DNA from: Ignavibacteriales bacterium
GTDB lineage: Bacteria; Bacteroidota; Ignavibacteria; UBA10030; UBA8401
Direction of reading: 5' to 3'
NCBI GenBank assembly: GCA_026390635.1
Contig: JAPLFO010000143.1
Span: 1,890-65,889 of the forward strand
DNA length: 64,000 nt
The first letter of the stretch is position 1; the number at the start of each line of letters is the position of its first letter. The notes under the pieces were generated by a model. The model had not been told where the DNA came from and made no database searches. It saw nothing but the letters and a program-made list of their open reading frames with translations. Below, piece by piece: positions 1-64,000 of the stretch. The translations under genes and the position numbers were made by a program.

Positions 1-287
1 GCAAGTGCCCCGTCAATGGGCATGGTGTATTCCTTCGACACAGCCCATACATCCTGGTCATATGTTTTTAGTAGGGGCTTATCTTCGTTTAGTATCCATT
101 TGAATCGAAGAAATGCATTCATGTGCGAATCGCACAAGTGGTGCACAACTTGCCGAACAGTCCATCCGCCATCGCGATAAGGAGCGTCCAGTTGTTTGTC
201 TGATAATCCTTTGACGGTGACTTCAATTGATTCAGGGAGTGTTTTGATTTTTGTTATGAGTATTCGTCGTTCATCTGGTGTGGACAT
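1..287 (-). CDS. DinB/YfiT-like metal-dependent hydrolase (partial, C-terminus off window)
   Basis: Not in ORF track because it runs off the left edge. Reverse translation from the ATG at 285-287 gives MSTPDERRILITKIKTLPESIEVTVKGLSDKQLDAPYRDGGWTVRQVVHHLCDSHMNAFLRFKWIL... The GGWTVRQVVHHxxDSHMNA block is typical of the DinB_2/YfiT family. Confidence 0.7.
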   Translation of the reverse strand, partial: MSTPDERRILITKIKTLPESIEVTVKGLSDKQLDAPYRDGGWTVRQVVHHLCDSHMNAFLRFKWILNEDKPLLKTYDQDVWAVSKEYTMPIDGAL

Positions 288-388
288 AGACCAATCCCTT
301 CATGTTTAATGAAGAATAGATATTCGGACAATCACTCTCGTTCAATTGACCGCATTTATGCTACGGAATAAACAATACATATTCCGAA

Positions 389-446
389 GTGTAACTGTAA
401 CAGGCGAAAACAGCAGCATCCGACACGTTTGTTACACTTTCAATTC
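389..446. repeat. Direct repeat copy A (GTGTAACTGTAACAGGCGAAAA - 20 nt - GTTACACTTTCAATTC), ends form a 7-bp inverted repeat
   Basis: A 22-nt block and a 16-nt block are identical to the copy at 1507-1565. GTGTAAC and GTTACAC are reverse complements. Confidence 0.8.
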
Positions 447-519
447 CGACGGATGGCTCGAACAAAAAAAGTGACCGAATGGCCACCCTGGTTACTGCGT
501 ATTGGTCGTAAAGATAGCT

Positions 520-690
520 CTATTTCGCTTTTGCTGTTCGGCGAGTCGGATGATGGGATTTTCTCTTTGATATCATTTCGTTTTCCTGCCGACGAAGATC
601 GGCAACAATTGCCTCTAGGTTATAGTTGAACTTCTTCGCATGGGTTTGACGATGTTTTCGTATTTCCTCTACAATCGGGTCTGAACGCAC
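520..690 (-). CDS. Small hypothetical protein (56 aa), GTG start
   Basis: Below the ORF-track size cut-off. AGGAGG lies 5 nt upstream of the GTG at 688-690. Translation: VRSDPIVEEIRKHRQTHAKKFNYNLEAIVADLRRQENEMISKRKSHHPTRRTAKAK. Sits directly downstream of vapC on the same strand. Confidence 0.4.
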   Translation of the reverse strand: MRSDPIVEEIRKHRQTHAKKFNYNLEAIVADLRRQENEMISKRKSHHPTRRTAKAK

Positions 691-734
691 TTTAGCCTCC
701 TGTAAGTTCTTGCGATATGCACATTACCGGCAGC

Positions 735-1133
735 CTATTTCCACGATTCGTAGGTTAGGGTTGGTACTCGCGAATAGTGTTTGACATTATTGGTCACCAA
801 AATTAATCCGCGAGCTACAGCTTGTGATGCAATCATTGTATCCATATCTCCAATCGGAATTCCCTTAGACCGCAAATAGGAATCTATGACACCGAAGGAA
901 ATGGCATCTGCTTGTTCGAAATCAATAATGCTGAATGGCGCAAGAAATGCATCTATGGCTGAGCGTATCTTCTCCGGACGTGAACTGCCGGGAATTCCCG
1001 ACTCAAATTCACATATGCTGATCACTGAGATCCCAATTTCCCCAAGAGGAATACTTTTGAACTTATTAATGAGGTTCTGAGGTCGTTTGCGGATGATGTA
1101 TGAACAAATATCGGTATCGAGCAAATATTTCAT
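735..1133 (-). CDS. vapC: PIN-domain toxin VapC
   Basis: MKYLLDTDICSYIIR... with the acidic PIN residues (DTD, E in CEFESG, GDMDTMIA, TNN). Its ATG overlaps the upstream antitoxin stop (ATGA). Confidence 0.85.
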   Translation of the reverse strand: MKYLLDTDICSYIIRKRPQNLINKFKSIPLGEIGISVISICEFESGIPGSSRPEKIRSAIDAFLAPFSIIDFEQADAISFGVIDSYLRSKGIPIGDMDTMIASQAVARGLILVTNNVKHYSRVPTLTYESWK

Positions 1134-1360
1134 TCAAAGACCCGCCTTTTGCTATTTTTTTGTTTTCTTCTTGAAGTCAGATAATCTGATGGAAAATCTT
1201 CCAGACATTTTTCAAACGCGGCCCAGACATCTTTTTTTTCAATTAAGAGGATGCCTTCCGGCACTCTCTTTACATACGCATCCTTTCCTTTGATGCGGAA
1301 CATCCGGGGCAATCTGACTGCCTGACTGCCGCCATTCTTGATAATTTTCACCGTTTGCAT
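1130..1360 (-). CDS. vapB: AbrB/SpoVT-type antitoxin VapB
   Basis: MQTVKIIKNGGSQAVRLPRMFRIKGKDAYVKRVPEGILLIEKK is a swapped-hairpin AbrB/MazE-type motif. I chose the internal ATG at 1358-1360 (AAGGGA upstream) over the longer ORF-track start at 1417. Confidence 0.75.
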   Translation of the reverse strand: MQTVKIIKNGGSQAVRLPRMFRIKGKDAYVKRVPEGILLIEKKDVWAAFEKCLEDFPSDYLTSRRKQKNSKRRVFE

Positions 1361-1506
1361 ATTGTCCCTTTTCATATATACTATTGTGTATATACAAAGA
1401 ACGTGGCACATAGTCAAGGGGAATATTCCACAATGAATGCGTTTGCTCTTTGGCGGACGACGGGAGATATGTCTGTCGTGACATGCGAAAAAAGCAATGC
1501 TCCAAG

Positions 1507-1565
1507 GTGTAACTGTAACAGGCGAAAATACTCCTCATTCGGCACTTCGGTTACACTTTCAATTC
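1507..1565. repeat. Direct repeat copy B, overlapping the integrase stop codon
   Basis: Same 22-nt and 16-nt blocks as 389-446, with a 21-nt non-identical spacer. The last 7 nt lie inside the 3' end of the integrase CDS. Confidence 0.8.
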
Positions 1566-2593
1566 AACTGGATGTGGATCCTGTTTACGGTATCGTGCAG
1601 CTGCTCGGGCTGCAGATGGGAATAGATCTGTGTCACCTTCATATCGGTGTGACCAAGGAGCTTCTGCACCTCATATAGTGACACACCGTCCTGGACAAGC
1701 CAGCTGGCAAATGTGTGCCGCAGAGAATGAAAGTGCAGGCGATCGTCTTGAAAGCGGCACTCATATACATAGAATTTGAACTTATGGGTGACCCATCCAT
1801 CTCTGATTTGTTTTCCGTTCAGCGTGAACACATACTCTGATTGAGGCAATACAGACTTCTGCCGCAACACATAGGAGGCGGTTTCATTGAGCGGAATGCA
1901 GCGCCTTTTGCCTGTTTTTGTTTTGAACGTGGGACTACTTTGAATCATGATTACGTTCCGTTTCAGATCAACGTTTGACCATTTTAGATTCAATATCTCT
2001 CCTCTTCTCATCCCCGTCAGAACCGCTATGATGACGATTTCCCTCAACCACGATTCTTTGATCATGCTGATGAGTTTCTGAAAATCTTCTTTTGTGAAGA
2101 ATATCGGAACCTGTTCCTCAACCGTGCACTGTTTCTGGCAGGAAAACGGATTACGCTCCAGATATTGCCATCGAACAGCTGTTGATAAAGCGGCCTTCAA
2201 TGTTCGCAATTCTATATTGACGGTCACAGGTTTGCATTGTCCGCTGGCTAATCGCTTGCTCTTATATTCATCCCAATGCCGAGGAGTAATCTCCGTTAGC
2301 AGACAATCTCCGACAAGGCGAAAATATTTTTTGAACGCAGATTGATAGCCCACGAGCGTGCCTTTTGACATCATGGCTTTGGAATTTGTTGCAAACTCGG
2401 CGAAGAATACAGATAGTAATCGTGTTTTTTGTTTTTCTCGTATGACATTCTGCATATCCGTTAGAGCACGGATAGCCTCAGTTTTGTTCTTGGTGCCGAG
2501 GGATTTTTGTCGTCGTCGGCCCGTTGGGTCGACAAATTGGAGACAGTAGTATCCGCGTTTAATAAAGAGAGAAAGAGGTGTTTGGGGATTCAT
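1559..2593 (-). CDS. Tyrosine site-specific recombinase / integrase
   Basis: The C-terminal catalytic region has GMRRGEILNLKW (Arg box) and HSLRHTFASWLVQDGVSLYEVQKLLGHTDMKVTQIYSHL (H-x-x-R ... H ... Y). Confidence 0.9.
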   Translation of the reverse strand: MNPQTPLSLFIKRGYYCLQFVDPTGRRRQKSLGTKNKTEAIRALTDMQNVIREKQKTRLLSVFFAEFATNSKAMMSKGTLVGYQSAFKKYFRLVGDCLLTEITPRHWDEYKSKRLASGQCKPVTVNIELRTLKAALSTAVRWQYLERNPFSCQKQCTVEEQVPIFFTKEDFQKLISMIKESWLREIVIIAVLTGMRRGEILNLKWSNVDLKRNVIMIQSSPTFKTKTGKRRCIPLNETASYVLRQKSVLPQSEYVFTLNGKQIRDGWVTHKFKFYVYECRFQDDRLHFHSLRHTFASWLVQDGVSLYEVQKLLGHTDMKVTQIYSHLQPEQLHDTVNRIHIQLN

Positions 2594-2678
2594 AGCTTAC
2601 ACTCCTGCTTACTTGGATTGTAAAGAAGTGTTAAAGCTATTGTATTTACTGGGGAGAAGTGATCTTGCGAAACTGGGG

Positions 2679-2715
2679 CGTAGGCTGATGCTCTATCCAG
2701 TTGAGCTACGGGTGC
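2679..2715 (-). pseudogene. tRNA-Arg(ACG)-like 5' half, truncated after the anticodon
   Basis: Minus strand reads GCACCCG-TA-GCTCAACTGGATAGAGC-A-TCAGC-CTACG, i.e. acceptor 5' arm, D arm and anticodon 5' stem. No complementary GCTGA, T arm (GGTTCGA) or acceptor 3' arm follows. Confidence 0.45.
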
Positions 2716-2894
2716 ATATCTATACTTGCTGAATCGTAGCGGATGTAAATATAGTCAAGAATTGAACTCAAAGCAAGCCGATTTTGCCGACCCAAAACTG
2801 GCGGAACGCTATCTTCACTCTCGTTCCCGGACTGTGCCTTGCCTGAGTCTTTCCGGGAGGAGATATCTTGCTCTGCGAAAAGCTACATAGCTGC

Positions 2895-4052
2895 TCACCC
2901 CTTCCATTCTCCGGGTATTTTTGCCTTGCAATATTTGCACGTTCCTTCAACAAGGTCATTCTGAACGATTGTAAATCCCTTTCTCTCAATGACTATCCTG
3001 CCGCACGCGTGACAATAGGTGTTTTCCGCTTGATGGCCCGGCACGTTCCCGATATACACGTACTTGATTCCTGACTTCAACGCGATGTCTCTGGCTTTTT
3101 CGAGCACGGCAACGGGAGTTGACGGAAGCTGATTGAGTTTGTAGAGCGGAGTGAATCGGCTGAAATGCAGCGGACATTCGGATAATCCGTTGTTGTGCAG
3201 CCAGGCGTACATTTTTTGCATCATGTCGGGATTATCGGTCCACGTGGGAACCACAAGATTGGTGACCTCGAGCCACACGCCTTCCTCTTTCAAGACGCTC
3301 AGTGTTCGCAATACCGGCGCCAGTGACGCACCGTTGAGTTTTCTGTAAATTCTTTCGTCGAATCCCTTCAGATCGATGTTTGCGGCATCAATCACTTTGC
3401 ACAGTCTTCGCAATGGCTCTTCGTTTATGTATCCGGAAGACTTCCACACATTTTTAATTCCATTCCGCCGCGCGATTGCCGCTGTATCATAGCCGTACTC
3501 GTAGAATGTGTTCGGTTCGGAGTAGGTATAGGCAATCGATTTGCAATGGTTTTCCTTACACTGCGCGACAGCCTGATCGGGCATGAGTTCAATATTTTCC
3601 GTTTCCGTCGGACTGAATTGCGAGATTTGCCAGTTCTGGCAATTCAGGCACCGAAGATTGCATCCGGCGACCGCGATGGAAAACGCTTTTGTCGAAGGAA
3701 GAAAATGAAAGAGCGGCTTCTTTTCTATCGGGTCGACATGCACGGCACACGGATTTCCGTACGCAATGGAATACAATCGGTTGTCGTAATTAACTCTGTT
3801 GCGGCAAATCCCCGCTTCGCCTTTGTTCAACAAACATCCATGCGGACATTTCGTGCACTGCAGCCCGTTGGCTGTCTTCCGATAAAACAAGGCTTCTTTG
3901 CTGTACCGACCCGGTTCGCCGGCTGGAATTGATAACAACGCATTGATCGTTGGGTTTGCAAAAACTTTATCGCAGCACGAACCGAGGGCAAATCCTGCGG
4001 CAGCTGCGCTGCAGTACTTCAGGAATTCTCTTTTTGAGATACTATTCTTCAT
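2895..4052 (-). CDS. amrS: AmmeMemoRadiSam system radical SAM enzyme with Tat-like/lipobox leader
   Basis: CTKCPHGC...GICRNR, then AVAGCNLRCLNCQNWQISQ (CxxxCxxC), and a C-terminal CHACG...CKYC. The N-terminus SKREFLKYCSAAAAGFALGSC resembles a KR-variant twin-arginine leader with a lipobox. Confidence 0.8.
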   Translation of the reverse strand: MKNSISKREFLKYCSAAAAGFALGSCCDKVFANPTINALLSIPAGEPGRYSKEALFYRKTANGLQCTKCPHGCLLNKGEAGICRNRVNYDNRLYSIAYGNPCAVHVDPIEKKPLFHFLPSTKAFSIAVAGCNLRCLNCQNWQISQFSPTETENIELMPDQAVAQCKENHCKSIAYTYSEPNTFYEYGYDTAAIARRNGIKNVWKSSGYINEEPLRRLCKVIDAANIDLKGFDERIYRKLNGASLAPVLRTLSVLKEEGVWLEVTNLVVPTWTDNPDMMQKMYAWLHNNGLSECPLHFSRFTPLYKLNQLPSTPVAVLEKARDIALKSGIKYVYIGNVPGHQAENTYCHACGRIVIERKGFTIVQNDLVEGTCKYCKAKIPGEWKG

Positions 4053-4085
4053 ATCTCCTGCCGTTTCAAATAGGTGAATTTGAAT

Positions 4086-4150
4086 TCGTTTCGCTCACGC
4101 GTCACCCCGAGCGAGTCCCGCAGGGACGAGTCTCCCGAAGGGATGCCTTT
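4086..4150. repeat. Short palindromic repeat of the GTCAxCC(C/T)GAGCG family
   Basis: gtcaccccgagcgagtcccgcagggacgagtctcccgaaggg. Related arms occur at 44998, 45750 and 45832. Confidence 0.5.
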
Positions 4151-4202
4151 GGCAGAGGGGCGTTACACTGGCACCATAACACAAGATTGATTTTTAAATA
4201 GC

Positions 4203-6395
4203 CTATCTCTCTTGCCACGAAACTCGATATTCTTTCTTCTTCCAGAAAGATACAAGACAACCCATGAAGCAAACCCCGGCCGTTATTATGCAGGCATTCG
4301 CTATTCCAACTAAGGGCACTAGTACTACGCTTGTCGCGAAAGCCCCGAGCGCAGATCCAACTAAATCATAACTGTAAATTGAGGATGTTGTTGATAAAAC
4401 ACTTGATTTGCGAATTGATGAGGCGATCGAAAACTGGAGGCCTATCAAAACCGAAATCGCGAGTATGAAGAAAACAAAAATAGCCTGCACAACGACCTCT
4501 GCTGCATCCCTATCTCTCAATATCGTCAAGAGGAATGGCAACACCGCGACAAAGATTCCGGCGATGAATTGAACCGCCGTGTAAGCGGTCATTGAATTAT
4601 CCCGAAATATTTTTCTTCGTTGGAGTGACCCCGCCGCAAGTCCCGCCATAAACATTGTCATGATGAGCGCGCTTGCCTGGTAGGCATACCCGCAGATGGC
4701 CTGAAATGCGAGCAGTACTATCACTTCTGCCGACGATGCTGTAAATCCCCCGGTGAGCATCCCGAAATTGATTGCGCTCATTTCCCTCATCATGGGCAGC
4801 AGAATGATGACGAACAGAGCCGGAATAATCCAATAATTCACCTTGAAATAGCTCAGCCAATACGCAACGTGTCGGTAATAAGCAACCGGCCGGAAATCCT
4901 CATTGAGTGCGGCTTCCTGCACCAACCCTTTGTTCATTGATTGACTGTGCTCCATCAAAAGGGCGTCATCAATATAATATTGGTTGACGAAATCGGCGGC
5001 AATCTTTCTCTGCTGCATTTTGCCAGCGATGCGAATGTCCAGAACGCTGTCGGAGGCAAGGAAATAATTTTTTGTCGTGCCGGGAATAATAAGGACGTTG
5101 GCAAAACAATGTGCAAGCGTATTCCGCAATATAGAATTAAGCATGCGCGCTTTTTCACCGTAGTAATCGACATTTTCCAAAAAACCAATCGAGACAACCG
5201 CTCCGGTGTTGAGCCTCGATTTGAGTTCACGGAAAAACTCTATTGTATAGTATCGATTTAATGCAATGTTCACGGGATCTGCAACGTTGAGGAGCGCGGC
5301 ATCGTACCGTTCGGCCGTTCTTTTGATATACCGGCGCGGATCTTCGCTCACAACACGAATTCGTGCATCCTGAGGTACTGATGTCAATTTCTTTTCCGCC
5401 TCAATCAGCCATGGGTTAATGTCGACATAATCAACGCGCGCCGGATCATACTTCAGCACTTCCTGCGTAATTCCGGCCAGAGCACCGGATATGAGCAGAA
5501 CATTTTTAGGCCGGGAATGCTGAATCATTGCATAATGAACGGCTTCTTCATTGGAGACGACATCGTCCGTTGAAAACAACAGTACATTATTTTCAAAGAA
5601 ATTCTTCTGTCCTTCCTGCCCGGTGACGGTGATTTGTCCGTAGGGCGTATCTCTGTACGAGAGAATTGTTTGCCCGCTAAACAGCATTTTTCTAGTCACT
5701 GTGTCGAGATCGATGAGCGAAAAGAAGAACAATATGAGAAAGAAGAATACTATGATAGAGTACTTCAATACTGCATACCGGTATCTCATGGAGACAAAGA
5801 AAGCAACGGCCAGATTGAAAAGAAGGAGATACTTCAGGCATTGAAAAGTCGAAAAGAAATACGTCATGGTGAATGTGAACACCAATCCACCGATGACACT
5901 CCCAATTGCTTCGAGGGAGTATATCCTGGAAATTGTGTTCGATTCGTGCCGCAGTGAACTTGTGCGGACCAATAGGGTAAACATTGCACCGCCAAGAATG
6001 CAGTAGGGCAGCAAAAGCGCAAAGGACGCATATGCAATCCGGCTGATATCTATCATCTCACCGGGAATGAAAACGATATTCCTTAACCAGCGCAAACAAA
6101 AGACGGTCAGAAGAGGGAGGATTCCCAGGGAAATGGCGGAGAGAATGATCGCTGCCTTGTTTCCTTCCAGCCGTTCAAACAATCTTCCGGCAAATGCACC
6201 GATGCCCGTAAGGATCATCCACTGCGTCAGGATGATTCCTATAACGAGTTCATTGCCGTAAAATATTGACAGAAATTCCCGCAGGAAAATAATTTGAGCG
6301 ATCAGCGAGGTGATCCCGAGGCTGATCGCTGAAAGTTGAATTTCCCGGCTCACCGGAATTGGTCCGGTGAGCGGTCTTTGCGCAGCGTCTTCCAT
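4203..6395 (-). CDS. Polytopic membrane protein with central spermidine-synthase-like (aminopropyltransferase fold) domain
   Basis: Multiple hydrophobic helices at both ends. Central block: NVLLISGALAGITQEVLKYDPARVDYVDINPWLIEAEKK...RYDAALLNVADPVNIALNRYYTIEFF (SpeE-like). Its start overlaps the upstream stop by 1 nt (TGATG). Confidence 0.75.
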   Translation of the reverse strand: MEDAAQRPLTGPIPVSREIQLSAISLGITSLIAQIIFLREFLSIFYGNELVIGIILTQWMILTGIGAFAGRLFERLEGNKAAIILSAISLGILPLLTVFCLRWLRNIVFIPGEMIDISRIAYASFALLLPYCILGGAMFTLLVRTSSLRHESNTISRIYSLEAIGSVIGGLVFTFTMTYFFSTFQCLKYLLLFNLAVAFFVSMRYRYAVLKYSIIVFFFLILFFFSLIDLDTVTRKMLFSGQTILSYRDTPYGQITVTGQEGQKNFFENNVLLFSTDDVVSNEEAVHYAMIQHSRPKNVLLISGALAGITQEVLKYDPARVDYVDINPWLIEAEKKLTSVPQDARIRVVSEDPRRYIKRTAERYDAALLNVADPVNIALNRYYTIEFFRELKSRLNTGAVVSIGFLENVDYYGEKARMLNSILRNTLAHCFANVLIIPGTTKNYFLASDSVLDIRIAGKMQQRKIAADFVNQYYIDDALLMEHSQSMNKGLVQEAALNEDFRPVAYYRHVAYWLSYFKVNYWIIPALFVIILLPMMREMSAINFGMLTGGFTASSAEVIVLLAFQAICGYAYQASALIMTMFMAGLAAGSLQRRKIFRDNSMTAYTAVQFIAGIFVAVLPFLLTILRDRDAAEVVVQAIFVFFILAISVLIGLQFSIASSIRKSSVLSTTSSIYSYDLVGSALGAFATSVVLVPLVGIANACIITAGVCFMGCLVSFWKKKEYRVSWQER

Positions 6396-7912
6396 CAGTG
6401 TTTACTGTTCTTGAACTCGTTTTCATCGAAGATCAGGGATTCATAGACAAAAAGATCTGCATTGCGCCAGCCGTCCCACCCGATGCCCGCTTTGTCCTGA
6501 GCACAATGTCCCAGAAATTCCTCCTTCGACCATCCCGTCTCAGTCGCTACCTGGGGGAGAAACGTGCCCGAGCTCGAGCCTTTGCGGACATAGATTCCAT
6601 GCCTGCCCATCACGATTTCATCGATGGATTTAATTTTTCGCAATGGAGTCAACACGGAAATTTCTATGTCTATTGTACTGAGTTCCTCCGGTGCAACGGG
6701 ATGGAAACGGTAGTCCTGCGTTGATGCGGCAATTGCCATTTCCTGCACGACTTTCCACAGCGGCTCCGAGGCATCGAACCTGCCGATGCACCCTCTCAAT
6801 TGTCCCTCTTTTTTCAGCGTGACAAATGCACCGCAGTCTGTCTTTGCGGCGGCGGAAAGTTTACCGTCATCAATCAGGGGGATTTTATGGTGCCGGACAT
6901 ATTCCTCGATTGTCGTCCGGGCAATATCAATCAGATTGTGTTTGTCCTGTTTGTCGAGTTCAAAGGTCATTGCGCGGCCTTTCTCTTTTACGGTGACAGC
7001 GACGGCATGATAGCCGACCACCCTGTCTTTTGTTCCAATACTGACGTCGCCTGAATTCATGTATTGAATATGTGTGAATTGAACATCCGGATTATCTTCC
7101 GTCATGCACAAGAGTGTCAAAACGCAAGATTCCCCGCACATACTGGTGACGAGATCCGGTATTCCTTTTGCCGCATTTTTGTCTTTTGTCTCTGTCAAGT
7201 GTTTCGATGAGTTTGAAAGAATCGCATCGACGGAGGCTTTGTCGACGCCGCGCGCATCGGCTGCGGAAGGATAATGAGAAAAATCTGTGCTGATAATGAA
7301 GAGATTTTTTGTGTTGAAGAACGGGCGCAGCGCCTCTGCAATTCTTTTACAGACAGCCGGCGGGTTCGATCCCAGAACAATCGGAACTATATTAGCAATC
7401 TTCTTGAGTTTGTATTGCAGGAAAGGAATTTGCACTTCGATACTATGTTCAAGCTGGTGCGCATCGGTTCTGCCGGAAAAGAAATCGTGCTTCTTGATCA
7501 GACTATTAGCAAGCGTTGTGTTGACGTGCACAGTTCCAAACGGCGTGATGAAATTGCCGCGATTGTACACCGCTGCACCTTCAAATCCAACATGATGACT
7601 TGGGCCGAGTATGAAAATATTCTCGTACTCCTTCGAACAATCGATCTGGTTATACGCTGAAGCAGCAACCACTCCCGAGTACACATAGCCCGCATGAGGA
7701 GCGATGATCGCCGCGACATTTGTTAATTCCTTGCTTTGCACCGCCTTTGAGAACATAACCCTCAACATTTCACGCAACTCACTTGAATTGTCCGGATAGA
7801 ATTGTCCTGCAACGGCTGGATTTCTGTCGGTTTGAATATTCTGCGATACGAGGAGAGCGGGTGTAAGAAGTATGACGATAGAAAGCGATGACACTGCGAG
7901 CCTGCGTTTCAT
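6395..7912 (-). CDS. Fused AmmeMemoRadiSam protein B (Memo-like) + protein A (AMMECR1-like) with Sec signal peptide
   Basis: Signal peptide MKRRLAVSSLSIVILLTPALLVSQ. Memo half: AGQFYP...IIAPHAGYVYSG...STDFSHY. AMMECR1 half: GAFVTLKKEGQLRGCIGRF...GTFLPQV. Confidence 0.8.
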   Translation of the reverse strand: MKRRLAVSSLSIVILLTPALLVSQNIQTDRNPAVAGQFYPDNSSELREMLRVMFSKAVQSKELTNVAAIIAPHAGYVYSGVVAASAYNQIDCSKEYENIFILGPSHHVGFEGAAVYNRGNFITPFGTVHVNTTLANSLIKKHDFFSGRTDAHQLEHSIEVQIPFLQYKLKKIANIVPIVLGSNPPAVCKRIAEALRPFFNTKNLFIISTDFSHYPSAADARGVDKASVDAILSNSSKHLTETKDKNAAKGIPDLVTSMCGESCVLTLLCMTEDNPDVQFTHIQYMNSGDVSIGTKDRVVGYHAVAVTVKEKGRAMTFELDKQDKHNLIDIARTTIEEYVRHHKIPLIDDGKLSAAAKTDCGAFVTLKKEGQLRGCIGRFDASEPLWKVVQEMAIAASTQDYRFHPVAPEELSTIDIEISVLTPLRKIKSIDEIVMGRHGIYVRKGSSSGTFLPQVATETGWSKEEFLGHCAQDKAGIGWDGWRNADLFVYESLIFDENEFKNSKH

Positions 7913-8030
7913 AGCTTTTCCCTTTCAGAGAGAAAGTCGATAGTAATCTAACAGAAAGGAAAGAATAGGTCAAATGCAGACAGATCCTGCATGACTTCTC
8001 ATACATAGGGAAAATGTCTGAAATTATCGA

Positions 8031-8430
8031 CTATTTTTGACCTAATGGTGCAATCGTTCTGCCAAAGACGACACCCTTTTTGTTCCAGCAAGGATAAGCG
8101 TCAACGCGCTGAGGGAGAACCAATGATATTCTTCCAGACCTGCCCCGCCTGCGTGTCTGCACCGAATGTCTCCCGGCTTCCTTCTTCTCATTCACCAGCG
8201 TTGCTACCTCGCGGCCAAGCAGATCGAAAACTTTCAACGCGACCAATGATTGATATGGAATTTGTTCGTCTAGAACTCCGGTCAAAACGAGATTGCGTCC
8301 CGCCGATGGCGGGATGGAATATTCGACAATTATTGCCGGATTGATGGGGTTGGGATAATTCTGATGAAGCAAATGTGCAGAGGGATAAAACCCGTGCCCG
8401 GACGTTGCTGTGCCTGTTGCAGACAATGAG
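8031..8430 (-). pseudogene. Orphan T9SS-type C-terminal sorting domain remnant
   Basis: LHQNYPNPINPAIIVEYSIP...LKVFDLLGREVATLVNEKKEAGRHSVQ matches the Por/T9SS CTD pattern. There is no cargo domain and no credible start, and the upstream part of the ORF overlaps the cyclase gene end. Confidence 0.35.
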
Positions 8431-8502
8431 CCGAGATGGATATGCTGTTCAGGAATTTGTTTTCGAGAGAGCTTCTGCTGATATTGCTTTCTCCGCGGAC
8501 AT

Positions 8503-9639
8503 TCACGCCATAATGGAATAGACCTGCACAAAATCGTCGATCCCCTTTATCACCATCGGCGTCAGTTTTTTGTAAGCGAAATTCGTGTGCGTCTGTCGAA
8601 ATGTGGCTTCGTCGACAAGAATTTCCTGCGCTCGAGCGAGACTTGAAAGTCGGGCCGACAGATTCACCGATCTGCCGATCACTGTATAGTCCAATCGTTT
8701 TCCTGATCCAAAGCTGCCCAGAATCACATCTCCGCTCGTAATGCCGATTCCTACGCCAAGTTTTGAAAAATGCTTCTGAAACTCAGCATCATCCTCCAGG
8801 ATCTGGGAAAATTCAGACAGCATCACCTCTGCCGACCGAACAGCGCGCAATGAATCATCTTCGCGCGGGGACGAAACACCGAATACTGCGAGCACGGCAT
8901 CACCAATAAACTTGTCGACCATTCCTGAGTGATCGTAGACGATGTCCGACATTTTTGAATAGAACTGATTGAGCAGCCTGACAACAATTTCCGGCGCAGC
9001 ATGCTCGCTGACGGCGGTAAAACCCCGAATATCGGCCGTCACGGTGGTGATTTTTCTGCGCTCCCCTTTCAGCTGAACAAGCATCTTCCCCTCAATCATT
9101 TTTTCCACGACTTCCGGGGCAACAAATTGTTCGAGCAGACCGCGAATACGGAATTTTTCCGCCTGATCCTGCAACAATTGGTACGCCTGCCGCTTGTTTT
9201 TCAAGAGTGCGCCTGTGTATTCCGCCATCAATTGCACCAATGTCAGATCAATCCCCTTGCCTTCAGTGGCCAACAAAATCACCGCTGTCATTTCGCGATT
9301 GATGGGGATGGGGATCATCAGTGAGACGGACATCGCCGCCAGTGGATCGAGTCGTTCATCATTGAATGGAAGCTGCAGCGGAGCGGTGGTATTGAGGATC
9401 TCTGTCAACGATACAAGAGCATTCACTGCGGAAGCATGTTGGGATTGCGTGAATCCGGACGATGACACAATTATGGCGTCTGTTGAATTACGATGCAGAA
9501 TTATAGAGAGAATGTTTGATGTGCGAAATATCTTTGCAAATGCACCCGCTGCCGCGGCAATGATTGCATTGTCGGATGCAGTGTTGGTGACGGCGTGCAT
9601 CGTTTCAAGCCACCCAGGCAGATATTCGATTGGATTCAT
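8503..9639 (-). CDS. GAF-like domain + class III adenylate/guanylate cyclase
   Basis: VTADIRGFTAVSE...VDKFIGDAVLAVFG...GIGITSGDVILGSFGSGKRLDYTVIGRSVNLSARL. The N-terminal ~160 aa end in a GAF-like LMIPIPINREMTAVILLATEGKG. Confidence 0.8.
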   Translation of the reverse strand: MNPIEYLPGWLETMHAVTNTASDNAIIAAAAGAFAKIFRTSNILSIILHRNSTDAIIVSSSGFTQSQHASAVNALVSLTEILNTTAPLQLPFNDERLDPLAAMSVSLMIPIPINREMTAVILLATEGKGIDLTLVQLMAEYTGALLKNKRQAYQLLQDQAEKFRIRGLLEQFVAPEVVEKMIEGKMLVQLKGERRKITTVTADIRGFTAVSEHAAPEIVVRLLNQFYSKMSDIVYDHSGMVDKFIGDAVLAVFGVSSPREDDSLRAVRSAEVMLSEFSQILEDDAEFQKHFSKLGVGIGITSGDVILGSFGSGKRLDYTVIGRSVNLSARLSSLARAQEILVDEATFRQTHTNFAYKKLTPMVIKGIDDFVQVYSIMA

Positions 9640-9645
9640 AGTTGG

Positions 9646-9993
9646 CTATTTCATTGATGAAAGTGCAGCGTCTTGTGTTGGATGGAGTGTGACGTATTCT
9701 GTCAATCCAATCATATCAAAGATTTTCTGAAAATGAGGTGTGAGACTGCAGACGGCAATTGTTTGATTCTTTTTACGCCCTTCCGTCACAATGCTGATAA
9801 TGATGGCAATGCCGCCGCTGTTGATATAGGCTGCTTCGGCAAAATTGAGAAGAATGTTCCCGTAGTTCTCCCGTGTCAGCTGTTCGTAAATGTCCATCAC
9901 TTCTTTTTCTGAAAATGGAGTGACGTCGCCCATCAAATTGATGATCCCCACACCATTGATGCTGGTGGTCCGGGCAAATTCCTTCTGAGTCAT
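9646..9993 (-). CDS. STAS-domain anti-sigma-factor antagonist (RsbV/SpoIIAA-like)
   Basis: 115 aa. LLNFAEAAYINSGGIAIIISI contains the candidate phospho-Ser (NSGG). The ATG overlaps the kinase stop (ATGA). Confidence 0.8.
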   Translation of the reverse strand: MTQKEFARTTSINGVGIINLMGDVTPFSEKEVMDIYEQLTRENYGNILLNFAEAAYINSGGIAIIISIVTEGRKKNQTIAVCSLTPHFQKIFDMIGLTEYVTLHPTQDAALSSMK

Positions 9994-10445
9994 TGTTGTT
10001 CCCTTTCATTGGTATATTTTTTATGGAGATAGATAATCATCGTTGTGGTGTTGCCGTCGTCCTGCGAACTGAAGGCAACCTCATCCATCAGACTCTTAAT
10101 GAGAAACATCCCCCATCCTCTGGGGGGGAGTGAGCCATCAATTTTTTTTGCAATGTTCGGTTTTCCAACCTCGGGTAGAAATTGTTTCCCCTTATCCTGC
10201 ACATCCACCTGGAGCTTGGATTCCTCGATCGTCAGCGTCACGATCACCTTTTCCGTTTCTACCTGCTTATTCCCATGTTCGATGGCATTCACACAGGCTT
10301 CGGAAATAGCAGTCCGGAGATCGTCGATGCGGTCATTGGTGAATCCCATGATCGCGGCCACTGACGCCGCAGATTCCATCGCCACTTTCTCAAATCCGAG
10401 AATGCTGGGCAGGTGCAGCTGAATTATTTGAGTAGGTTTGTCCAT
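9990..10445 (-). CDS. RsbW/SpoIIAB-like anti-sigma serine kinase (HATPase_c)
   Basis: N box ISEACVNAIEHGN, then VDVQDKGKQF, then GWGMFLIKSLMDEV. 151 aa. Confidence 0.8.
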   Translation of the reverse strand: MDKPTQIIQLHLPSILGFEKVAMESAASVAAIMGFTNDRIDDLRTAISEACVNAIEHGNKQVETEKVIVTLTIEESKLQVDVQDKGKQFLPEVGKPNIAKKIDGSLPPRGWGMFLIKSLMDEVAFSSQDDGNTTTMIIYLHKKYTNEREQQ

Positions 10446-10475
10446 AGTATCAATTCTCTCAAAGTGTGAATTATG

Positions 10476-11951
10476 TTATTGTACTTTTACAACCACCACT
10501 GTCATATCATCATGTTGGGGTGCATCGCCGACATGTTGCTGTACTGCTGTAAAAAGCTGAGTGGTAATATCTTTTGCCGTTGAGTCCACAGATAACGTGC
10601 GCACAAACTGCTCCATGCGCTCAAAACCAAATAACTCTTTCTCCTTATTCATTGCCTCCGGGATACCGTCTGTATAGAAGAATACAATATCGCCCTGATT
10701 CAGCTGCTCTTCCAGTTCGCTATAGTGTACTTCTTCCATAATCCCCAGCGGCAGCCGTACGCCAGGCACTTTGAGGAAACGCACTTCGGTTCCCCGCCTA
10801 AGCATCGGATGCATTTGCCCGGCATTCGAAAGCGTGAATGATCGAGAAGGCAGATCAATCACCGCAAACGATAATGCCGTGAACATTTGCTTCTGCGTCT
10901 TCAAATACATCGGGCGGTTGATTTTCTGAAGAATTATTTTAGGCGATTGGCTGTTTTCTGTTTCCTGATAAATCATTCCAGAAGTCATCACCGCAGTCAT
11001 GGCGGCCTTCATTGCTTTTCCGGAGACATCGGCGATTGCAATACCGAGTTTTGATTGTTTCTCATCAAGCCAAATGTAGTCATAATAATCACCCCCGACT
11101 TCAGTGGCCGGCAGTGACATTCCTGAAATATCATAATTCTCAATGACAGGATCGCCCGACGGCATTAATCCTTTTTGAGTATCCCGGGCGTTCAATAGTT
11201 CTGTCTCATACGCAGCACGTTCACCCGAAGATCTGGAAAATAGAATATTCACTCCGGAGAATGCCGCGATCATAAAAAAGAGAGAGAATGGTCCCAGCAA
11301 TGAACCGTTCGGCATTTGTGTGGCGGCAAGAATTGCTGAGCAGAGAACAATGAGTTGACAAACAAAATTAAGGAAATACAGCGTCTTCGATGTGTCGGGA
11401 ACGAAGTACGGTACCAACTGTATTGTGCGCATGAATGAAAATAGGATATTGGCTGAAGTCCGTAATACTTTCCCAAACCACTTCTCCTTTCGGATGAAAT
11501 AGAGACAGGTCAAACAACATGCGATAATAATCTTCAGACAAAACCTAAAGACAACAATGATGAATATCAAAATGAAGAATGAGGGAATTGGTCTAGAGTA
11601 TAAGAGGTGAGCAAATCTTTTTGACACAAGATAATATATCATAATGACTACAAAAAGCAGCGTTTCCATATATTCAAACAGGGAAAACGAAGCGGATTGA
11701 GCTTCAAGTCCGCTGTGACGAGAATAAAACTTGACAAAAGAAAAGGATTCGTACCATTTCCGGAACTTTGGCGGCATGAGGTTGTATCTGTACAATGGTT
11801 CAAGCATCAATATGACCGACAGGATCACAAGGCCAATCCCCCACCCATAGATACCGTCGTTGAAAGAGAGTATTGACAGAAAACCACAATATGCGATTCC
11901 GGCAAAGAACCAGCCCACATGAATCGGATGATTTGTTTGCGCTTTGATCAC
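10476..11951 (-). CDS. Membrane PP2C/SpoIIE phosphatase, paralog 1
   Basis: C-terminal block: GGDYYDYIWLD...FGIAIADVSGKAMKAAMTAVMTSGMIYQE...INRPMYLKT...SNAGQMHPMLRRG...FFYTDGIPEAMNKEKELFGFER...PQHDDMTVVVVKVQ. N-terminal ~240 aa polytopic. GTG start. Confidence 0.85.
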   Translation of the reverse strand: MIKAQTNHPIHVGWFFAGIAYCGFLSILSFNDGIYGWGIGLVILSVILMLEPLYRYNLMPPKFRKWYESFSFVKFYSRHSGLEAQSASFSLFEYMETLLFVVIMIYYLVSKRFAHLLYSRPIPSFFILIFIIVVFRFCLKIIIACCLTCLYFIRKEKWFGKVLRTSANILFSFMRTIQLVPYFVPDTSKTLYFLNFVCQLIVLCSAILAATQMPNGSLLGPFSLFFMIAAFSGVNILFSRSSGERAAYETELLNARDTQKGLMPSGDPVIENYDISGMSLPATEVGGDYYDYIWLDEKQSKLGIAIADVSGKAMKAAMTAVMTSGMIYQETENSQSPKIILQKINRPMYLKTQKQMFTALSFAVIDLPSRSFTLSNAGQMHPMLRRGTEVRFLKVPGVRLPLGIMEEVHYSELEEQLNQGDIVFFYTDGIPEAMNKEKELFGFERMEQFVRTLSVDSTAKDITTQLFTAVQQHVGDAPQHDDMTVVVVKVQ

Positions 11952-12030
11952 TGTTGTGGCCTTTCGAATTTGAATCCCAAGTCATCCGAAGATCTGTGAT
12001 GCGTTACCTTGGATGAGCCGTTATCGTTTG

Positions 12031-14934
12031 CTATGACACCTTTACCACGACCACCGTCATGTCGTCATGCTGCGGTGCTGCGCCGGCGTATGTTTTTGCG
12101 GCATCAAGTATTGTTTCAGAAATTTCTTGAGAACTCAATTCTGCATTCATCTCTTTCATCGTAGTTTCCAGCCTTTCAAAACCAAACAATTCATCCTTCT
12201 CATTCATCGCTTCGGGAATGCCATCGGTATAGAACAGTAGAATATCACCAATATTCAACTGTTCTTCCAATTCTTCGTATTGAATATCTTCAACGACACC
12301 GAGAGGCAGTCGGGCGCCGGGTACCTTTAGATATCGGATTTCACTACCGCGCTTCAAGAGAGGATGCATCTGTCCCGCATTGGCAACAGTCATAAGCCTC
12401 GAAGCTATGTCGATCACCGCAAACGACATAGCGGTAAACATTTGTTTGTCTGTCTTTAGGTACAGCGGCCGGTTGATCCGTTTCAAAATGGTCCGGGGTG
12501 AATCCGAGATGTTGACTTCGCGGTAGATCATTCCGCTGGTCATGATGGCGGTCATGGCGGCTTTCATCGCTTTGCCCGAGACGTCCGCCATTGCAATGCC
12601 AAATTTTGTTTGTTGTTCATCAAGCCAGACATAGTCATAATAGTCACCGCCGACTTCAAATGAGGGGTAACAACCGCCGGATATGTCAAATCCTTTGACT
12701 ACCGGATCCACGACCGGCATCAGTCCCATCTGTATATCGTGTGCAGTTTGGAGCTCTTCCGCCATTCTCTTCCGTTCTTTGAGCTCCGATTGCTGTCGTT
12801 CATCTGCGATTTTGATAAAGAAAAAGGTGAAGAAGGAAAATACCGTTCCCGCCAGCAGGGGAAGAATTTCTACAATGATTCCAAATTGCGCAGCCAGCCA
12901 TTTTGAGATCATTCCCTGCGCGAAAGCAAGAGCAATGATACCAGCAATGCTATATACGGGCTTCAGAAAGAGCACCATGTACAGAACAAGAAGGATTGTA
13001 ACAAGGGTGATGAAGAATGCATATATGTTGAGGAGCGGCAATGTCGCTTCTCTTTGCAGAATTTGATGAATGATATTGGAATAGATCAGTCTGAATCCGA
13101 CAAATCCTGTAATATATTTTCCCGGATCGACAATAACGATTTTTCCTGCGTACAACGAGCGCCACTCCGCGGGCGGATCATTCGACGCAATTCTCCCAAC
13201 GCCGCCATTGATCATATACTTTATTGAATCAGTCGTCTCAGCGACAGCTATTTGACCTAGGTTATCATCATTATCCCACACCACATAGCGGATATACGCA
13301 CTGTTGTCGCCGAGAAGTCCGGTTGAATATTCCCGATACATTAGTTTGTTTCGGGAAACCCGGATTTTGTTATTCGTCGTATCGCCGCGGAAATAGCGGA
13401 CAGCCACAAGAGCTGCATCCGGTGATGTTTCCCACTCGCCGGTCTTGTAGGATCGCGGATAATATTTGTCCGGCGTTATCATTCCCTGCGGAATTGCCGC
13501 GCTAATGACTCCCCAATCTGTCTTTGTACTGTTTCTAAATGGATCTGTCACAAATAATTCATTGTTCCATGTTCGTCTATCGGGCTGCACCGCAAAGACG
13601 ACGTTCTTTATGTCGGACAATTCTTTCAGTAATGCCGGATTCGCCTCGTAGTACACATAATCCTGCGGGAGGGGAACGACAATGCATCGTACGCCATACG
13701 TATTCAGTGCATCGCAGATCTTTTTCACCGATTTCAAATATGCAATTGGATTTGGCTCTTCCTGTTCTATGTTCCCGACCAGAAGTGTGCTGACGAACGG
13801 ACTCGGATTCCCCTTTCGCGATTCCGCCTTCTCATACGTGAAAAGGTATTGCATTTTTCGACTCCAATCGGACTCGTGGATATATTGAGCAATCACAAGG
13901 ATGCCGATGGTCGCTGCGCCAAGTTTGATGAGATAGAAATATTTCCGATAACGATCTGCGAGCGCGATATCATCCTGCATCTGTCGTTTTACAACGTGAC
14001 TGAAACGATAGAACGTATAAACGAGAAGACCAGGAATCACAATCCCAAGGATAGAAATGAAGAGTACGGAACCACTGAATAGAGCCAGCGGATTAATTTG
14101 ACGAAGTGAAAATCGTTCTCCTGTGTTTTCATTGAGCAATGCATTGCTGGAATGAGGAGAGACAAGAACAGAATAGGAGCTAAAGCTTCCGTCACTTTTT
14201 TCGATTGTTGCTCGCCCTACGATCTTCACCGTCGTATCGTTTGGAGTATCGATGATAGCGTAGTTGCCAAAACGATTTTGCTCGGGGAATCCAAGTTCAT
14301 GCAGCGTTACTGTTTTTCTGCTATGGATAGAGTGGAATGATCCATTCCCTCCTCCCAGTCCCTTCGGTAGGAAGTAATACTCCTGAAGCTTGGCGGAGAT
14401 TTTGTCGACATCGTTGGCCACGGCGTCAGTACAGTCCGAGAGCGCATTATCCTGCCGGATTGTCGTAAAAACCAATCGAGTGACGATATTCGTGCTGACA
14501 ATACCAATACAATTGAAGACAATGATTGAAATAGATGCCGTGTAGAGAAAGATGTTGAGAAGATAGAGATATATATTCCGTCGGGCAAAAACGATCGGAT
14601 CGTGCATGGTTCTAAAATAGCGCCAGTAGAATACTATTCCGAGCGGAGCAAAGACATATTGAATAAGAATATTGAGAAGCATCCTTCCAGCCATTGCAGA
14701 ACCGAACGGTGTTATGATATTCCCTGAAAATTCCGCGATACCGTAGGTAACCGTCATCCACCCCGCAGTGTAATAGACCGGCACAACGATATTGGAAAAA
14801 GAAATTTCTCGAGGGTCCCTACCTCGCACAGGAAATGTGCCAAAAAGAAAACCCAATTCAATAATGATGAGAATTGCCATGAACAATCGTCTCATTGTTA
14901 CGGGACGTAGGCCGGATTCAATTCTTTCTTTCAT
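12031..14934 (-). CDS. Membrane PP2C/SpoIIE phosphatase, paralog 2, with very large sensor region including a CHASE2-like domain
   Basis: Same C-terminal PP2C blocks (GGDYYDYVWLD, ADVSGKAMKAAMTAIMTSGM, PQHDDMTVVVVKVS). The ~720-aa N-terminal region has several TM helices and a ~250-aa extracytoplasmic segment followed by 3 TM helices, as in CHASE2. AAGGAG precedes the ATG. Confidence 0.85.
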   Translation of the reverse strand: MKERIESGLRPVTMRRLFMAILIIIELGFLFGTFPVRGRDPREISFSNIVVPVYYTAGWMTVTYGIAEFSGNIITPFGSAMAGRMLLNILIQYVFAPLGIVFYWRYFRTMHDPIVFARRNIYLYLLNIFLYTASISIIVFNCIGIVSTNIVTRLVFTTIRQDNALSDCTDAVANDVDKISAKLQEYYFLPKGLGGGNGSFHSIHSRKTVTLHELGFPEQNRFGNYAIIDTPNDTTVKIVGRATIEKSDGSFSSYSVLVSPHSSNALLNENTGERFSLRQINPLALFSGSVLFISILGIVIPGLLVYTFYRFSHVVKRQMQDDIALADRYRKYFYLIKLGAATIGILVIAQYIHESDWSRKMQYLFTYEKAESRKGNPSPFVSTLLVGNIEQEEPNPIAYLKSVKKICDALNTYGVRCIVVPLPQDYVYYEANPALLKELSDIKNVVFAVQPDRRTWNNELFVTDPFRNSTKTDWGVISAAIPQGMITPDKYYPRSYKTGEWETSPDAALVAVRYFRGDTTNNKIRVSRNKLMYREYSTGLLGDNSAYIRYVVWDNDDNLGQIAVAETTDSIKYMINGGVGRIASNDPPAEWRSLYAGKIVIVDPGKYITGFVGFRLIYSNIIHQILQREATLPLLNIYAFFITLVTILLVLYMVLFLKPVYSIAGIIALAFAQGMISKWLAAQFGIIVEILPLLAGTVFSFFTFFFIKIADERQQSELKERKRMAEELQTAHDIQMGLMPVVDPVVKGFDISGGCYPSFEVGGDYYDYVWLDEQQTKFGIAMADVSGKAMKAAMTAIMTSGMIYREVNISDSPRTILKRINRPLYLKTDKQMFTAMSFAVIDIASRLMTVANAGQMHPLLKRGSEIRYLKVPGARLPLGVVEDIQYEELEEQLNIGDILLFYTDGIPEAMNEKDELFGFERLETTMKEMNAELSSQEISETILDAAKTYAGAAPQHDDMTVVVVKVS

Positions 14935-15544
14935 GGCTTACTCCTTTCTCCGTCAACACTGAGCACATCTGGATATGGCCCTTCTGCCCGTTGATATTTG
15001 AAAAGACTGGACTCCATCCCCGGGCTACCGAATCCATCGAAACGATGGTCACGGCGGAATCTGACACTCCTGTAATGAAGTACAGGTCGTCACTATGCAC
15101 CTTCACCGTCAATTTATTCTCATGAATGTCAGAGGAATGTATCCGGCGAAACAGAATGCCAAGAGATTGTTTCGGCTCCTTCTGCTCATAATATGCGCGA
15201 TAGACCGGCATCAATGCTTCCTGTGTTTGGCCGACAATTGCTTCGTCGGATATTCTCGTCCGTATCTCAGTCAGTTTAGCCCGTTGCCATGTCGTCATGG
15301 AATAGAATACAGACCAAGCAGAAGCTGTTGCTGCAAAGAGCACCGCAAGAAGAACGATGAGGAGTATCTTTTTCAGCAGGGATACCTTTGATGCCGCCAA
15401 TTGTCTTATGAGGTACACTGCGGCAAAAGCACCTCCTCCGATCGTTCCGGCTATGGCAGAGCTCCATGGATCTGTCGGTGAGTAGAAAACGATGAATGAT
15501 ATGCAGACCATTGCGCTCCCAGCTGCGAGCCATCGTAGATACAT
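14918..15544 (-). CDS. Hypothetical membrane protein embedded in the PP2C array
   Basis: 208 aa with three hydrophobic helices followed by a ~120-aa soluble tail. The stop overlaps the paralog-2 start by 17 nt. Confidence 0.5.
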   Translation of the reverse strand: MYLRWLAAGSAMVCISFIVFYSPTDPWSSAIAGTIGGGAFAAVYLIRQLAASKVSLLKKILLIVLLAVLFAATASAWSVFYSMTTWQRAKLTEIRTRISDEAIVGQTQEALMPVYRAYYEQKEPKQSLGILFRRIHSSDIHENKLTVKVHSDDLYFITGVSDSAVTIVSMDSVARGWSPVFSNINGQKGHIQMCSVLTEKGVSHERKN

Positions 15545-15610
15545 AGAATCTCCATCGTTTGATGAAGCGTGATTGTTGATTCAATCTTGGTTGTAGGCAC
15601 ATTAATAGTT

Positions 15611-17017
15611 TCACGCCACTTTCACGACCACAACGGTCATATCATCATGCTGCGGTGCGGTGCCGGTATGATGATGCACTGCTGCAAACAGCCGGTCTAT
15701 TATTTCTTTGGCTGTCAGCTGCGCATTTAACCTGCGCACAAATTGCTCCAACCGCTCGAATCCGAATAGTTCCTTCTCCGCGTTCATTGCTTCAGGAATG
15801 CCGTCGGTAAAGAAGAGAATCAAATCGCCAGGCGAGAGGGACTCCGTCAGTTCATCGTACACAATCTCTTCCATCACACCCAGCGGCAATCGCACACCCG
15901 GTACGGTAAGGAACTTCAATTCGTCGTTTCGTTTTAAAATCGGCGGCAATTGTCCGGCGTTGGAAAGCCGCAACGTTCTGCCGATCGTGTCAATTTCTGC
16001 AAAGGACATGGCGGTAAACATCTGCTTCTGCGTTTTTAAATACATGGGACGGTTGATCTTCCGGAGAATCGTTTTCGGTGTGTTGTTACTTCCAATTTCC
16101 CGATACACCATGCCGCTGGTCATCACTGCGGTCATGGCGGCTTTCATCGCTTTCCCCGATACGTCGGCGATTACAATGCCGAATTTTATCTTATCCTCAT
16201 CCAACCACACATAGTCAAAATAGTCTCCGCCGACTTCTGCCGCAGGCCTGCTCGTGCCGGAGATATCAAAGCCAATGAGAGCGGGATCCTCCGTTGGCAT
16301 CAACCCAAGCTGCAACTCGGTCGCCGTCCGCAGTTCATGGCGGTACGTGTTCTTCTCCAACACTTCAGCGTATAGTACCGCAATAACCATAAAGATGGAC
16401 ACAACACAGCCCGCAATAAGCGCAGTCGCCGTCGCTGTCCGGGTCGTAACGAAAAGAACATACAATAAAAGCCATGTGCTGACATAGCCGGCGAAAAAAT
16501 ACCAACGACGGTCTTTGCTGATTTCGTCGAAGATTGCAAGCTTGTAGTCACCGCCGACAAGTATCGCTGCCTTCAAGAGAGATATTTTTTTTCCGGGAAT
16601 GTGCACATCTTTCATCGCGGTACTGACGTATTGGGAATACTTCATCAAAAACCAACCGCCGACGCCCCAGAACACAAGAACGAAGACAATGAAAGCAAGA
16701 ATAATAATAATGCCTTCTTCCAGGCCATTGGAAAGAATTATACCGAATCCGACGACGAGAGAGATGCCGCTGATGAACATTGTGCCTTTGAACAGGAGTG
16801 CATTTTTTTTAATCTGTTCCAAATGGTACCCAAACCAGATTGAGTATGCCACCAGCAGACTGAAGAATCCCGAGACAAGAATGACCTCTACTCGATAGGC
16901 AAAAGTAATAGGGATGCCGGCTTCTTTGACCAGCCTCAACACAAGCAGAAGAAAGAAATACGAAGAAAATGCAACAAACAGTCCCACAAAGAATTTTGAA
17001 CGCAGAAGTGTTTTCAT
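15611..17017 (-). CDS. Membrane PP2C/SpoIIE phosphatase, paralog 3
   Basis: GGDYFDYVWLD...FGIVIADVSGKAMKAAMTAVMTSGMVYRE...FFTDGIPEAMNAEKELFGFER...PQHDDMTVVVVKVA. Polytopic N-terminus unrelated to the other paralogs. Confidence 0.85.
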   Translation of the reverse strand: MKTLLRSKFFVGLFVAFSSYFFLLLVLRLVKEAGIPITFAYRVEVILVSGFFSLLVAYSIWFGYHLEQIKKNALLFKGTMFISGISLVVGFGIILSNGLEEGIIIILAFIVFVLVFWGVGGWFLMKYSQYVSTAMKDVHIPGKKISLLKAAILVGGDYKLAIFDEISKDRRWYFFAGYVSTWLLLYVLFVTTRTATATALIAGCVVSIFMVIAVLYAEVLEKNTYRHELRTATELQLGLMPTEDPALIGFDISGTSRPAAEVGGDYFDYVWLDEDKIKFGIVIADVSGKAMKAAMTAVMTSGMVYREIGSNNTPKTILRKINRPMYLKTQKQMFTAMSFAEIDTIGRTLRLSNAGQLPPILKRNDELKFLTVPGVRLPLGVMEEIVYDELTESLSPGDLILFFTDGIPEAMNAEKELFGFERLEQFVRRLNAQLTAKEIIDRLFAAVHHHTGTAPQHDDMTVVVVKVA

Positions 17018-17018
17018 A

Positions 17019-18509
17019 TCAGTTCACCTTGACCGCAACTACTGTCATATCATCGTGCTGCGGCGCCTGCCCTGCAAAGCGCTGGACTTCTGCAAGAAGC
17101 CCTGCCGTGATCGTCTTTGCCGAGGACTGCGGCTGCACGCTGCCGACAAAGGAGTCGATACGATCAAATCCGAAAAGCTCCATCTTCTCATTCATCGCCT
17201 CAGCAATACCGTCGGTAAAGAAGAGAATCAGATCGCCGGAAGATAATTGTTCGGACACTTCATTGTACTGGGAGTCTTCTATCACGCCTAACGGCAGTCG
17301 ATTTCCGGTGACATGGAGATATTGAATTTCATTACCGCGCTTCAGCAACGGAGGCATTTGTCCCGCATTGGAAAGTGTGAGGATGCGTGTGGATGTGTCG
17401 ATAACGGCAAAGGAGAGCGCGGTAAACATTTGCTTTGAGGTTTTTAGATACATTGGACGATTGATATGCTGAAGAATTACCTTTGGCGACATTGAATTGC
17501 CAATTTCGGTGTAAATCATGCCGCTGGTCATCACTGCGGTCATGGCAGCTTTCATTGCCTTGCCCGAAACATCGGCGATGGCAATACCGAATTTTGTTTT
17601 TTCATCATTCAGCCAGACATAATCGTAATAGTCTCCGCCGACTTCATTGGCGGGAATCGTGCTTCCCGATATTTCCAGTCCGGGAACAACCGGATCCGAT
17701 TCCGGCATGAGGCCGAATTGCATCGCTCTCGCAACATTCAATTCAGCCTTGGCGGCTTCTTTCTCAGACGTTTCCATGGCCGTCAACACCAAGGAAGAAA
17801 TCGTTGTCAATGCAGGCAGGCCAACCAACACCAGCAGAGCCACACCAGGGATAACTCCAAAGACGAAATTCGGCAACCCGGTCGCCTGAGACAGGAATGC
17901 GATCCAGTGGGGTATGTTCGGGCTGGAAACACCGAGCAGGAATGCGAAATAGGGAAAGATCGAACCGACCGCCAGAACAATGAAGAGCGTCCTTTTCTGA
18001 CGTTTCGATGAGGCCGTCCAGAGAGATTCGCCGATCGCACCGTCAGTGACAAAGCTTACCTGCACAAGCGACAAGAGTGATCGGGATCTCTTTGCTTTCT
18101 CAATGATGGCCGATTCCCTTCTTCGTATCCGCGTCTGCATCAGTTTCATTGGCAAGAGAATGACAATAAGGATGGCGCCGAAGACTTTAACGATGGGATA
18201 GAATGTATGACTGTAAATGCCATGATCGACCACAAAGAACTGCAGGAACCCCGCCAGAAAAAAAATGAGAACATACAGAACGGTATAGAGAATCTTCCCC
18301 CGCGGCGAGAGGATGTGAACATCCTTCATTGCTTCATTACCTACAGGAGCATAGAGCAGCTCGATGAAAAGAATATTGCAGAAGAATCCGACCACATACA
18401 GCGTCAGATAGAGGGTCGGCAGTTTAGAAGAGAACGCCAGAAGGATTGAGATGACATAAAATGTCACGACAATGGAGAAGAGTATGCCGTACAACGGTAT
18501 TTTTTTCAT
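17019..18509 (-). CDS. Membrane PP2C/SpoIIE phosphatase, paralog 4
   Basis: GGDYYDYVWLN...FGIAIADVSGKAMKAAMTAVMTSGMIYTE...FFTDGIAEAMNEKMELFGFDR...PQHDDMTVVAVKVN. 1-nt gap to paralog 3. Confidence 0.85.
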   Translation of the reverse strand: MKKIPLYGILFSIVVTFYVISILLAFSSKLPTLYLTLYVVGFFCNILFIELLYAPVGNEAMKDVHILSPRGKILYTVLYVLIFFLAGFLQFFVVDHGIYSHTFYPIVKVFGAILIVILLPMKLMQTRIRRRESAIIEKAKRSRSLLSLVQVSFVTDGAIGESLWTASSKRQKRTLFIVLAVGSIFPYFAFLLGVSSPNIPHWIAFLSQATGLPNFVFGVIPGVALLVLVGLPALTTISSLVLTAMETSEKEAAKAELNVARAMQFGLMPESDPVVPGLEISGSTIPANEVGGDYYDYVWLNDEKTKFGIAIADVSGKAMKAAMTAVMTSGMIYTEIGNSMSPKVILQHINRPMYLKTSKQMFTALSFAVIDTSTRILTLSNAGQMPPLLKRGNEIQYLHVTGNRLPLGVIEDSQYNEVSEQLSSGDLILFFTDGIAEAMNEKMELFGFDRIDSFVGSVQPQSSAKTITAGLLAEVQRFAGQAPQHDDMTVVAVKVN

Positions 18510-18544
18510 AGCGGGCTCATGATTATTCTTATGATTTTACATTG

Positions 18545-19987
18545 TCATGCCTGCGCTACTTGTACCTTTGCCACAACCACAGTCATGTCGTCATGCTGTA
18601 GTGCAGTTCCGCTATATGTCTGGACTGCTTCGAGTAATTGATCCGTGATCTCTTTGGCTGTTGATGTTGTGTTTACATCATGAACAAATTGTTCCAATCG
18701 CTCAAATCCAAATAATTCTCTATTCTTGTTCATTGCCTCGGGAATGCCGTCGGTGTAGAACAGAAGAATATCGCCGGATTGCAATTGCTCAGAGAGTTCT
18801 TGGTATTCAATGTCTTTGATGACGCCGAGCGGCAGATGGGGGCCGGAGACTTTCAATGTGATGACATCGCTGCCCCGTTTCAACAGCGGATTCATCTGTC
18901 CGGCATTGGAGAAGAGAAGTCGTTTCGACGAAATATCGATGACACCGAACGAAAGCGCTGTGAATACCTGCCTGGATGTTTTGAGGTACATCGGTCTATT
19001 GATTTCCTGCAGAATCAAACGCGGCGTGCTGTTGCTCTCAATTTCACGGTAAATCATGCCGCTGGTCATCACAGCGGTCATGGCGGCTTTCATGGCTTTG
19101 CCGGAAACATCGGCAATGGCTATTCCAAATTTTGTCTTCTCCTGATCCAGCCAGACATAATCATAATAATCACCGCCGACTTCCAGCGCCGGATAGCACG
19201 ATCCTGAAATATCAAAGCCTGATATTTCCGGATCCGACACAGGCATCAAGCTGAGTTGCATATCATGGGCGGTTTTTAACTCAGCCTCGGAAGCTATCCG
19301 GACATTTTCTTCCTGTGAAAAGATCAGCAATTGTCCGAATGAGACGAACACCATGAAAATGAGAGCAACCGGGCCGATGATATTTCCCTGCGGAAGCCAA
19401 ATACTCACAAAAAATCCGGCTATCGAGAGGCATGAGATCAACACTCCGATCCCGACGGATCGAATGGATTTATTCTCAGCGTGCCGGCCCATTCCAGCCA
19501 GGAACTGCATGATGACCGATGATCCACTGTACGAACCAAACCTCTCCTGCAAGAAGACGCCGGCCAGACCTAGAATCGACGAGAGGGCAAACATACTGAA
19601 CATTCCGACTGCGTAGATCCGGGCGGGGAGCCAGGTCGATCCCAGAAAACCGTTCTCATATACTAGACCTGCAATAATAAAAATCATTCCCACGAGTGAG
19701 ACAATAAGAGATATCTTTACGCCTTTCGGAGTCGTATTTTGGGCCGGCCTGAATAATTTCTGCACTCCAAGATAGAAATGACTAAATCTGGGAGGCAGGC
19801 GATTTTTCCGGTCTAGCGGTTCAAGGAGAAATAGAACTCCGACAAAGAAGAGTACAAGACCGAGAATCCGCATATGCCACTCCAGTGTGGCCTTGACAAA
19901 ATCTGCCACTCCGACGGCTGCAAAGAACACGGCAAATAAATAAAACCAGAAGGATGCAATAGGTTTGTTCGTAGGCTCTTGTCTCAT
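18545..19987 (-). CDS. Membrane PP2C/SpoIIE phosphatase, paralog 5
   Basis: GGDYYDYVWLD...ADVSGKAMKAAMTAVMTSGMIYRE...FYTDGIPEAMNKNRELFGFER...LQHDDMTVVVAKV. I chose the ATG at 19985-19987 (AAGGGAG upstream); the ORF-track start at 20035 is a TTG. Confidence 0.8.
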   Translation of the reverse strand: MRQEPTNKPIASFWFYLFAVFFAAVGVADFVKATLEWHMRILGLVLFFVGVLFLLEPLDRKNRLPPRFSHFYLGVQKLFRPAQNTTPKGVKISLIVSLVGMIFIIAGLVYENGFLGSTWLPARIYAVGMFSMFALSSILGLAGVFLQERFGSYSGSSVIMQFLAGMGRHAENKSIRSVGIGVLISCLSIAGFFVSIWLPQGNIIGPVALIFMVFVSFGQLLIFSQEENVRIASEAELKTAHDMQLSLMPVSDPEISGFDISGSCYPALEVGGDYYDYVWLDQEKTKFGIAIADVSGKAMKAAMTAVMTSGMIYREIESNSTPRLILQEINRPMYLKTSRQVFTALSFGVIDISSKRLLFSNAGQMNPLLKRGSDVITLKVSGPHLPLGVIKDIEYQELSEQLQSGDILLFYTDGIPEAMNKNRELFGFERLEQFVHDVNTTSTAKEITDQLLEAVQTYSGTALQHDDMTVVVAKVQVAQA

Positions 19988-20559
19988 AGGTGCTCCCTTT
20001 GTATGCCGTATCGTTACTTCATTTTCGTCATGCAATCAATGACGTGCTGAGGGGAATTCAAAGCAATAAAAGCGCAATCGGAGAAGATGTGCACCAATGA
20101 ATCTTTTTCTTGAAGAGGAGGCACGGCACAGAAAATGAAAGGAGCCGGTCTCCCAAAACTTTTTGCGAATGGGGATGGTGCTGTTGTTCAACTCAGCGTT
20201 CATTGTTGTTCCTCCCGGTGGATGCAAGTCGTTGACTATTGATCCTCCTGACAACAATCGTCTTGACACTCACTCTTACTACGGCTGGAATGATTTACTG
20301 TTTGTGATTATTATCACGAGAGCAGGATCGCTCTTTGTCGATGGGATGCCATAAAGAAACAGCATACAACGGAGCAAATTTCAGATAAATTGCCGCAAAT
20401 GTCAACAGAAACAATGGCTGATCATATTATCCTAGGAGTGATGTAGTAGAACTGTCGGGTTGCAAAACGATGTGAGGATTGGTTTGCGTATTCTCTTTGC
20501 GTTGATTTGGGATGGGCACCTGGTTGGGACAACTCGACAACTGGGAGACTATGCGGCCG

Positions 20560-22761
20560 TCACTTCGTCTTCAGCACGAACACTCCATCCCAATCGGGTG
20601 ACGGAGGAGATTGGAGATAAAATTGAGCGCGTTCGATATAGAGTCCGGACGGTGCGTCCGGATTGATTGTGAGTGCGTTTTGAAATTGTGCGATCGCGCC
20701 GGCAAAATCCCGCTGGCGGTACAGTCTCAAGCCGATAGAATATGCAGCAACTGCATCGAGCCTGCTTTGGGGGATACTGCCGTCATTCCGTCCGATGAGT
20801 TCAAAGACTTTGATCGGCTTCGTCTTCCCTTTCACAACGAGCAGATCGAGTTCCCGGAAGACAAATTTTTCCTTCGCCAGATCCTGTGTCCGTTCACTTA
20901 CCATCATATAGGTTCCATACTGCTTGTTGGCGCCTTCGAGGCGCGATCCAAGATTGACGCTGTCTCCGATGACGGTATAGTCGAATTTTCCGCGTCCGCC
21001 CATGTTGCCGACAACCATATCGCCGGTGTTGAGACCGATACGGACGTGGATATCCGGTTTGCCTTCAGATGTCCATTTTTCCCGGAGCACGTCGATCTCT
21101 TCCTGCATCTCGACGGCTGCTGCACAGGCCTGCACTGCGTTATTGTCAAGTTCGATCGGCGCACCCCAGAACGCCATCACCGCATCGCCTTCGTATTTGT
21201 CCAGGGTGCCGTCATGCTTGAAAACGATATCGGTCATGGCACTCAGGTACTCGTTCAGGAGTAGAACAAGTTCCTCCGGCGGAAGGCTCTCGGAGAACGA
21301 TGTAAATCCTGCGATATCGCTGAAGAGCACCGTCAGTTCTTTTCGTTCACCGCCAAGACGGAGTTTTTCGGGATGTGCAATTAATTCGTTCACCACTGTC
21401 GGATTTAAATACTGGCTGAACATACCCTTGATCATCACTTTTTGTTTCCGCTCGGTAAGATACTGATAGACCGTGCACCCGAGGTAGTTGGCGAAGACGG
21501 CGGCAATCGGTGAGACGACCGGCAAAATCAGAAAACGCGCAGAAAATATATTTTGTGAGACGAGAATGATGAGAATAACTTCACCGAGAATAAAAAGAAC
21601 TGCTGCGATTTCGACAATGATCTGATATTTTGCTTTGATGACTTTGAGTGCAGAGACAAAGAGGAATGTGATGATGGAAATAATGATGGTATAAAGAAAC
21701 TCCGACCAGCGGGGAAGCCGGGTGATGAAGTTTTGGCTGATCAATGTCTGCAGTGCATTGGCGTGCAGCTCGACCCCGTACATCAGGATTTTGTTCGGTG
21801 AGGACGGATCGCTGATCGGAACAGGAAAGAGGTCTTTAGACTCCGGGAACGCCGGTCCGATCAAAACGACTTTGTTCTTGAACGTACCGTCGTACAGACG
21901 GCCGATGTCGGGATCATCGAAGGCATTGATCTGCGTATGATAGGCGCGCTCTTCTTTCGTCTCGAACGTTGAATCATCAAGCACTTCAACAATGTCAAGC
22001 TGCTTGAACGTCTTATCGGCCGGCCCGTGATAATTGATCAGCATCGAGACATCGTCATATTTCGGTATGTGTCTGCCGCCGAGATAAAACGCTGTCCCCT
22101 CTTCGGAACATGCTGCCGTGGAAGGAAGGCGGAGATACTTGTTCAGAAGTGCGAACGCGAAGGTCGGGACGTAGGTTTCTTCGCCGGGTACCTTCGCAAA
22201 AGGAACGTAGCGACGGAAGATTCCGTCTTCATCTTCGGGAACATAGACCACCCCGACAGAACTGTCGGCGGGATAAAATATTGTATGATAGTTTTCGTCT
22301 GTGCGTTTAATGCTCGCTTCGGCAATTTTGATTTCAGTCTTTCCCGCCACGACCACGTTGCGGTACGTACGGATGGCATCGAACAGCTCTTGGTCATATT
22401 TCGGCCCGTTGGCGTCCGGTTGTTCAAAGGTAAGGTCGATGCCGATCGCGCGCGCGCCCGCCCGGTTCAGATTGCGGACCGCCCTTGCATAGTAGTTCCG
22501 GGGAAAAGGAAATTGATGCGGAACACTGTTCTCCGATTTGTCTGAAATCGTTACGATAACGACGTCGAGCGATTCCTTGGGGATCGGCAGAGGGCCGCGG
22601 CGGGAGAAGGATCGGTCAATAAAGGAGAGTTTCAGGCGATCGAACAGTTTGAAGTCGACAACGGCATCCTGAACAAAAACAAGCACAAGAAGAGCAATGC
22701 CGAGGCTGAGAAGTATCCGTATCAGCCACGGCATTATTCGTTTGAACCAGGGTGACGTCAT
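20560..22761 (-). CDS. CHASE2-sensor class III adenylate/guanylate cyclase with C-terminal TPR-like tail
   Basis: One N-terminal TM. CHASE2 pattern: DVVIVTISDKS...FPFPRNYYARAVRNLNRAGARAIGIDLTFEQPD ... KVVLIGP ... then 3 TM helices. Cyclase core: LTVLFSDIAGFTSFSE...LDKYEGDAVMAFWGAP...KFDYTVIGDSVNLGSRLE. Confidence 0.85.
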   Translation of the reverse strand: MTSPWFKRIMPWLIRILLSLGIALLVLVFVQDAVVDFKLFDRLKLSFIDRSFSRRGPLPIPKESLDVVIVTISDKSENSVPHQFPFPRNYYARAVRNLNRAGARAIGIDLTFEQPDANGPKYDQELFDAIRTYRNVVVAGKTEIKIAEASIKRTDENYHTIFYPADSSVGVVYVPEDEDGIFRRYVPFAKVPGEETYVPTFAFALLNKYLRLPSTAACSEEGTAFYLGGRHIPKYDDVSMLINYHGPADKTFKQLDIVEVLDDSTFETKEERAYHTQINAFDDPDIGRLYDGTFKNKVVLIGPAFPESKDLFPVPISDPSSPNKILMYGVELHANALQTLISQNFITRLPRWSEFLYTIIISIITFLFVSALKVIKAKYQIIVEIAAVLFILGEVILIILVSQNIFSARFLILPVVSPIAAVFANYLGCTVYQYLTERKQKVMIKGMFSQYLNPTVVNELIAHPEKLRLGGERKELTVLFSDIAGFTSFSESLPPEELVLLLNEYLSAMTDIVFKHDGTLDKYEGDAVMAFWGAPIELDNNAVQACAAAVEMQEEIDVLREKWTSEGKPDIHVRIGLNTGDMVVGNMGGRGKFDYTVIGDSVNLGSRLEGANKQYGTYMMVSERTQDLAKEKFVFRELDLLVVKGKTKPIKVFELIGRNDGSIPQSRLDAVAAYSIGLRLYRQRDFAGAIAQFQNALTINPDAPSGLYIERAQFYLQSPPSPDWDGVFVLKTK

Positions 22762-22770
22762 ATGCCGCCC

Positions 22771-25149
22771 TTAGAAATCGATCTGGTAGAGAAGGCTGTA
22801 ATACGAATCATTCTTGCTTGCGGTGGTGGATCCCTCGGTCGCCTTGTTCGCAATAAACTGGTATTGAAGTACGGCTGCCTGATTGCTGGCAATCCTATAA
22901 TGAAGACTTGCTTCGAAAACCGTCCGCTGAAAATCTCCCAGCGTTGGCGAAATGGTTCCGGAAATCTTCAGCTTGTCTTCGAACAGTCGGTAGCGGCCAT
23001 TGAGTGTGAGTGTCCTGTAATTCAGCGATCGCGCACTTGTGATGAGTTTCCCCGTGGCCATATCGAGACTGGCTGTCGGGATTGTATTCAGACTCATGGC
23101 AAGTCCAACCGTCGTCTCCAACGGAATTGTAAATGTTGTATTGACGAGCAGGAACCCGTTGAAACTCTTGGTATCCTGATTATTGGGGGTCATGTCGTCC
23201 TTATTGGACGCATCGACGCTCAGTGTCACGCTCTGACGTCCAAGATACACAAAGTCATAGCTTGACTGCACAAAAAACCGGTTCGTCTTTTCATTCATGG
23301 CACGCAATGCGATTGCCGTGATGGTATCCAGCGGGTTGAGCGGATTACTGTTGTTATTAATGCCGTATCCGACCGTGACATTCGGCAGACCGATGCCGGG
23401 ATACACTGAGATTGAAGTGTTGACTGTACTGTACGTGGTGGTGGCAACTTCGGAATTGGAAGTATTATTCTTCAATTCTTCGAAACTTCCGGTGAGGAAC
23501 AATCGGTTTTCCCACAGTCGAATTCGATCGAAAATGTTGAATCCGCGGATGTCTTTCCGCAGCGCGCTTGTTCCCACTGAAGTATAGTCTTTTCCGTGGT
23601 ACAGGTATGTTCCTTTCAGGTAGTTGCCGAAATAGTTCAACGAAAGACTGGTCTCATACACAAGCGATGTCAAACCGGTCGGATCGGTCGGCTGCAGGTT
23701 TTCGTTGAAGGTGACGAATTTCGGCACATAGGGAAGGAGGTCTTTCAGGTTCTTTTTGTCGCTTGCATTAAGCGCGGAGGAGGAATCGATTTTCGCTTCA
23801 GTAAATTGCTCGGCATAGATATCGATATTGTTCATGCTCAGTGCAGTCTGTCCGGTGAGTTCAATCCGGTGATCGTCCAGCGCAAAGAGCAGATCACTTC
23901 CGAAGACGACATTTTCCTGCGGTTTGAGAACAGAATCCTTTCCACGCGTGAAATCATCTTTCGAACGGAGGTACGTCAATCCGAATTGGAAGTTTTCTCC
24001 TTTGCCGAAACTCGGGCGGATTGCCGTCAACGACCGCCTATACGATTGAACGGAAGTGTCGGTCCCCGTGCGGCGGATAATCTCGCCGGTGACATAGTTC
24101 AGATTGAAGGCGCCAAGAAGAAGTTCGGCATTTACGCCGCGAACACGGCGTCCGTCCATGACTGTTGTCGGAAAGCGCGGATACGCGTCACCGATACCGA
24201 GACGGGCGTATTTTGCATCGAGTCCGAGATAATATCTATTCTGCGGCTGGCGATCGGATTGTTCCTCCGACGTAATATGCAGATTGCCGTTCACTTTGAG
24301 AATCCCGTAGGACGCGTTCGCCCTCGTGTCGAGCCTATTGTAGGCTTGTTTTACTCCTTTGATATTTTCCTGGCGTGTTTCGACCTGGCCGTTCCCGTTG
24401 TACGCAAGCTGTGTTTGAAGCTCCTCAACCTGCGACTGCGTTAATGCCGTAAATGAACGATTGATCGAATGGTACAAAACACCGTTTGTATCATAGATCT
24501 GTACTTTAAATTGATGACTGCCTATTTGTATGTTTTGGGGAAGAGCACCCGCAGAGACGATGATGAGATCTCCCAGAGAGACCGCTTGCGGGGAGAGGTC
24601 AACCCCATCGAAGAAGATTTTTATCTTCTTCCGGTCGATTGCATCGCCGGCATAGACCAACGACAAAGAGAAATACACATCTTCAATGGCAATCTTTTCT
24701 TCCGGTTCCGGACTCAGAATGAGAATCTCCTGATCTTTTTGTGATTTTGCTGCGACGGTCACACGGGAAGGAGACATCTGCGGATTTTCCATCGGATACG
24801 TTTCTCTTCCGCCTGTCTGTGTTTCTGCAACAACATAAATTTCCATAAACGGTGGGGAGACTTCATTTCCCTCGATCACAACCGCTGCGGAATCACGGGA
24901 GACGGGCATCTCGAGTACCCGGTACTCCGTTTGGCCGAATTGTCTGTAATACAAAACGACACGCTGCAGATCCGACGTCTTTGCGAGTTCTACGGCGATG
25001 CGCAGAGGAACGCCTTCGGAAGCTTCTCCGGGACGGACGGATCGCATGTACGTGTTCATTTGTGCGACGGTGACCGTTGATACACTCATAAGGAGGAGAA
25101 CAAGGATGGCCGGAATCACTCTGTGTGTTCTCTTGAGCTGGCTCTTCAT
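22771..25149 (-). CDS. Predicted outer-membrane beta-barrel protein with N-terminal soluble modules
   Basis: Signal peptide (IPAILVLLLMSVSTVTVAQ). Long C-terminal region of alternating short strands rich in Y/G/N/S/T. Terminal ...YSLLYQIDF ends in an aromatic residue. 9-nt gap to the CHASE2 cyclase start. Confidence 0.55.
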   Translation of the reverse strand: MKSQLKRTHRVIPAILVLLLMSVSTVTVAQMNTYMRSVRPGEASEGVPLRIAVELAKTSDLQRVVLYYRQFGQTEYRVLEMPVSRDSAAVVIEGNEVSPPFMEIYVVAETQTGGRETYPMENPQMSPSRVTVAAKSQKDQEILILSPEPEEKIAIEDVYFSLSLVYAGDAIDRKKIKIFFDGVDLSPQAVSLGDLIIVSAGALPQNIQIGSHQFKVQIYDTNGVLYHSINRSFTALTQSQVEELQTQLAYNGNGQVETRQENIKGVKQAYNRLDTRANASYGILKVNGNLHITSEEQSDRQPQNRYYLGLDAKYARLGIGDAYPRFPTTVMDGRRVRGVNAELLLGAFNLNYVTGEIIRRTGTDTSVQSYRRSLTAIRPSFGKGENFQFGLTYLRSKDDFTRGKDSVLKPQENVVFGSDLLFALDDHRIELTGQTALSMNNIDIYAEQFTEAKIDSSSALNASDKKNLKDLLPYVPKFVTFNENLQPTDPTGLTSLVYETSLSLNYFGNYLKGTYLYHGKDYTSVGTSALRKDIRGFNIFDRIRLWENRLFLTGSFEELKNNTSNSEVATTTYSTVNTSISVYPGIGLPNVTVGYGINNNSNPLNPLDTITAIALRAMNEKTNRFFVQSSYDFVYLGRQSVTLSVDASNKDDMTPNNQDTKSFNGFLLVNTTFTIPLETTVGLAMSLNTIPTASLDMATGKLITSARSLNYRTLTLNGRYRLFEDKLKISGTISPTLGDFQRTVFEASLHYRIASNQAAVLQYQFIANKATEGSTTASKNDSYYSLLYQIDF

Positions 25150-25185
25150 AACTGTCCGCCTATGATGTCGTTGGAAGGGAATTGA

Positions 25186-25232
25186 AAACCGCTTGCAAAC
25201 TATGAAACCGGAAGAAGAATTGCAAGCGGTTT
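25186..25232 (-). terminator. 13-bp stem-loop between the FecR-domain gene and the OM barrel gene (terminator/attenuator-like)
   Basis: AAACCGCTTGCAA (25186-25198) pairs perfectly with TTGCAAGCGGTTT (25220-25232). On the minus strand it is followed by UUUUCAAUU. Confidence 0.35.
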
Positions 25233-25295
25233 GAACTCAACTCATGAGTCAAAAAGCATCCATGTTTTCAATGAAATCAAATTCTGCATCACCTC

Positions 25296-26429
25296 TTAGT
25301 ACTCGATAACCATCGTCCGCCGTTTACCGCTCGGATCCAGGAATTCTATTTTGAGCTGGTTTCGCTGGGCCGATTGTACCGGTATAATCAGCGGATTAGA
25401 TCGCGGATTATTCTGCGGATAGGTGATTTCGATGCCTGTTTTCGTCCTCAGGATGATGTATATCTCTATTTTAGTCCCGGTGACCTTGTCGGCTGGTATA
25501 TCAAATTTCATCCGGTTTCCGGTAATGGTTGCGCTCAATTCTTCAAACGTCTGGCTTCCCTCGCTCCGGTATGCAAGAGCGAAATAGCTTGCGAGCTGTT
25601 TGACGGTATCCAGCGGCACGGAAAGATTGGTGAGTTCTACGGAGACCGCAAATCCCCGGCCCTCGGTCACCGGCGGTGTTGAGATCAAGAAAGAGAGCGA
25701 AAGGGACTCACTTCCGGTCCCGCTTGAAGAACTCTGACCGCCGGATCTGTTTCCTCCCGATTTTGTCGTATCGGTTTTTGATCCGGTTGTGTCGGACGGT
25801 GTTCCGCTGCCGGAGAGCGCATTATTCAATTGCTGCAGCTGTTCGAGCGTCACCGGTTTTACGTTCATGTTCCCCTGTTTGTCCGAAAAGGCGGCCTGAT
25901 TTGCTCCGACCGTGACCGATTGCCTCGAGATGAGATTGGTGAAGACAACAACTCCGGATGCAATAATCAAAACATCGGCATTTTCCCCGCCGGTGACTAA
26001 AAGGCCTTCGGTCCCACGGATGGATGCGACAGATGTCGGTGTTGAGAATTCAAATTTCTCGTTTGTACGTTTTTGAACAGTGAATCCCAGACTGCCGCGC
26101 TCCATGTACACATTCTTGGAGAACTCCTTGTTCTTTGTTATGTCTCCGTGAATGGTGATTTCCGATTTTTCCTGGATGCGGAGAATGGAATTCTCAATAA
26201 ACTTGATAATGACGAATGAGTTTTCTCCCGTTTTGACTCTGTCACCGGAATAAAGCGGTGTTGCGGGTACGGCCCTGTTCCAGTCCTTTCCTGTTGCCAT
26301 GAATTCGACCGCACCGACAGGTTTATGGACGGTCGCGACAGGTTTGGACGCATCGTAGCCGGCAAAGGCCTCATTCCCGCTTTGTGCGGCGACGAAGAGG
26401 ATCAACAATAGAATCATTCTGTATTTCAT
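25296..26429 (-). CDS. FecR-domain secreted protein
   Basis: Signal peptide MKYRMILLLILFVAAQSGNEAFA. FecR-like block: GAVEFMATGKDWNRAVPATPLYSGDRVKTGENSFVIIKFIENSILRIQEKSEITI. Ser/Gly/Thr-rich linker, then a C-terminal module. I chose the ATG at 26427-26429 (GAGGAG upstream). Confidence 0.7.
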   Translation of the reverse strand: MKYRMILLLILFVAAQSGNEAFAGYDASKPVATVHKPVGAVEFMATGKDWNRAVPATPLYSGDRVKTGENSFVIIKFIENSILRIQEKSEITIHGDITKNKEFSKNVYMERGSLGFTVQKRTNEKFEFSTPTSVASIRGTEGLLVTGGENADVLIIASGVVVFTNLISRQSVTVGANQAAFSDKQGNMNVKPVTLEQLQQLNNALSGSGTPSDTTGSKTDTTKSGGNRSGGQSSSSGTGSESLSLSFLISTPPVTEGRGFAVSVELTNLSVPLDTVKQLASYFALAYRSEGSQTFEELSATITGNRMKFDIPADKVTGTKIEIYIILRTKTGIEITYPQNNPRSNPLIIPVQSAQRNQLKIEFLDPSGKRRTMVIEY

Positions 26430-26457
26430 AGATAAATCTCCTCGGTCTCTCACAAAG

Positions 26458-27606
26458 TTAGTCTTCAAAAGTTATCGATTTGATTTTCGATTTGTTCTGC
26501 GTCAGAAGAACCTGCAGCTCCTGCGCGGTTATTTGTACTCCGTTCAAGGAAATCCGGGCGCCGTTGACCTGCAGCTTCTGATCTTGAACCACGTTCAGGA
26601 TATTTTGATACGAACCGCCTGACAATGCTGCCTGGAGTACGTTCAGAATCATCTGCCCGGTCGGATCGGAGATGCGGAAGGAACGGATCATTCTGAGAGG
26701 ATCGACTTCATAACCGAATGTCTTAATAATGCCGTCGAGAACGGCGACGTACACTTTGCCCGGTTCAAGCGGCCGGGGCCCCTTGAGAATTGTCACACCG
26801 GGGCCCGATGTTGCCGACTGCGGATAGGTGAGAATGGAAAGATTTCCCGACTCGCGCCGGTCGATCTGGACTTTCAAATAGGGATCGGAGGCCGAGATGG
26901 CGTCTTCCAGCGATTGATGTTCAGGCCGTTTTTCGTAGATGGTGAGGACAACTGCGCGGGTATCATACATCCACTGGAACTGCGGGAACGGTGAGGGATA
27001 TTCGAATCCATTTTCCGACGGAAGCAGCAATGTTGCCGTGGTTGGATTGGTCACCGTCAATGTGAGCCGCGGATCATTCACCTCGATAAGTTCACTGGCC
27101 GGACTGCTGCCGATTTGCTCGACGGTAAACTGAATTTTTACTTCGTAGATCCCTGAAGGAACTTTTCCACCGCTTCCCGGATCCGTTACTTTGTTTTTAA
27201 GACGATCCCTTGCCGCTGTCAGATCTCCAAGATTCATGAAGTTAAAATCAGGACTATCTGCGTCGCGGCTCGTGAACAGGCGCCCCGCCGGCGGAATAAG
27301 GAATGGCCGCCTCGTCTTTGAGTTGACAAATTGTGTGCGGGCACGATCTTCGTCCAGGGTCACGAAGGCTTGTACCGACATATTCGCCGACACATCTTTT
27401 CCGGTGTTGTTGATAATCATCATTGAAAAATTTCCCGGAGCGATATCCTTCACCTTCTCCGCCAGAGGATCGACAAGCGCCGTGGCATTGATAATGTCCG
27501 CGTCGGATATCTGGAGACTGAAGCTGAGAGATTTCTGGGCATCTGCCCGTGCGGCGAGAAAGATCATCGCACACCCGAAGAAGAATGCAATCCTTGAAAA
27601 TTTCAT
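26458..27606 (-). CDS. Secreted hypothetical protein (first gene of the block)
   Basis: MKFSRIAFFFGCAMIFLAARADA signal peptide, with AGGAGG upstream of the ATG at 27604-27606. No motif recognised. Confidence 0.5.
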   Translation of the reverse strand: MKFSRIAFFFGCAMIFLAARADAQKSLSFSLQISDADIINATALVDPLAEKVKDIAPGNFSMMIINNTGKDVSANMSVQAFVTLDEDRARTQFVNSKTRRPFLIPPAGRLFTSRDADSPDFNFMNLGDLTAARDRLKNKVTDPGSGGKVPSGIYEVKIQFTVEQIGSSPASELIEVNDPRLTLTVTNPTTATLLLPSENGFEYPSPFPQFQWMYDTRAVVLTIYEKRPEHQSLEDAISASDPYLKVQIDRRESGNLSILTYPQSATSGPGVTILKGPRPLEPGKVYVAVLDGIIKTFGYEVDPLRMIRSFRISDPTGQMILNVLQAALSGGSYQNILNVVQDQKLQVNGARISLNGVQITAQELQVLLTQNKSKIKSITFED

Positions 27607-27997
27607 GGTGCCTCCTGAAGTTTTAAAAAACGGGGTCAGCAACTTTCTGCAATAATATACACTTATTAGATATTTCCCGGCTGTGTTGAACGTCACGAAG
27701 CATTATCCGCCGGGAATGATTCAATAGGTCATAAAGGCCTGAATAGCGGCATTTGGTGTCTTATGCCAACGGTATACCGTCGGGAGCCGCAATGTTTTTC
27801 ATGCTCTGTATAACATCTGTTAATAATACAATTTTTCTTCATCTTCAACAAGCACATCAGGAAATTATGCAAGTGATCTTTTGCATTTCATGTCCCGATT
27901 CCGCCGCCCGGTAACTTCACAGAAAGATAATCTATGGATAATCAGCATATAACAGGAATAGGGTATCTTGTTGCGTGATCAATGAGAAGGAGATGCC

Positions 27998-29140
27998 ATG
28001 AGAATTGCCTATTTCAATGCGAATCTAAAAAGTGGGCAGGACGGAGTGACGAACTGCGTGTTCAGAATGATCGACGCGGCCGTCGAACGCGGAGACGAAT
28101 GTATCGCCGTCACCGCCACATTGCCGGTGGAAACACCCCGCATTCCAATGTTCCGCATCCCCTCGGTGGCATTTCCTCTCCAGAAAAATTACAGGATCGC
28201 TGTTCCCGGAATGCACTCATTTGCACGGTACCTTCACACCTTTCAACCTGATATCATTCACATCAACAGTCCGTGCACACTGGGTTTCGGAGCGATGCGG
28301 TACGGACAGGAATTCGGCGTTCCTGTCGTTGCAACGTATCACACACATTTTCCCACATATCCACGCTACTACAATCTGACGAAACTCGAAGAACTGACGT
28401 GGCACATCTCCCGCTCGCTCTATAACCGCGTGGACAGAACCTTCGTGCCGACCAATCCGATTCTGAATGAACTTGCAGAGCATGGCATCAAAGGACTTCA
28501 GTATCTGCCCAACGGAGTGGATGGTTATCGTTTCAATACCGGCTTCCGTTCCGAAGAATGGAGACAACAATTTGGCGGCGGAACCAAACCCATTATTCTA
28601 TTCGTCAGCCGACTCGTATGGGAAAAAGATTTGCGCATTCTGGCGGAAGCTTATGCGATGCTTCGTACAAAGCGAAATGATTTTGAGCTGGTAATTGTAG
28701 GCGAGGGACATGCGCGGACTGAATTTGAGCCGATGATGCCGGGCGCCCGCTTTCTGGGATATCAATCCGGAAGGACCCTGTCCGAAAGTTTTGCTTCGTC
28801 TGACATTTTTCTCTTTCCTTCAACCACCGAAACATTCGGCCTGGTGACGCTGGAAGCAATGGCATCCGGCCTTGCGCCGATTGCAGCACGCGCTGGTGGA
28901 GCCGAAGAAATTATTGAGGATGGAATATCCGGCATCCTGGCGAATCCGCGTAGTGCGCCGGATCTGGCAGCAGCGGTGGAACGTCTGCTCGACAATCCCG
29001 AACAGCGGATTGCACTTTCCCGCAACGCCCTCCTGCGCGCACAGAAGTATGAATGGAATGGAATTCTCACCACGCTGTTTTCGAGCTATGAGAATATCAT
29101 TGAACAACATCGAACGAAGCGGCGTTTCCATGCGGCATGA
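27998..29140 (+). CDS. GT4-family (GT-B) glycosyltransferase
   Basis: FPSTTETFGLVTLEAMASGLAPIAARAGGAEEIIEDGISGIL matches the E-x7-E region of the GT4 family. GAAGGAG RBS. Confidence 0.8.
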   Translation: MRIAYFNANLKSGQDGVTNCVFRMIDAAVERGDECIAVTATLPVETPRIPMFRIPSVAFPLQKNYRIAVPGMHSFARYLHTFQPDIIHINSPCTLGFGAMRYGQEFGVPVVATYHTHFPTYPRYYNLTKLEELTWHISRSLYNRVDRTFVPTNPILNELAEHGIKGLQYLPNGVDGYRFNTGFRSEEWRQQFGGGTKPIILFVSRLVWEKDLRILAEAYAMLRTKRNDFELVIVGEGHARTEFEPMMPGARFLGYQSGRTLSESFASSDIFLFPSTTETFGLVTLEAMASGLAPIAARAGGAEEIIEDGISGILANPRSAPDLAAAVERLLDNPEQRIALSRNALLRAQKYEWNGILTTLFSSYENIIEQHRTKRRFHAA

Positions 29141-30155
29141 GAACGGATTGAATACGGCGGCAGTTCTTCACGGCAATTTCCAGCGGGAAAATGCCCCGTC
29201 GCGTCCGTACAAACTCATCCATATTTCCGATCCGCATCTGAGTCGCCAATACTATCGCGAACATATAAAGTCGCTCAAGCTGCTTCTTCGATCCATCCTC
29301 GATGCGGGATGTGATCATCTTGTCATCACGGGCGACATCGTCAGCACGGCCGATCCGGACGACTACTATCTCGCGCGGGAACTCTTCGCCTCGTACGGAC
29401 TGCTGCACAGCGGGAAGCTTACCGTTGTCCCCGGAAACCATGACATCTTCGGCGGTCCGCATCGGGCGGTGGAGGTACTCAGTTTTCCCCAGCACATTCG
29501 CTCCGTTGATTATTATCGACGGATGGAACTGTTTAAAGAAGCATTTGCGGAATGTTTTGACGGTGCAGAGGGCCTGATTCCGGGGCGGCAATTTCCTTTT
29601 GTTAAAAAAGCCGGTCCTTTCGAAATTCTCGGCTTGAACTCCATTGCTCCATGGTCATTGTGGGACAATCCTCTCGGATCCAACGGCGTCCTGGACGATG
29701 AACAATTCAGTGCTTTGGAGAATCTGGGGACAGAAAAAAATCCGGAAGCGGTACGTGTCGTTGCACTTCACCATCATTTCAACAATCTTCACGATGATGC
29801 TGTGCAGAATTCATTATGGCACAAGATCGAATCCCGCACGATGCGCATGAAGAAACGCCGCAAGACAATCCGGCTTCTGGGCGCACTGAAGGTGTCGTTG
29901 GTACTGCATGGTCACATTCACCGCAACGAAATATATTCCCGCAATAATCTGACGTTCGCCTGCGGTGCCGGAGCAGTGTGCGACGATCCGAATAGGTTCC
30001 TGAAATACAACGAAATTCTTCATGCAGACAGCGACACCCGCATTTCAATGGTGACGCTGGCCTATCCGTACCAGGTATCCTCGGTTGGTGTTTCGCAGCA
30101 TCGTTTCAGATCGGTGCGATCGATACCGCAATTTGCGACAGGAGGCGCCGGATGA
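29130..30155 (+). CDS. Calcineurin-like metallophosphoesterase
   Basis: IHISDPHL ... VITGDIVS ... VPGNHD ... LHHHF ... LHGHIH. I chose the ATG at 29130, overlapping the GT stop by 11 nt; the longer ORF-track start lies inside the GT gene. Confidence 0.75.
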   Translation: MRHENGLNTAAVLHGNFQRENAPSRPYKLIHISDPHLSRQYYREHIKSLKLLLRSILDAGCDHLVITGDIVSTADPDDYYLARELFASYGLLHSGKLTVVPGNHDIFGGPHRAVEVLSFPQHIRSVDYYRRMELFKEAFAECFDGAEGLIPGRQFPFVKKAGPFEILGLNSIAPWSLWDNPLGSNGVLDDEQFSALENLGTEKNPEAVRVVALHHHFNNLHDDAVQNSLWHKIESRTMRMKKRRKTIRLLGALKVSLVLHGHIHRNEIYSRNNLTFACGAGAVCDDPNRFLKYNEILHADSDTRISMVTLAYPYQVSSVGVSQHRFRSVRSIPQFATGGAG

Positions 30156-30964
30156 CGGCCGGAATCATGGCTGTGGAAAACCAGGTCGCTCCGGCAGAAT
30201 TGGCCCGGGCGCTTGATCAGATGGAAGTGCGCATCTCACAATACAACAGCGTCTTTCAGAAAATTGCTGTGTTCGATTTGGACAACACGCTGCTGATAGG
30301 AGATATTGGAGAAGCGGTGTTCGCCAACATGCTGTTGCGGGAATATTCCCTTGGTTTGACGTGGCATGAATACAGGCTTCTTCTGGCGCATGACAAACCG
30401 GACGCCTATGCGAGGGTGGTGACGGCTATGAAAGGCATGTCCCGGCTCACCGTCGAAGAGGTGACATTGTCCACTCTCCGCAAGCATTCCGGAGAAATCA
30501 GGATTGACGGCGAACTCATCCCGGTGCCGCGTCCTCATCCGGTGTTGCGCGAGTTTATCCGGCTGCTTCAATGGAGAGGATACCGGACGCTGATTGTGTC
30601 CGCCAGCAACCAGATCTCCGTCCGCATCGTTGCACGTGAGCTCTTTGGAATTCCGGAGGATGACGCATTCGGCATTGCACCGGTAGTGATCGATGATGTC
30701 CTCACCGGTACGCTCGTCACTCCGATGCCGGTGTGGAGCGGAAAAGTCGATGTTCTCAGAAATCTTCTGGGTTCCGCTGCCCCGGTGATTACGGCAGGAG
30801 ACAGTCCGCTCGATTGGCCGATGATGCGGATGTGCCATGAGAAAGGATTTTCAATATGGGTGGGCCACGACGAGACGACGCCTGGCAGTTTCCGCGGTCA
30901 ATTCTCAAAGTCGCATTCAATGGTGTTTGTTCCTCAGACATCATTTCTCCCGCTGCAGCAATAA
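30152..30964 (+). CDS. HAD-IB family hydrolase
   Basis: IAVFDLDNTLL (DxDxT), IVSASNQ, GKVDVL, ITAGDSPLDWPMM. ATGA overlap with the upstream gene. Confidence 0.7.
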   Translation: MTAGIMAVENQVAPAELARALDQMEVRISQYNSVFQKIAVFDLDNTLLIGDIGEAVFANMLLREYSLGLTWHEYRLLLAHDKPDAYARVVTAMKGMSRLTVEEVTLSTLRKHSGEIRIDGELIPVPRPHPVLREFIRLLQWRGYRTLIVSASNQISVRIVARELFGIPEDDAFGIAPVVIDDVLTGTLVTPMPVWSGKVDVLRNLLGSAAPVITAGDSPLDWPMMRMCHEKGFSIWVGHDETTPGSFRGQFSKSHSMVFVPQTSFLPLQQ

Positions 30965-33322
30965 TCGTCTCACATCCGGCGTACACTCAATAATCGTTGT
31001 CCCGTCCTTGACCGTGAAGGTCACCCTGCTCGTGTGCGGCATTGGAATGATTCTCACGATCTTGAACGGAAGATAGACTTCAATGTTATGGGGATATGAT
31101 CCACTTTCAAACTCCTGTGCAAAATCCAATGTCGCCGCTCCAAACTCCTCAAAACTCAGTGAACACGAAAGATGGCCGAACGATGTCGGCACATTGTGGA
31201 GTTTCGTGTTAACACCGTCCCGCAACAACCCATGTCCTGGATCTTTGAACAATTGGAGAGAAGTTCCTGATTCGCGCACAAGACAGTCACGAAGATAGAG
31301 CACAATTTCTGCTGCTGCCCATCCATGATGGCCATCTCCCATGGCACCGCCTCCGCTGAACGGGTGGATGGCCTCCGGAAGTGAAAACGGCTGTGTCGTT
31401 TGATTCAGAATCGTCTCTGCCGTCGCCCGGGCTCCATCATCATCGCCAAGATAGAGCAACGAATGCGCTAACTGCAAAGTCAGGTAAGGATTATATCCGG
31501 AGTGAATGAATGGGTGGAAAAATCCTTTTGCATCGACAAAATCTTTCACGAGCGCTCTCACCGTCTCCGCTCCATGGCGATGAGCGCCGCCGAATAGCTG
31601 AAGCGGATAGATGCTGCATATTGATCCGATGGCGCTTTCATCAAATACCCGTGTAGGTGTTGCCGGAATGATGGATCGGCCGAGCCGGGATTCAATTGCG
31701 GCAAAAGAGGCTCGGACGTCTTCCTCGAACAACCTTGCCTCGCGGGCATAGAGATCCCCTCTTTCCCTGTCGTTCTGTGAATAAAAGAGGGCAGATGCGG
31801 CCTTGATGCCGGCCAGCGACCAGAAAGTATCCCAGAAATACTGATCAACCGTGCCGAGATGTTCTGCGCTCAGACTTTGCGGCATCAGCTTATTCGGAGT
31901 ACGCGCACGCATCCGCGTGATCCACTGTGCGCCGCGGTCAACCAGCGGCAGCCATCCTTTCAGCCAAAAATCGGATCGTGTGAGGAGCCAATGCTGCAGC
32001 ACGGTCCACAGCACTGCACCGTTTGAATCCCACTCGCCATCCGGTCCGCAGAAGAATCCATCGCCCGTCAGCCGAGCGGGAAATTTCCCGATCACCTGCC
32101 GGACGCGTTTGTGAAATCCGAGCACGTCCAGTGCCCGGAGCATCACTGCGGCATCGCGGTACCAAAAATGATGATAGAGATACGCGCCCGGAGAAACGAA
32201 ATCCTTGTCCTGCAGCATCAGGAGTGTCAGACGGCCGGCATCGAAGACCTCCTGCAGTTGTTTGTTCGCGAAAAGAAATGTCCCGCCGTTTTCGAGTTCC
32301 TTCTCCCACCGAGATCGGTGCGTTTCAAGCCGCTTCTCGTACGAAACTCTCCACGTTTGCTTCACCGGACGCTGCTTCAATTTATTTTCTTCTTCCAATG
32401 CGACACTATAATGAATGGACTGTTCCTGATGCGGTTCCAGGCTCAGCCGATAGAGTGCAATGGCATGGGCCAGTCCCCTCTTGCACCGGGATTGTTTCCG
32501 CTGCGGCTCATCAAGAAGAGCAAATCGCATGCTGCGGAGCGCAGCGGCGGCATCTCCATCATCAAAGGCATTGCATCCCACCCAGTCCGGATTTTCTGCA
32601 AAGACAACCCCGACGGCTTTGTTGACAAAGGCAATCTTGGGGGAACGGAATTCGATGGAATGAATCGGAGAAACTCCTTCGGGATTGAACGGCCGGATGG
32701 CGACGCACACGAGAACCGATTGCGTTGTCGGGCTGTTATTGATGGCACGAACTTGCGTGAACAGAACATCCATTTGATCACTTGTCGGTTCTGCAAAATG
32801 GCTTGTCGTGACGGTGATATCACCGCAGGGAATCGCCGTCTCCACCCGGGGAGACACTGTATCAAACGATTGCAAGACTGATTGGACGAGAGAAGGAAAG
32901 AAAATTTCCTTTTCCGTCACGATCCATGTGTCCACAGACCATTCACGCGGCAGGGGCGTCAGCAATCCGCGCCGATCGATAATGGCCTCATGGAATCCAT
33001 GCGGTGATCCAAGCAGCGTCCAATTTCTCTGCGTCACGTTGATCAGCAGAGGATTTTGTGCCCGCGGAATATAGCTGGAACATTTCGGATCCAATTGGCG
33101 ATGAACCCAGAAAGGGTACACCCAATCGCGATTCATTTGAAGGACGGCAAAATTCAATAAGCCGCGGACTATGACCGGTGCGCTGAGTTGGAATAGCTCT
33201 TTTGGAAATCCGCGGCCATCGACGTCGCTCAACGCACTGGCGATTCTAAACTGATCGATGGATCCGGATGGCAGTTGAAGCTGCTTCAATGCCCGTTCGA
33301 GTATGATCGCGCTGAGATTCAT
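30941..33322 (-). CDS. GH15-like (alpha/alpha)6 six-hairpin glycoside hydrolase (putative)
   Basis: YLYHHFWYRDAAVMLRALDVLGF and later GGAMGDGHHGWAAAE resemble glucoamylase/trehalase-type catalytic domains. Start is uncertain: ATG at 33322 versus TTG at 33424. The 3' end overlaps the HAD gene by 24 nt, convergently. Confidence 0.5.
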   Translation of the reverse strand: MNLSAIILERALKQLQLPSGSIDQFRIASALSDVDGRGFPKELFQLSAPVIVRGLLNFAVLQMNRDWVYPFWVHRQLDPKCSSYIPRAQNPLLINVTQRNWTLLGSPHGFHEAIIDRRGLLTPLPREWSVDTWIVTEKEIFFPSLVQSVLQSFDTVSPRVETAIPCGDITVTTSHFAEPTSDQMDVLFTQVRAINNSPTTQSVLVCVAIRPFNPEGVSPIHSIEFRSPKIAFVNKAVGVVFAENPDWVGCNAFDDGDAAAALRSMRFALLDEPQRKQSRCKRGLAHAIALYRLSLEPHQEQSIHYSVALEEENKLKQRPVKQTWRVSYEKRLETHRSRWEKELENGGTFLFANKQLQEVFDAGRLTLLMLQDKDFVSPGAYLYHHFWYRDAAVMLRALDVLGFHKRVRQVIGKFPARLTGDGFFCGPDGEWDSNGAVLWTVLQHWLLTRSDFWLKGWLPLVDRGAQWITRMRARTPNKLMPQSLSAEHLGTVDQYFWDTFWSLAGIKAASALFYSQNDRERGDLYAREARLFEEDVRASFAAIESRLGRSIIPATPTRVFDESAIGSICSIYPLQLFGGAHRHGAETVRALVKDFVDAKGFFHPFIHSGYNPYLTLQLAHSLLYLGDDDGARATAETILNQTTQPFSLPEAIHPFSGGGAMGDGHHGWAAAEIVLYLRDCLVRESGTSLQLFKDPGHGLLRDGVNTKLHNVPTSFGHLSCSLSFEEFGAATLDFAQEFESGSYPHNIEVYLPFKIVRIIPMPHTSRVTFTVKDGTTIIECTPDVRRLLLQREK

Positions 33323-33555
33323 TGGAAGATTCCGACCGGCTGATGATTGATTATTGCGAACTGGAATCCAGACTACCCTCAATGGCGGCTGACATTCGCC
33401 CGGGATGAAACCAGAATAGTGCAATGTATGAAATGATGATTGGATTTCTATACAGAGATAATCCGAACCAAGGGATCATTTCTTTCGCGTACGCAATTAA
33501 TACTTTCACAACACTCCCGTAATACAGCATTGACAATGATTGATTACTTTGGACC

Positions 33556-34287
33556 ATGATTCTGACCACTCTCATAGCAGCTTTTTTGATGGTAAACAAC
33601 CCTCACCTGGAAGAGGGTGATGCATACTACTACGCATTTGATAATGATCGTGCGCTGGCAGAGTACCAGCTTGCCTTCACGCAAGAACCGAACAATCCAC
33701 AGGTTCTCGGCCGACTGATACGGGTTTACAATGATTACGGCAGGATCCTTCTCCATCGCGACAAGAAGGCTGAGGAATTTTATCGAAAGGCGATTCCATG
33801 TGCAGACTCCCTTCTGCGGCTTGCCCCTTCAGACCCTGCAGCGCATTTCTGGTCGGCTCTCTCCAAAGGCGGATTGATTCAGTTTGTCGGTGTGAAAGAA
33901 AAAATCCGGCTCGGCAAAGAAGTGCGCGATCATGCGAACCTATCGCTTCGGTTGGATTCGACCTTTTCGTATCCCTATGTTCTTCTCGCCGTTTTTGAGC
34001 GCGAAGCTGCAAAACTAAACTGGTTGGAGCGAACAGTTGCCCGCATCGTTTTTGGAGAAGATTTGAGCGGCTCATTCAGAACTGCAGAGCGCTATCTCAA
34101 AAAAGCAATTGTCCTTGATCCTGAAAATGCCACGGCATATTTCGAACTGGGCTGGACCTATCTGGCGATGGACGACAAAACGCGGGCGATTGCAGCATTC
34201 AGGCGTGTCTGTGGAATCGCTCCACGGAACGCCCGGGACAGAATTCAAAAAAGTGAAACAGAAGAGAAGCTCATGCAATTATTATGA
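33556..34287 (+). CDS. TPR-repeat protein
   Basis: N-terminal hydrophobic helix, then GDAYYYAFDNDRALAEYQLAFTQEPNN... and ATAYFELGWTYLAMDDKTRAIAAFRRV TPR-like repeats. Confidence 0.55.
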   Translation: MILTTLIAAFLMVNNPHLEEGDAYYYAFDNDRALAEYQLAFTQEPNNPQVLGRLIRVYNDYGRILLHRDKKAEEFYRKAIPCADSLLRLAPSDPAAHFWSALSKGGLIQFVGVKEKIRLGKEVRDHANLSLRLDSTFSYPYVLLAVFEREAAKLNWLERTVARIVFGEDLSGSFRTAERYLKKAIVLDPENATAYFELGWTYLAMDDKTRAIAAFRRVCGIAPRNARDRIQKSETEEKLMQLL

Positions 34288-34331
34288 TTGATCTTTCAGT
34301 TGCAGCAACAGAAGATATTGTGCAACGGGGA

Positions 34332-35003
34332 CTAATTCGTGTCATTCCTTTCAGCATGGTGTTTTACAACCCGCGCCTCAGTTTCGAAGATCACATCCTC
34401 TGCAATATTCGTCGACAGATCGGCGATGCGTTCCAAATTTCTGCTGATTCGTATCAGTTCCAGTCCGCCTTCGATGGTCAGCACATTATTCTTCACTTGC
34501 GTAATAACCTGCTGCGCCATCAGCCGGTTCAGATCGTCGATCTGGTCATCTGTCCTGAGAACCGTGCGTGCAAGTGATGTGTCCAGCAGAATGAAACTGT
34601 CCAGCGCTTGTTTGAGCATGGTCCGGGCAATTTCAACCATCTGGTGTATCTCCGGAGGTATTGAAACACCCGGAAGCGTTTGCAGTGTTAGAACGGATTC
34701 CGCGATATTGACGGCGTGATCGCCAATCCGTTCCAGATCATTGTTTATTTTCTGGGTTGCGATAATAAACCGAAGGTCACCGGCAACAGGCTGATTGAGA
34801 GCGAGCAGGTCGATGATCGCCGTATCAATCTCAATTTCCAGCCGGTTGATCTTTTCTTCCATCTCAAATACCCGCTGTGCGAGAACCTGATCGCCGCTGA
34901 GCAGCGCTTTCAGGGCAACGCCCAGGGATTCTTCTGCGACGCTCCCCATCTTCGCCAGTGCCGTTTTCAGGTCTTCCAGATTGCGTTCAAATCGACGTTC
35001 CAT
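34332..35003 (-). CDS. phoU: Phosphate signalling regulator PhoU
   Basis: Two PhoU repeats with DLERIGDHAVNIAE and NLERIADLSTNIAED. Located downstream of pstB. Confidence 0.85.
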   Translation of the reverse strand: MERRFERNLEDLKTALAKMGSVAEESLGVALKALLSGDQVLAQRVFEMEEKINRLEIEIDTAIIDLLALNQPVAGDLRFIIATQKINNDLERIGDHAVNIAESVLTLQTLPGVSIPPEIHQMVEIARTMLKQALDSFILLDTSLARTVLRTDDQIDDLNRLMAQQVITQVKNNVLTIEGGLELIRISRNLERIADLSTNIAEDVIFETEARVVKHHAERNDTN

Positions 35004-35021
35004 TTCTGACGCTTCTCCTTT

Positions 35022-35786
35022 CTATCCGAATCTTCCGGTAACATAGTCCTCGGTCTGTTTGCGGCCGGGTGCGGTAAAAATTATTTTTGTATCGCCGACT
35101 TCGATCAACTCGCCGAGATAGAAAAAAGCCGTCGTATCGCTGACGCGCGCTGCCTGCTGCATGTTGTGGGTCACAATAACAATAGTATAACTTTTTTTGA
35201 GCGTGTAAATCAATTCTTCAATTTTCGCCGTAGCGATGGGATCGAGGGCGCTGGCCGGTTCGTCCATCAGCAGCACTTCCGGATCGACGGCGATAGCCCG
35301 CGCTATGCAGAGGCGCTGCTGCTGCCCGCCCGAAATAGCCATTGCGCTTCGATTCAAGTCGTCTTTGATCTCATCCCATAATGCAGCCTGCCGCAGGGAG
35401 CGCTCCACAATTTCGTCCAGTTGTTTCTTCTCGCGCACACCGTTGATCTTCGGTCCATAGGCGACATTTTCATAGATCGATTTGGGGAACGGATTCGATT
35501 TCTGAAATATCATGCCGACACGTTTTCGCAATTCGACGACGTCTACCATACGGTCGTAGATGTTTTGTCCATCCAGATTCACTTCGCCTTCGATGCGGAT
35601 ATTGTCGATCAAATCGTTCATCCGGTTCAGCGATCGAAGAAATGTGGATTTGCCGCAGCCGGACGGTCCGATCAGTGCCGTGACGTGATTTGTTTCGAGA
35701 TCGATGGTCACGTTCTTCAGCGCATGCTTCGCACCATAGTACACATTGAGATCCTTGGCAGAGAGCCTGATGTTTTTTTCGCTCAT
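35022..35786 (-). CDS. pstB: Phosphate ABC transporter ATP-binding protein PstB
   Basis: Walker [10 protein letters not shown], signature [13 protein letters not shown], Walker [12 protein letters not shown]. The PstB-typical N-terminus has YYG. Confidence 0.9.
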
Positions 35787-35792
35787 CGGAAA

Positions 35793-36713
35793 TTAGCCTG
35801 CTGTGCTTATTCGTTTGCGCATTTTGTATCGTAAGTAGACAGCAATAAAATTCAGACTGAAGGTGAATACCAGCAATACCAGCGTGGTTGCAAATTGAAT
35901 TCCCCGCGTGGCCTCGACATCGGAAGATTGCGTTGCCATAATATAGATGTGATACCCCAGTTCCATGAATTGATCAGAGAAAGATTGCGGCAACCGGGGA
36001 AGAAAATAGGCGGCACCGGTGAAAAGGATCGGAGCCACTTCACCCGCACCCCTGCCCACGGCAAGGATACCGCCTGTCAGCACACCGGTGATGGAATTGG
36101 GGATCACGACCTTCCGAATGGTCTGCCACTTCGTCGCTCCGAGTGCAAGACTCGCTTCCCGCAGCTCGCGGGGAACTGTTTTGATTGCCTCCTCCACAGA
36201 CACGATCACAACAGGAAGCGTCAGCAGCGCCATTGTCAGGCTGGCCCATAAAAGATTCGGCTGTGCCCAGTGGAGTTGCCCGGGATTGAGCACATTGTCC
36301 ATTCCGCTCCCGACGAACTGGACAAAGAAACCGAGTCCGAAAAGCCCGAACACTATAGCCGGAACGCCTGCGAGAGTGTTGACTGCAAACCGGATCATTC
36401 GCGCAAAAACCGAGCGGCTGCTCGCATACTCACTCAGGTAGATGGCTGTTGTTGCACCGATCGGCACACCGATGATCGACATCACCAGCACGCGGAGAAA
36501 TGTTCCCACGATGGCCGGGTAGATACCGCCGGCAGTCATTCCTTCCTTTGGAGACTCCGTCAGGAATGCCCAGGAAATGTTGTTCATGCCGCCGGCGATG
36601 ATATTCACCATCACGAGAACGATTGAGGTTATAATCATCACTGCCGCAGCACCGGTTCCTCCTACGACGAGGAAACCGAGTATCGAATTCTTATGGAAGA
36701 GTTTCTTTTTCAT
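35793..36713 (-). CDS. pstA: Phosphate ABC transporter permease PstA
   Basis: Polytopic, with the EAA-type loop EASLALGATKWQTIRKVVIP. Position is between pstC and pstB. Confidence 0.85.
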   Translation of the reverse strand: MKKKLFHKNSILGFLVVGGTGAAAVMIITSIVLVMVNIIAGGMNNISWAFLTESPKEGMTAGGIYPAIVGTFLRVLVMSIIGVPIGATTAIYLSEYASSRSVFARMIRFAVNTLAGVPAIVFGLFGLGFFVQFVGSGMDNVLNPGQLHWAQPNLLWASLTMALLTLPVVIVSVEEAIKTVPRELREASLALGATKWQTIRKVVIPNSITGVLTGGILAVGRGAGEVAPILFTGAAYFLPRLPQSFSDQFMELGYHIYIMATQSSDVEATRGIQFATTLVLLVFTFSLNFIAVYLRYKMRKRISTAG

Positions 36714-36748
36714 TCAGAGAATGTATGTGTTCAACATAAATCGCTTTA

Positions 36749-36768
36749 GCCACAGAGAACACAGAGAA
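36749..36768. repeat. CACAGAGAACACAGAG-family repeat unit inside the pstC-pstA spacer
   Basis: gccacagagaacacagagaa. Same motif as at 52896, 53387, 55211, 55280, 57517, 57590 and 58647. Confidence 0.7.
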
Positions 36769-36840
36769 TTTGCAGAATAAATCCAATGGGCTGTTGCGTC
36801 ATTTCGAAAAGATCGTCCACTCGTCATACCGGTAAAGCGA

Positions 36841-37887
36841 CTAGCCGCCGCCAAACCGTTTCATGAGCTTCTGCCGGATATAGAACTCTGCGACGGCATT
36901 CAATGCAAACGTAAAAATAAAAAGCAGCGCCCCAATCAGGAAGAGCACGCTGTAGTGTGTTTCGCCGAACACCACTTCCGCCATCTCGGCTCCAATGGTG
37001 GCGGACATCGTGCGGATTGGTTCGAAAGGATTCAGAGACATGAACGGTGCATTTCCTGTTGCCATCAGGACGATCATGGTTTCTCCAAATGCCCTGCCGA
37101 CACCAAGCAGCACCGCAGCAAAAACACCGGGAGTAGCAGCCGGAAGCACAACAAGTAAGGCTGTCTGCCATTTTGTTGCTCCCATGGCAAGGCTCGCCTC
37201 GGTGTACGCCTTGGGCACGGTGGTCAATGCGTCCTCAGCAATGGTGTAGATGATCGGAATGACGGCGATGGAGAGCGCTGCGCCGCCGACAAATGCATTA
37301 AGTCTATACTGATAGCCGAAAAAATTCTGTGACCAGGATGCGAGCACGATCAACGCAAAGAAGCCGATGACAACCGACGGAAAACCGGCAAGAAGTTCAA
37401 TAGAGGGTTTAAGGATCTCCTTTGCCCACCGCGGAGCAAACGATGCGGTAAAGAGCGCTGCCAGAATCGCCAGCGGGCTGGCAATCAACACGGCGATCAG
37501 CGACACCTTCATACTTCCCCAGAAGAGCGGCAACAAGCCGTACTTCGGATGCAGCGAGATGGGTTGCCATTCCTTCCCCGCAAAGTTGTTTAACGTCGGA
37601 GAACGGTCGCCGCCGGCAGCGTTCTCCCTCGATCCCGTGCCCGTAGTTGTCGTGGCACTCGGAGAATCGTCACCATAGGTTTCCTGCACTTCAGTGGTTT
37701 GAACGGCGGAGGGTTTGTCTGAAAAAGAGAAGATCGGCAGCGCCTCTCTGAATACGAAGACAAATATTAATATGATAAAAGCAAAAGAGAGAAAAGAGAC
37801 GAGCGTAATTATTTTTTCAGAAAGGAATTCGCTCCAGCGAAACTTCTTCCGGAGCGATAAAGCGGGTTTGTCGGATATTGTTTTCAC
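36841..37887 (-). CDS. pstC: Phosphate ABC transporter permease PstC
   Basis: Polytopic, with EASLAMGATKWQTALLVVLP. Confidence 0.85.
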   Translation of the reverse strand: MKTISDKPALSLRKKFRWSEFLSEKIITLVSFLSFAFIILIFVFVFREALPIFSFSDKPSAVQTTEVQETYGDDSPSATTTTGTGSRENAAGGDRSPTLNNFAGKEWQPISLHPKYGLLPLFWGSMKVSLIAVLIASPLAILAALFTASFAPRWAKEILKPSIELLAGFPSVVIGFFALIVLASWSQNFFGYQYRLNAFVGGAALSIAVIPIIYTIAEDALTTVPKAYTEASLAMGATKWQTALLVVLPAATPGVFAAVLLGVGRAFGETMIVLMATGNAPFMSLNPFEPIRTMSATIGAEMAEVVFGETHYSVLFLIGALLFIFTFALNAVAEFYIRQKLMKRFGGG

Positions 37888-37974
37888 GCCCGTAATATAC
37901 GGATTTACTGTTAATCGTTGTTTACCATTGTATTAAGAAAATGTTAAGAGGGATGCGGGAATACCAAAACAAAA

Positions 37975-38003
37975 AGTCCCGCGCCCCCCCGGGCAACGGG
38001 ACT
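37975..38003 (-). terminator. Intrinsic terminator/attenuator after pstS
   Basis: Minus strand reads AAGUCCCG-loop-CGGGACUU followed by UUUGUUUUGG. Lies between the pstS stop (38024) and the pstC start (37887). Confidence 0.5.
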
Positions 38004-38023
38004 TCAAAAAGAGAAAAATGGGA

Positions 38024-38848
38024 CTACTTTATCGGGAAATAGCCCACCTTTGTAACAAGGTCCTGACCTTCCGAACTAAGAATCCAATCGATATAGGCCT
38101 TCATCGCACCGGTCGGCCTGCTGCGGAGGTACATATAGAGATACCGTGTTATCGGGTAGGTGTCGTCTTTGACGGTCTGCGCATTGGGTTCGTATGCCTT
38201 GCTGTTGTTATCCTTTTTGACAGCCGCCATACGGATGCCTTTTGCGTATGCAGCGCCGCCATATCCGATTCCCAGTTTGTCCTTGGCAACCGCATTGACG
38301 ACAGCGGCTGTTCCGGGAAGTGTCTGTACGGAAGCCGCAAAATCCTGTCCGCCAAGCACGAAGTCGCGGAAGTAAACATAGGTTCCAGAGCTGTTCTCGC
38401 GGCCGTAGGTTATGATTTTCGCATCCGGACCACCGAGAGCTTTCCAATTTGTGATTTGTCCCGTGTAGCTTCCCTTCAGCTGTGCGTGCGATAATTCCCT
38501 GACGGGGCATGCGTCGTTTAAGTAGACGGATAATCCGTCTTTTGCTGTCTTCACTTCCACGCCAAGTGAGTTGAAACGTTGTTTCAGTTTTTCACGCTCC
38601 GAGCCCTTAATGGGACGTGAAGAGTTTGCAATATCCGTTGCGCCGTTGATGAGAGCCGACAATCCAACACCGGAACCGCCGCCGGTGACCTGAATAGTGA
38701 CATCCGGATGGGCTTCCATATATTTTTCCGCCCAGCGCTGGGCAAGAATGACCATGGTGTCCGATCCCTTGACGGTGATTGTTTCTTTCTCTCCGGCAAA
38801 TGCAACCATCGCAAGCAATCCGAGGAGCATGATAATGGTTCGTTTCAT
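38024..38848 (-). CDS. pstS: Phosphate-binding protein PstS
   Basis: Signal peptide, then ITVKGSDTMVILAQRWAE...VTGGGSGVGLSALINGATDIANSSR, a PBP-like phosphate-binding pattern. Confidence 0.85.
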   Translation of the reverse strand: MKRTIIMLLGLLAMVAFAGEKETITVKGSDTMVILAQRWAEKYMEAHPDVTIQVTGGGSGVGLSALINGATDIANSSRPIKGSEREKLKQRFNSLGVEVKTAKDGLSVYLNDACPVRELSHAQLKGSYTGQITNWKALGGPDAKIITYGRENSSGTYVYFRDFVLGGQDFAASVQTLPGTAAVVNAVAKDKLGIGYGGAAYAKGIRMAAVKKDNNSKAYEPNAQTVKDDTYPITRYLYMYLRSRPTGAMKAYIDWILSSEGQDLVTKVGYFPIK

Positions 38849-38898
38849 CTTTTGTTCTCCGTAGTAATTTGAATGACTGTAATCGTTGCCAAGCGTTA

Positions 38899-40227
38899 TT
38901 AGAACTTGTACTGCACACGCAGCGTCATGACGTTATCTTTAAGATCGACGGCATAGGGCTTCAAAGATGCCGCTGTGACTGTGGAAGGCACTTTTTCGTT
39001 GGAGACCATGTCATAATAGAGTGTGAACTTCACATTGCCGTCCCAGTGATAGATCCATCCGAGTCCAAGAGTCGTGAACTTAATGTCCCCGGGAGTAAAA
39101 TTCGAGCCGTTGTTCAGAGCATCGGTTGATGCGATGTCCGTATTGGGATCAAATTCATCATATTTGAGCACGAATTGATTCTTATCGCCGACATTCTGGA
39201 CATAGTTAATGTAGTAACCCATGAAGTTTCTGCGATACATATTGCCCGCTGCATTGTAAAACGTATTCGCTGTCTGCCAGTTTGCATTATTGGAGCCCGG
39301 CTGTTCACCGGTAATAACTTCACCGCGCAGCGACATGCCGCCGATGATCGGAAGATCATAATACAACTGCACATCTGCACCCATGTAGGTGCGATCGAAA
39401 TATTTTCCCAGTGTCAACGTCGTTGTCGAATCGATTGAGTAGGCTTTGCCCGACTGTTTATAGATACGATTGCCTTTGCCGACGTTTACTTGACCGGAAT
39501 ATACCGAAATTCCGCCATCAATTTCAAAATTCTGTTCGCTGAAGGGAAGCGTAGCGCCGAGCCGGCCGATGAAATCTTTGAAATTGTCGTTCTCTACAAT
39601 GTTTTCACGAGTGCCGTTGAAAAGGCCACCCTTGAAATTCAGGAAGTTCAGCGGACCGGATTCGGTGGCGTATTCGATTTTTGCACCCATATCGCGTTCG
39701 CCGGGGAACAAGGTCTGATACATGCGTGTGCGTTCCGGCGCTTCGCGGCTCGAAGAGGAATAGGAAATTTCAAAACCAAACGGACGGTCGAACACGCCCG
39801 TGGTCAGCGAGAAGGCCTTCATCCAGGGCTCTTTCACCGTGATGTAGGCATCTTTGATCGCCAGGCCTGTTTGCGCAACGTCGATCTGCAACACATATTG
39901 GGTCAATACGTTGTCGTAAGTCAATTTCATGCGGCCGCGGCGAAGAAGAAATCTGGAATGAACACCGCTGGCGAAATTGCCGCCTGCGAAGGAAGGAGCT
40001 GCATCAGAATCAGCGACCTGGAATTGTTCCTGTAAGTATCCCGTGAATTTGATCTTTGCCAGAGCATCGAGCGTTGACTGCATCGCCGCCATCTGTTCAT
40101 TGATTCCGTCCACGGCACCCTTGACTTCCGCTATCTTTTCATCTGCGGTTCCTTTGGACTCCTCTTGTGCAAGCGCGAAGCCCGCGCAAAGCAACAGCAG
40201 CAATGCGGCAGTAATTGTTCTTTTCAT
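38899..40227 (-). CDS. Outer-membrane porin, phosphate-selective porin O/P-like
   Basis: Signal peptide and an N-terminal coiled segment, then a beta-strand-rich body ending ...MTLRVQYKF. Lies upstream of pstS. Confidence 0.65.
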   Translation of the reverse strand: MKRTITAALLLLLCAGFALAQEESKGTADEKIAEVKGAVDGINEQMAAMQSTLDALAKIKFTGYLQEQFQVADSDAAPSFAGGNFASGVHSRFLLRRGRMKLTYDNVLTQYVLQIDVAQTGLAIKDAYITVKEPWMKAFSLTTGVFDRPFGFEISYSSSSREAPERTRMYQTLFPGERDMGAKIEYATESGPLNFLNFKGGLFNGTRENIVENDNFKDFIGRLGATLPFSEQNFEIDGGISVYSGQVNVGKGNRIYKQSGKAYSIDSTTTLTLGKYFDRTYMGADVQLYYDLPIIGGMSLRGEVITGEQPGSNNANWQTANTFYNAAGNMYRRNFMGYYINYVQNVGDKNQFVLKYDEFDPNTDIASTDALNNGSNFTPGDIKFTTLGLGWIYHWDGNVKFTLYYDMVSNEKVPSTVTAASLKPYAVDLKDNVMTLRVQYKF

Positions 40228-40283
40228 TGTGTTCCTTTCTTGAAATGATAAATAGTATATATGAACTGTGATGTTTGAAGAAT

Positions 40284-40394
40284 TCAGAAGATCACACCAT
40301 GGGTCAGCGCGGCAAAGAGAAGATATGCTGCGATAATCATGATGCCGGAGATGGCAAATTGCCGGTTATCAATAGGTGCGTCCTGTTGTGTCAT
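40284..40394 (-). CDS. Small single-TM protein (36 aa) ahead of the porin-pst operon
   Basis: GGAGGA lies 6 nt upstream of the ATG at 40392-40394. Translation: MTQQDAPIDNRQFAISGIMIIAAYLLFAALTHGVIF. Below the ORF-track cut-off. Confidence 0.35.
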   Translation of the reverse strand: MTQQDAPIDNRQFAISGIMIIAAYLLFAALTHGVIF

Positions 40395-40445
40395 AGAATC
40401 CTCCATTGTTGTGTCCAAATATACTCCCCCCTTGTTAACTGGTAC

Positions 40446-40472
40446 TTAAGACCATATTAAGTTTCTGTTAAT
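40446..40472. promoter_or_regulatory. Three direct TTAAG/TTAAG/TTAAT repeats at exact 11-bp spacing in the divergent pho promoter region (candidate Pho box)
   Basis: TTAAGaccataTTAAGtttctgTTAAT at 40446, 40457 and 40468. Sits between the small ORF/porin operon and phoB. Confidence 0.3.
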
Positions 40473-40554
40473 TCGCCCTCTGGCGTCCGGAAGATATTGC
40501 AACACCAATGCGAATCGTTTATATTGACGGCAAGGAATAACAGGAGATATTCAG

Positions 40555-41238
40555 GTGGGACAAAAAAAGATTCTTATTGTTGATGATGAAAAAGACATTA
40601 TTGATCTCCTTTCGTACAATCTCACCAAGGAGGGATATACCGTCCTGACGGCGCGCAACGGGCTGCAGGCTCTGAAAATTGCCAAAGAAAAACCCGATAT
40701 CATCGTGCTTGATATCATGATGCCGGAGATGACCGGACTGCAGGTTATCCAGGAGCTGAAAAAGGAGAAGTCCACCGCATCGATTCCGGTGCTGCTGTTG
40801 ACTGCGAAGGGCTCGGAAACGGATGAGGTTGTCGGGTTGACCGTGGGCGCAGACGATTATATTACGAAGCCGGTTCGCATCAGTGTTCTCCTCGCTCGCG
40901 TGCAGGCCGCATTGCGTCGTTTGGAACAGACATCCGCGCCGGAATTCGAAACGATGCGTTTTGATGAACTTGAGATCAATCTCTCCAGCTATATGGTCAC
41001 ACTGGCTGGCAAAGCAATTGTCCTGGCCAAAAAAGAGTTCGAGCTTCTTGTTTTCCTGGCAAAGAATCGCGGCAGAGTCCTCTCGCGGGAAACAATATTG
41101 AATTCCGTGTGGGGTGCCGATGTCCACGTTGTGGATCGGACGATTGATGTCCATGTCCGGAAAGTGCGCGAGAAATTGGGAACATATGCGGATTTTATCG
41201 AGACGGTTCCGGGTATTGGATATCGTTTCAGGAGCTGA
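40555..41238 (+). CDS. phoB: OmpR/PhoB-family response regulator
   Basis: Receiver domain (ILIVDDE...DIIVLDIMMPEMTG...LTAKG) plus a winged-helix domain (LELLVFLAKNRGRVLSRETILNSVWG...VDVHVRKVREKL...GIGYRF). GTG start with AGGAG upstream. Confidence 0.8.
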   Translation: MGQKKILIVDDEKDIIDLLSYNLTKEGYTVLTARNGLQALKIAKEKPDIIVLDIMMPEMTGLQVIQELKKEKSTASIPVLLLTAKGSETDEVVGLTVGADDYITKPVRISVLLARVQAALRRLEQTSAPEFETMRFDELEINLSSYMVTLAGKAIVLAKKEFELLVFLAKNRGRVLSRETILNSVWGADVHVVDRTIDVHVRKVREKLGTYADFIETVPGIGYRFRS

Positions 41239-41241
41239 CAG

Positions 41242-42684
41242 ATGAAAAGAATCAGAACAAAGATCACTCTCACCTATGTTCTGCTGACGCTCTTCGTCGT
41301 CGTCAGCGTGGATATTCTCATCAGTGTGAATATTGAATCGTTTTTGAAGCAGAGAATTGTGAACGATCTGAACCGTCAGGCCGATGTGCTCTCCTATACG
41401 CTGCGGAAGGCGGCAGCACTCAGCCCGTCGGAACTGCATGCACAGATGAAAACGATCAGCGGATTGCAGCAGGTGCGCGTCACATTCATCGACGGTCAGG
41501 GCGCTGTGTTGCTGGATTCCGATGTGCCGTTCGAAGAAACTGCCGCGATCAAGAATCACCGCGATCGGCCGGAGATTCAACAGGCTGAGCGGACGGGGCT
41601 GGGTCAGGACGTGAGACTCAGTGCTACTCTTGATCGCCCGTTCCTGTATGTTGCAAAAAAAATTGCCGAGGTACAACTTCTCAATGGAGCGAGTGTTCGC
41701 TTCATCAGGCTCAGCGTTCCGCTGGAGGATGTTGAAGATCAGATGGGCCGGGCGCGATCCATTGTCATTATGATGGGATTGCTGGTTCTTCTGACAGTCA
41801 TTGCGGTCAGTCTGCTGCTTTCAAAACGGATTACCGGTCCCCTTGAAGATATTTCCGCAGGAGTGGAGCACATTCGTTCAGGGGATTTGGACAAACGGCT
41901 TGCGATAACGACTCGAGATGAAACCGGGCAGGTGGCCCGGGCGATCAACGAGCTGGTGGAGAAATTGCAGAAAGATATTGCGGAACGCAAGAAGCTGGAA
42001 CATGTGCGCAGTCAGTTTCTCGGAAATGTGTCACATGAACTCCGGACTCCGATTTTTGCGATACAGGGATTTCTGGAAACGCTCCTCGACGGCGCGATCA
42101 ACGATCCTTCCGTCAACAAAGTGTTCCTGGAAAGGGCCATGTCCAATCTTTCCCGGTTGAATGTGTTGTTGGAGGATCTTATCAATATTTCGCAGATCGA
42201 ATCCGGCGAATTGAAAATGAGCTTCCGGTTCTTCCGTTTGAATGAGTTTGTTGAATCGCTGGCGGCCAATCACATGACCGCGGCTGCAGAGCGGAATATC
42301 ACTCTCTCGATAACGCCAAAGACAACGCCGGACGACGAGCTGTTCGGAGATCGCAGTCGTCTTCAACAGGTGATGAATAACCTGATCATGAATGCCATCA
42401 ATTATAATAAGAACGGCGGAACGGTCCAGGTATCTGCAGAACGGACGGGCGAAGGAATTGAACTCAGTGTGCGGGACAGCGGTGTCGGCATTCCGCCGGA
42501 ACATCTGACCAGAATATTTGAACGGTTCTATCGTGTTGACAGCGATCGCTCACGCGAAATGGGAGGAACAGGTTTGGGGTTGGCGATCGTGAAACACATT
42601 ATCGAGGCGCATGGCGGCCGCATCACTGTTGAAAGCACCATTGGGGAAGGGACGGTTTTCAGAGTTACGTTGAAGTCAAATTAG
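41242..42684 (+). CDS. phoR: PhoR-like sensor histidine kinase
   Basis: TM-HAMP, then H box FLGNVSHELRTPI, N box NLIMNAINYN, and RDSGVGIP...GGTGLGLAIVKHI. Confidence 0.8.
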   Translation: MKRIRTKITLTYVLLTLFVVVSVDILISVNIESFLKQRIVNDLNRQADVLSYTLRKAAALSPSELHAQMKTISGLQQVRVTFIDGQGAVLLDSDVPFEETAAIKNHRDRPEIQQAERTGLGQDVRLSATLDRPFLYVAKKIAEVQLLNGASVRFIRLSVPLEDVEDQMGRARSIVIMMGLLVLLTVIAVSLLLSKRITGPLEDISAGVEHIRSGDLDKRLAITTRDETGQVARAINELVEKLQKDIAERKKLEHVRSQFLGNVSHELRTPIFAIQGFLETLLDGAINDPSVNKVFLERAMSNLSRLNVLLEDLINISQIESGELKMSFRFFRLNEFVESLAANHMTAAAERNITLSITPKTTPDDELFGDRSRLQQVMNNLIMNAINYNKNGGTVQVSAERTGEGIELSVRDSGVGIPPEHLTRIFERFYRVDSDRSREMGGTGLGLAIVKHIIEAHGGRITVESTIGEGTVFRVTLKSN

Positions 42685-42721
42685 AGACCCGGTCAAAGAG
42701 GGTTGCCGCAAAGAAACGCAG

Positions 42722-42757
42722 AAACGGCCTTGATCATCAAGGCCGTTTTCTTGTTTT
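42722..42757. terminator. Stem-loop terminator between phoR and tRNA-Leu
   Basis: AACGGCCTT-GATCATC-AAGGCCGTT followed by TTCTTGTTTT. Confidence 0.6.
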
Positions 42758-42770
42758 GCTGAGTATTTTG

Positions 42771-42857
42771 TGGTGCCGAAGAGGGGACTCGAACCCCTAC
42801 GCCCTTCCGGGAGCCAGCTCCTAAGGCTGGTGTGTCTGCCAATTCCACCACTTCGGC
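42771..42857 (-). tRNA. tRNA-Leu (anticodon TAG), CCA encoded
   Basis: Minus strand: GCCGAAG-TG-GTGGAATTGGCAGACAC-A-CCAGC-CTTAGGA-GCTGG-long variable arm-AGGGGTTCGAGTCCCCT-CTTCGGC-ACCA. Confidence 0.9.
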
Positions 42858-42876
42858 TGCGGTTTTAAGGGAAATA

Positions 42877-42910
42877 CTCTCGTTCCCAAGCTCCGCTTGG
42901 GAACGTTCAC
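42877..42910. repeat. CGTTCCCAAGC...GCTTGGGAACG palindromic repeat (simple form)
   Basis: ctctcgttcccaagctccgcttgggaacgttcac. The same arms occur at 44292 and 47352/47512. Confidence 0.75.
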
Positions 42911-43118
42911 TAGCTTGCACTTTTTCCCACGCAAGCGTACATTTTTCCAGTTTGCTTATTGCGCTAACAATGTACGACAGCAAATCTGCGATGTCAATAT
43001 GGGAAATAATGAGAAGATGTGGATAGAGAGCAGAATGGAATGGTTATAACCTCATTTCCAAACAGTACCTGGAATCGAAATAAACCATCCCTTCTCTTCG
43101 TCTGCGATTTTGTATCCC

Positions 43119-43814
43119 TCATTCAGGTCCCATCTCGACTTGAACTATTTCCGGATTGCCGATACGTCCTTCCTCTTCCTTCTTTGAATCTCTGAGGATC
43201 CAGAAAACAATTCCACTGATGAGTGCTGCAAAGAAACACCACACGGAAGTCAGATATTGGACATAGAATATCGCCGTCACCAGACAGGATACAAACATGA
43301 GCACACCCAGCGGGCGTGTTCTTTGAATACTCGAAATGAAAAGAGGCGTGACGGCGGCAATGAAGTAGATAACAAAAACTGGCACCGCCAGAGATTCGGA
43401 GAAATCACTGATGTACTGAATATGATGGCCTGCGATATTCGGTATGACGTTGAGAAACAACAGGCAATACACATAGTACAATGACACGGACAGACCCATC
43501 GCCAGCAGGACGGATAATATTTTCCTTCTTCTGTTGTTCTCCTCCATAAGGAGAACCGAGAGAGGCATCATCGTCGGCCAGATCACTCTGGCCAGTATGA
43601 GAAACATATGTGTGCTGATCTTTTGAACATCAGCATAGCCGGGATTTGTCAATGCCAGCCACAGAAATCCTTCGGATATCTGCTGCACTCCGAAGAACAA
43701 TGGAATAGTGGCAAACGCCGTCTGCGAGGGTGTCTGCACTTTCCTCAGAGCGGCAACACCGATGGAAGAAATAGCAATCCCTCCTGCAAAACTTGCCGTT
43801 GCTGAAAAGCACAT
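43119..43814 (-). CDS. Hypothetical polytopic membrane protein
   Basis: 231 aa with about 6 hydrophobic helices. No catalytic motif recognised. Confidence 0.5.
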   Translation of the reverse strand: MCFSATASFAGGIAISSIGVAALRKVQTPSQTAFATIPLFFGVQQISEGFLWLALTNPGYADVQKISTHMFLILARVIWPTMMPLSVLLMEENNRRRKILSVLLAMGLSVSLYYVYCLLFLNVIPNIAGHHIQYISDFSESLAVPVFVIYFIAAVTPLFISSIQRTRPLGVLMFVSCLVTAIFYVQYLTSVWCFFAALISGIVFWILRDSKKEEEGRIGNPEIVQVEMGPE

Positions 43815-43842
43815 ATCGTTTTTCTTTCTATTGTCTTGCCGT

Positions 43843-44244
43843 TTACTTTGAAGTAAGCGCAGCTGAAATCGACAACTTGTATCCGTCTGGATCCTTCAAC
43901 CGGAATAATCGAACGCCCCAGGGCATGTCGGCGGGCTCAGAGTCGAGTGTGCCGCCGTGTTCTTTGATGCGGGCGGCAATCTCGTCGACATTCTGATCCG
44001 TCGTAATCCGCAGCGAGAATCCTTCTCCTTTGATGCGGGTCCAGCCCTTCGCTCCGTCATCCTGATTGATCGAGATTCGCACTTCGCCGGCTGTCAATGC
44101 AGCCGATCGCAGTACACCCTCCCGCTCGATCTTGCGGTCAATTGTGAATCCCAGCACATCCTGATACCATGCAAGACTTTTGGCGATATCTTTGACTGTC
44201 AATGAGACTGCAACTATGGTTCCATGGAGTGATTGAGCATTCAT
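43843..44244 (-). CDS. VOC-family (glyoxalase/bleomycin-resistance fold) protein
   Basis: VSLTVKDIAKSLAWYQDVLGFTIDRK...FRLKDPDGYKL. Confidence 0.7.
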   Translation of the reverse strand: MNAQSLHGTIVAVSLTVKDIAKSLAWYQDVLGFTIDRKIEREGVLRSAALTAGEVRISINQDDGAKGWTRIKGEGFSLRITTDQNVDEIAARIKEHGGTLDSEPADMPWGVRLFRLKDPDGYKLSISAALTSK

Positions 44245-44291
44245 AAGAGATCCTTTCTATGATTGTTACCTGGTCAACGTTATCTTCTTTG

Positions 44292-44349
44292 CTCTCGTTC
44301 CCAAGTTTCCCGCCTGAACGACGAAGTTGGGCAGGCACTTGGAAGCGAG
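44292..44349. repeat. CGTTCCCAAG-family palindromic repeat (degenerate)
   Basis: ctctcgttcccaagt...acttggaagcgag. Confidence 0.6.
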
Positions 44350-44421
44350 ATGATTAAATACCAGTTCAACGTACCAAAAAACGGAGGGAAGCGCAAGAAT
44401 CGGTGTCTTTCCCGTACATCC

Positions 44422-44736
44422 TCAAAACGGCATCTCCGGAGCCGGCACGTCAAAATCCGGCATTATAATCTCCGTCTCATTTGATCCGCCGAGTTTCCCG
44501 TATTCCGCCAGCGCAGCTTGTGTCAATTCATTTTTTGATTCCTTCGGTATCAACACGCGATCCCAATATTTTGTTTTGTCCTTCCGGTCCTGATCGGACG
44601 GAACGCCGACGAAGAGTCCTTTCGCGCCTTCGGCGATTTTGAATCCCTTGATGATGATGCCTTCGTCCGTCACGACATCAAAATAGGCTTTGATCTTGGA
44701 AGAACCGGCGGAGCGGTTCATGGATTCGATGTGCAT
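44422..44736 (-). CDS. spoVG: SpoVG-family protein
   Basis: IKAYFDVVTDEGIIIKGFKIAEGAKGLFVGVPS...LTQAALAEYGKLG aligns by eye with B. subtilis SpoVG ([33 protein letters not shown]...AVLTEYHRLG). I chose the ATG at 44736 (AAAGAGG upstream). Confidence 0.7.
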   Translation of the reverse strand: MHIESMNRSAGSSKIKAYFDVVTDEGIIIKGFKIAEGAKGLFVGVPSDQDRKDKTKYWDRVLIPKESKNELTQAALAEYGKLGGSNETEIIMPDFDVPAPEMPF

Positions 44737-44970
44737 GAATGCCTCTTTCTGAATTTGGATGAATAGATTTGCAGTCGAACACACAGAAGACAATATTTCA
44801 CCCCTGCGGGGTTCTATGTGCGGGTTGGGCGTTTTCTGCTAAAAATTTGCCCCCCGGGGGGGCTTTTCGTGCGCCTCTCCCTGTTCGTCACATTCCCCCG
44901 CATGTAGACAGCATTGTCGCGTCTTCAGAACATCATTCTCGTTTCCAAGCAGCCTACGGCTCGTTTTACT

Positions 44971-45105
44971 CTCGGGGTTGTCCCAAAAGTCTATTTTGTC
45001 ATACTGAGCGAAGCGAAGTATCTCGTTTTTAAATTGAAAAGAGAGATTCTTCAGTCGCTTTGCTCCTTCAGAATGACAATATCCTTCTTTTGGGACAACC
45101 CCGAG
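44971..45105. repeat. Nested palindromic element (outer arms CTCGGGGTTGTCCCAAAAG, inner GTCATACTGAGCGAAGCGAAG-type arms)
   Basis: The 19-nt outer arms at 44971-44989 and 45087-45105 are perfect reverse complements. The inner arms at 44998-45019 and 45049-45078 are imperfect. Confidence 0.75.
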
Positions 45106-45139
45106 GTAGCTTCCGCTGGGAAGACATACCTTTTTTCGC

Positions 45140-45553
45140 TCACGCTGCAAGAACCCCGCCAAGCCGCTGCAGCAATTCCGACGCCATGCTATTCCCCTCT
45201 GCGGCGGCTTGCTCCAGATCGGACACACCCAGATCAAACAACTGGGGAATGCCATATTTCATCCTGGAAATTCCACGCAGACAGAGCGCTCTGTCATTTG
45301 CACCACAGGTCTTAATGAATCCGTCCGCATCCAGCAGGGCTTCGTGATACATACCGGCGCTGAGTTCTTCTTCCGCCCGTCGCAGAAGATCCACCGGAGA
45401 TTCTTCTTGTGTCCCGTTCATTTGCGCGGTATGGCTTTGTGTGTCGGATGCTTTCCTTACCCGTTTTGCGATGTTTGCGGATCGCGTTTTTTCTCTTCGG
45501 ATTGCTGTGTGTTCTGCCATTGCTCTCTCCTTTGCGTTGATGTCCGTGGTCAT
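45140..45553 (-). CDS. Hypothetical protein
   Basis: 137-aa ORF with no RBS and no recognised motif. Flanked by repeat elements. Confidence 0.3.
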   Translation of the reverse strand: MTTDINAKERAMAEHTAIRREKTRSANIAKRVRKASDTQSHTAQMNGTQEESPVDLLRRAEEELSAGMYHEALLDADGFIKTCGANDRALCLRGISRMKYGIPQLFDLGVSDLEQAAAEGNSMASELLQRLGGVLAA

Positions 45554-45705
45554 TTGATCTGTGTTAAAAATAGCATCGGCACGCTCCGGAAGCGTATCAT
45601 TCTATGATACTTTTCCTCTTGCAACTGGCGCAAAGCGGGGGTATTTTCGAGAATAGGAGTATGTGGCACGAAATGAAAAAGATTTGCCACGGTCCAGAGG
45701 ATCTC

Positions 45706-45775
45706 GAATGATGCCTCAGGCATCATTCGGAAGAACACAGAGCCCTTCGACTCACTTCGCTCACTCAGGGTGAAA
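45706..45775. repeat. Hairpin CGAATGATGCC-TCA-GGCATCATTCG plus GAACACAGAG and TTCGCTCACTCAGGGTGA half-sites
   Basis: An 11-bp perfect stem at 45706-45730, followed by fragments of two other repeat families. Confidence 0.55.
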
Positions 45776-45831
45776 AAAATGATGAGAACGCTGGGTAAAT
45801 TGTCATAGCAACCATGGGGCGCCAATCGACC

Positions 45832-45935
45832 TGTCATCCTGAGGCGCTGCGCAGCGGCGATGAAGGATCTATCCCGGGAAATTTTTACTTCATCGGATGG
45901 ATGCTTCGCGCTCCTTTGTCGCGCTCAGCATGACA
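45832..45935. repeat. Palindromic element TGTCATCCTGAGGCGC ... GCGCTCAGCATGACA
   Basis: Arms at 45832-45847 and 45921-45935. It generates the spurious N-terminal extension of ORF 45860. Confidence 0.7.
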
Positions 45936-45985
45936 ATGCAAACAAATCTGCACGTATTTGCGGCTGTCATAACGGGAACAGGCTT

Positions 45986-46855
45986 ATGCTCGAACTCCAG
46001 ACAAAAATCAAACGCCAGATTGAGATCATCGGACTGGTCAGCGACACAAAAACAACATATCGCACCACCGATCTCGCGGATATTTTTTCCTGCGAGGAGC
46101 TGACGATCAAGCGCGATCTGCAGGACCTCCGCTCCGCCACCATCGATATTCATTCGGAACGACGCAAAGGGATTTGCATTACAACGCCGATTGATCAACG
46201 CATCGTGACGGAGCTCGTGCTGCAGTACGTGGGAATCTGCTACTCGCAGAATGCGATCGATAAGACGACGTCGCTGATGGTGCGAAAGAAGAAACTGCGG
46301 GCACTGCATGATATTGTTCATATTCAGCGATGTATCGAACAGCATCGGCTTGCGGTCATTGACTACGAGAAGGAAAAAACCGAGGTCGAAAAGGACAGGG
46401 AAATCGGACCGCTTCTCATTTTCCAGAGCGAGGGTCTGTACAGACTGCTTGCCCTGAACAACGGCAAGATCAAACAGTATCATTTGAACAAGATTCTCTC
46501 TCTGCGCGTGACGAACCGAAAATTCAAACCCGTCTCGCCGCAGGAACTGGAAGAGCTGTTCCGCTATTCATGGAAAAGCTGGCTGGGAAATGAACGGCAC
46601 ACCGTGAAGCTGCAGTTCACAAAAAAATGGATGGAATACAATCTCCACAATTTGATGGACACCGATTCCGTCGTGGAAAATGACGACGGCTCCGCCGTCA
46701 TTACGGTAACGGTGAATTCATTGACAGAAATTGCATCATGGATTGCCGGGCGGGGACACGGGGTTACCGTCCTTGAGCCTGAAGAACTAAAAACCAAAGT
46801 GATTGCATTGGCGCAGGGCGTATTAGCCAGTCAAACTGCCAATCATAAAGACTGA
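45986..46855 (+). CDS. HTH-WYL-WCX transcriptional regulator (BrxR/CapW-like architecture)
   Basis: N-terminal wHTH (RQIEIIGLVSDTKTTYRTTDLADIFSCEELTIKRDLQDL). Central WYL-like segment (RLAVIDYEKE...GPLLIFQSEGLYRLLALNNGKIKQYHLNKILSLRV). C-terminal module (TVTVNSLTEIASWIAGRGHGVTVLEPEELK). I chose the ATG at 45986. Confidence 0.7.
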   Translation: MLELQTKIKRQIEIIGLVSDTKTTYRTTDLADIFSCEELTIKRDLQDLRSATIDIHSERRKGICITTPIDQRIVTELVLQYVGICYSQNAIDKTTSLMVRKKKLRALHDIVHIQRCIEQHRLAVIDYEKEKTEVEKDREIGPLLIFQSEGLYRLLALNNGKIKQYHLNKILSLRVTNRKFKPVSPQELEELFRYSWKSWLGNERHTVKLQFTKKWMEYNLHNLMDTDSVVENDDGSAVITVTVNSLTEIASWIAGRGHGVTVLEPEELKTKVIALAQGVLASQTANHKD

Positions 46856-46897
46856 GCAGACGGATGTTGATCGAATGTTGGAGGAAGCGGATCGCCA

Positions 46898-47311
46898 TCA
46901 GGCGACGACCATGTTGTCCACTTCCATGTGTGAATCGCGATTGCCGGCGAGGATCGCGCGTATCTTCTCCTGAGCAAACCATTCCGGTTCAAGACCATTG
47001 AGTTCGGCAGTCGCCCGGAGAAATTTCTCCTCAAAAGGATGAATCTCCCCATCGGACTCAGCTACTTTCAAGCCGTCCTTAACAAAACACTCTGCCAGGC
47101 GTTTGGAAGAAAACGCCGGCGGCAGGGGAACAATGAACTTGTTCTCCAGGATTTCATTGATTGCATTTTCGTAGAAATGTTTTTCAAATCCCAGCGATTT
47201 GCCGACATGACGCATGAGATCCACCTCCTCGGGAGAGATGCGACGATCCTTGGCAACCAGAAGAAGCAGACCTCTGAAATAGTCCCCGCCTTCCTTCACT
47301 GATATATTCAT
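46898..47311 (-). CDS. TerB-like (tellurite-resistance TerB N-terminal fold) protein
   Basis: Two halves each with an (A/V)(K/E)(D/S)(R/D)(R/G)(I/E)(S/I)-type ADG-like motif: LLLVAKDRRISPEEVDLMRHVGKSLG and GLKVAESDGEIHPFEEKFLRATAELNG. Confidence 0.5.
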   Translation of the reverse strand: MNISVKEGGDYFRGLLLLVAKDRRISPEEVDLMRHVGKSLGFEKHFYENAINEILENKFIVPLPPAFSSKRLAECFVKDGLKVAESDGEIHPFEEKFLRATAELNGLEPEWFAQEKIRAILAGNRDSHMEVDNMVVA

Positions 47312-47351
47312 ATCTGAAACTCCTCCTTTCCATTCATCTGCGCCGCCATCA

Positions 47352-47526
47352 CTCTCGTTCCCAAGCTCCCAGATTGTGTGAAAACTATGGAGTTAGTCAT
47401 TGCGAGGCGTTTTCTGCCGAAGCAATCTTGCTTTTTGGTCAAAAAATGAAGATCGCCGCGTCGCTTCGCTCCTCGCGATGACATCTTCGGGAATTTTCAC
47501 ACAATCTCTCCGCTTGGGAACGTTCA
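47352..47526. repeat. Triple-nested palindromic composite element
   Basis: Outer arms CTCTCGTTCCCAAGC (47352) / GCTTGGGAACGTTCA (47512). Middle arms GATTGTGTGAAAA (47372) / TTTTCACACAATC (47494). Inner arms GTCATTGCGAGGCG (47397) / CGCTCCTCGCGATGAC (47467). Confidence 0.8.
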
Positions 47527-47646
47527 TTACCGAAGCTCTGCTTCGATCAACAATATCGAACTGATTTTTTGCCCGCCGCCCTAGAGAAATCAGCGTATCA
47601 AAGTATCAAAACCATTTTCTTCGCACCAACAAAACGCTTCGAAGGA

Positions 47647-47838
47647 TCACCTGCCGCGGCTCCAGGCGTTCACATAGGCAACATTGAAATTATTGTTTGC
47701 CAGACTGTCCATCATGCTTGCGATTTTTGCGCGGGAGATCCGTTCATTGCGGAACAGCCGGGCACCGCGAACTTCCTGCGTCCTCACCGGAATTGCCATA
47801 CACACCATCGTACAGACAAACAACATCAACCGTTTCAT
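47647..47838 (-). pseudogene. N-terminal fragment of an exported protein (possible GH10-like/DUF187-like), truncated next to a repeat element
   Basis: Signal peptide MKRLMLFVCTMVCMAIPVRTQE, then EVRGARLF...NFNVAYVNAWSRGR-stop. One downstream frame continues GDPSKRFVGAKK for a few codons only. Confidence 0.3.
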
Positions 47839-48467
47839 TTCTTCTTTTTCTTTTCCGGGATCGCAAAACCACGATCTGCTTTTGACATGGCCCCCGCGCT
47901 GTCTGTCGTTACGATTGTATAATTGATGGCGGAATTATTGCGCCACCGGATATCTTTGAAAACAACGCGGTGTTTTCCTTCCTGCGCTGAAGGCGTGATG
48001 ACATCCGGGACAGTATATGACGAAAGAGACGGCGAAGAGAAATCCACAATGCGGATTTTTTGAAGCTCACTCAGATACCGTTCGTAGATTGCAGCCTTTG
48101 TATTGTCACCGGACCAATACACGGCCGCAGCTTCACCGCTGAGGATCTCCCAATTGCCACCGGCAATATCGACGACGGCATACGCGTGGGCATCGGGAGC
48201 ATGGTGGATGATAATAACCGCCTTCGATCTGTCGGCAGATAATGAAAGGAGGGGAAGAAATGTCCCGAATCGCGGATTTGATGCTGCATCAACATCGAAT
48301 AGCGGGTCGAAAAGACGAATCAGCGGTTTCGGATTAGTGCCGGCAAACAACAGTCGTCCGCGGGGCTTCAAATAGGACGTGTCGGCAGTCAGACCCTGTG
48401 CATCGGCTATCGTTGTTGCCAGCGTAAAAATGATCATATAATGAGACAGCGTTCGCAGGTTTTTCAT
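47835..48467 (-). CDS. Secreted hypothetical protein
   Basis: AAGGAG RBS and signal peptide MKNLRTLSHYMIIFTLATTIADAQG. Ends in a K-run; the stop overlaps the next ATG (ATGA). Confidence 0.5.
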   Translation of the reverse strand: MKNLRTLSHYMIIFTLATTIADAQGLTADTSYLKPRGRLLFAGTNPKPLIRLFDPLFDVDAASNPRFGTFLPLLSLSADRSKAVIIIHHAPDAHAYAVVDIAGGNWEILSGEAAAVYWSGDNTKAAIYERYLSELQKIRIVDFSSPSLSSYTVPDVITPSAQEGKHRVVFKDIRWRNNSAINYTIVTTDSAGAMSKADRGFAIPEKKKKK

Positions 48468-48633
48468 CTATGAATGCTCCTTGGTGACAATAAAAGGTAG
48501 GAAATCAAATCACGGGGTTCAAGACGAACGTCCCGACAGACGCCGCAGATCCCCGGAGCAAACGCAGGAAGATATTCTTCTTCCAAATCACTATATTGCA
48601 CCTACCGATTTACATGATCCGGAAAGCATATCT

Positions 48634-48996
48634 ATGAAGAAAATTCTTGTCCTTGAAGATGAGCCGGGCATGTTGTCCTGGCTAAAGGCGCTTCTGAAGA
48701 CCCGCGGCTTTGATGTCATCGCAATCGATGACGGACTTGCCGGCATCCAGACGGCGATAGCAGAAGTCCCCGACCTCATCATCAGCGACATAATGCTGGA
48801 CAATGCAAACGGCTTTTTGATCCGGGAAGAACTGCAGGAAAATCCCGTAACAAAAAATATTCCCTACATTTTCATGACCGGAGCTGCTGATGTTGCCGGT
48901 GCCTGGGAGTCTGAAGAAGACGTACAGTATCTGACGAAACCTTTTTCGGCGACAGAACTCATGGAAGCGGTTCGAAAGCAGATAGGCGGGCAGTAG
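48634..48996 (+). CDS. Stand-alone response-regulator receiver (CheY-like)
   Basis: MKKILVLEDEPGM...DLIISDIMLDNANG...IFMTGAADV...LTKPF. I chose the ATG at 48634. Confidence 0.8.
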   Translation: MKKILVLEDEPGMLSWLKALLKTRGFDVIAIDDGLAGIQTAIAEVPDLIISDIMLDNANGFLIREELQENPVTKNIPYIFMTGAADVAGAWESEEDVQYLTKPFSATELMEAVRKQIGGQ

Positions 48997-49005
48997 ACAT
49001 AAAAA

Positions 49006-49045
49006 GGGCGTCACACACGCGAGGTGATATGACGCCCCTCATTCT
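49006..49045 (+). terminator. Stem-loop after the receiver gene
   Basis: GGGCGTCA - 16 nt - TGACGCCC followed by CTCATTCTTG. Confidence 0.4.
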
Positions 49046-49105
49046 TGAATCAGTACCCTTATATCCTTGCAGTTGGCCGATACTGCTGAAAAAAATATGC
49101 ATTGC

Positions 49106-49142
49106 AAAAAAAATCCCGTCACTGCGACGGGATTTTTTTTGT
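49106..49142. terminator. Bidirectional intrinsic terminator
   Basis: An A-run, then ATCCCGTC-ACTGC-GACGGGAT, then a T-run (49113-49133 stem-loop). Lies between convergent genes. Confidence 0.65.
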
Positions 49143-49175
49143 CTTTGTCTGTTCCGGCCCCCAAAAAGAGAGTTC

Positions 49176-52100
49176 TTATCCTTTGACCGCCTTCGATCTG
49201 GCCAGCATGCGGGCATCGATTTCCAGTACTTTCGGCACAAATGGCGAAGATTCGGATATCTGATCGGCAAAATATCCCAACCTGATCTTCTCTGCATTGC
49301 CTCTATTTATGCCGAAACCCTTCAACTCATCGGTAACTTCTTCGATGCTGCCAAATTCAATTTTTTGTCCTGCCAGCTCAGCCAGACATGCAATAATATC
49401 CGCCGTCCGGTATCCGTTCAGCGGTTCGCCGATCGGATTTGTCCGCTGCTCCATGCCGCACCAGTTTGTCAGGTGACCATCGGTTTCCAGATATCCGGAA
49501 AGCGGCAGGAAGACATCCGCCGCCTGCGCTGTCTCTGTCAGAAACATATCCGCCACGACCAGGAATTCCAGATTGTTGATGAGGCCGTTGTGCTCCGGTG
49601 CCGCCGCAGGATTTTCTCCCAGGACAAATGCCGAGCGGATCGTATCGCTGCGCAGCTTGCGTCCGATATTTGATCCGGACACGTCAATCATTTTTTGAAG
49701 ATCTGCATTCCACTTCCCGGAAGTTTTCTTCATTGCGTCGCTGTTTTTTATCGAATACCCGCCGGGAAGCAGCGATGCATCAAATCCCGACGTCTGCATT
49801 CCGGTATTGTTGCACTGGCCCGTGAGCAATGCCAAACCCGAGCCGTTGCCGCTGATCTTGCCGATGATGGTGAGAAGGGACGCAAGCGCTGCAAGATCGC
49901 CCGTTGCCCGATCCATTCTGCTTTCGATATGATAATAGGCGACAATTTTCTTTGATGGATCAGCAAGGATCTCGGCGATACGCTCAATCGTCTCCGGGGC
50001 AACGCCTGTAATCGACGCTACTTCGGTGCGATGATACTTGGCTGCGGCTTCCTTGAATTGTCCAAAGTTTTCGGTATTGATGACAATGAATTTCTGATCA
50101 ACCGCGCCGCGCCGGATCAGTTCCGCAATGACGCCGTTGAGCAGTTGTGTTGCTGTACCGCGCCGTGCATCCGCCCACACTGTTGCATACCGGGTCAGAT
50201 CGATCTGCGCGGAGTTGATGACAATGGACGGCGTGCCGTTCTTAATCCGGCGCTTCATGCGCCAGCCGATGACCGGCGTTTCAACGGTGGGATTCCCGCC
50301 CACCACAATGTACAGATCGGCGTTCTCCACATCCTCCATCGTCACCGTGGACGATGTGATTCCGAGCATATTGTCCAGCGCATGATAATCGGCCTCGTTA
50401 ACGGCGCGGTGGAATGAGAGAATATTATTTGTCCCGAGCGCAGTGCGTGCAAATCGTCCGGCAAGATAGAGCTCTTCATTTGTCAGCTTCGGAGATGCGG
50501 AAACAATAAATGCATCCGGCGAGTGTGCGTCACGAATCCGCTGCACTCCGTTTTTGATTTCAGCGAACGCCTCTTCCCAGGTCGCGGGAACGAGGGCGCC
50601 TTCTTTGCGAACCATCGGCTTCAGCGCCCGGCTGCCGTCAAGGTAGTGCTGATAGCCAAATCTGCCCCACATGCACAATTCACCGTTGTTTGGTTTTGTG
50701 TCGGGCGGCGCGCCCATTACATAAAAGAGATCCGGCGTTTTTACCTGCAGCGTGATATTGCATCCGACGGAACAGTAATTGCAGACGTTGTAGACTGCTT
50801 CCATTTTCCATGGACCGGAACGGCGGAACGGCATCTTCTCAACCAATGCTCCGGTTGGACAGACGTCGATGCAATTGCCGCATGAAACGCAATTTGTTTC
50901 CTGCAGCGCTTTCTCCATCGCCGGCTTCACGATCGTCCGGAATCCGCGGTTCACAAAGCCCAGCGCAGAGATGTTCAGCACTTCGGAGCAGGTGTTGACG
51001 CAACGCCCGCAGCGGATACATTTGTTCGAATCGATTTTGATGTACGGATGACGTGTGTCGACTTTGTATTTGTTAAATGCGCCGACAAATCGTTTCTGCT
51101 CGACGCCGTACTCTGTACAATAATCCTGCAGTCTGCATGCCAGACCGACATCGCATCCGCATTCAGCACATCGGAACGATTCGGTGATGGCTGTTTGATC
51201 GTCATACCCCGACTCGACTTCTCTAAATCCGAGAATGCGTTCCAGCGCAGGAATTTCCGACAGCTTGTGCTGCTCCGATCGCTCTGTCACAGGAATATCT
51301 GCCGCCGTCAATTTGTGGAAATTGTCTCGTTTGCTTTCAAAGCGCTGCGTCAGCGGCTCGATAACGCCGGTGCCGATGTACTTGTCGATCGCTCGTGCCG
51401 CCATACGACCGGCTGCGATGGCATCGATCGCGTCCGCGGGACCGGTAACGACATCGCCGCCTGCAAAAACTCCCGGCCGGTCGGTGTCAAACGTGCCGTC
51501 TTTGGCGGAGAGCGTTTTCCATTTTGTGACCTTGATCTTTTCATCACCGTCCACACCGGTCAGATTCGTATCCTGTCCGATCGCAGAAATTACCCAGTCG
51601 CATGTCAGTGAATATTCCGAACCCTTCATCGGCACGGGGCGGCGTCGGCCGCTGGCGTCAGGCTCACCCAATTCCATGCGAATACATTCAACAGAAGCCA
51701 GACGGTCTCCTTCAATATTGATGCGCACGGGTGCGGCGAGCAGTTCCATCTTCACGCCTTCATGCTCCGCCGCTTCAATCTCGACGATATTGGCGGGCAT
51801 TTCACTGCGTGTGCGACGGTATAACAGAATCACTTCCTTTGCACCGAGACGCAGCGACGTACGCGCCGCATCAACTGCCGTGTTGCCCCCGCCCACCACG
51901 ACAACGCGTCCCCCGACGGGAGGATTGGTTTTCAACTGAACCTGCCGCAGAAAATCGACACCGGTCAGAACTCCCGGAACATATTCGTTTTCCACCTGCA
52001 TCGGCTTTCCCACCTGCGCACCGAGAGCGACGAAAACAGATTTGAATCCCTGCGCGAACAGATCGTCTATGGTGAAGTCTTTTCCAAGGGAGATATTTGT

Positions 52101-52877
52101 TTTGACTTCGACACCAAACGAAGTGATCCACCCGATTTCTTTGTCGAGCACTTCTTTCGGCAGACGATATTCGGGAATGCCGTAGCGCAGCATTCCGCCG
52201 AGTTCCGGCAACGATTCAAATATTGTCGGACGATATCCTTCGATCGCAAGATAGTATGCACTTGTCAATCCGGCCGGGCCGCCGCCAATGATTGCCACAC
52301 GGGTACCGTTATCCGCTTTCGTTTCCGGTTTCCACATTTCTCCGATCATATCCTGATCGGCGGCATAGCGCTTCAGGAAGTCGATGCCGACCGGCTCATC
52401 CACAATCGCCCGGCGGCAGTTCAGTTCGCACTTGCGCGTACATACGCGGCCGCAGACGAGCGGCAGTGGATTCTTTTCTTTGATCAGCGCCACGGCTTCT
52501 TTGAACTTGCCGAGATGAATCAGCGACATATATCCCTGAATATCAACATCGGCTGGACAATTCAAGCGGCACGGACCGAAACAATCCGCGTAATGATCGG
52601 ACAAGAGAAGTTCCAGGCAGGTTTTCCGCGCTTTCCGCACACGCTCGGAGCGTGTCTGGATTTTCATCCCTTCCGCCACCTTCGTTGAACATGCGGTGAA
52701 GAGTTTCGCCTGTCCCTCGATTTCAACGACGCAGAGAAAGCAGGAACCGAACGGTTTCATTTTCTCGTCATAACAGAGCGTCGGAATCGTGTCGAGCTTC
52801 TGGTCGTTACAGACTTGAAGAATCGTCCTGTCCGGCGAAGCGGTGATTGTGTTGCCGTTGATTGTCAGCGTTACCAT
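49176..52877 (-). CDS. Fused 2Fe-2S ferredoxin / GltD-like NAD(P)H flavoprotein / 2x[4Fe-4S] / molybdopterin-oxidoreductase-like (MopB) subunit
   Basis: N-terminus: MVTLTINGN...CYDEKMKPFGSCFLCVVEI. GltD-like: VAIIGGGPAGLTSAYYL...GGMLRYGIPEYRLP...VVVVGGGNTAVDAARTS. Ferredoxin motifs: CIRCGRCVNTC and CVSCGNCIDVCP. MopB cluster: CNYCSVGCNI. I chose the ATG at 52877. Confidence 0.8.
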   Translation of the reverse strand: MVTLTINGNTITASPDRTILQVCNDQKLDTIPTLCYDEKMKPFGSCFLCVVEIEGQAKLFTACSTKVAEGMKIQTRSERVRKARKTCLELLLSDHYADCFGPCRLNCPADVDIQGYMSLIHLGKFKEAVALIKEKNPLPLVCGRVCTRKCELNCRRAIVDEPVGIDFLKRYAADQDMIGEMWKPETKADNGTRVAIIGGGPAGLTSAYYLAIEGYRPTIFESLPELGGMLRYGIPEYRLPKEVLDKEIGWITSFGVEVKTNISLGKDFTIDDLFAQGFKSVFVALGAQVGKPMQVENEYVPGVLTGVDFLRQVQLKTNPPVGGRVVVVGGGNTAVDAARTSLRLGAKEVILLYRRTRSEMPANIVEIEAAEHEGVKMELLAAPVRINIEGDRLASVECIRMELGEPDASGRRRPVPMKGSEYSLTCDWVISAIGQDTNLTGVDGDEKIKVTKWKTLSAKDGTFDTDRPGVFAGGDVVTGPADAIDAIAAGRMAARAIDKYIGTGVIEPLTQRFESKRDNFHKLTAADIPVTERSEQHKLSEIPALERILGFREVESGYDDQTAITESFRCAECGCDVGLACRLQDYCTEYGVEQKRFVGAFNKYKVDTRHPYIKIDSNKCIRCGRCVNTCSEVLNISALGFVNRGFRTIVKPAMEKALQETNCVSCGNCIDVCPTGALVEKMPFRRSGPWKMEAVYNVCNYCSVGCNITLQVKTPDLFYVMGAPPDTKPNNGELCMWGRFGYQHYLDGSRALKPMVRKEGALVPATWEEAFAEIKNGVQRIRDAHSPDAFIVSASPKLTNEELYLAGRFARTALGTNNILSFHRAVNEADYHALDNMLGITSSTVTMEDVENADLYIVVGGNPTVETPVIGWRMKRRIKNGTPSIVINSAQIDLTRYATVWADARRGTATQLLNGVIAELIRRGAVDQKFIVINTENFGQFKEAAAKYHRTEVASITGVAPETIERIAEILADPSKKIVAYYHIESRMDRATGDLAALASLLTIIGKISGNGSGLALLTGQCNNTGMQTSGFDASLLPGGYSIKNSDAMKKTSGKWNADLQKMIDVSGSNIGRKLRSDTIRSAFVLGENPAAAPEHNGLINNLEFLVVADMFLTETAQAADVFLPLSGYLETDGHLTNWCGMEQRTNPIGEPLNGYRTADIIACLAELAGQKIEFGSIEEVTDELKGFGINRGNAEKIRLGYFADQISESSPFVPKVLEIDARMLARSKAVKG

Positions 52878-52895
52878 GAAGTCCTCGTTCTTTTT

Positions 52896-52925
52896 GCCAC
52901 AGAGATCACAGAGCACACAGAGAAC
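52896..52925. repeat. CACAGAGAAC-family repeat, left inverted arm flanking the GxxExxY gene
   Basis: The reverse complement of gccacagagatcacagagcacacagagaac matches 53387-53415 at 27 of 29 positions. Confidence 0.8.
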
Positions 52926-52996
52926 TTTCTTCTCGATGTTTTCTGCAACGCTGTGATTAACACTTGCTTTGCTATGTTACGCTTAAATATTGGAGC

Positions 52997-53359
52997 TTAC
53001 AGTGAAATTCTTTGGACGCCGTCGACGAGGCGCTTTTCTCCAAAATTGATAATAAGTGCTCTTCGAAGGCCGGTTGCTTTTAGATATGATAATACTTGTG
53101 CCGTTGCTATTTCGGGAATATGTCGTACTGATTTCAATTCAACAATGATTTGTTTTTCCACAAGCAAATCGATTCGTTGACCTTTGAGAATCCTTCCTTT
53201 GTACTCGACATCAACTTCCACTTCCCGCTCGCACTGAATACCTCGCTCTTCAAATTCTGCAGCCAGCGCCTGGGAATAAATCATTTCCAATAAGCCCGGA
53301 CTGAGAATTCTATGCACTTCTATTGCGGCCCCGATAATTTTCTGAGTTGCAACATCCAT
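52997..53359 (-). CDS. GxxExxY-family protein (PD-(D/E)XK-like)
   Basis: IGAAIEVHRILSPGLLEMIYSQAL contains G-LL-E-MI-Y. Then RIDLLVEKQIIVELKSV (D...ExK). Confidence 0.8.
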   Translation of the reverse strand: MDVATQKIIGAAIEVHRILSPGLLEMIYSQALAAEFEERGIQCEREVEVDVEYKGRILKGQRIDLLVEKQIIVELKSVRHIPEIATAQVLSYLKATGLRRALIINFGEKRLVDGVQRISL

Positions 53360-53386
53360 AATTCCCCCGATGACTATGGATTATAT

Positions 53387-53415
53387 TTCTCTGTGTCCTC
53401 TGTGACCTCTGTGGC
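53387..53415. repeat. CACAGAGAAC-family repeat, right inverted arm flanking the GxxExxY gene
   Basis: ttctctgtgtcctctgtgacctctgtggc. Confidence 0.8.
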
Positions 53416-53424
53416 AAATATTTT

Positions 53425-55182
53425 TTACAATTTATCCACCGCATCGAATCGGCAGACAGTAAAGCACTTGCCGCATTTGATGCACGCCTCCTGATCGACC
53501 ACGTGTATTTCTTTCCGACTGCCGGTGATGGCGTTCGACGCACACGCTTTGGCGCATACCGTGCAGCCGGTGCATTTATCGTTGATGGTATACGTCAGCA
53601 GCGAAGCACATACATGTGCCGGACACTTCTTTTCCTGAATATGCGCCACATATTCGTCGCGGAAGTACTTCAATGTTGTGATGACGGGATTCGGTGCCGA
53701 CTGCCCAAGACCGCAGAGCGTGGCGGACTTGATCTGCAGGCTGAGTTCTTCCAGATTATCGAGGTCATTCATCGTCCCCTGTCCGATACTGATCCGCTCG
53801 AGGATTTCCAGCATTCGTTTCGTTCCGATCCGGCAGAAGGTGCATTTACCGCATGATTCAGATTGCGTAAAGGTCAGAAAGTAGCGCGCCACATCCACCA
53901 TACAGGTGGTTTCGTCCATCACGATCAGACCGCCGGAGCCCATAATGGCGCCGGTCTTGTTGATCTGCTGGTAGTCGATCGGCGTTTCACACATTGATGC
54001 CGGAATGCAGCCGCCGGACGGGCCGCCCATCTGCACTGCCTTGAACTTCCGGTCGTTGACGATACCGCCGCACACGTCGAAAATAATCTTGTTGATGGTG
54101 ATACCCATCGGTACTTCGACGAGGCCGGTACGGCGGACTTTGCCCGCCATTGCGAATACTTTCGTTCCTTTGGAATCCGCTGTACCATACGCCGCATAGG
54201 CGGCGCCGCCGTTGAGAATAATCCAGGAAATGTTGGCAAACGTTTCGACATTATTGATGCTGGTCGGTCTTCCCCACAGACCTGCATTCGCGGGAAACGG
54301 CGGACGGAAACGCGGCATGCCGCGGCGGCCTTCGATGGATGCGATAAGTGCCGTTTCTTCTCCGCACACAAAAGCGCCGGCGCCTTCTTTGATCTTTATG
54401 TCAAACGAAAAATGTGTACCAAGAATATTTTTTCCAAGATAGCCTTTACGCCGGGCCTGTCCGATAGCCTGATTCAATCGTGCAATTGCTTTTGGATATT
54501 CCGCACGGCAATAGATATATAAATCATCGGAGCCGACAGCATAGGCGGCAATGATCATTCCCTCAAGCACCGCATGAGGATCACTCTCGAGCACAGAGCG
54601 GTCCATAAACGCACCCGGATCACCCTCGTCTGCATTGCAGATGATGTATTTCTTTGTTCCTGCTGCTGCCCGGGTGAGTTTCCATTTTGTTCCCGTCGGG
54701 AATCCCGCACCGCCGCGGCCGCGTAATCCGGATTTCAGCACCTCATCGATGACCGATTCCGGCGTCATCGTTTTCAGAACTTTTTCCAACGCCTGATAGC
54801 CGCCGGTACCGACATATTCCTCCATCGATCCGGGATCGATCTTCCCGCAGTTGCGCAGCACAATGCGCGTCTGGTTTTCGAAGAATCCCTTCTCTCGGCC
54901 GGCACCACTCACCAGCCAGTCTTCGATGACCGTATTGCCGATGACATCTTCATCGACAATGCGGCCGACACGTTCCGGTGTGACATCGCCGTACATATGC
55001 GATACATCGCCGCCATTGGAGATCTCAACCAACACTTCGCGATAACACATACCGACGCATCCGGTTTCTTTGATCTGAAATGTTCCCGGATGTTCCTTCA
55101 ACTCATCGTGAAATGCCTTGAAGACTTTTTCACCTCCCGCGGAAACTCCGCAGGTACCCAAGCCGATGGTAATGGTTTTCAT
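53425..55182 (-). CDS. NuoF/HndC-like NADH-binding flavoprotein subunit (N-terminal 2Fe-2S, C-terminal 2x[4Fe-4S])
   Basis: GLRGRGGAGFPTGTKW (FMN/NADH site), ESCGKCTFCRIGT, and CTGCTVCAKAC...CIKCGKCFTVC. I chose the ATG at 55182 (MKTITIGLGTCG); upstream codons are repeat-derived. Confidence 0.85.
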   Translation of the reverse strand: MKTITIGLGTCGVSAGGEKVFKAFHDELKEHPGTFQIKETGCVGMCYREVLVEISNGGDVSHMYGDVTPERVGRIVDEDVIGNTVIEDWLVSGAGREKGFFENQTRIVLRNCGKIDPGSMEEYVGTGGYQALEKVLKTMTPESVIDEVLKSGLRGRGGAGFPTGTKWKLTRAAAGTKKYIICNADEGDPGAFMDRSVLESDPHAVLEGMIIAAYAVGSDDLYIYCRAEYPKAIARLNQAIGQARRKGYLGKNILGTHFSFDIKIKEGAGAFVCGEETALIASIEGRRGMPRFRPPFPANAGLWGRPTSINNVETFANISWIILNGGAAYAAYGTADSKGTKVFAMAGKVRRTGLVEVPMGITINKIIFDVCGGIVNDRKFKAVQMGGPSGGCIPASMCETPIDYQQINKTGAIMGSGGLIVMDETTCMVDVARYFLTFTQSESCGKCTFCRIGTKRMLEILERISIGQGTMNDLDNLEELSLQIKSATLCGLGQSAPNPVITTLKYFRDEYVAHIQEKKCPAHVCASLLTYTINDKCTGCTVCAKACASNAITGSRKEIHVVDQEACIKCGKCFTVCRFDAVDKL

Positions 55183-55210
55183 AATGCGTTTGTCCATAAA
55201 GAGAATTTTT

Positions 55211-55320
55211 GCCACAGAGAACACAGAGGACACAGAAAAAAGGTAGATGGTAGAAGTGTGGAGTATGAATTTCCGAGAATTCTCTGTGTTCTCATCTTTT
55301 GCTCTGTGTTCTCTGTGTCC
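55211..55320. repeat. Inverted pair of CACAGAGAAC-family repeats without cargo (between the NuoE-like and NuoF-like genes)
   Basis: gccacagagaacacagaggacacag (55211) faces ctctgtgttctcat...ctctgtgttctctgtgtcc (55280-55320). Confidence 0.75.
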
Positions 55321-55337
55321 AATTCTTTTCTTCTACC

Positions 55338-55841
55338 TTAGTTGTTCTGAACAGCTGTTTCCCGTGCACGCTTTTTGGCTTCACGCAGAATCTTCCGCAG
55401 CTTTGTCGCATCCAGCCGGCCGAAGACTTCGCCGTTGATAGTAATCACCGGAGCAAGCGAACAGCATCCCAAACATGCTACAGAAATCAGACTGAAGCTT
55501 CCGTCGTCTGTCGTTTCATCATAGGTGATGTTGAGTTCGTCCTGAACAGTGTCGTACACCATCTTGGCGCCATTGACGTGACAGGCCGTGCCGTTGCACA
55601 CTTTGATGACATTGCGGCCCAGCGGCTTTGTGCGAAACTGGGCGTAAAAAGTCACCACTCCGTAGATTTCCGCCTGCGATATTCCTGTCACATGGCTGAT
55701 GTGATTGATTGCCTGTTCGGATACATAGCCGTATGTATTCTGCGCCGATTGCAGAAGAGGAATCAATGCGCCGGCATGGCCGTCGTGCTGCCAGACGTCC
55801 ACGTTGAACGATTTGAATTCTTCATTGGAATGTTCTTGCAT
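55338..55841 (-). CDS. NuoE/HndA-like thioredoxin-fold 2Fe-2S subunit
   Basis: VCNGTACHVNG ... ACLGCCSLAPV (C-x4-C ... C-x3-C). I chose the ATG at 55841 (AAGGA upstream). Confidence 0.8.
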   Translation of the reverse strand: MQEHSNEEFKSFNVDVWQHDGHAGALIPLLQSAQNTYGYVSEQAINHISHVTGISQAEIYGVVTFYAQFRTKPLGRNVIKVCNGTACHVNGAKMVYDTVQDELNITYDETTDDGSFSLISVACLGCCSLAPVITINGEVFGRLDATKLRKILREAKKRARETAVQNN

Positions 55842-55845
55842 GAGA

Positions 55846-56337
55846 TTAAAATCCTTGAAGGTTGATAACATCGCAATGCCGGACACGCTGTACATGGGCA
55901 AGCGGACGGATCGTTCCGGCAATAAACTGTTCAATTCCGTCAAACGATGCGTCGCCGATAAGCGCTATGACGCCGTATTCGCCGGTTGTCCGGGAACAGT
56001 CAAGAACACCCTGCAGTTGTTTGACGGCATTAAACACTTCGCCGCGGTGTTCTTCTTCGACCTCCAGGAGGGCGAATGCTTCGGCAATCGAAGCGACGGG
56101 GGGATTCTTTCTGTCACTTTCCACGATCTGCATCACGCGAAGCTCAGAGATTGCATCGAGCGACTGCACGGTCGCGGGAAGACTCGACGATCCCATCCGG
56201 GCTCTGATCATGATGTTGCCGAGACCTTCCACCGCTCTCCATTCCAGCACGTCGGGGCACCGTGCAAGAAACTCGATAGAAGGCAGAAGCTGATCACCGT
56301 TCGAAATAGACGCCAGTACATAGGCTGTTGCTTCCAT
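55846..56337 (-). CDS. Stand-alone tandem Lrp/AsnC-type ligand-binding (RAM) domain protein, no HTH
   Basis: Two ~75-aa halves: MEATAYVLASI...VLEWRAVEGLGNIMIRAR... and AEAFALLEVEEE...VLDCSRTTGEYGVIALI.... I chose the ATG at 56337 with AAGGA upstream. The rest of ORF 55846-56850 overlaps the nitroreductase gene. Confidence 0.5.
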   Translation of the reverse strand: MEATAYVLASISNGDQLLPSIEFLARCPDVLEWRAVEGLGNIMIRARMGSSSLPATVQSLDAISELRVMQIVESDRKNPPVASIAEAFALLEVEEEHRGEVFNAVKQLQGVLDCSRTTGEYGVIALIGDASFDGIEQFIAGTIRPLAHVQRVRHCDVINLQGF

Positions 56338-56471
56338 ACACCATCCTTGCTTGATAGATTGCATATATCGTCCACTAAACACCAAGATATGTGCCACATT
56401 TTTGTGGACTTTAGCGCCAATAGGCACGATCCGGTTTCTCAAAACAGGGAATTCTTCCCCGGAATAGGAAG

Positions 56472-56981
56472 TTACCAGTGTTCCTGGTGAACGCAGGAGA
56501 GTGTAAACCGATCCTCGCTTTCCTTGCTTTCCGCCGGATAGCCAAGAGGAAGAAGAGAGAATGGTAGGACCGCTGCTGGAACTCCCAGAAGGCGTCGCAA
56601 AAGATCCATACGATCCTGGCGGGGATACACGCCAACCCAGACACTTGCCAGCCCAAGGCCGGTGGCAGCAAGCAGGATGTTTTGTGTTGCCGCAGCACAG
56701 TCCAGCGGCATAAATCCGGGATGACGCTCGAGTGCGGTATCGGCACAGACAACAATTGCCAGCGGAGCCTCCGCCAGCGCCCCGGCGTGGGGATGCTGCC
56801 GGCTGATCTCCCGCCGCATCTGCGCATCGCGCACAACAACGAAGTGCCATGGCTGCTCATTGCCGGCCGATGGCGCCATCATGCCGGCGGCAAGAATTTT
56901 ATTCAAAACCGTGTCATCAATTTTTTTGTCAGTGTAGCGCCGAATGCTCCGGCGCGTTCGAATAGCTTCAAAAATTTCCAT
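56472..56981 (-). CDS. Nitroreductase-family protein
   Basis: MEIFEAIRTRRSIRRYTDKKIDDTVLNKILAAGMMAPSAGNEQPWHFVVV. Confidence 0.8.
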   Translation of the reverse strand: MEIFEAIRTRRSIRRYTDKKIDDTVLNKILAAGMMAPSAGNEQPWHFVVVRDAQMRREISRQHPHAGALAEAPLAIVVCADTALERHPGFMPLDCAAATQNILLAATGLGLASVWVGVYPRQDRMDLLRRLLGVPAAVLPFSLLPLGYPAESKESEDRFTLSCVHQEHW

Positions 56982-57070
56982 GTAATTCCGTGAGCAACAG
57001 TTAATATTTTGTTACAGTCCTTGCGTGAAAAGCCATGGCTATGGAAAAAAAGGAGCAAATATGCAGCATT

Positions 57071-57487
57071 CTATCGCTTTTCCTCGGAATGCTCGAGGTC
57101 GCTCAGATGCAAGTCCAGCGCATGCACAGAAATCCGTATCTCCCTGATCGACAGACCGAGAGAGATGAGCATACAGAGAAGACTCACCGCGAACAGGATT
57201 TCACTGACCACGATCTGGTGCAGAAGTATCAACAGCATACAGAGGACGCAAATGAAGAGGCTGCCGATACCCCATGCCTGCATATCCCTGATCATGTGGA
57301 TGCGCTCTTTCAGGTTGTTAATCTGTCCTTTGAGCACTTCATTCGGATTCGTTTTGTTCTTGCTGTGCAATTCGCGAATCAATGCGGCAAGTGCAAGAAA
57401 GCGGTTTGTGTATGCCAGTAACAGGAGCGAAATTGCCGGAAACAGCAGTGCCGGCGTGGCGATATTGATATCAAGTAATTGTTGCAT
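57071..57487 (-). CDS. DUF2721-like membrane protein
   Basis: ATPALLFPAISLLLLAYTNRFLALAALIRELH, followed by two further TM helices. Confidence 0.6.
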   Translation of the reverse strand: MQQLLDINIATPALLFPAISLLLLAYTNRFLALAALIRELHSKNKTNPNEVLKGQINNLKERIHMIRDMQAWGIGSLFICVLCMLLILLHQIVVSEILFAVSLLCMLISLGLSIREIRISVHALDLHLSDLEHSEEKR

Positions 57488-57516
57488 TGGGATTCTCTAT
57501 CCTAGATGATTTCTTT

Positions 57517-57655
57517 GCCAGAGAGAACACAGAGAAGAATACATTCTCATTCCCTCGTTGGAGCGCGGAATGAGAAAATAGCAGACTAACTCTGTGCTCT
57601 CATTTTTGTCTCTGCCCGCTTCGCCGAGCTCAGCGAGGCGAGTGTTCTCTGTGGC
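57517..57655. repeat. Composite repeat: CAGAGAGAACACAGAG unit, 10-bp hairpin, and a 66-nt unit (57590-57655)
   Basis: The 66-nt unit ctctgtgctctcatttttgtctctgcccgcttcgccgagctcagcgaggcgagtgttctctgtggc recurs at 58647-58712 with 3 mismatches. Confidence 0.8.
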
Positions 57656-57681
57656 TATCTTTTCCTGCTGGCATTCCAACT

Positions 57682-58584
57682 CTAAAAAGGAAACTTTTGT
57701 GAAAACCAATGATGCGTTACATCCATCCAGAGAAAGAGCCCGCGCCATTTTCCGAACGATACATAATGTTTTTCGATTTTTGCATCGCTGACGGTCTTGC
57801 CCCGGGAATGGAGTTCGTAGAACTTTGCGCGGCACCAGGAGTCCAATCCGAGATACTCGTACCGTCCGAGCAGTTTCATCAACGCTCCCGCCGCGTACTC
57901 ACCGACACCTTTCACCGATCTCATCTCTTTGAACAGTTCTTCTGTCGTCCCTTCCCAATCACGCCATTGCTCAACGGCCCGCCGACCGGATGCAACGCTT
58001 TCTGCAAATTCGAGCAAAAACGGAGCACGATAGCCGCAGCGGATTTCTTTCCGCATAAACGATTCGCTCTGTGCGGCGATTGCCGATGGCTCCGGAAAGG
58101 CATGCTTTCCCTCTGCAACCTCCGGTCCCAGCATTACTGCAAGGTTGTCCGTCATTATTTTCGTCAGCGCCCAGCTGCAATTTGTTGTGCTGACCATTTT
58201 CACAACGTCTTCGAAAACGCTTTGCGACCGCAGCAATCGTCCGCCGCCGGATGCTGCCACCCAGCGGAAGGCCGGTTCTTTGCGTGCCCGTTCATAGAAT
58301 TTGTCCATCGACTCCGTCAGCCGAAACATTGATAAAATGATCTGTTTCATTTCGGCGCACTGCCCGGACGCCATCGTTTCCGGCGTTTGGAGCGTCACCC
58401 GGATGCCGTTCTTCGCCTCCCTCATTCGCACGGCGCAGAAACTGGCATCAGAGAGACGCAGCACTGTGTCGATATGTTCTGCGGTTTTGTCTATCTGGAA
58501 TGGACGCAGGTCACACCAGCCATGGCTGTACACTGTCGGCCAGAATTTAAATGATGATGGTGTTGAGATCGAAAATGATTTCAT
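57682..58584 (-). CDS. HhH-GPD superfamily DNA glycosylase (AlkA-like)
   Basis: VKGVGEYAAGALMKLLGRYEYLGLDSW (helix-hairpin-helix plus Asp). An alternative ATG lies at 58614. Confidence 0.5.
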   Translation of the reverse strand: MKSFSISTPSSFKFWPTVYSHGWCDLRPFQIDKTAEHIDTVLRLSDASFCAVRMREAKNGIRVTLQTPETMASGQCAEMKQIILSMFRLTESMDKFYERARKEPAFRWVAASGGGRLLRSQSVFEDVVKMVSTTNCSWALTKIMTDNLAVMLGPEVAEGKHAFPEPSAIAAQSESFMRKEIRCGYRAPFLLEFAESVASGRRAVEQWRDWEGTTEELFKEMRSVKGVGEYAAGALMKLLGRYEYLGLDSWCRAKFYELHSRGKTVSDAKIEKHYVSFGKWRGLFLWMDVTHHWFSQKFPF

Positions 58585-58646
58585 TTTAGTCTTTTTATGG
58601 CTTTCGCTTCTCATAAAGAGCGCGAATGGAAGGGGGAAAATATTCC

Positions 58647-58712
58647 CTCTGTGTTCTCATCTTTCTCTCTGCCCGCTTCGCCGAGCTCAGCGAGGCGAGT
58701 GTTCTCTGTGGC
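58647..58712. repeat. Second copy of the 66-nt unit (direct orientation)
   Basis: ctctgtgttctcatctttctctctgcccgcttcgccgagctcagcgaggcgagtgttctctgtggc. Confidence 0.8.
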
Positions 58713-58772
58713 TAAGTTTTTCTTTTGATTTTGTTCCCAATTTTAGCATTTTTATCCAAAGGAGCAAGCATT

Positions 58773-59219
58773 ATGAATCCACGATGGATCGCTTTCTTTA
58801 GAATTGCTGTTGGGATTTTCTTTCTCGCGCAGGGATTGAATAAACTGGAGTGGCTCAATTCATCAGAGTTTCTGAAGACTAATCTGGAGCGTTACGCTGT
58901 TAATGCGCCTCCGGTGACACAGTGGTATCAGCTGCATGTCGCACAGCCGGGAATTGAGGCCTGGACGCGGCTGATTCCGACCGGCGAGATTCTCATCGGC
59001 GTCTCGCTCATTCTTGGGCTGCTCACGAAGGCCTCTCTTTGGTCGGCGCTTGCCCTTGTGGTCAATTATCACATCACTACCGGCAAAGTTTTTTCGCTGC
59101 AGTTTTTTTCAGACCCGTACGCGCTGCTCCTTGCCGGGAGCCTGATCCTTCTCCTCTCCTCAAATCCTTCCTCTGCGTTGGCGCTCGACGCCGCAAAGCG
59201 CCCGGGGAAAAAGAAATAG
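58773..59219 (+). CDS. DoxX-family membrane protein
   Basis: AAGGAG RBS. WIAFFRIAVGIFFLAQGLNKL, followed by three more helices. Confidence 0.55.
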   Translation: MNPRWIAFFRIAVGIFFLAQGLNKLEWLNSSEFLKTNLERYAVNAPPVTQWYQLHVAQPGIEAWTRLIPTGEILIGVSLILGLLTKASLWSALALVVNYHITTGKVFSLQFFSDPYALLLAGSLILLLSSNPSSALALDAAKRPGKKK

Positions 59220-59249
59220 CGGCTGCACTAATTTCTTTGACGGCAATTC

Positions 59250-60569
59250 CTACGTCGTCGGTTCCCAGCCTTTTTCGTACTCACGGCCCCAATACCGGTT
59301 CGCTTCATCGTCGCCAACGATGTGCCCGTTGCGTTGATCGATGGAAAGGTTTCTTCCGACTTTCCAGGCAATATTCGAAAGCTGCAGCATCGTCACAGCT
59401 ACATTTCCTTCGTTCACCGGCGAGCGGAGTGTGTCGCCTTTTCGAATTGCATCGGTGAAATTCTTGAAGTGTTCATCCGTCATGGAATCGATGCTCAGAA
59501 GATCCGCCGTGGTATTCTTCTTCGGCACAACATATTCTTCCAGCTTTTTGTCGTTCAGATCGAACACCTGATACCCCTCGCGGTCGATAAGAACGCTTCC
59601 TGTTGTGCCGACGATAAGCGAGCCGCGTCCTTTCTGAAAATATTTTTTTCCGTTGCAGCTCATCCCTTCCCAGGTGATCTGTTTATCACCATAGTCGAAG
59701 TTGGCGATCAATGTATCGTAGAACTCCCAATCATCCTTGAACTGATAACGCCCGCCCGTTGCTGAAATATGCTGCGGATACTCCACGCCCAATGCCCACC
59801 GGCAGATATCGACTTCATGCGTACCGTTGTTCAGCGTTTCGCCGGTTCCCCAATGCCAGAACCAATGCCAGTTATATGGATGAATATTATCCTTATACTG
59901 CCTGCGCGGCGCAGGTCCCTGCCATAATTCCCAGTCCAGGTAGTCCGGCACCGGAACTTCTTTGCCGACACCGATGGACGTCCGGGTGTTGCTGTACCAG
60001 CATTTGCCGAAATACGGACGTCCGATCAGACCGTTCTTGATTTTGTAGATGATTTCAATTGTGTGTGCGGAAGAACGCTGCTGGTTTCCCATTTGCACAA
60101 CGTTGCCGTACTTCTTCTGTGCTTCTACCAGTATTTCCCCTTCACGCGGATTATGGCTGCACGGTTTTTCCACAAACACGTGCTTGCCGGCTTTCAATCC
60201 CATGATCGCCATCGGCGCATGCCAGTGTTCGGGCGTAGCAATAGTGATGGCGTCAACGTCCATGCGATCCAGAATTTGCCTGAAGTCTTTAACCTCCGCC
60301 GGCCGCTCGCCGAATTTTTCCTTTACCGCAGCGGCAAACTTTGTCAGTTCGCGTCTGTCCACATCGCAGACATGGGTGATCGCCACATTGTTGCATGCGC
60401 GAAGACTTTCAAGATGCGCATACGCTCTCCCGTGCAATCCGATAACCGCGACGCGGAGACGGTCGTTCGCTCCAAGAATATTGGAATAGCTCTTTGCTGT
60501 AAGACCGAATGCCGCTCCGGCAGCTCCCAGTGCGGCGGTTTTCATAAATGTGCGTCTCGAGAGTTCCAT
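59250..60569 (-). CDS. Gfo/Idh/MocA-family oxidoreductase with Tat signal
   Basis: SRRTFMKTAALGAAGAAFG, then the Rossmann motif LRVAVIGLHGRAYAH and EKP. Confidence 0.8.
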   Translation of the reverse strand: MELSRRTFMKTAALGAAGAAFGLTAKSYSNILGANDRLRVAVIGLHGRAYAHLESLRACNNVAITHVCDVDRRELTKFAAAVKEKFGERPAEVKDFRQILDRMDVDAITIATPEHWHAPMAIMGLKAGKHVFVEKPCSHNPREGEILVEAQKKYGNVVQMGNQQRSSAHTIEIIYKIKNGLIGRPYFGKCWYSNTRTSIGVGKEVPVPDYLDWELWQGPAPRRQYKDNIHPYNWHWFWHWGTGETLNNGTHEVDICRWALGVEYPQHISATGGRYQFKDDWEFYDTLIANFDYGDKQITWEGMSCNGKKYFQKGRGSLIVGTTGSVLIDREGYQVFDLNDKKLEEYVVPKKNTTADLLSIDSMTDEHFKNFTDAIRKGDTLRSPVNEGNVAVTMLQLSNIAWKVGRNLSIDQRNGHIVGDDEANRYWGREYEKGWEPTT

Positions 60570-60594
60570 GCATTCGCCTTTCAGAGAAAAGTGA

Positions 60595-61482
60595 TTATCG
60601 CATTGTATGCGGTTCCATCAATTCAACACGCGTACTGTCCGGATCATAACTATTGAGAATCCATTTATTATTGCGGCCGATCACCGGAAGCGGTGCGGTT
60701 TGATGCGGTGAGCGATCGCGGATTGTTTCCAGCGTTTTTTGAATATCGTCCGTGCGAAGACAGAAATGGTGCGCTGAATGCAGCGCCTTCGGCGTCACGT
60801 CCTGATACTGCATCATGTATTCAATGTAGTCAGTGCTTTCCGGAAGGCGCATGTTGTACCAATTGGGCGCATTCTCTGTTCCGCCACCGTGCCAGATCTC
60901 CGAGAACCCGAGCACGTCTTTGTAAAATGCATCTGCCGCCCCGGCGTTCTTCACGGTGAACCCGACATGCGTCATGCGGTCGGACACGCGGCGGTCGCTC
61001 AGGGGTTTGCCTCTCCATGCGGAGTGTTTGCCATCAGGCAAAAACTGAACAAACTCGACATTGTGGCTATCGGGATCTTTGACCATGAAATGAAGATTCT
61101 TGTCGCGGCCGGTGGTGAGTTTGTCCGGAACCGGTACCATTTTAGATGCGAGATATTGACGCATCTGCCCGATGTCGTTCGTCTCAAAACAAATATGATT
61201 TAGGCGATCCACCTCACCCGGTTTCAGCGTCGGCGTGAGTTCGACATACTGCCGGTCATTGATCTTGAAATTCACAACCGCAATACTGCCGTCGGGATTG
61301 GAGAATGAAAACGCCTCCTGTAGTCCAAGAATGCCGGTGTAGTATGACCGGGCCCGGGCGAGATCGCTTACCTTCAGCGAAATATGCGCAACGCCCAGAA
61401 TCTGCGGACGTTCCACGGCCTGCGCAAAGAGCAGAGACACCCCTGCCATCATCATCCAGCCAATAGTAGCAATTTTTCTCAT
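60595..61482 (-). CDS. Two-domain VOC-family protein with signal peptide
   Basis: VAHISLKVSDLARARSYYTGILGL and THVGFTVKNAGAADAFYKDVLGF. Confidence 0.65.
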   Translation of the reverse strand: MRKIATIGWMMMAGVSLLFAQAVERPQILGVAHISLKVSDLARARSYYTGILGLQEAFSFSNPDGSIAVVNFKINDRQYVELTPTLKPGEVDRLNHICFETNDIGQMRQYLASKMVPVPDKLTTGRDKNLHFMVKDPDSHNVEFVQFLPDGKHSAWRGKPLSDRRVSDRMTHVGFTVKNAGAADAFYKDVLGFSEIWHGGGTENAPNWYNMRLPESTDYIEYMMQYQDVTPKALHSAHHFCLRTDDIQKTLETIRDRSPHQTAPLPVIGRNNKWILNSYDPDSTRVELMEPHTMR

Positions 61483-61490
61483 ACCGTCTC

Positions 61491-62342
61491 CTACAATGTC
61501 GCTAACACGCCGTTCACATACCCGACAGACTCCGCAACACCTGCGAGTGGATCTTCTTTGTCTTTTTCAAATTCGAAGGAAACGATGCCCTTGTATTTGA
61601 GGCGAAGCAGCGTCTTCAGGAATTTCGGAATGTCGATCACCCCGCGTCCGATCTCAATAGTCGTACCCTCGGCCGTCGCTGCGCTTTCATCTTTGATGTG
61701 AACGTCCATCAAACGGCTTGCATATTTTTCAGCAGCTTCAGACGGATCAATTCCCATGCGGCAAGTGTGGCCGATATCCAGACACAGGCCGACTCGGGGA
61801 TCCATATTTTTGATTTTCTCAAAGACACTCTCCGGCGACGGATAGCGCTTATCAGTTGGTCCGTGATTATGAATCGCCAGATTGATATTGTATTCCTTGG
61901 CCTTTTTCTCCGCCAGGGGAAGCAGAGCATGTTCGGGAACACCGACAATGATCTCCAGACCGGCGTTCTTCGCATATTCAAATGCACCGTTGACTTCTGC
62001 CTCATTCGTCATGTAGATGACGCCTGCCGCATAGAGATGTAAGCCCGCCGCCTGAATTTCATCCACGGCCTTTTTGATTTCTTCCTTTGACAGCGTCAGC
62101 GGAAGATGCACATCCTTCAGCGACAATTGCTTGATGCCCAGCCGTTTGGTCATTGCAATTGTCTGCTGCAGCGTGAAGTTGCGAAACGTGTACGATGCCA
62201 TACCGAACGCAAGTTTTCGGTCTGCCCCTGCCGGTTGCGGAGCGGTTCGTGCATTCACCGGGGACACTCCGGAAATCAATCCTGCGGCTATTCCTGCGCC
62301 GGAGAGTTGAAGAAATTTTCTGCGTGTTTGATTTGTTTTCAT
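61491..62342 (-). CDS. Sugar phosphate isomerase/epimerase (xylose-isomerase-like TIM barrel) with Tat signal
   Basis: TRRKFLQLSGAGIAAGL, then LAIHNHG and DIGH motifs. Confidence 0.75.
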   Translation of the reverse strand: MKTNQTRRKFLQLSGAGIAAGLISGVSPVNARTAPQPAGADRKLAFGMASYTFRNFTLQQTIAMTKRLGIKQLSLKDVHLPLTLSKEEIKKAVDEIQAAGLHLYAAGVIYMTNEAEVNGAFEYAKNAGLEIIVGVPEHALLPLAEKKAKEYNINLAIHNHGPTDKRYPSPESVFEKIKNMDPRVGLCLDIGHTCRMGIDPSEAAEKYASRLMDVHIKDESAATAEGTTIEIGRGVIDIPKFLKTLLRLKYKGIVSFEFEKDKEDPLAGVAESVGYVNGVLATL

Positions 62343-62357
62343 GCTGGCGCCCTTCTT

Positions 62358-63131
62358 TTATGGAAGCTGTCTCAGTTTTATGTTTTTAAAATACACCACG
62401 CTGCCATGTTCCTGCAGCAGAATATGCCCTTCCGGAAGTTCGCCGAATCGCGGCCAGTCTTTGTATTTACTATATGCCACCAGCGCCCGCCACAATTGAC
62501 TGCTGCGTTCGTATGCGAGCACTTTCTGACCGTTCAGCCAATGCTCCACATGAATTCCTTTCACAAGGATCCGTGCGGTATTCCACTCGCCGATGCCGTT
62601 GAATTTCACATTCTCAGCCGGAATCAAATCGTAGAGTGCTGCCAATGTACGGTTTCCTTTTACTCCCAGCTTAGCATCCGGATGGTGAATGTCGTCCAAT
62701 ATCTGAAATTCGCAGCCGATCGCAGAGCCGGATCCTTTGTTCAAATCGGGATCAACAAAGTACTTGATCCCGCTGTTTGCATTCTCTGTGATTTTGAAAT
62801 CGACAAGCAGCTCAAAGTTCTTGTATTTTTTAGTGGTGATAATATCGCCGCCTGCGGCCGATTCGCCGCCGCCCAGTGCCTGCACACAGAGCATGCCGTC
62901 CTTTATGTCCCATCCCTTTTCCGGAAAATTGTCGCTTCGCGGGCTGCGCCATCCGTCGGAGGTTTTTCCGTCGAAGAGCAGAATCCACCCGGCCTTCTTT
63001 TCGGCGGCGGTGAGCATATTATCCGTCCCGGCAGCAGCCGGTTTGACCTGGCCATACGACAGAGGAGTGAGCCCGGCGACTATTAGAAAAAGAAATATCA
63101 CCGCGCTTTTAGAAGCTCTTTCCTTGCTCAT
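62358..63131 (-). CDS. DUF1080 / 3-keto-disaccharide-hydrolase-like protein
   Basis: [16 protein letters not shown] ... NSGIKYF ... EFQILDD ... [20 protein letters not shown] chose the ATG at 63131 (AAAGGAA upstream). Confidence 0.7.
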
Positions 63132-63155
63132 AGTAATTCCTTTCGGCGTCAATAA

Positions 63156-63890
63156 TCAGCGGATTGATTTCCACGCTTTTTCAAGAATCGGTTTGATGAT
63201 TGCTGTGAACTCTTTATAGGCCTCAGGTTTGAAATGAAGTTTGTCCGTTTTATACAGTTCATACCGCGGTTCGTTCTTTTCATTGAAGAGCACGGGATTC
63301 ACATCGATGAAATCAACTGTTCTCGCTTTCGTACAGTAGGCCTTCACTATATCATTCGTTGAATCGACAGCGCTCCAGCGGACCATTTTTTGCGGTGCGC
63401 GGTTGATGGAGACGTAGAAGACTCTTGTCTCCGGTTGTTTCTGATGGACGCGCTCGCAGAATTGGAAGAATCTGCCGGCAATATCCGCCGGCTGGTCGCC
63501 GTTGTTGATGTCGTTGCTGCCGCAATAATAGACAATAATTTGGGGCTGATACGGGAGAACAATCCTGTCCATATAATAGAGAACTTCCGCAGTGCGCGAC
63601 CCGCCAAAGGCCCTGTTGTAGACCGGCAGGGGCGCCATGTCTTCGGTGACGGTCGTCCATTGCCGGAAGATGCTGCTGCCGATAAACTCGATTGCGCCTT
63701 TGGGCGGCGGCTTGATGCTGTCTTGATGCAGAAAGGTATCGATAACCGCTTGATATCGTGTAACGGAAAATATTTTTGAGGGCGTTTGTGCCGGCAGGAG
63801 CAGAGGAAGAAGAAGCGCAGCAAAACATGCATACACGCGCAGAGATGTTGGTTTCACTGAATGAACCTTTCGTTTATTGGAGTGGTTCAT
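63156..63890 (-). CDS. SGNH/GDSL-type hydrolase with signal peptide
   Basis: IEFIGSSIFRQW (block I Ser), FGGS, YCGSNDI. I chose the ATG at 63890 (GGAGAA upstream). Confidence 0.65.
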   Translation of the reverse strand: MNHSNKRKVHSVKPTSLRVYACFAALLLPLLLPAQTPSKIFSVTRYQAVIDTFLHQDSIKPPPKGAIEFIGSSIFRQWTTVTEDMAPLPVYNRAFGGSRTAEVLYYMDRIVLPYQPQIIVYYCGSNDINNGDQPADIAGRFFQFCERVHQKQPETRVFYVSINRAPQKMVRWSAVDSTNDIVKAYCTKARTVDFIDVNPVLFNEKNEPRYELYKTDKLHFKPEAYKEFTAIIKPILEKAWKSIR

Positions 63891-64000
63891 TATAAGTTTT
63901 CTCCAATCAAAAATAAAGCCTTGTTGGACTTTATCGGATTTCACAGGTGGGCGCGGTCGCCAGTCCGTGCATCGCATGGGATGTCCACACCTCAGATAGG

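Follow-up and report, generated by a model that had tools for sequence, protein, structure and literature searches.

A five-phosphatase partner-switch array that may control a GAF-like class III adenylyl cyclase

We analysed a 64-kb stretch of Ignavibacteriales DNA (the window, 64,000 nt) from an uncultured member of the FCB group. The minus strand of positions 8503–19987 encodes five SpoIIE/PP2C phosphatases and, after them, an RsbW-like kinase, a STAS protein of a single domain and a class III cyclase with a GAF-like domain. On the basis of gene linkage and analogy, we give about an even chance to the reading that the ten genes between 19987 and 8503 are a single signalling unit: a partner switch whose output is cAMP synthesis by a STAS-bound cyclase. 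It is probable that the switch controls the cyclase post-translationally through some contact; that STAS is the contacting partner could well go either way. In the proposed mechanism, five membrane phosphatases with five different sensors would converge on the one STAS protein and dephosphorylate it at Ser59, one of them working with a 208-aa accessory membrane protein, and the kinase would put the phosphate back. The phosphorylation state of STAS would then set the activity of the adjacent soluble adenylyl cyclase post-translationally. One form of STAS, the unphosphorylated one by analogy with SiaC, would directly bind the N-terminal GAF/signalling-helix module of the cyclase and stabilise the active catalytic dimer, so that any of five stimuli would raise cAMP, and receptors encoded at other sites in the genome would respond to it. 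We infer this sign of regulation by analogy; Valentini et al. are said to have reported in 2016 that HsbA activates HsbD when phosphorylated, so the sign cannot be deduced from precedent. If true, the mechanism would be a route to cAMP control by a partner switch, in a cassette that recurs in other lineages.

Gene content of the array

The ORFs, strand and coordinates given in the original prediction were confirmed from the sequence. All five phosphatases match Pfam SpoIIE (E 1e-42 to 1e-46) and lie on the minus strand. PP2C_A (18545–19987, E 2.6e-44) and PP2C_B (17019–18509, E 1.6e-43, metal-binding Asp motifs kept) each have a polytopic N-terminus of about six TM segments in a TM scan, and PP2C_A probably starts at ATG 19987, which has a GGGAG RBS, rather than at TTG 20035. 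Polytopic N-termini are also present in PP2C_C (15611–17017, E 4.7e-46), which lies 1 nt past PP2C_B, and in PP2C_E (10476–11951, E 2.1e-43), whose top matches in the PDB are phosphatase domains of SpoIIE, with the Asp motifs aligned. No gene is called at the position of PP2C_E in the closest relative, ERZ1426824. The 967-aa PP2C_D (12031–14934, E 1.9e-42) has TM segments around large extracytoplasmic regions according to the TM scan, and its residues 347–625 share homology with the N-terminal part of the only PP2C in locus L002 (E 1e-12).

The Asp motifs GGDYYD, ADVSGK, TDGI and HDDMTVV are kept in all five PP2C domains. The eight motifs originally quoted are all present, with two readings corrected: paralog 1 has LGIAI, not FGIAI, and paralog 2 has ANAGQ, not SNAGQ. 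The C-terminal 250 aa are 62–67% identical between any two of the five, with a nucleotide identity of about 65%, which makes them old paralogs, not recent copies. The N-termini had been described as mutually unrelated with one exception, and indeed only PP2C_A (18545) and PP2C_E (10476) are similar (BLAST E 9e-7); the motif LEPL.R.N..PP.F is found only in paralogs 1 and 5.

Overlapping the start of PP2C_D by 17 nt is a minus-strand gene (14918–15544) for a 208-aa membrane protein with two TM-like segments in a hydropathy scan and no match in Pfam or NCBIfam. An overlapping pair of genes for 208-aa and 968-aa proteins is also present in ERZ1426824, and the 208-aa protein is likely an accessory subunit of the PP2C_D sensor. 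Gene spacing is tight and operon-like, ranging from −17 to 79 nt; the intra-array gaps, predicted at 1–79 nt, measure 1, 35, 66, 79 and 30 nt.

The kinase (9990–10445, minus strand, 151 aa), predicted as an HATPase_c protein, matches Pfam HATPase_c_2 (E 1.7e-28) with intact N and G2 boxes; the N-box NAIEHG and the G2 box RGWGxFLI are invariant in five cassettes. Among proteins of solved structure, B. subtilis RsbW is the closest to it (6M36, E 1.5e-15). The NCBIfam models that it matches best are those for RsbW and SpoIIAB, with a score against the RsbW model of 89 bits, below the cut-off of 145. The start of the STAS gene (9646–9993, minus strand, 115 aa, Pfam STAS E 2.6e-10) overlaps the kinase stop (ATGA), as had been noted. 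The NSGG serine is intact: it is Ser59, the phospho-acceptor, which aligns with SpoIIAA Ser58, and the motif NS[GA]GIAI is kept in all five cassettes compared. This is the one STAS gene in the window.

After the predicted 6-nt spacer follows the cyclase (8503–9639, minus strand), which consists of a GAF-like sensor domain (aa 1–130), a long signalling helix (aa 132–169) and a class III adenylyl cyclase domain (aa 190–378; Pfam Guanylate_cyc E 2.2e-21). Residues D203, D247, K243, T319, N326, R330 and R315 are present and invariant. Aligned with P. aeruginosa CyaB and with Cya2, the protein has six of six catalytic residues intact and the same Lys/Thr substrate pair as CyaB, which points to cAMP rather than cGMP as the product; of the cAMP/cGMP output first suggested, cAMP is thus favoured and cGMP argued against. 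An AF2 model (pLDDT 82) retrieved the phytochrome-linked cyclase 6FHT as the top Foldseek match (over 420 columns), followed by CyaB, Cya2 and CyaC. The GAF-like label is supported by this model and by homologs L007 and L011, in which GAF_3 is above threshold, but the window protein itself has no Pfam match at its N-terminus. This N-terminus is the most diverged of its family (19.9 bits against a leave-one-out profile) and has neither the N-terminal coiled coil nor the HLKTLYDVS motif, the most conserved features of the family. In ERZ1426824, the gene call for the cyclase (211 aa) does not include the N-terminal domain. Both points weigh against the STAS-bound reading.

Upstream of the array is a non-coding gap of 572 nt (19988–20559, minus strand), which likely holds the operon promoter; scans for consensus promoters and terminators were uninformative. 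The gap holds an ORF of 55–77 aa (20036–20269) whose reality is doubtful. Beyond it, a second class III cyclase of uncertain membership (20560–22761, minus strand) has a CHASE2–cyclase–TPR architecture (Pfam CHASE2 E 8e-51, Guanylate_cyc E 3e-24) and is of the K/T adenylyl type. It is the last gene of a FecR/792-aa/CHASE2 cluster and is not kept beside the cassette in relatives L001–L004 or ERZ1426824. L168, too, has a CHASE2 cyclase close to the cassette.

The original prediction that the 8.5–27.6 kb block contains no sigma factor was borne out. Pfam found no Sigma70 domain in any ORF of at least 150 aa on either strand of the 8.5–27.7 kb block, or in the larger non-overlapping ORFs (at least 180 aa) scanned in the rest of the window, and phmmer with an ECF sigma query found nothing. 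Nor was a cNMP-binding ORF or Crp-type protein found in these 64 kb.

Conservation of the cassette in other genomes

We compared 11 relatives: five full-length relatives of the cyclase, five proteins found independently with a profile of its N-terminal domain, and L085, the only metagenome cyclase sharing this N-terminus. STAS is directly upstream in 11/11, including all five of the profile-derived proteins, and RsbW is present too in 10/11, L085 among them. The five full-length relatives (40–84% identical) all show PP2C(n)–HATPase_c_2–STAS–cyclase in the same order within unrelated flanks. The upstream STAS/RsbW linkage was found for none of 50 ordinary class III cyclases (11/11 versus 0/50, Fisher p = 2.4e-12), and it is specific to cyclases bearing this N-terminal domain. 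The number of PP2C genes called nearby ranges from 0 to 4 in the relatives; near the cassettes we counted 0, 1, 1, 2, 2, 4 or 5, with differing flanking genes. Records that carry the cassette are labelled Bacteroidetes, Methylomirabilota (L007) and delta proteobacterium (L058), and one is from an unclassified bacterium (L011).

Contact between switch and cyclase

STAS is the invariant neighbour of the cyclase, and the order kinase–STAS–enzyme sets it beside the cyclase. A less favoured reading, which we hold to be unlikely, gives the contact to the kinase. In an anti-sigma-like sequestration, the kinase would hold the cyclase, or its GAF/helix module, inactive until dephosphorylated STAS captured the kinase and freed the cyclase, in just the way that RsbV releases sigma-B from RsbW. 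This model keeps the five PP2C inputs and the cAMP output. The RsbW-like nature of the kinase and its presence in 10 of 11 independently found cassettes fit this. In a neighbour-joining tree, the kinases linked to ccGAF cyclases form their own groups, apart from those of PP2C–RsbW–STAS triads without a cyclase, which speaks for either contact. The canonical order in the sigB and spoIIA operons is STAS–kinase–sigma, however, the reverse of the order here, in which the kinase is not beside the enzyme. Sequestration also has a precedent in Moorella MtT, which attenuates the activity of a diguanylate cyclase, MtG, by binding it (PMC7647112), yet the binder is a STAS-like protein in three of the four characterised switch-to-cyclase systems. 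Moreover, L058 (11964–13679) and L165 keep a STAS–cyclase pair without an adjacent kinase, whereas no kinase–cyclase pair without STAS was found among the loci compared. The one-STAS-per-enzyme pairing of L058 is weakened by L169 and L170, which have two RsbW–STAS pairs per one cyclase.

It is rather improbable that the switch exerts no direct control, gating instead a sigma factor or other enzyme elsewhere, with the cyclase merely co-transcribed, regulated by a ligand of its GAF-like domain, or placed upstream so that cAMP feeds the switch. Our view covers 64 kb of the genome, and most close RsbW relatives belong to Acidobacteriota PP2C–RsbW–STAS triads without a cyclase or a conserved downstream gene, indicating that this kinase family has other targets. 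GAF domains commonly bind small ligands. Related loci encode cNMP_binding–SpoIIE phosphatases, GAF-like–PP2C fusions and, from genes placed between those for STAS and the GAF-like enzyme, small cNMP-binding proteins, all of which fit cAMP acting on the switch; the fusion in L172, in the same gene slot, suggests that the GAF-like domain may be a ligand sensor or a dock for a small cNMP-binding protein, not a dock for STAS. Against this, Pfam finds no cNMP-binding or GAF domain for cAMP input in the five PP2Cs, the kinase or STAS, and no sigma factor or Crp-type protein was found in the window; to our knowledge, FCB-group bacteria generally lack SigB/SigF-type sigma factors. The linkage is also specific and survives distant lineages, changed flanks and varied PP2C number, which co-transcription alone would not predict.

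A Pycsar-like anti-phage system, with the cyclase as a defence part regulated by the phosphatase, kinase and STAS genes, is very improbable: PADLOC PycC profiles do hit the cyclase (best E 1.2e-23), and L165 and L166 have an Apyc1-like gene close to the cassette, but the PycC matches reflect generic class III similarity (the adjacent CHASE2 cyclase scores better, E 1.2e-30), the other cassette proteins match no PADLOC model, the Lys/Thr pair points to a purine (ATP) substrate, and the missing adjacent TIR or transmembrane effector gene effectively refutes it.

Comparison with known systems

The array shares its three protein families with B. subtilis RsbU/RsbP–RsbV–RsbW–sigmaB and SpoIIE–SpoIIAA–SpoIIAB–sigmaF, and the nearest proteins of solved structure are RsbW, SpoIIAA and the phosphatase domain of SpoIIE. 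More than one phosphatase acting on one STAS is established there (RsbU and RsbP on RsbV), with two inputs against five here. Unlike these systems, the array has no sigma factor, its order is kinase–STAS–target rather than STAS–kinase–target, and its proteins score below the NCBIfam equivalog cut-offs.

The window cyclase resembles Anabaena CyaB1/CyaB2 and the phytochrome-linked 6FHT in having a sensor domain, a long coiled-coil helix and a class III catalytic domain. Those enzymes are run by ligand or light on the fused sensor, whereas the GAF-like domain here is too diverged for Pfam; we know of no partner-switch proteins acting on GAF- or phytochrome-regulated class III cyclases.

Partner switches acting on diguanylate cyclases are established in SiaABCD, HsbR/HsbA/HsbD, BgrU/W/V–BgrR and Moorella MtT–MtG (PMC7647112, PMC8457831, PMC5085249), precedent that the original prediction understated. 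Its claim of novelty is otherwise roughly right: our literature search turned up no account of a class III cyclase under the control of a partner switch, and a cAMP-type class III output appears to be the new part. In Moorella thermoacetica, the kinase directly regulates a nucleotide cyclase, as in the sequestration model (PMC7647112), but its output is GGDEF and it has an RsbR/RsbS-type stressosome scaffold, which is not seen here. In HptB–HsbR–HsbA–HsbD of P. aeruginosa and BgrU/BgrW/BgrV–BgrR of Sinorhizobium meliloti, as in the proposed array, a PP2C/kinase pair sets the phosphorylation of a STAS protein that regulates a second-messenger cyclase (PMC5085249, PMC7647112, PMC8457831), and the logic of HsbA–HsbD and BgrV–BgrR is related to that of SiaC–SiaD (PMC7647112). 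Both outputs are diguanylate cyclases making c-di-GMP, unlike the class III cyclase of the array. HsbR combines phosphatase and kinase in one protein and takes its input from a phosphorelay, and FlgM is another binding partner of HsbA; we know of no multi-phosphatase array described for either system.

For the proposed STAS-bound cyclase, we consider P. aeruginosa SiaABCD the best mechanistic template. Its named order is phosphatase SiaA, kinase SiaB, STAS-fold SiaC and cyclase SiaD; like the array, it lacks a sigma factor and takes its input from a membrane-anchored PP2C. Its switch protein acts on a second-messenger synthase for which dimerisation via an N-terminal helical stalk is required (PMC7647112, PMC8457831). 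SiaC binds this stalk only when unphosphorylated (PMC8457831). The array differs in its canonical Pfam STAS with a Ser acceptor, whereas SiaC is a DUF1987 protein with acceptor Thr68 according to the SiaC–SiaD paper, and its PP2Cs score 31–34 bits against a SiaA model with a cut-off of 700. It also has five phosphatases instead of one, and its output is a class III adenylyl cyclase (Guanylate_cyc) bearing a GAF-like domain rather than a GGDEF enzyme.

Organization of the cassette and its phosphatases

The cassette, a gene set for SpoIIE/PP2C phosphatases, an RsbW-like kinase, a STAS protein and a class III cyclase, lies entirely on the minus strand of the window. A Pfam scan recovered SpoIIE five times together with HATPase_c_2, STAS and Guanylate_cyc, in agreement with the phosphatase, kinase, STAS and cyclase domains assigned in the original prediction. 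In transcription order, the genes are the phosphatases PP2C_A (19987-18545, -), PP2C_B (18509-17019, -) and PP2C_C (17017-15611, -), a 208-aa membrane protein with two TM-like segments and no family match (15544-14918, -), the 967-aa phosphatase PP2C_D (14934-12031, -), PP2C_E (11951-10476, -), the kinase (10445-9990, -), the STAS protein (9993-9646, -) and the 378-aa cyclase (9639-8503, -). From PP2C_A to the cyclase, the successive spacings are 35, 1, 66, -17, 79, 30, -4 and 6 nt, and gaps of 572 nt upstream and 590 nt downstream flank the set. The first phosphatase ORF had been listed from a TTG at 20035, which is probably wrong; we prefer the ATG at 19987, which is preceded by a GGGAG ribosome-binding site. 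Two genes had been omitted, namely the 208-aa ORF (14918-15544) and a CHASE2-cyclase-TPR gene just upstream (20560-22761). The 208-aa ORF overlaps the start of PP2C_D by 17 nt, and the same overlapping pair (208 aa and 968 aa) is kept in the closest relative, the ERZ1426824 contig, so its product is probably an accessory subunit of the PP2C_D sensor. Consensus promoter and terminator scans of 7.8-23 kb gave no useful gain over shuffled sequence and are uninformative on operon structure, because FCB-group promoters lie outside the consensus. Rfam and tRNA scans returned a tRNA-Leu as the sole match; neither gave a riboswitch or other RNA element close to the cassette.

All five phosphatases match Pfam SpoIIE with E-values of 1e-42 to 1e-46, and the four Asp-containing, metal-binding motifs are kept and align with SpoIIE phosphatase structures. 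The shared C-terminal blocks described originally are borne out, the last 250 residues being 62-67% identical among the five (~65% at the nucleotide level); the motifs quoted for them are all present, with two one-residue deviations. The N-terminal regions (~220-720 aa), each with roughly six or more hydrophobic segments, are mutually unrelated as had been claimed, save for PP2C_A versus PP2C_E (E 9e-7). Since the phosphatase tree is star-like and an ortholog from another genome (L001, a full-length cyclase relative) is nested among the window paralogs, the five are, as read from the tree, old paralogs; this topology and the ~65% nucleotide identity rule out recent tandem duplication or concerted evolution. 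We infer that all five act on one STAS protein because they belong to one operon, because their catalytic domains are strongly conserved and because the window has just one STAS gene and one kinase gene. The convergence of RsbU and RsbP on RsbV is an established precedent for several phosphatases sharing one STAS protein.

The kinase and STAS protein lack a cognate sigma factor in the window

The kinase matches HATPase_c_2 with an E-value of 1.7e-28, and its best solved relative is Bacillus subtilis RsbW (6M36, E 1.5e-15). Across five cassettes, neither the N-box NAIEHG nor the G2 box RGWGxFLI varies. The STAS protein is a single-domain protein (Pfam E 3e-10) whose Ser59 aligns with the phospho-acceptor Ser58 of SpoIIAA, which supports the serine proposed for it. 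None of the cassette proteins reaches an NCBIfam equivalog cut-off: the kinase scores 89 bits against 145 for the RsbW model, and the STAS protein 45.4 bits against 53.45 for the anti-sigma antagonist superfamily. Judged by these scores, they are RsbW-like and RsbV-like and not orthologs.

The claim that no sigma factor accompanies the switch stands: no Sigma70 domain (region 2 or 4) was found in ORFs of at least 150 aa on both strands of 8.5-27.7 kb, and the larger non-overlapping ORFs scanned in the remainder of the 64-kb window, which is part of a 67-kb contig, likewise lack one. A phmmer search of the window gave no match to any of its queries, which were an ECF sigma factor, a Crp and small cNMP-binding proteins of related loci. 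A stressosome (RsbR/RsbS/RsbT) is ruled out, as a purpose-built HMM scan found one STAS ORF and one RsbW-like ORF in the whole 64-kb window.

The cyclase has an adenylyl-type active site and a divergent N-terminus

The window cyclase matches Pfam Guanylate_cyc (E 2e-21) and has no GGDEF domain. Its metal-binding aspartates D203 and D247, transition-state residues N326 and R330 and substrate pair K243/T319 are invariant in six relatives. The Lys/Thr pair, a mark of class IIIb adenylyl cyclases, is shared with P. aeruginosa CyaB (DKFVGD, DYTIIG), whereas the guanylyl cyclase Cya2 has Glu/Gly at these positions; on this basis, we predict that the product is cAMP rather than cGMP.

The label "GAF-like" for the N-terminal part stands on transitive homology and predicted fold, and a Pfam scan of residues 1-190 of the window protein gave no match, GAF included. 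An AlphaFold2 model built from six sequences (mean pLDDT 82) consists of an alpha/beta domain (1-130), a long helix (132-169) and the catalytic domain; over the whole length, the best Foldseek match is the phytochrome-linked cyclase 6FHT, followed by the catalytic domains of CyaB, Cya2 and CyaC. Homologs in other cassettes have a longer N-terminus, a coiled coil with an HLKTLYDVS motif followed by a GAF-like domain (together, the ccGAF or GAF-like module). Pfam GAF_3 is above threshold in the Methylomirabilota locus L007 (28.6 bits) and in L011, from an unclassified bacterium (31.8 bits), and weak in the full-length relatives L001, L003 and L004. The window N-terminus is the most diverged of the family, to which it is tied only via L001-L003 (BLAST E 5e-8 to 2e-5); a leave-one-out family profile scores it at 19.9 bits. 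In ERZ1426824 (84% identity), the gene call for the cyclase gives 211 aa and leaves out the GAF-like part, four phosphatase genes are present rather than five, and the STAS gene (9356-9703) and cyclase gene (10001-10636) are 297 nt apart.

The cassette recurs in other genomes

A whole-cyclase search returned five full-length relatives only (40-84% identity), and all five lie in the SpoIIE(n)-HATPase_c_2-STAS-cyclase order first recognized in the window. Their cassettes carry 1, 1, 2, 2 or 4 phosphatase genes, and their flanking genes are unrelated. With a profile of the N-terminal domain, 69 proteins were matched; among the five with context examined, STAS is upstream in every case and the kinase in four. 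A small cNMP-binding protein usually stands between STAS and the enzyme in a subgroup of these matches. For every strong match (E <= 1e-28) to a purpose-built HMM of this domain, STAS lies within 2.7 kb wherever upstream sequence is present, and weak matches (E >= 1e-10), which resemble ordinary GAF domains, are without a nearby STAS. The N-terminal profile, applied to a representative library, gave 671 matches at E <= 1e-30, a number swamped by giant multi-GAF proteins that does not measure family size, only full-length matches of 200-600 aa being relevant. Stand-alone GAF-like proteins were rejected as a class, several being truncated or frameshifted calls with cyclase fragments directly after them (e.g. 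L167 and L169).

As a control, we took 80 ordinary class III cyclases among the metagenome matches listed in a cyclase-anchored scan, a set that does not include the close relatives. Among these matches, L085 is the sole cyclase with RsbW-STAS directly upstream and also the sole one sharing the N-terminal domain; STAS or RsbW is upstream in 0 of the 50 other listed control cyclases with at least 1.5 kb of upstream sequence. For loci not found via the kinase, STAS linkage is 11/11 against 0/50 among the controls listed (Fisher p = 2.4e-12), the loci being not fully independent phylogenetically. We take this specific gene linkage as an argument for joint action of switch and cyclase.

An RsbW-anchored scan of GTDB species genomes, which serves as a contrast and not as a cassette count, returned mostly Acidobacteriota PP2C-RsbW-STAS triads without a cyclase, and cyclase cassettes in a Methylomirabilota MAG, an unclassified bacterium and a "delta proteobacterium" MAG. 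In a neighbour-joining tree (no support values), kinases linked to ccGAF enzymes lie apart from those of the cyclase-less triads. Dozens of Acidobacteriota genomes (L005-L084, e.g. L016, L024 and L069) carry the compact triad, with a PP2C of ~390 aa, and no sigma factor or other conserved gene lies downstream of it.

The GAF-like module is fused to other enzymes

Behind RsbW-STAS, with or without the cNMP-binding protein, and thus in the position that the cyclase gene otherwise takes, the module is also fused to a histidine kinase (HisKA-HATPase_c) in L058, the "delta proteobacterium" locus (10430-11974), and in L168 (6001-7209), and to a SpoIIE-type PP2C phosphatase in L171 and L172 (2369-3505 in the latter). 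In L014 (2123-3691), the module lies upstream of PP2C-RsbW and is joined to a sigma-54 activator (Sigma54_activat-HTH_8). RsbW and/or STAS genes are always adjacent to these three kinds of fusion. The module could serve to dock the switch or the small cNMP-binding protein, or it could sense a ligand.

The conserved cNMP-binding protein (~155 aa, C-terminal end ...LKETRQELKIHFKT) lies between STAS and the GAF-like enzyme in deltaproteobacteria-type cassettes: L058 9692-10156, L165 5430-5912, L167 5288-5758, L169 5137-5598, L170 2538-3008, L171 264-722 and L172 1889-2347. Further cNMP elements are a domain fused to the cyclase in L011, a cNMP-binding PP2C in L168 and a Crp-type gene beside the cassette in L004. 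These elements make cAMP feedback on the switch plausible in relatives, and the placement of the small protein between STAS and the enzyme, together with the L011 fusion, suggests the same. The components of the window cassette have no cNMP-binding domain. In L165 (8636-9460) and L166 (2838-3662), the STAS-cNMP-cyclase cassette is followed, 1.3 kb downstream, by an Apyc1-like (anti-Pycsar) gene of the metallo-beta-lactamase fold; the product of this gene could be a cyclic-nucleotide phosphodiesterase acting on the cassette product.

Taken further, the coiled-coil/GAF-like module might be a dedicated partner-switch coupling domain, through which phospho-STAS, the RsbW-like kinase or, in some lineages, a small cNMP-binding adaptor controls interchangeable enzymes; we put this forward tentatively and regard it as rather doubtful. 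If true, it would represent a widespread, undescribed output logic for partner switching that would take in a cAMP feedback loop and, in the window, a five-input hub.

Other genes of the window

Directly upstream of the array, 20560-27696 (-) encodes a 412-aa protein, a FecR-domain protein (Lsa33/LipL45-like), a 792-aa protein without a family match and the CHASE2-class III cyclase-TPR protein, which has a K/T (adenylyl) active site; a CHASE2 cyclase is near the cassette in L168 as well. A Pycsar anti-phage system was rejected, as the PycC-profile similarity is generic and common to the neighbouring CHASE2 cyclase, with no TIR or transmembrane effector gene and no other PADLOC match. In the 572-nt gap, a small ORF of no known family (20036-20269, -) ends at the first gene of the array; it measures 55 aa from an ATG preceded by GGAGG or 77 aa from a GTG, and may be spurious. 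An ORF at 8031-8531 (-), whose overlap with the cyclase stop is 29 nt, resembles the remnant of a gene, with no Pfam or NCBIfam match and no protein body upstream; its motif NYPNPINP...LGREVATLVNE is presumably a C-terminal sorting signal for type IX secretion.

The stretch 2895-7912 (-) groups the genes for a radical SAM enzyme, a spermidine-synthase-like polytopic protein of 730 aa and a Memo+AMMECR1 fusion, a set that we take to be of the AmmeMemoRadiSam type with an unusual membrane methyltransferase-like partner. At the window edge, 735-2593 (-) holds a PIN/VapC-like toxin ORF and a tyrosine-integrase-like ORF (translations judged by eye) and may be a mobile-element border. At 49176-55233 (-), a NuoF-like flavoprotein is encoded beside a 1246-aa protein that combines 2Fe-2S, GltD-like pyridine-nucleotide oxidoreductase, 4Fe-4S and molybdopterin oxidoreductase domains; the two resemble a soluble redox complex linked to formate or NAD(P)H. 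The best named matches to the NuoF-like protein, ~80% identical, come from Zixibacteria, Ignavibacteria and Bacteroidota MAGs and place the uncultured source bacterium in the FCB group, without finer resolution. Further genes, at 34332-40227 (-), 41242-42684 (+) and 45860-46855 (+), are a PhoU-PstB-PstA-PstC-PstS operon accompanied by a phosphate-porin-like gene, a histidine kinase with a HAMP domain and no adjoining response regulator, and an HTH-WYL-WCX regulator.

Proposed mechanism and comparison with known partner switches

Partner switching is textbook sigma-factor control, and to our knowledge the few non-sigma outputs are c-di-GMP synthesis, polysaccharide and motility functions. In SiaABCD, the phosphorylation state of SiaC depends on the phosphatase SiaA and the kinase SiaB, and SiaC must be unphosphorylated to bind the helical SiaD stalk and stabilize the active SiaD dimer (PMC8457831, PMC7647112); HsbA-HsbD and BgrV-BgrR are further STAS-to-cyclase links (PMC7647112). 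Taking these switches controlling diguanylate cyclases as the template, contact of the STAS protein with the cyclase would set its activity in the cassette. The SiaC-SiaD type of logic would carry over because class III cyclases, too, depend on a catalytic dimer that is driven via an N-terminal coiled coil.

We modestly favour STAS as the component contacting the cyclase, since it is the invariant and immediately adjacent neighbour of the cyclase, since it stays where the kinase is absent (L058 11964-13679; L165), and since the kinase-STAS-enzyme order reverses the canonical STAS-kinase-sigma order of partner switches. A serious rival is that the kinase sequesters the cyclase; in Moorella, the kinase MtT, instead of a STAS protein, binds the cyclase MtG (PMC7647112).

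A full-text literature search gave no account of a class III cyclase under the control of a partner switch; where partner switching and adenylate cyclase were mentioned together, the context was either a two-hybrid assay or unrelated. Switches that drive the synthase of a second messenger are already known; what appears new is the cAMP-type output, the dedicated GAF-like module and the five-input array. If STAS control of the cyclase is true, cAMP would join the messengers set by Ser-phosphorylation switches, an otherwise uncharacterized group of bacterial cyclases would gain a regulatory mechanism, and STAS, kinase and cyclase would form a simple soluble system for the protein-partner-driven transition from coiled coil to catalytic dimer in class III cyclases. 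The array of five phosphatases would be a natural case of many sensors on one phospho-node, with an input number that differs among close relatives. As the organisms are uncultured, the value lies in concept and comparison and not in immediate use.

Like the RsbU/RsbV/RsbW partner switch, the cassette encodes PP2C phosphatases with metal-binding Asp, an HATPase_c_2 kinase and a STAS protein with the Ser, but no cognate sigma factor is encoded with them in the 64-kb window. With SiaABCD and the HsbD and BgrR systems, it shares a phosphatase, a kinase, a STAS-fold protein and a nucleotide cyclase encoded together without a sigma factor, whereas its putative output is a class III Guanylate_cyc enzyme and theirs a GGDEF diguanylate cyclase. 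By analogy, the cassette would work like these systems but is not a member of them.
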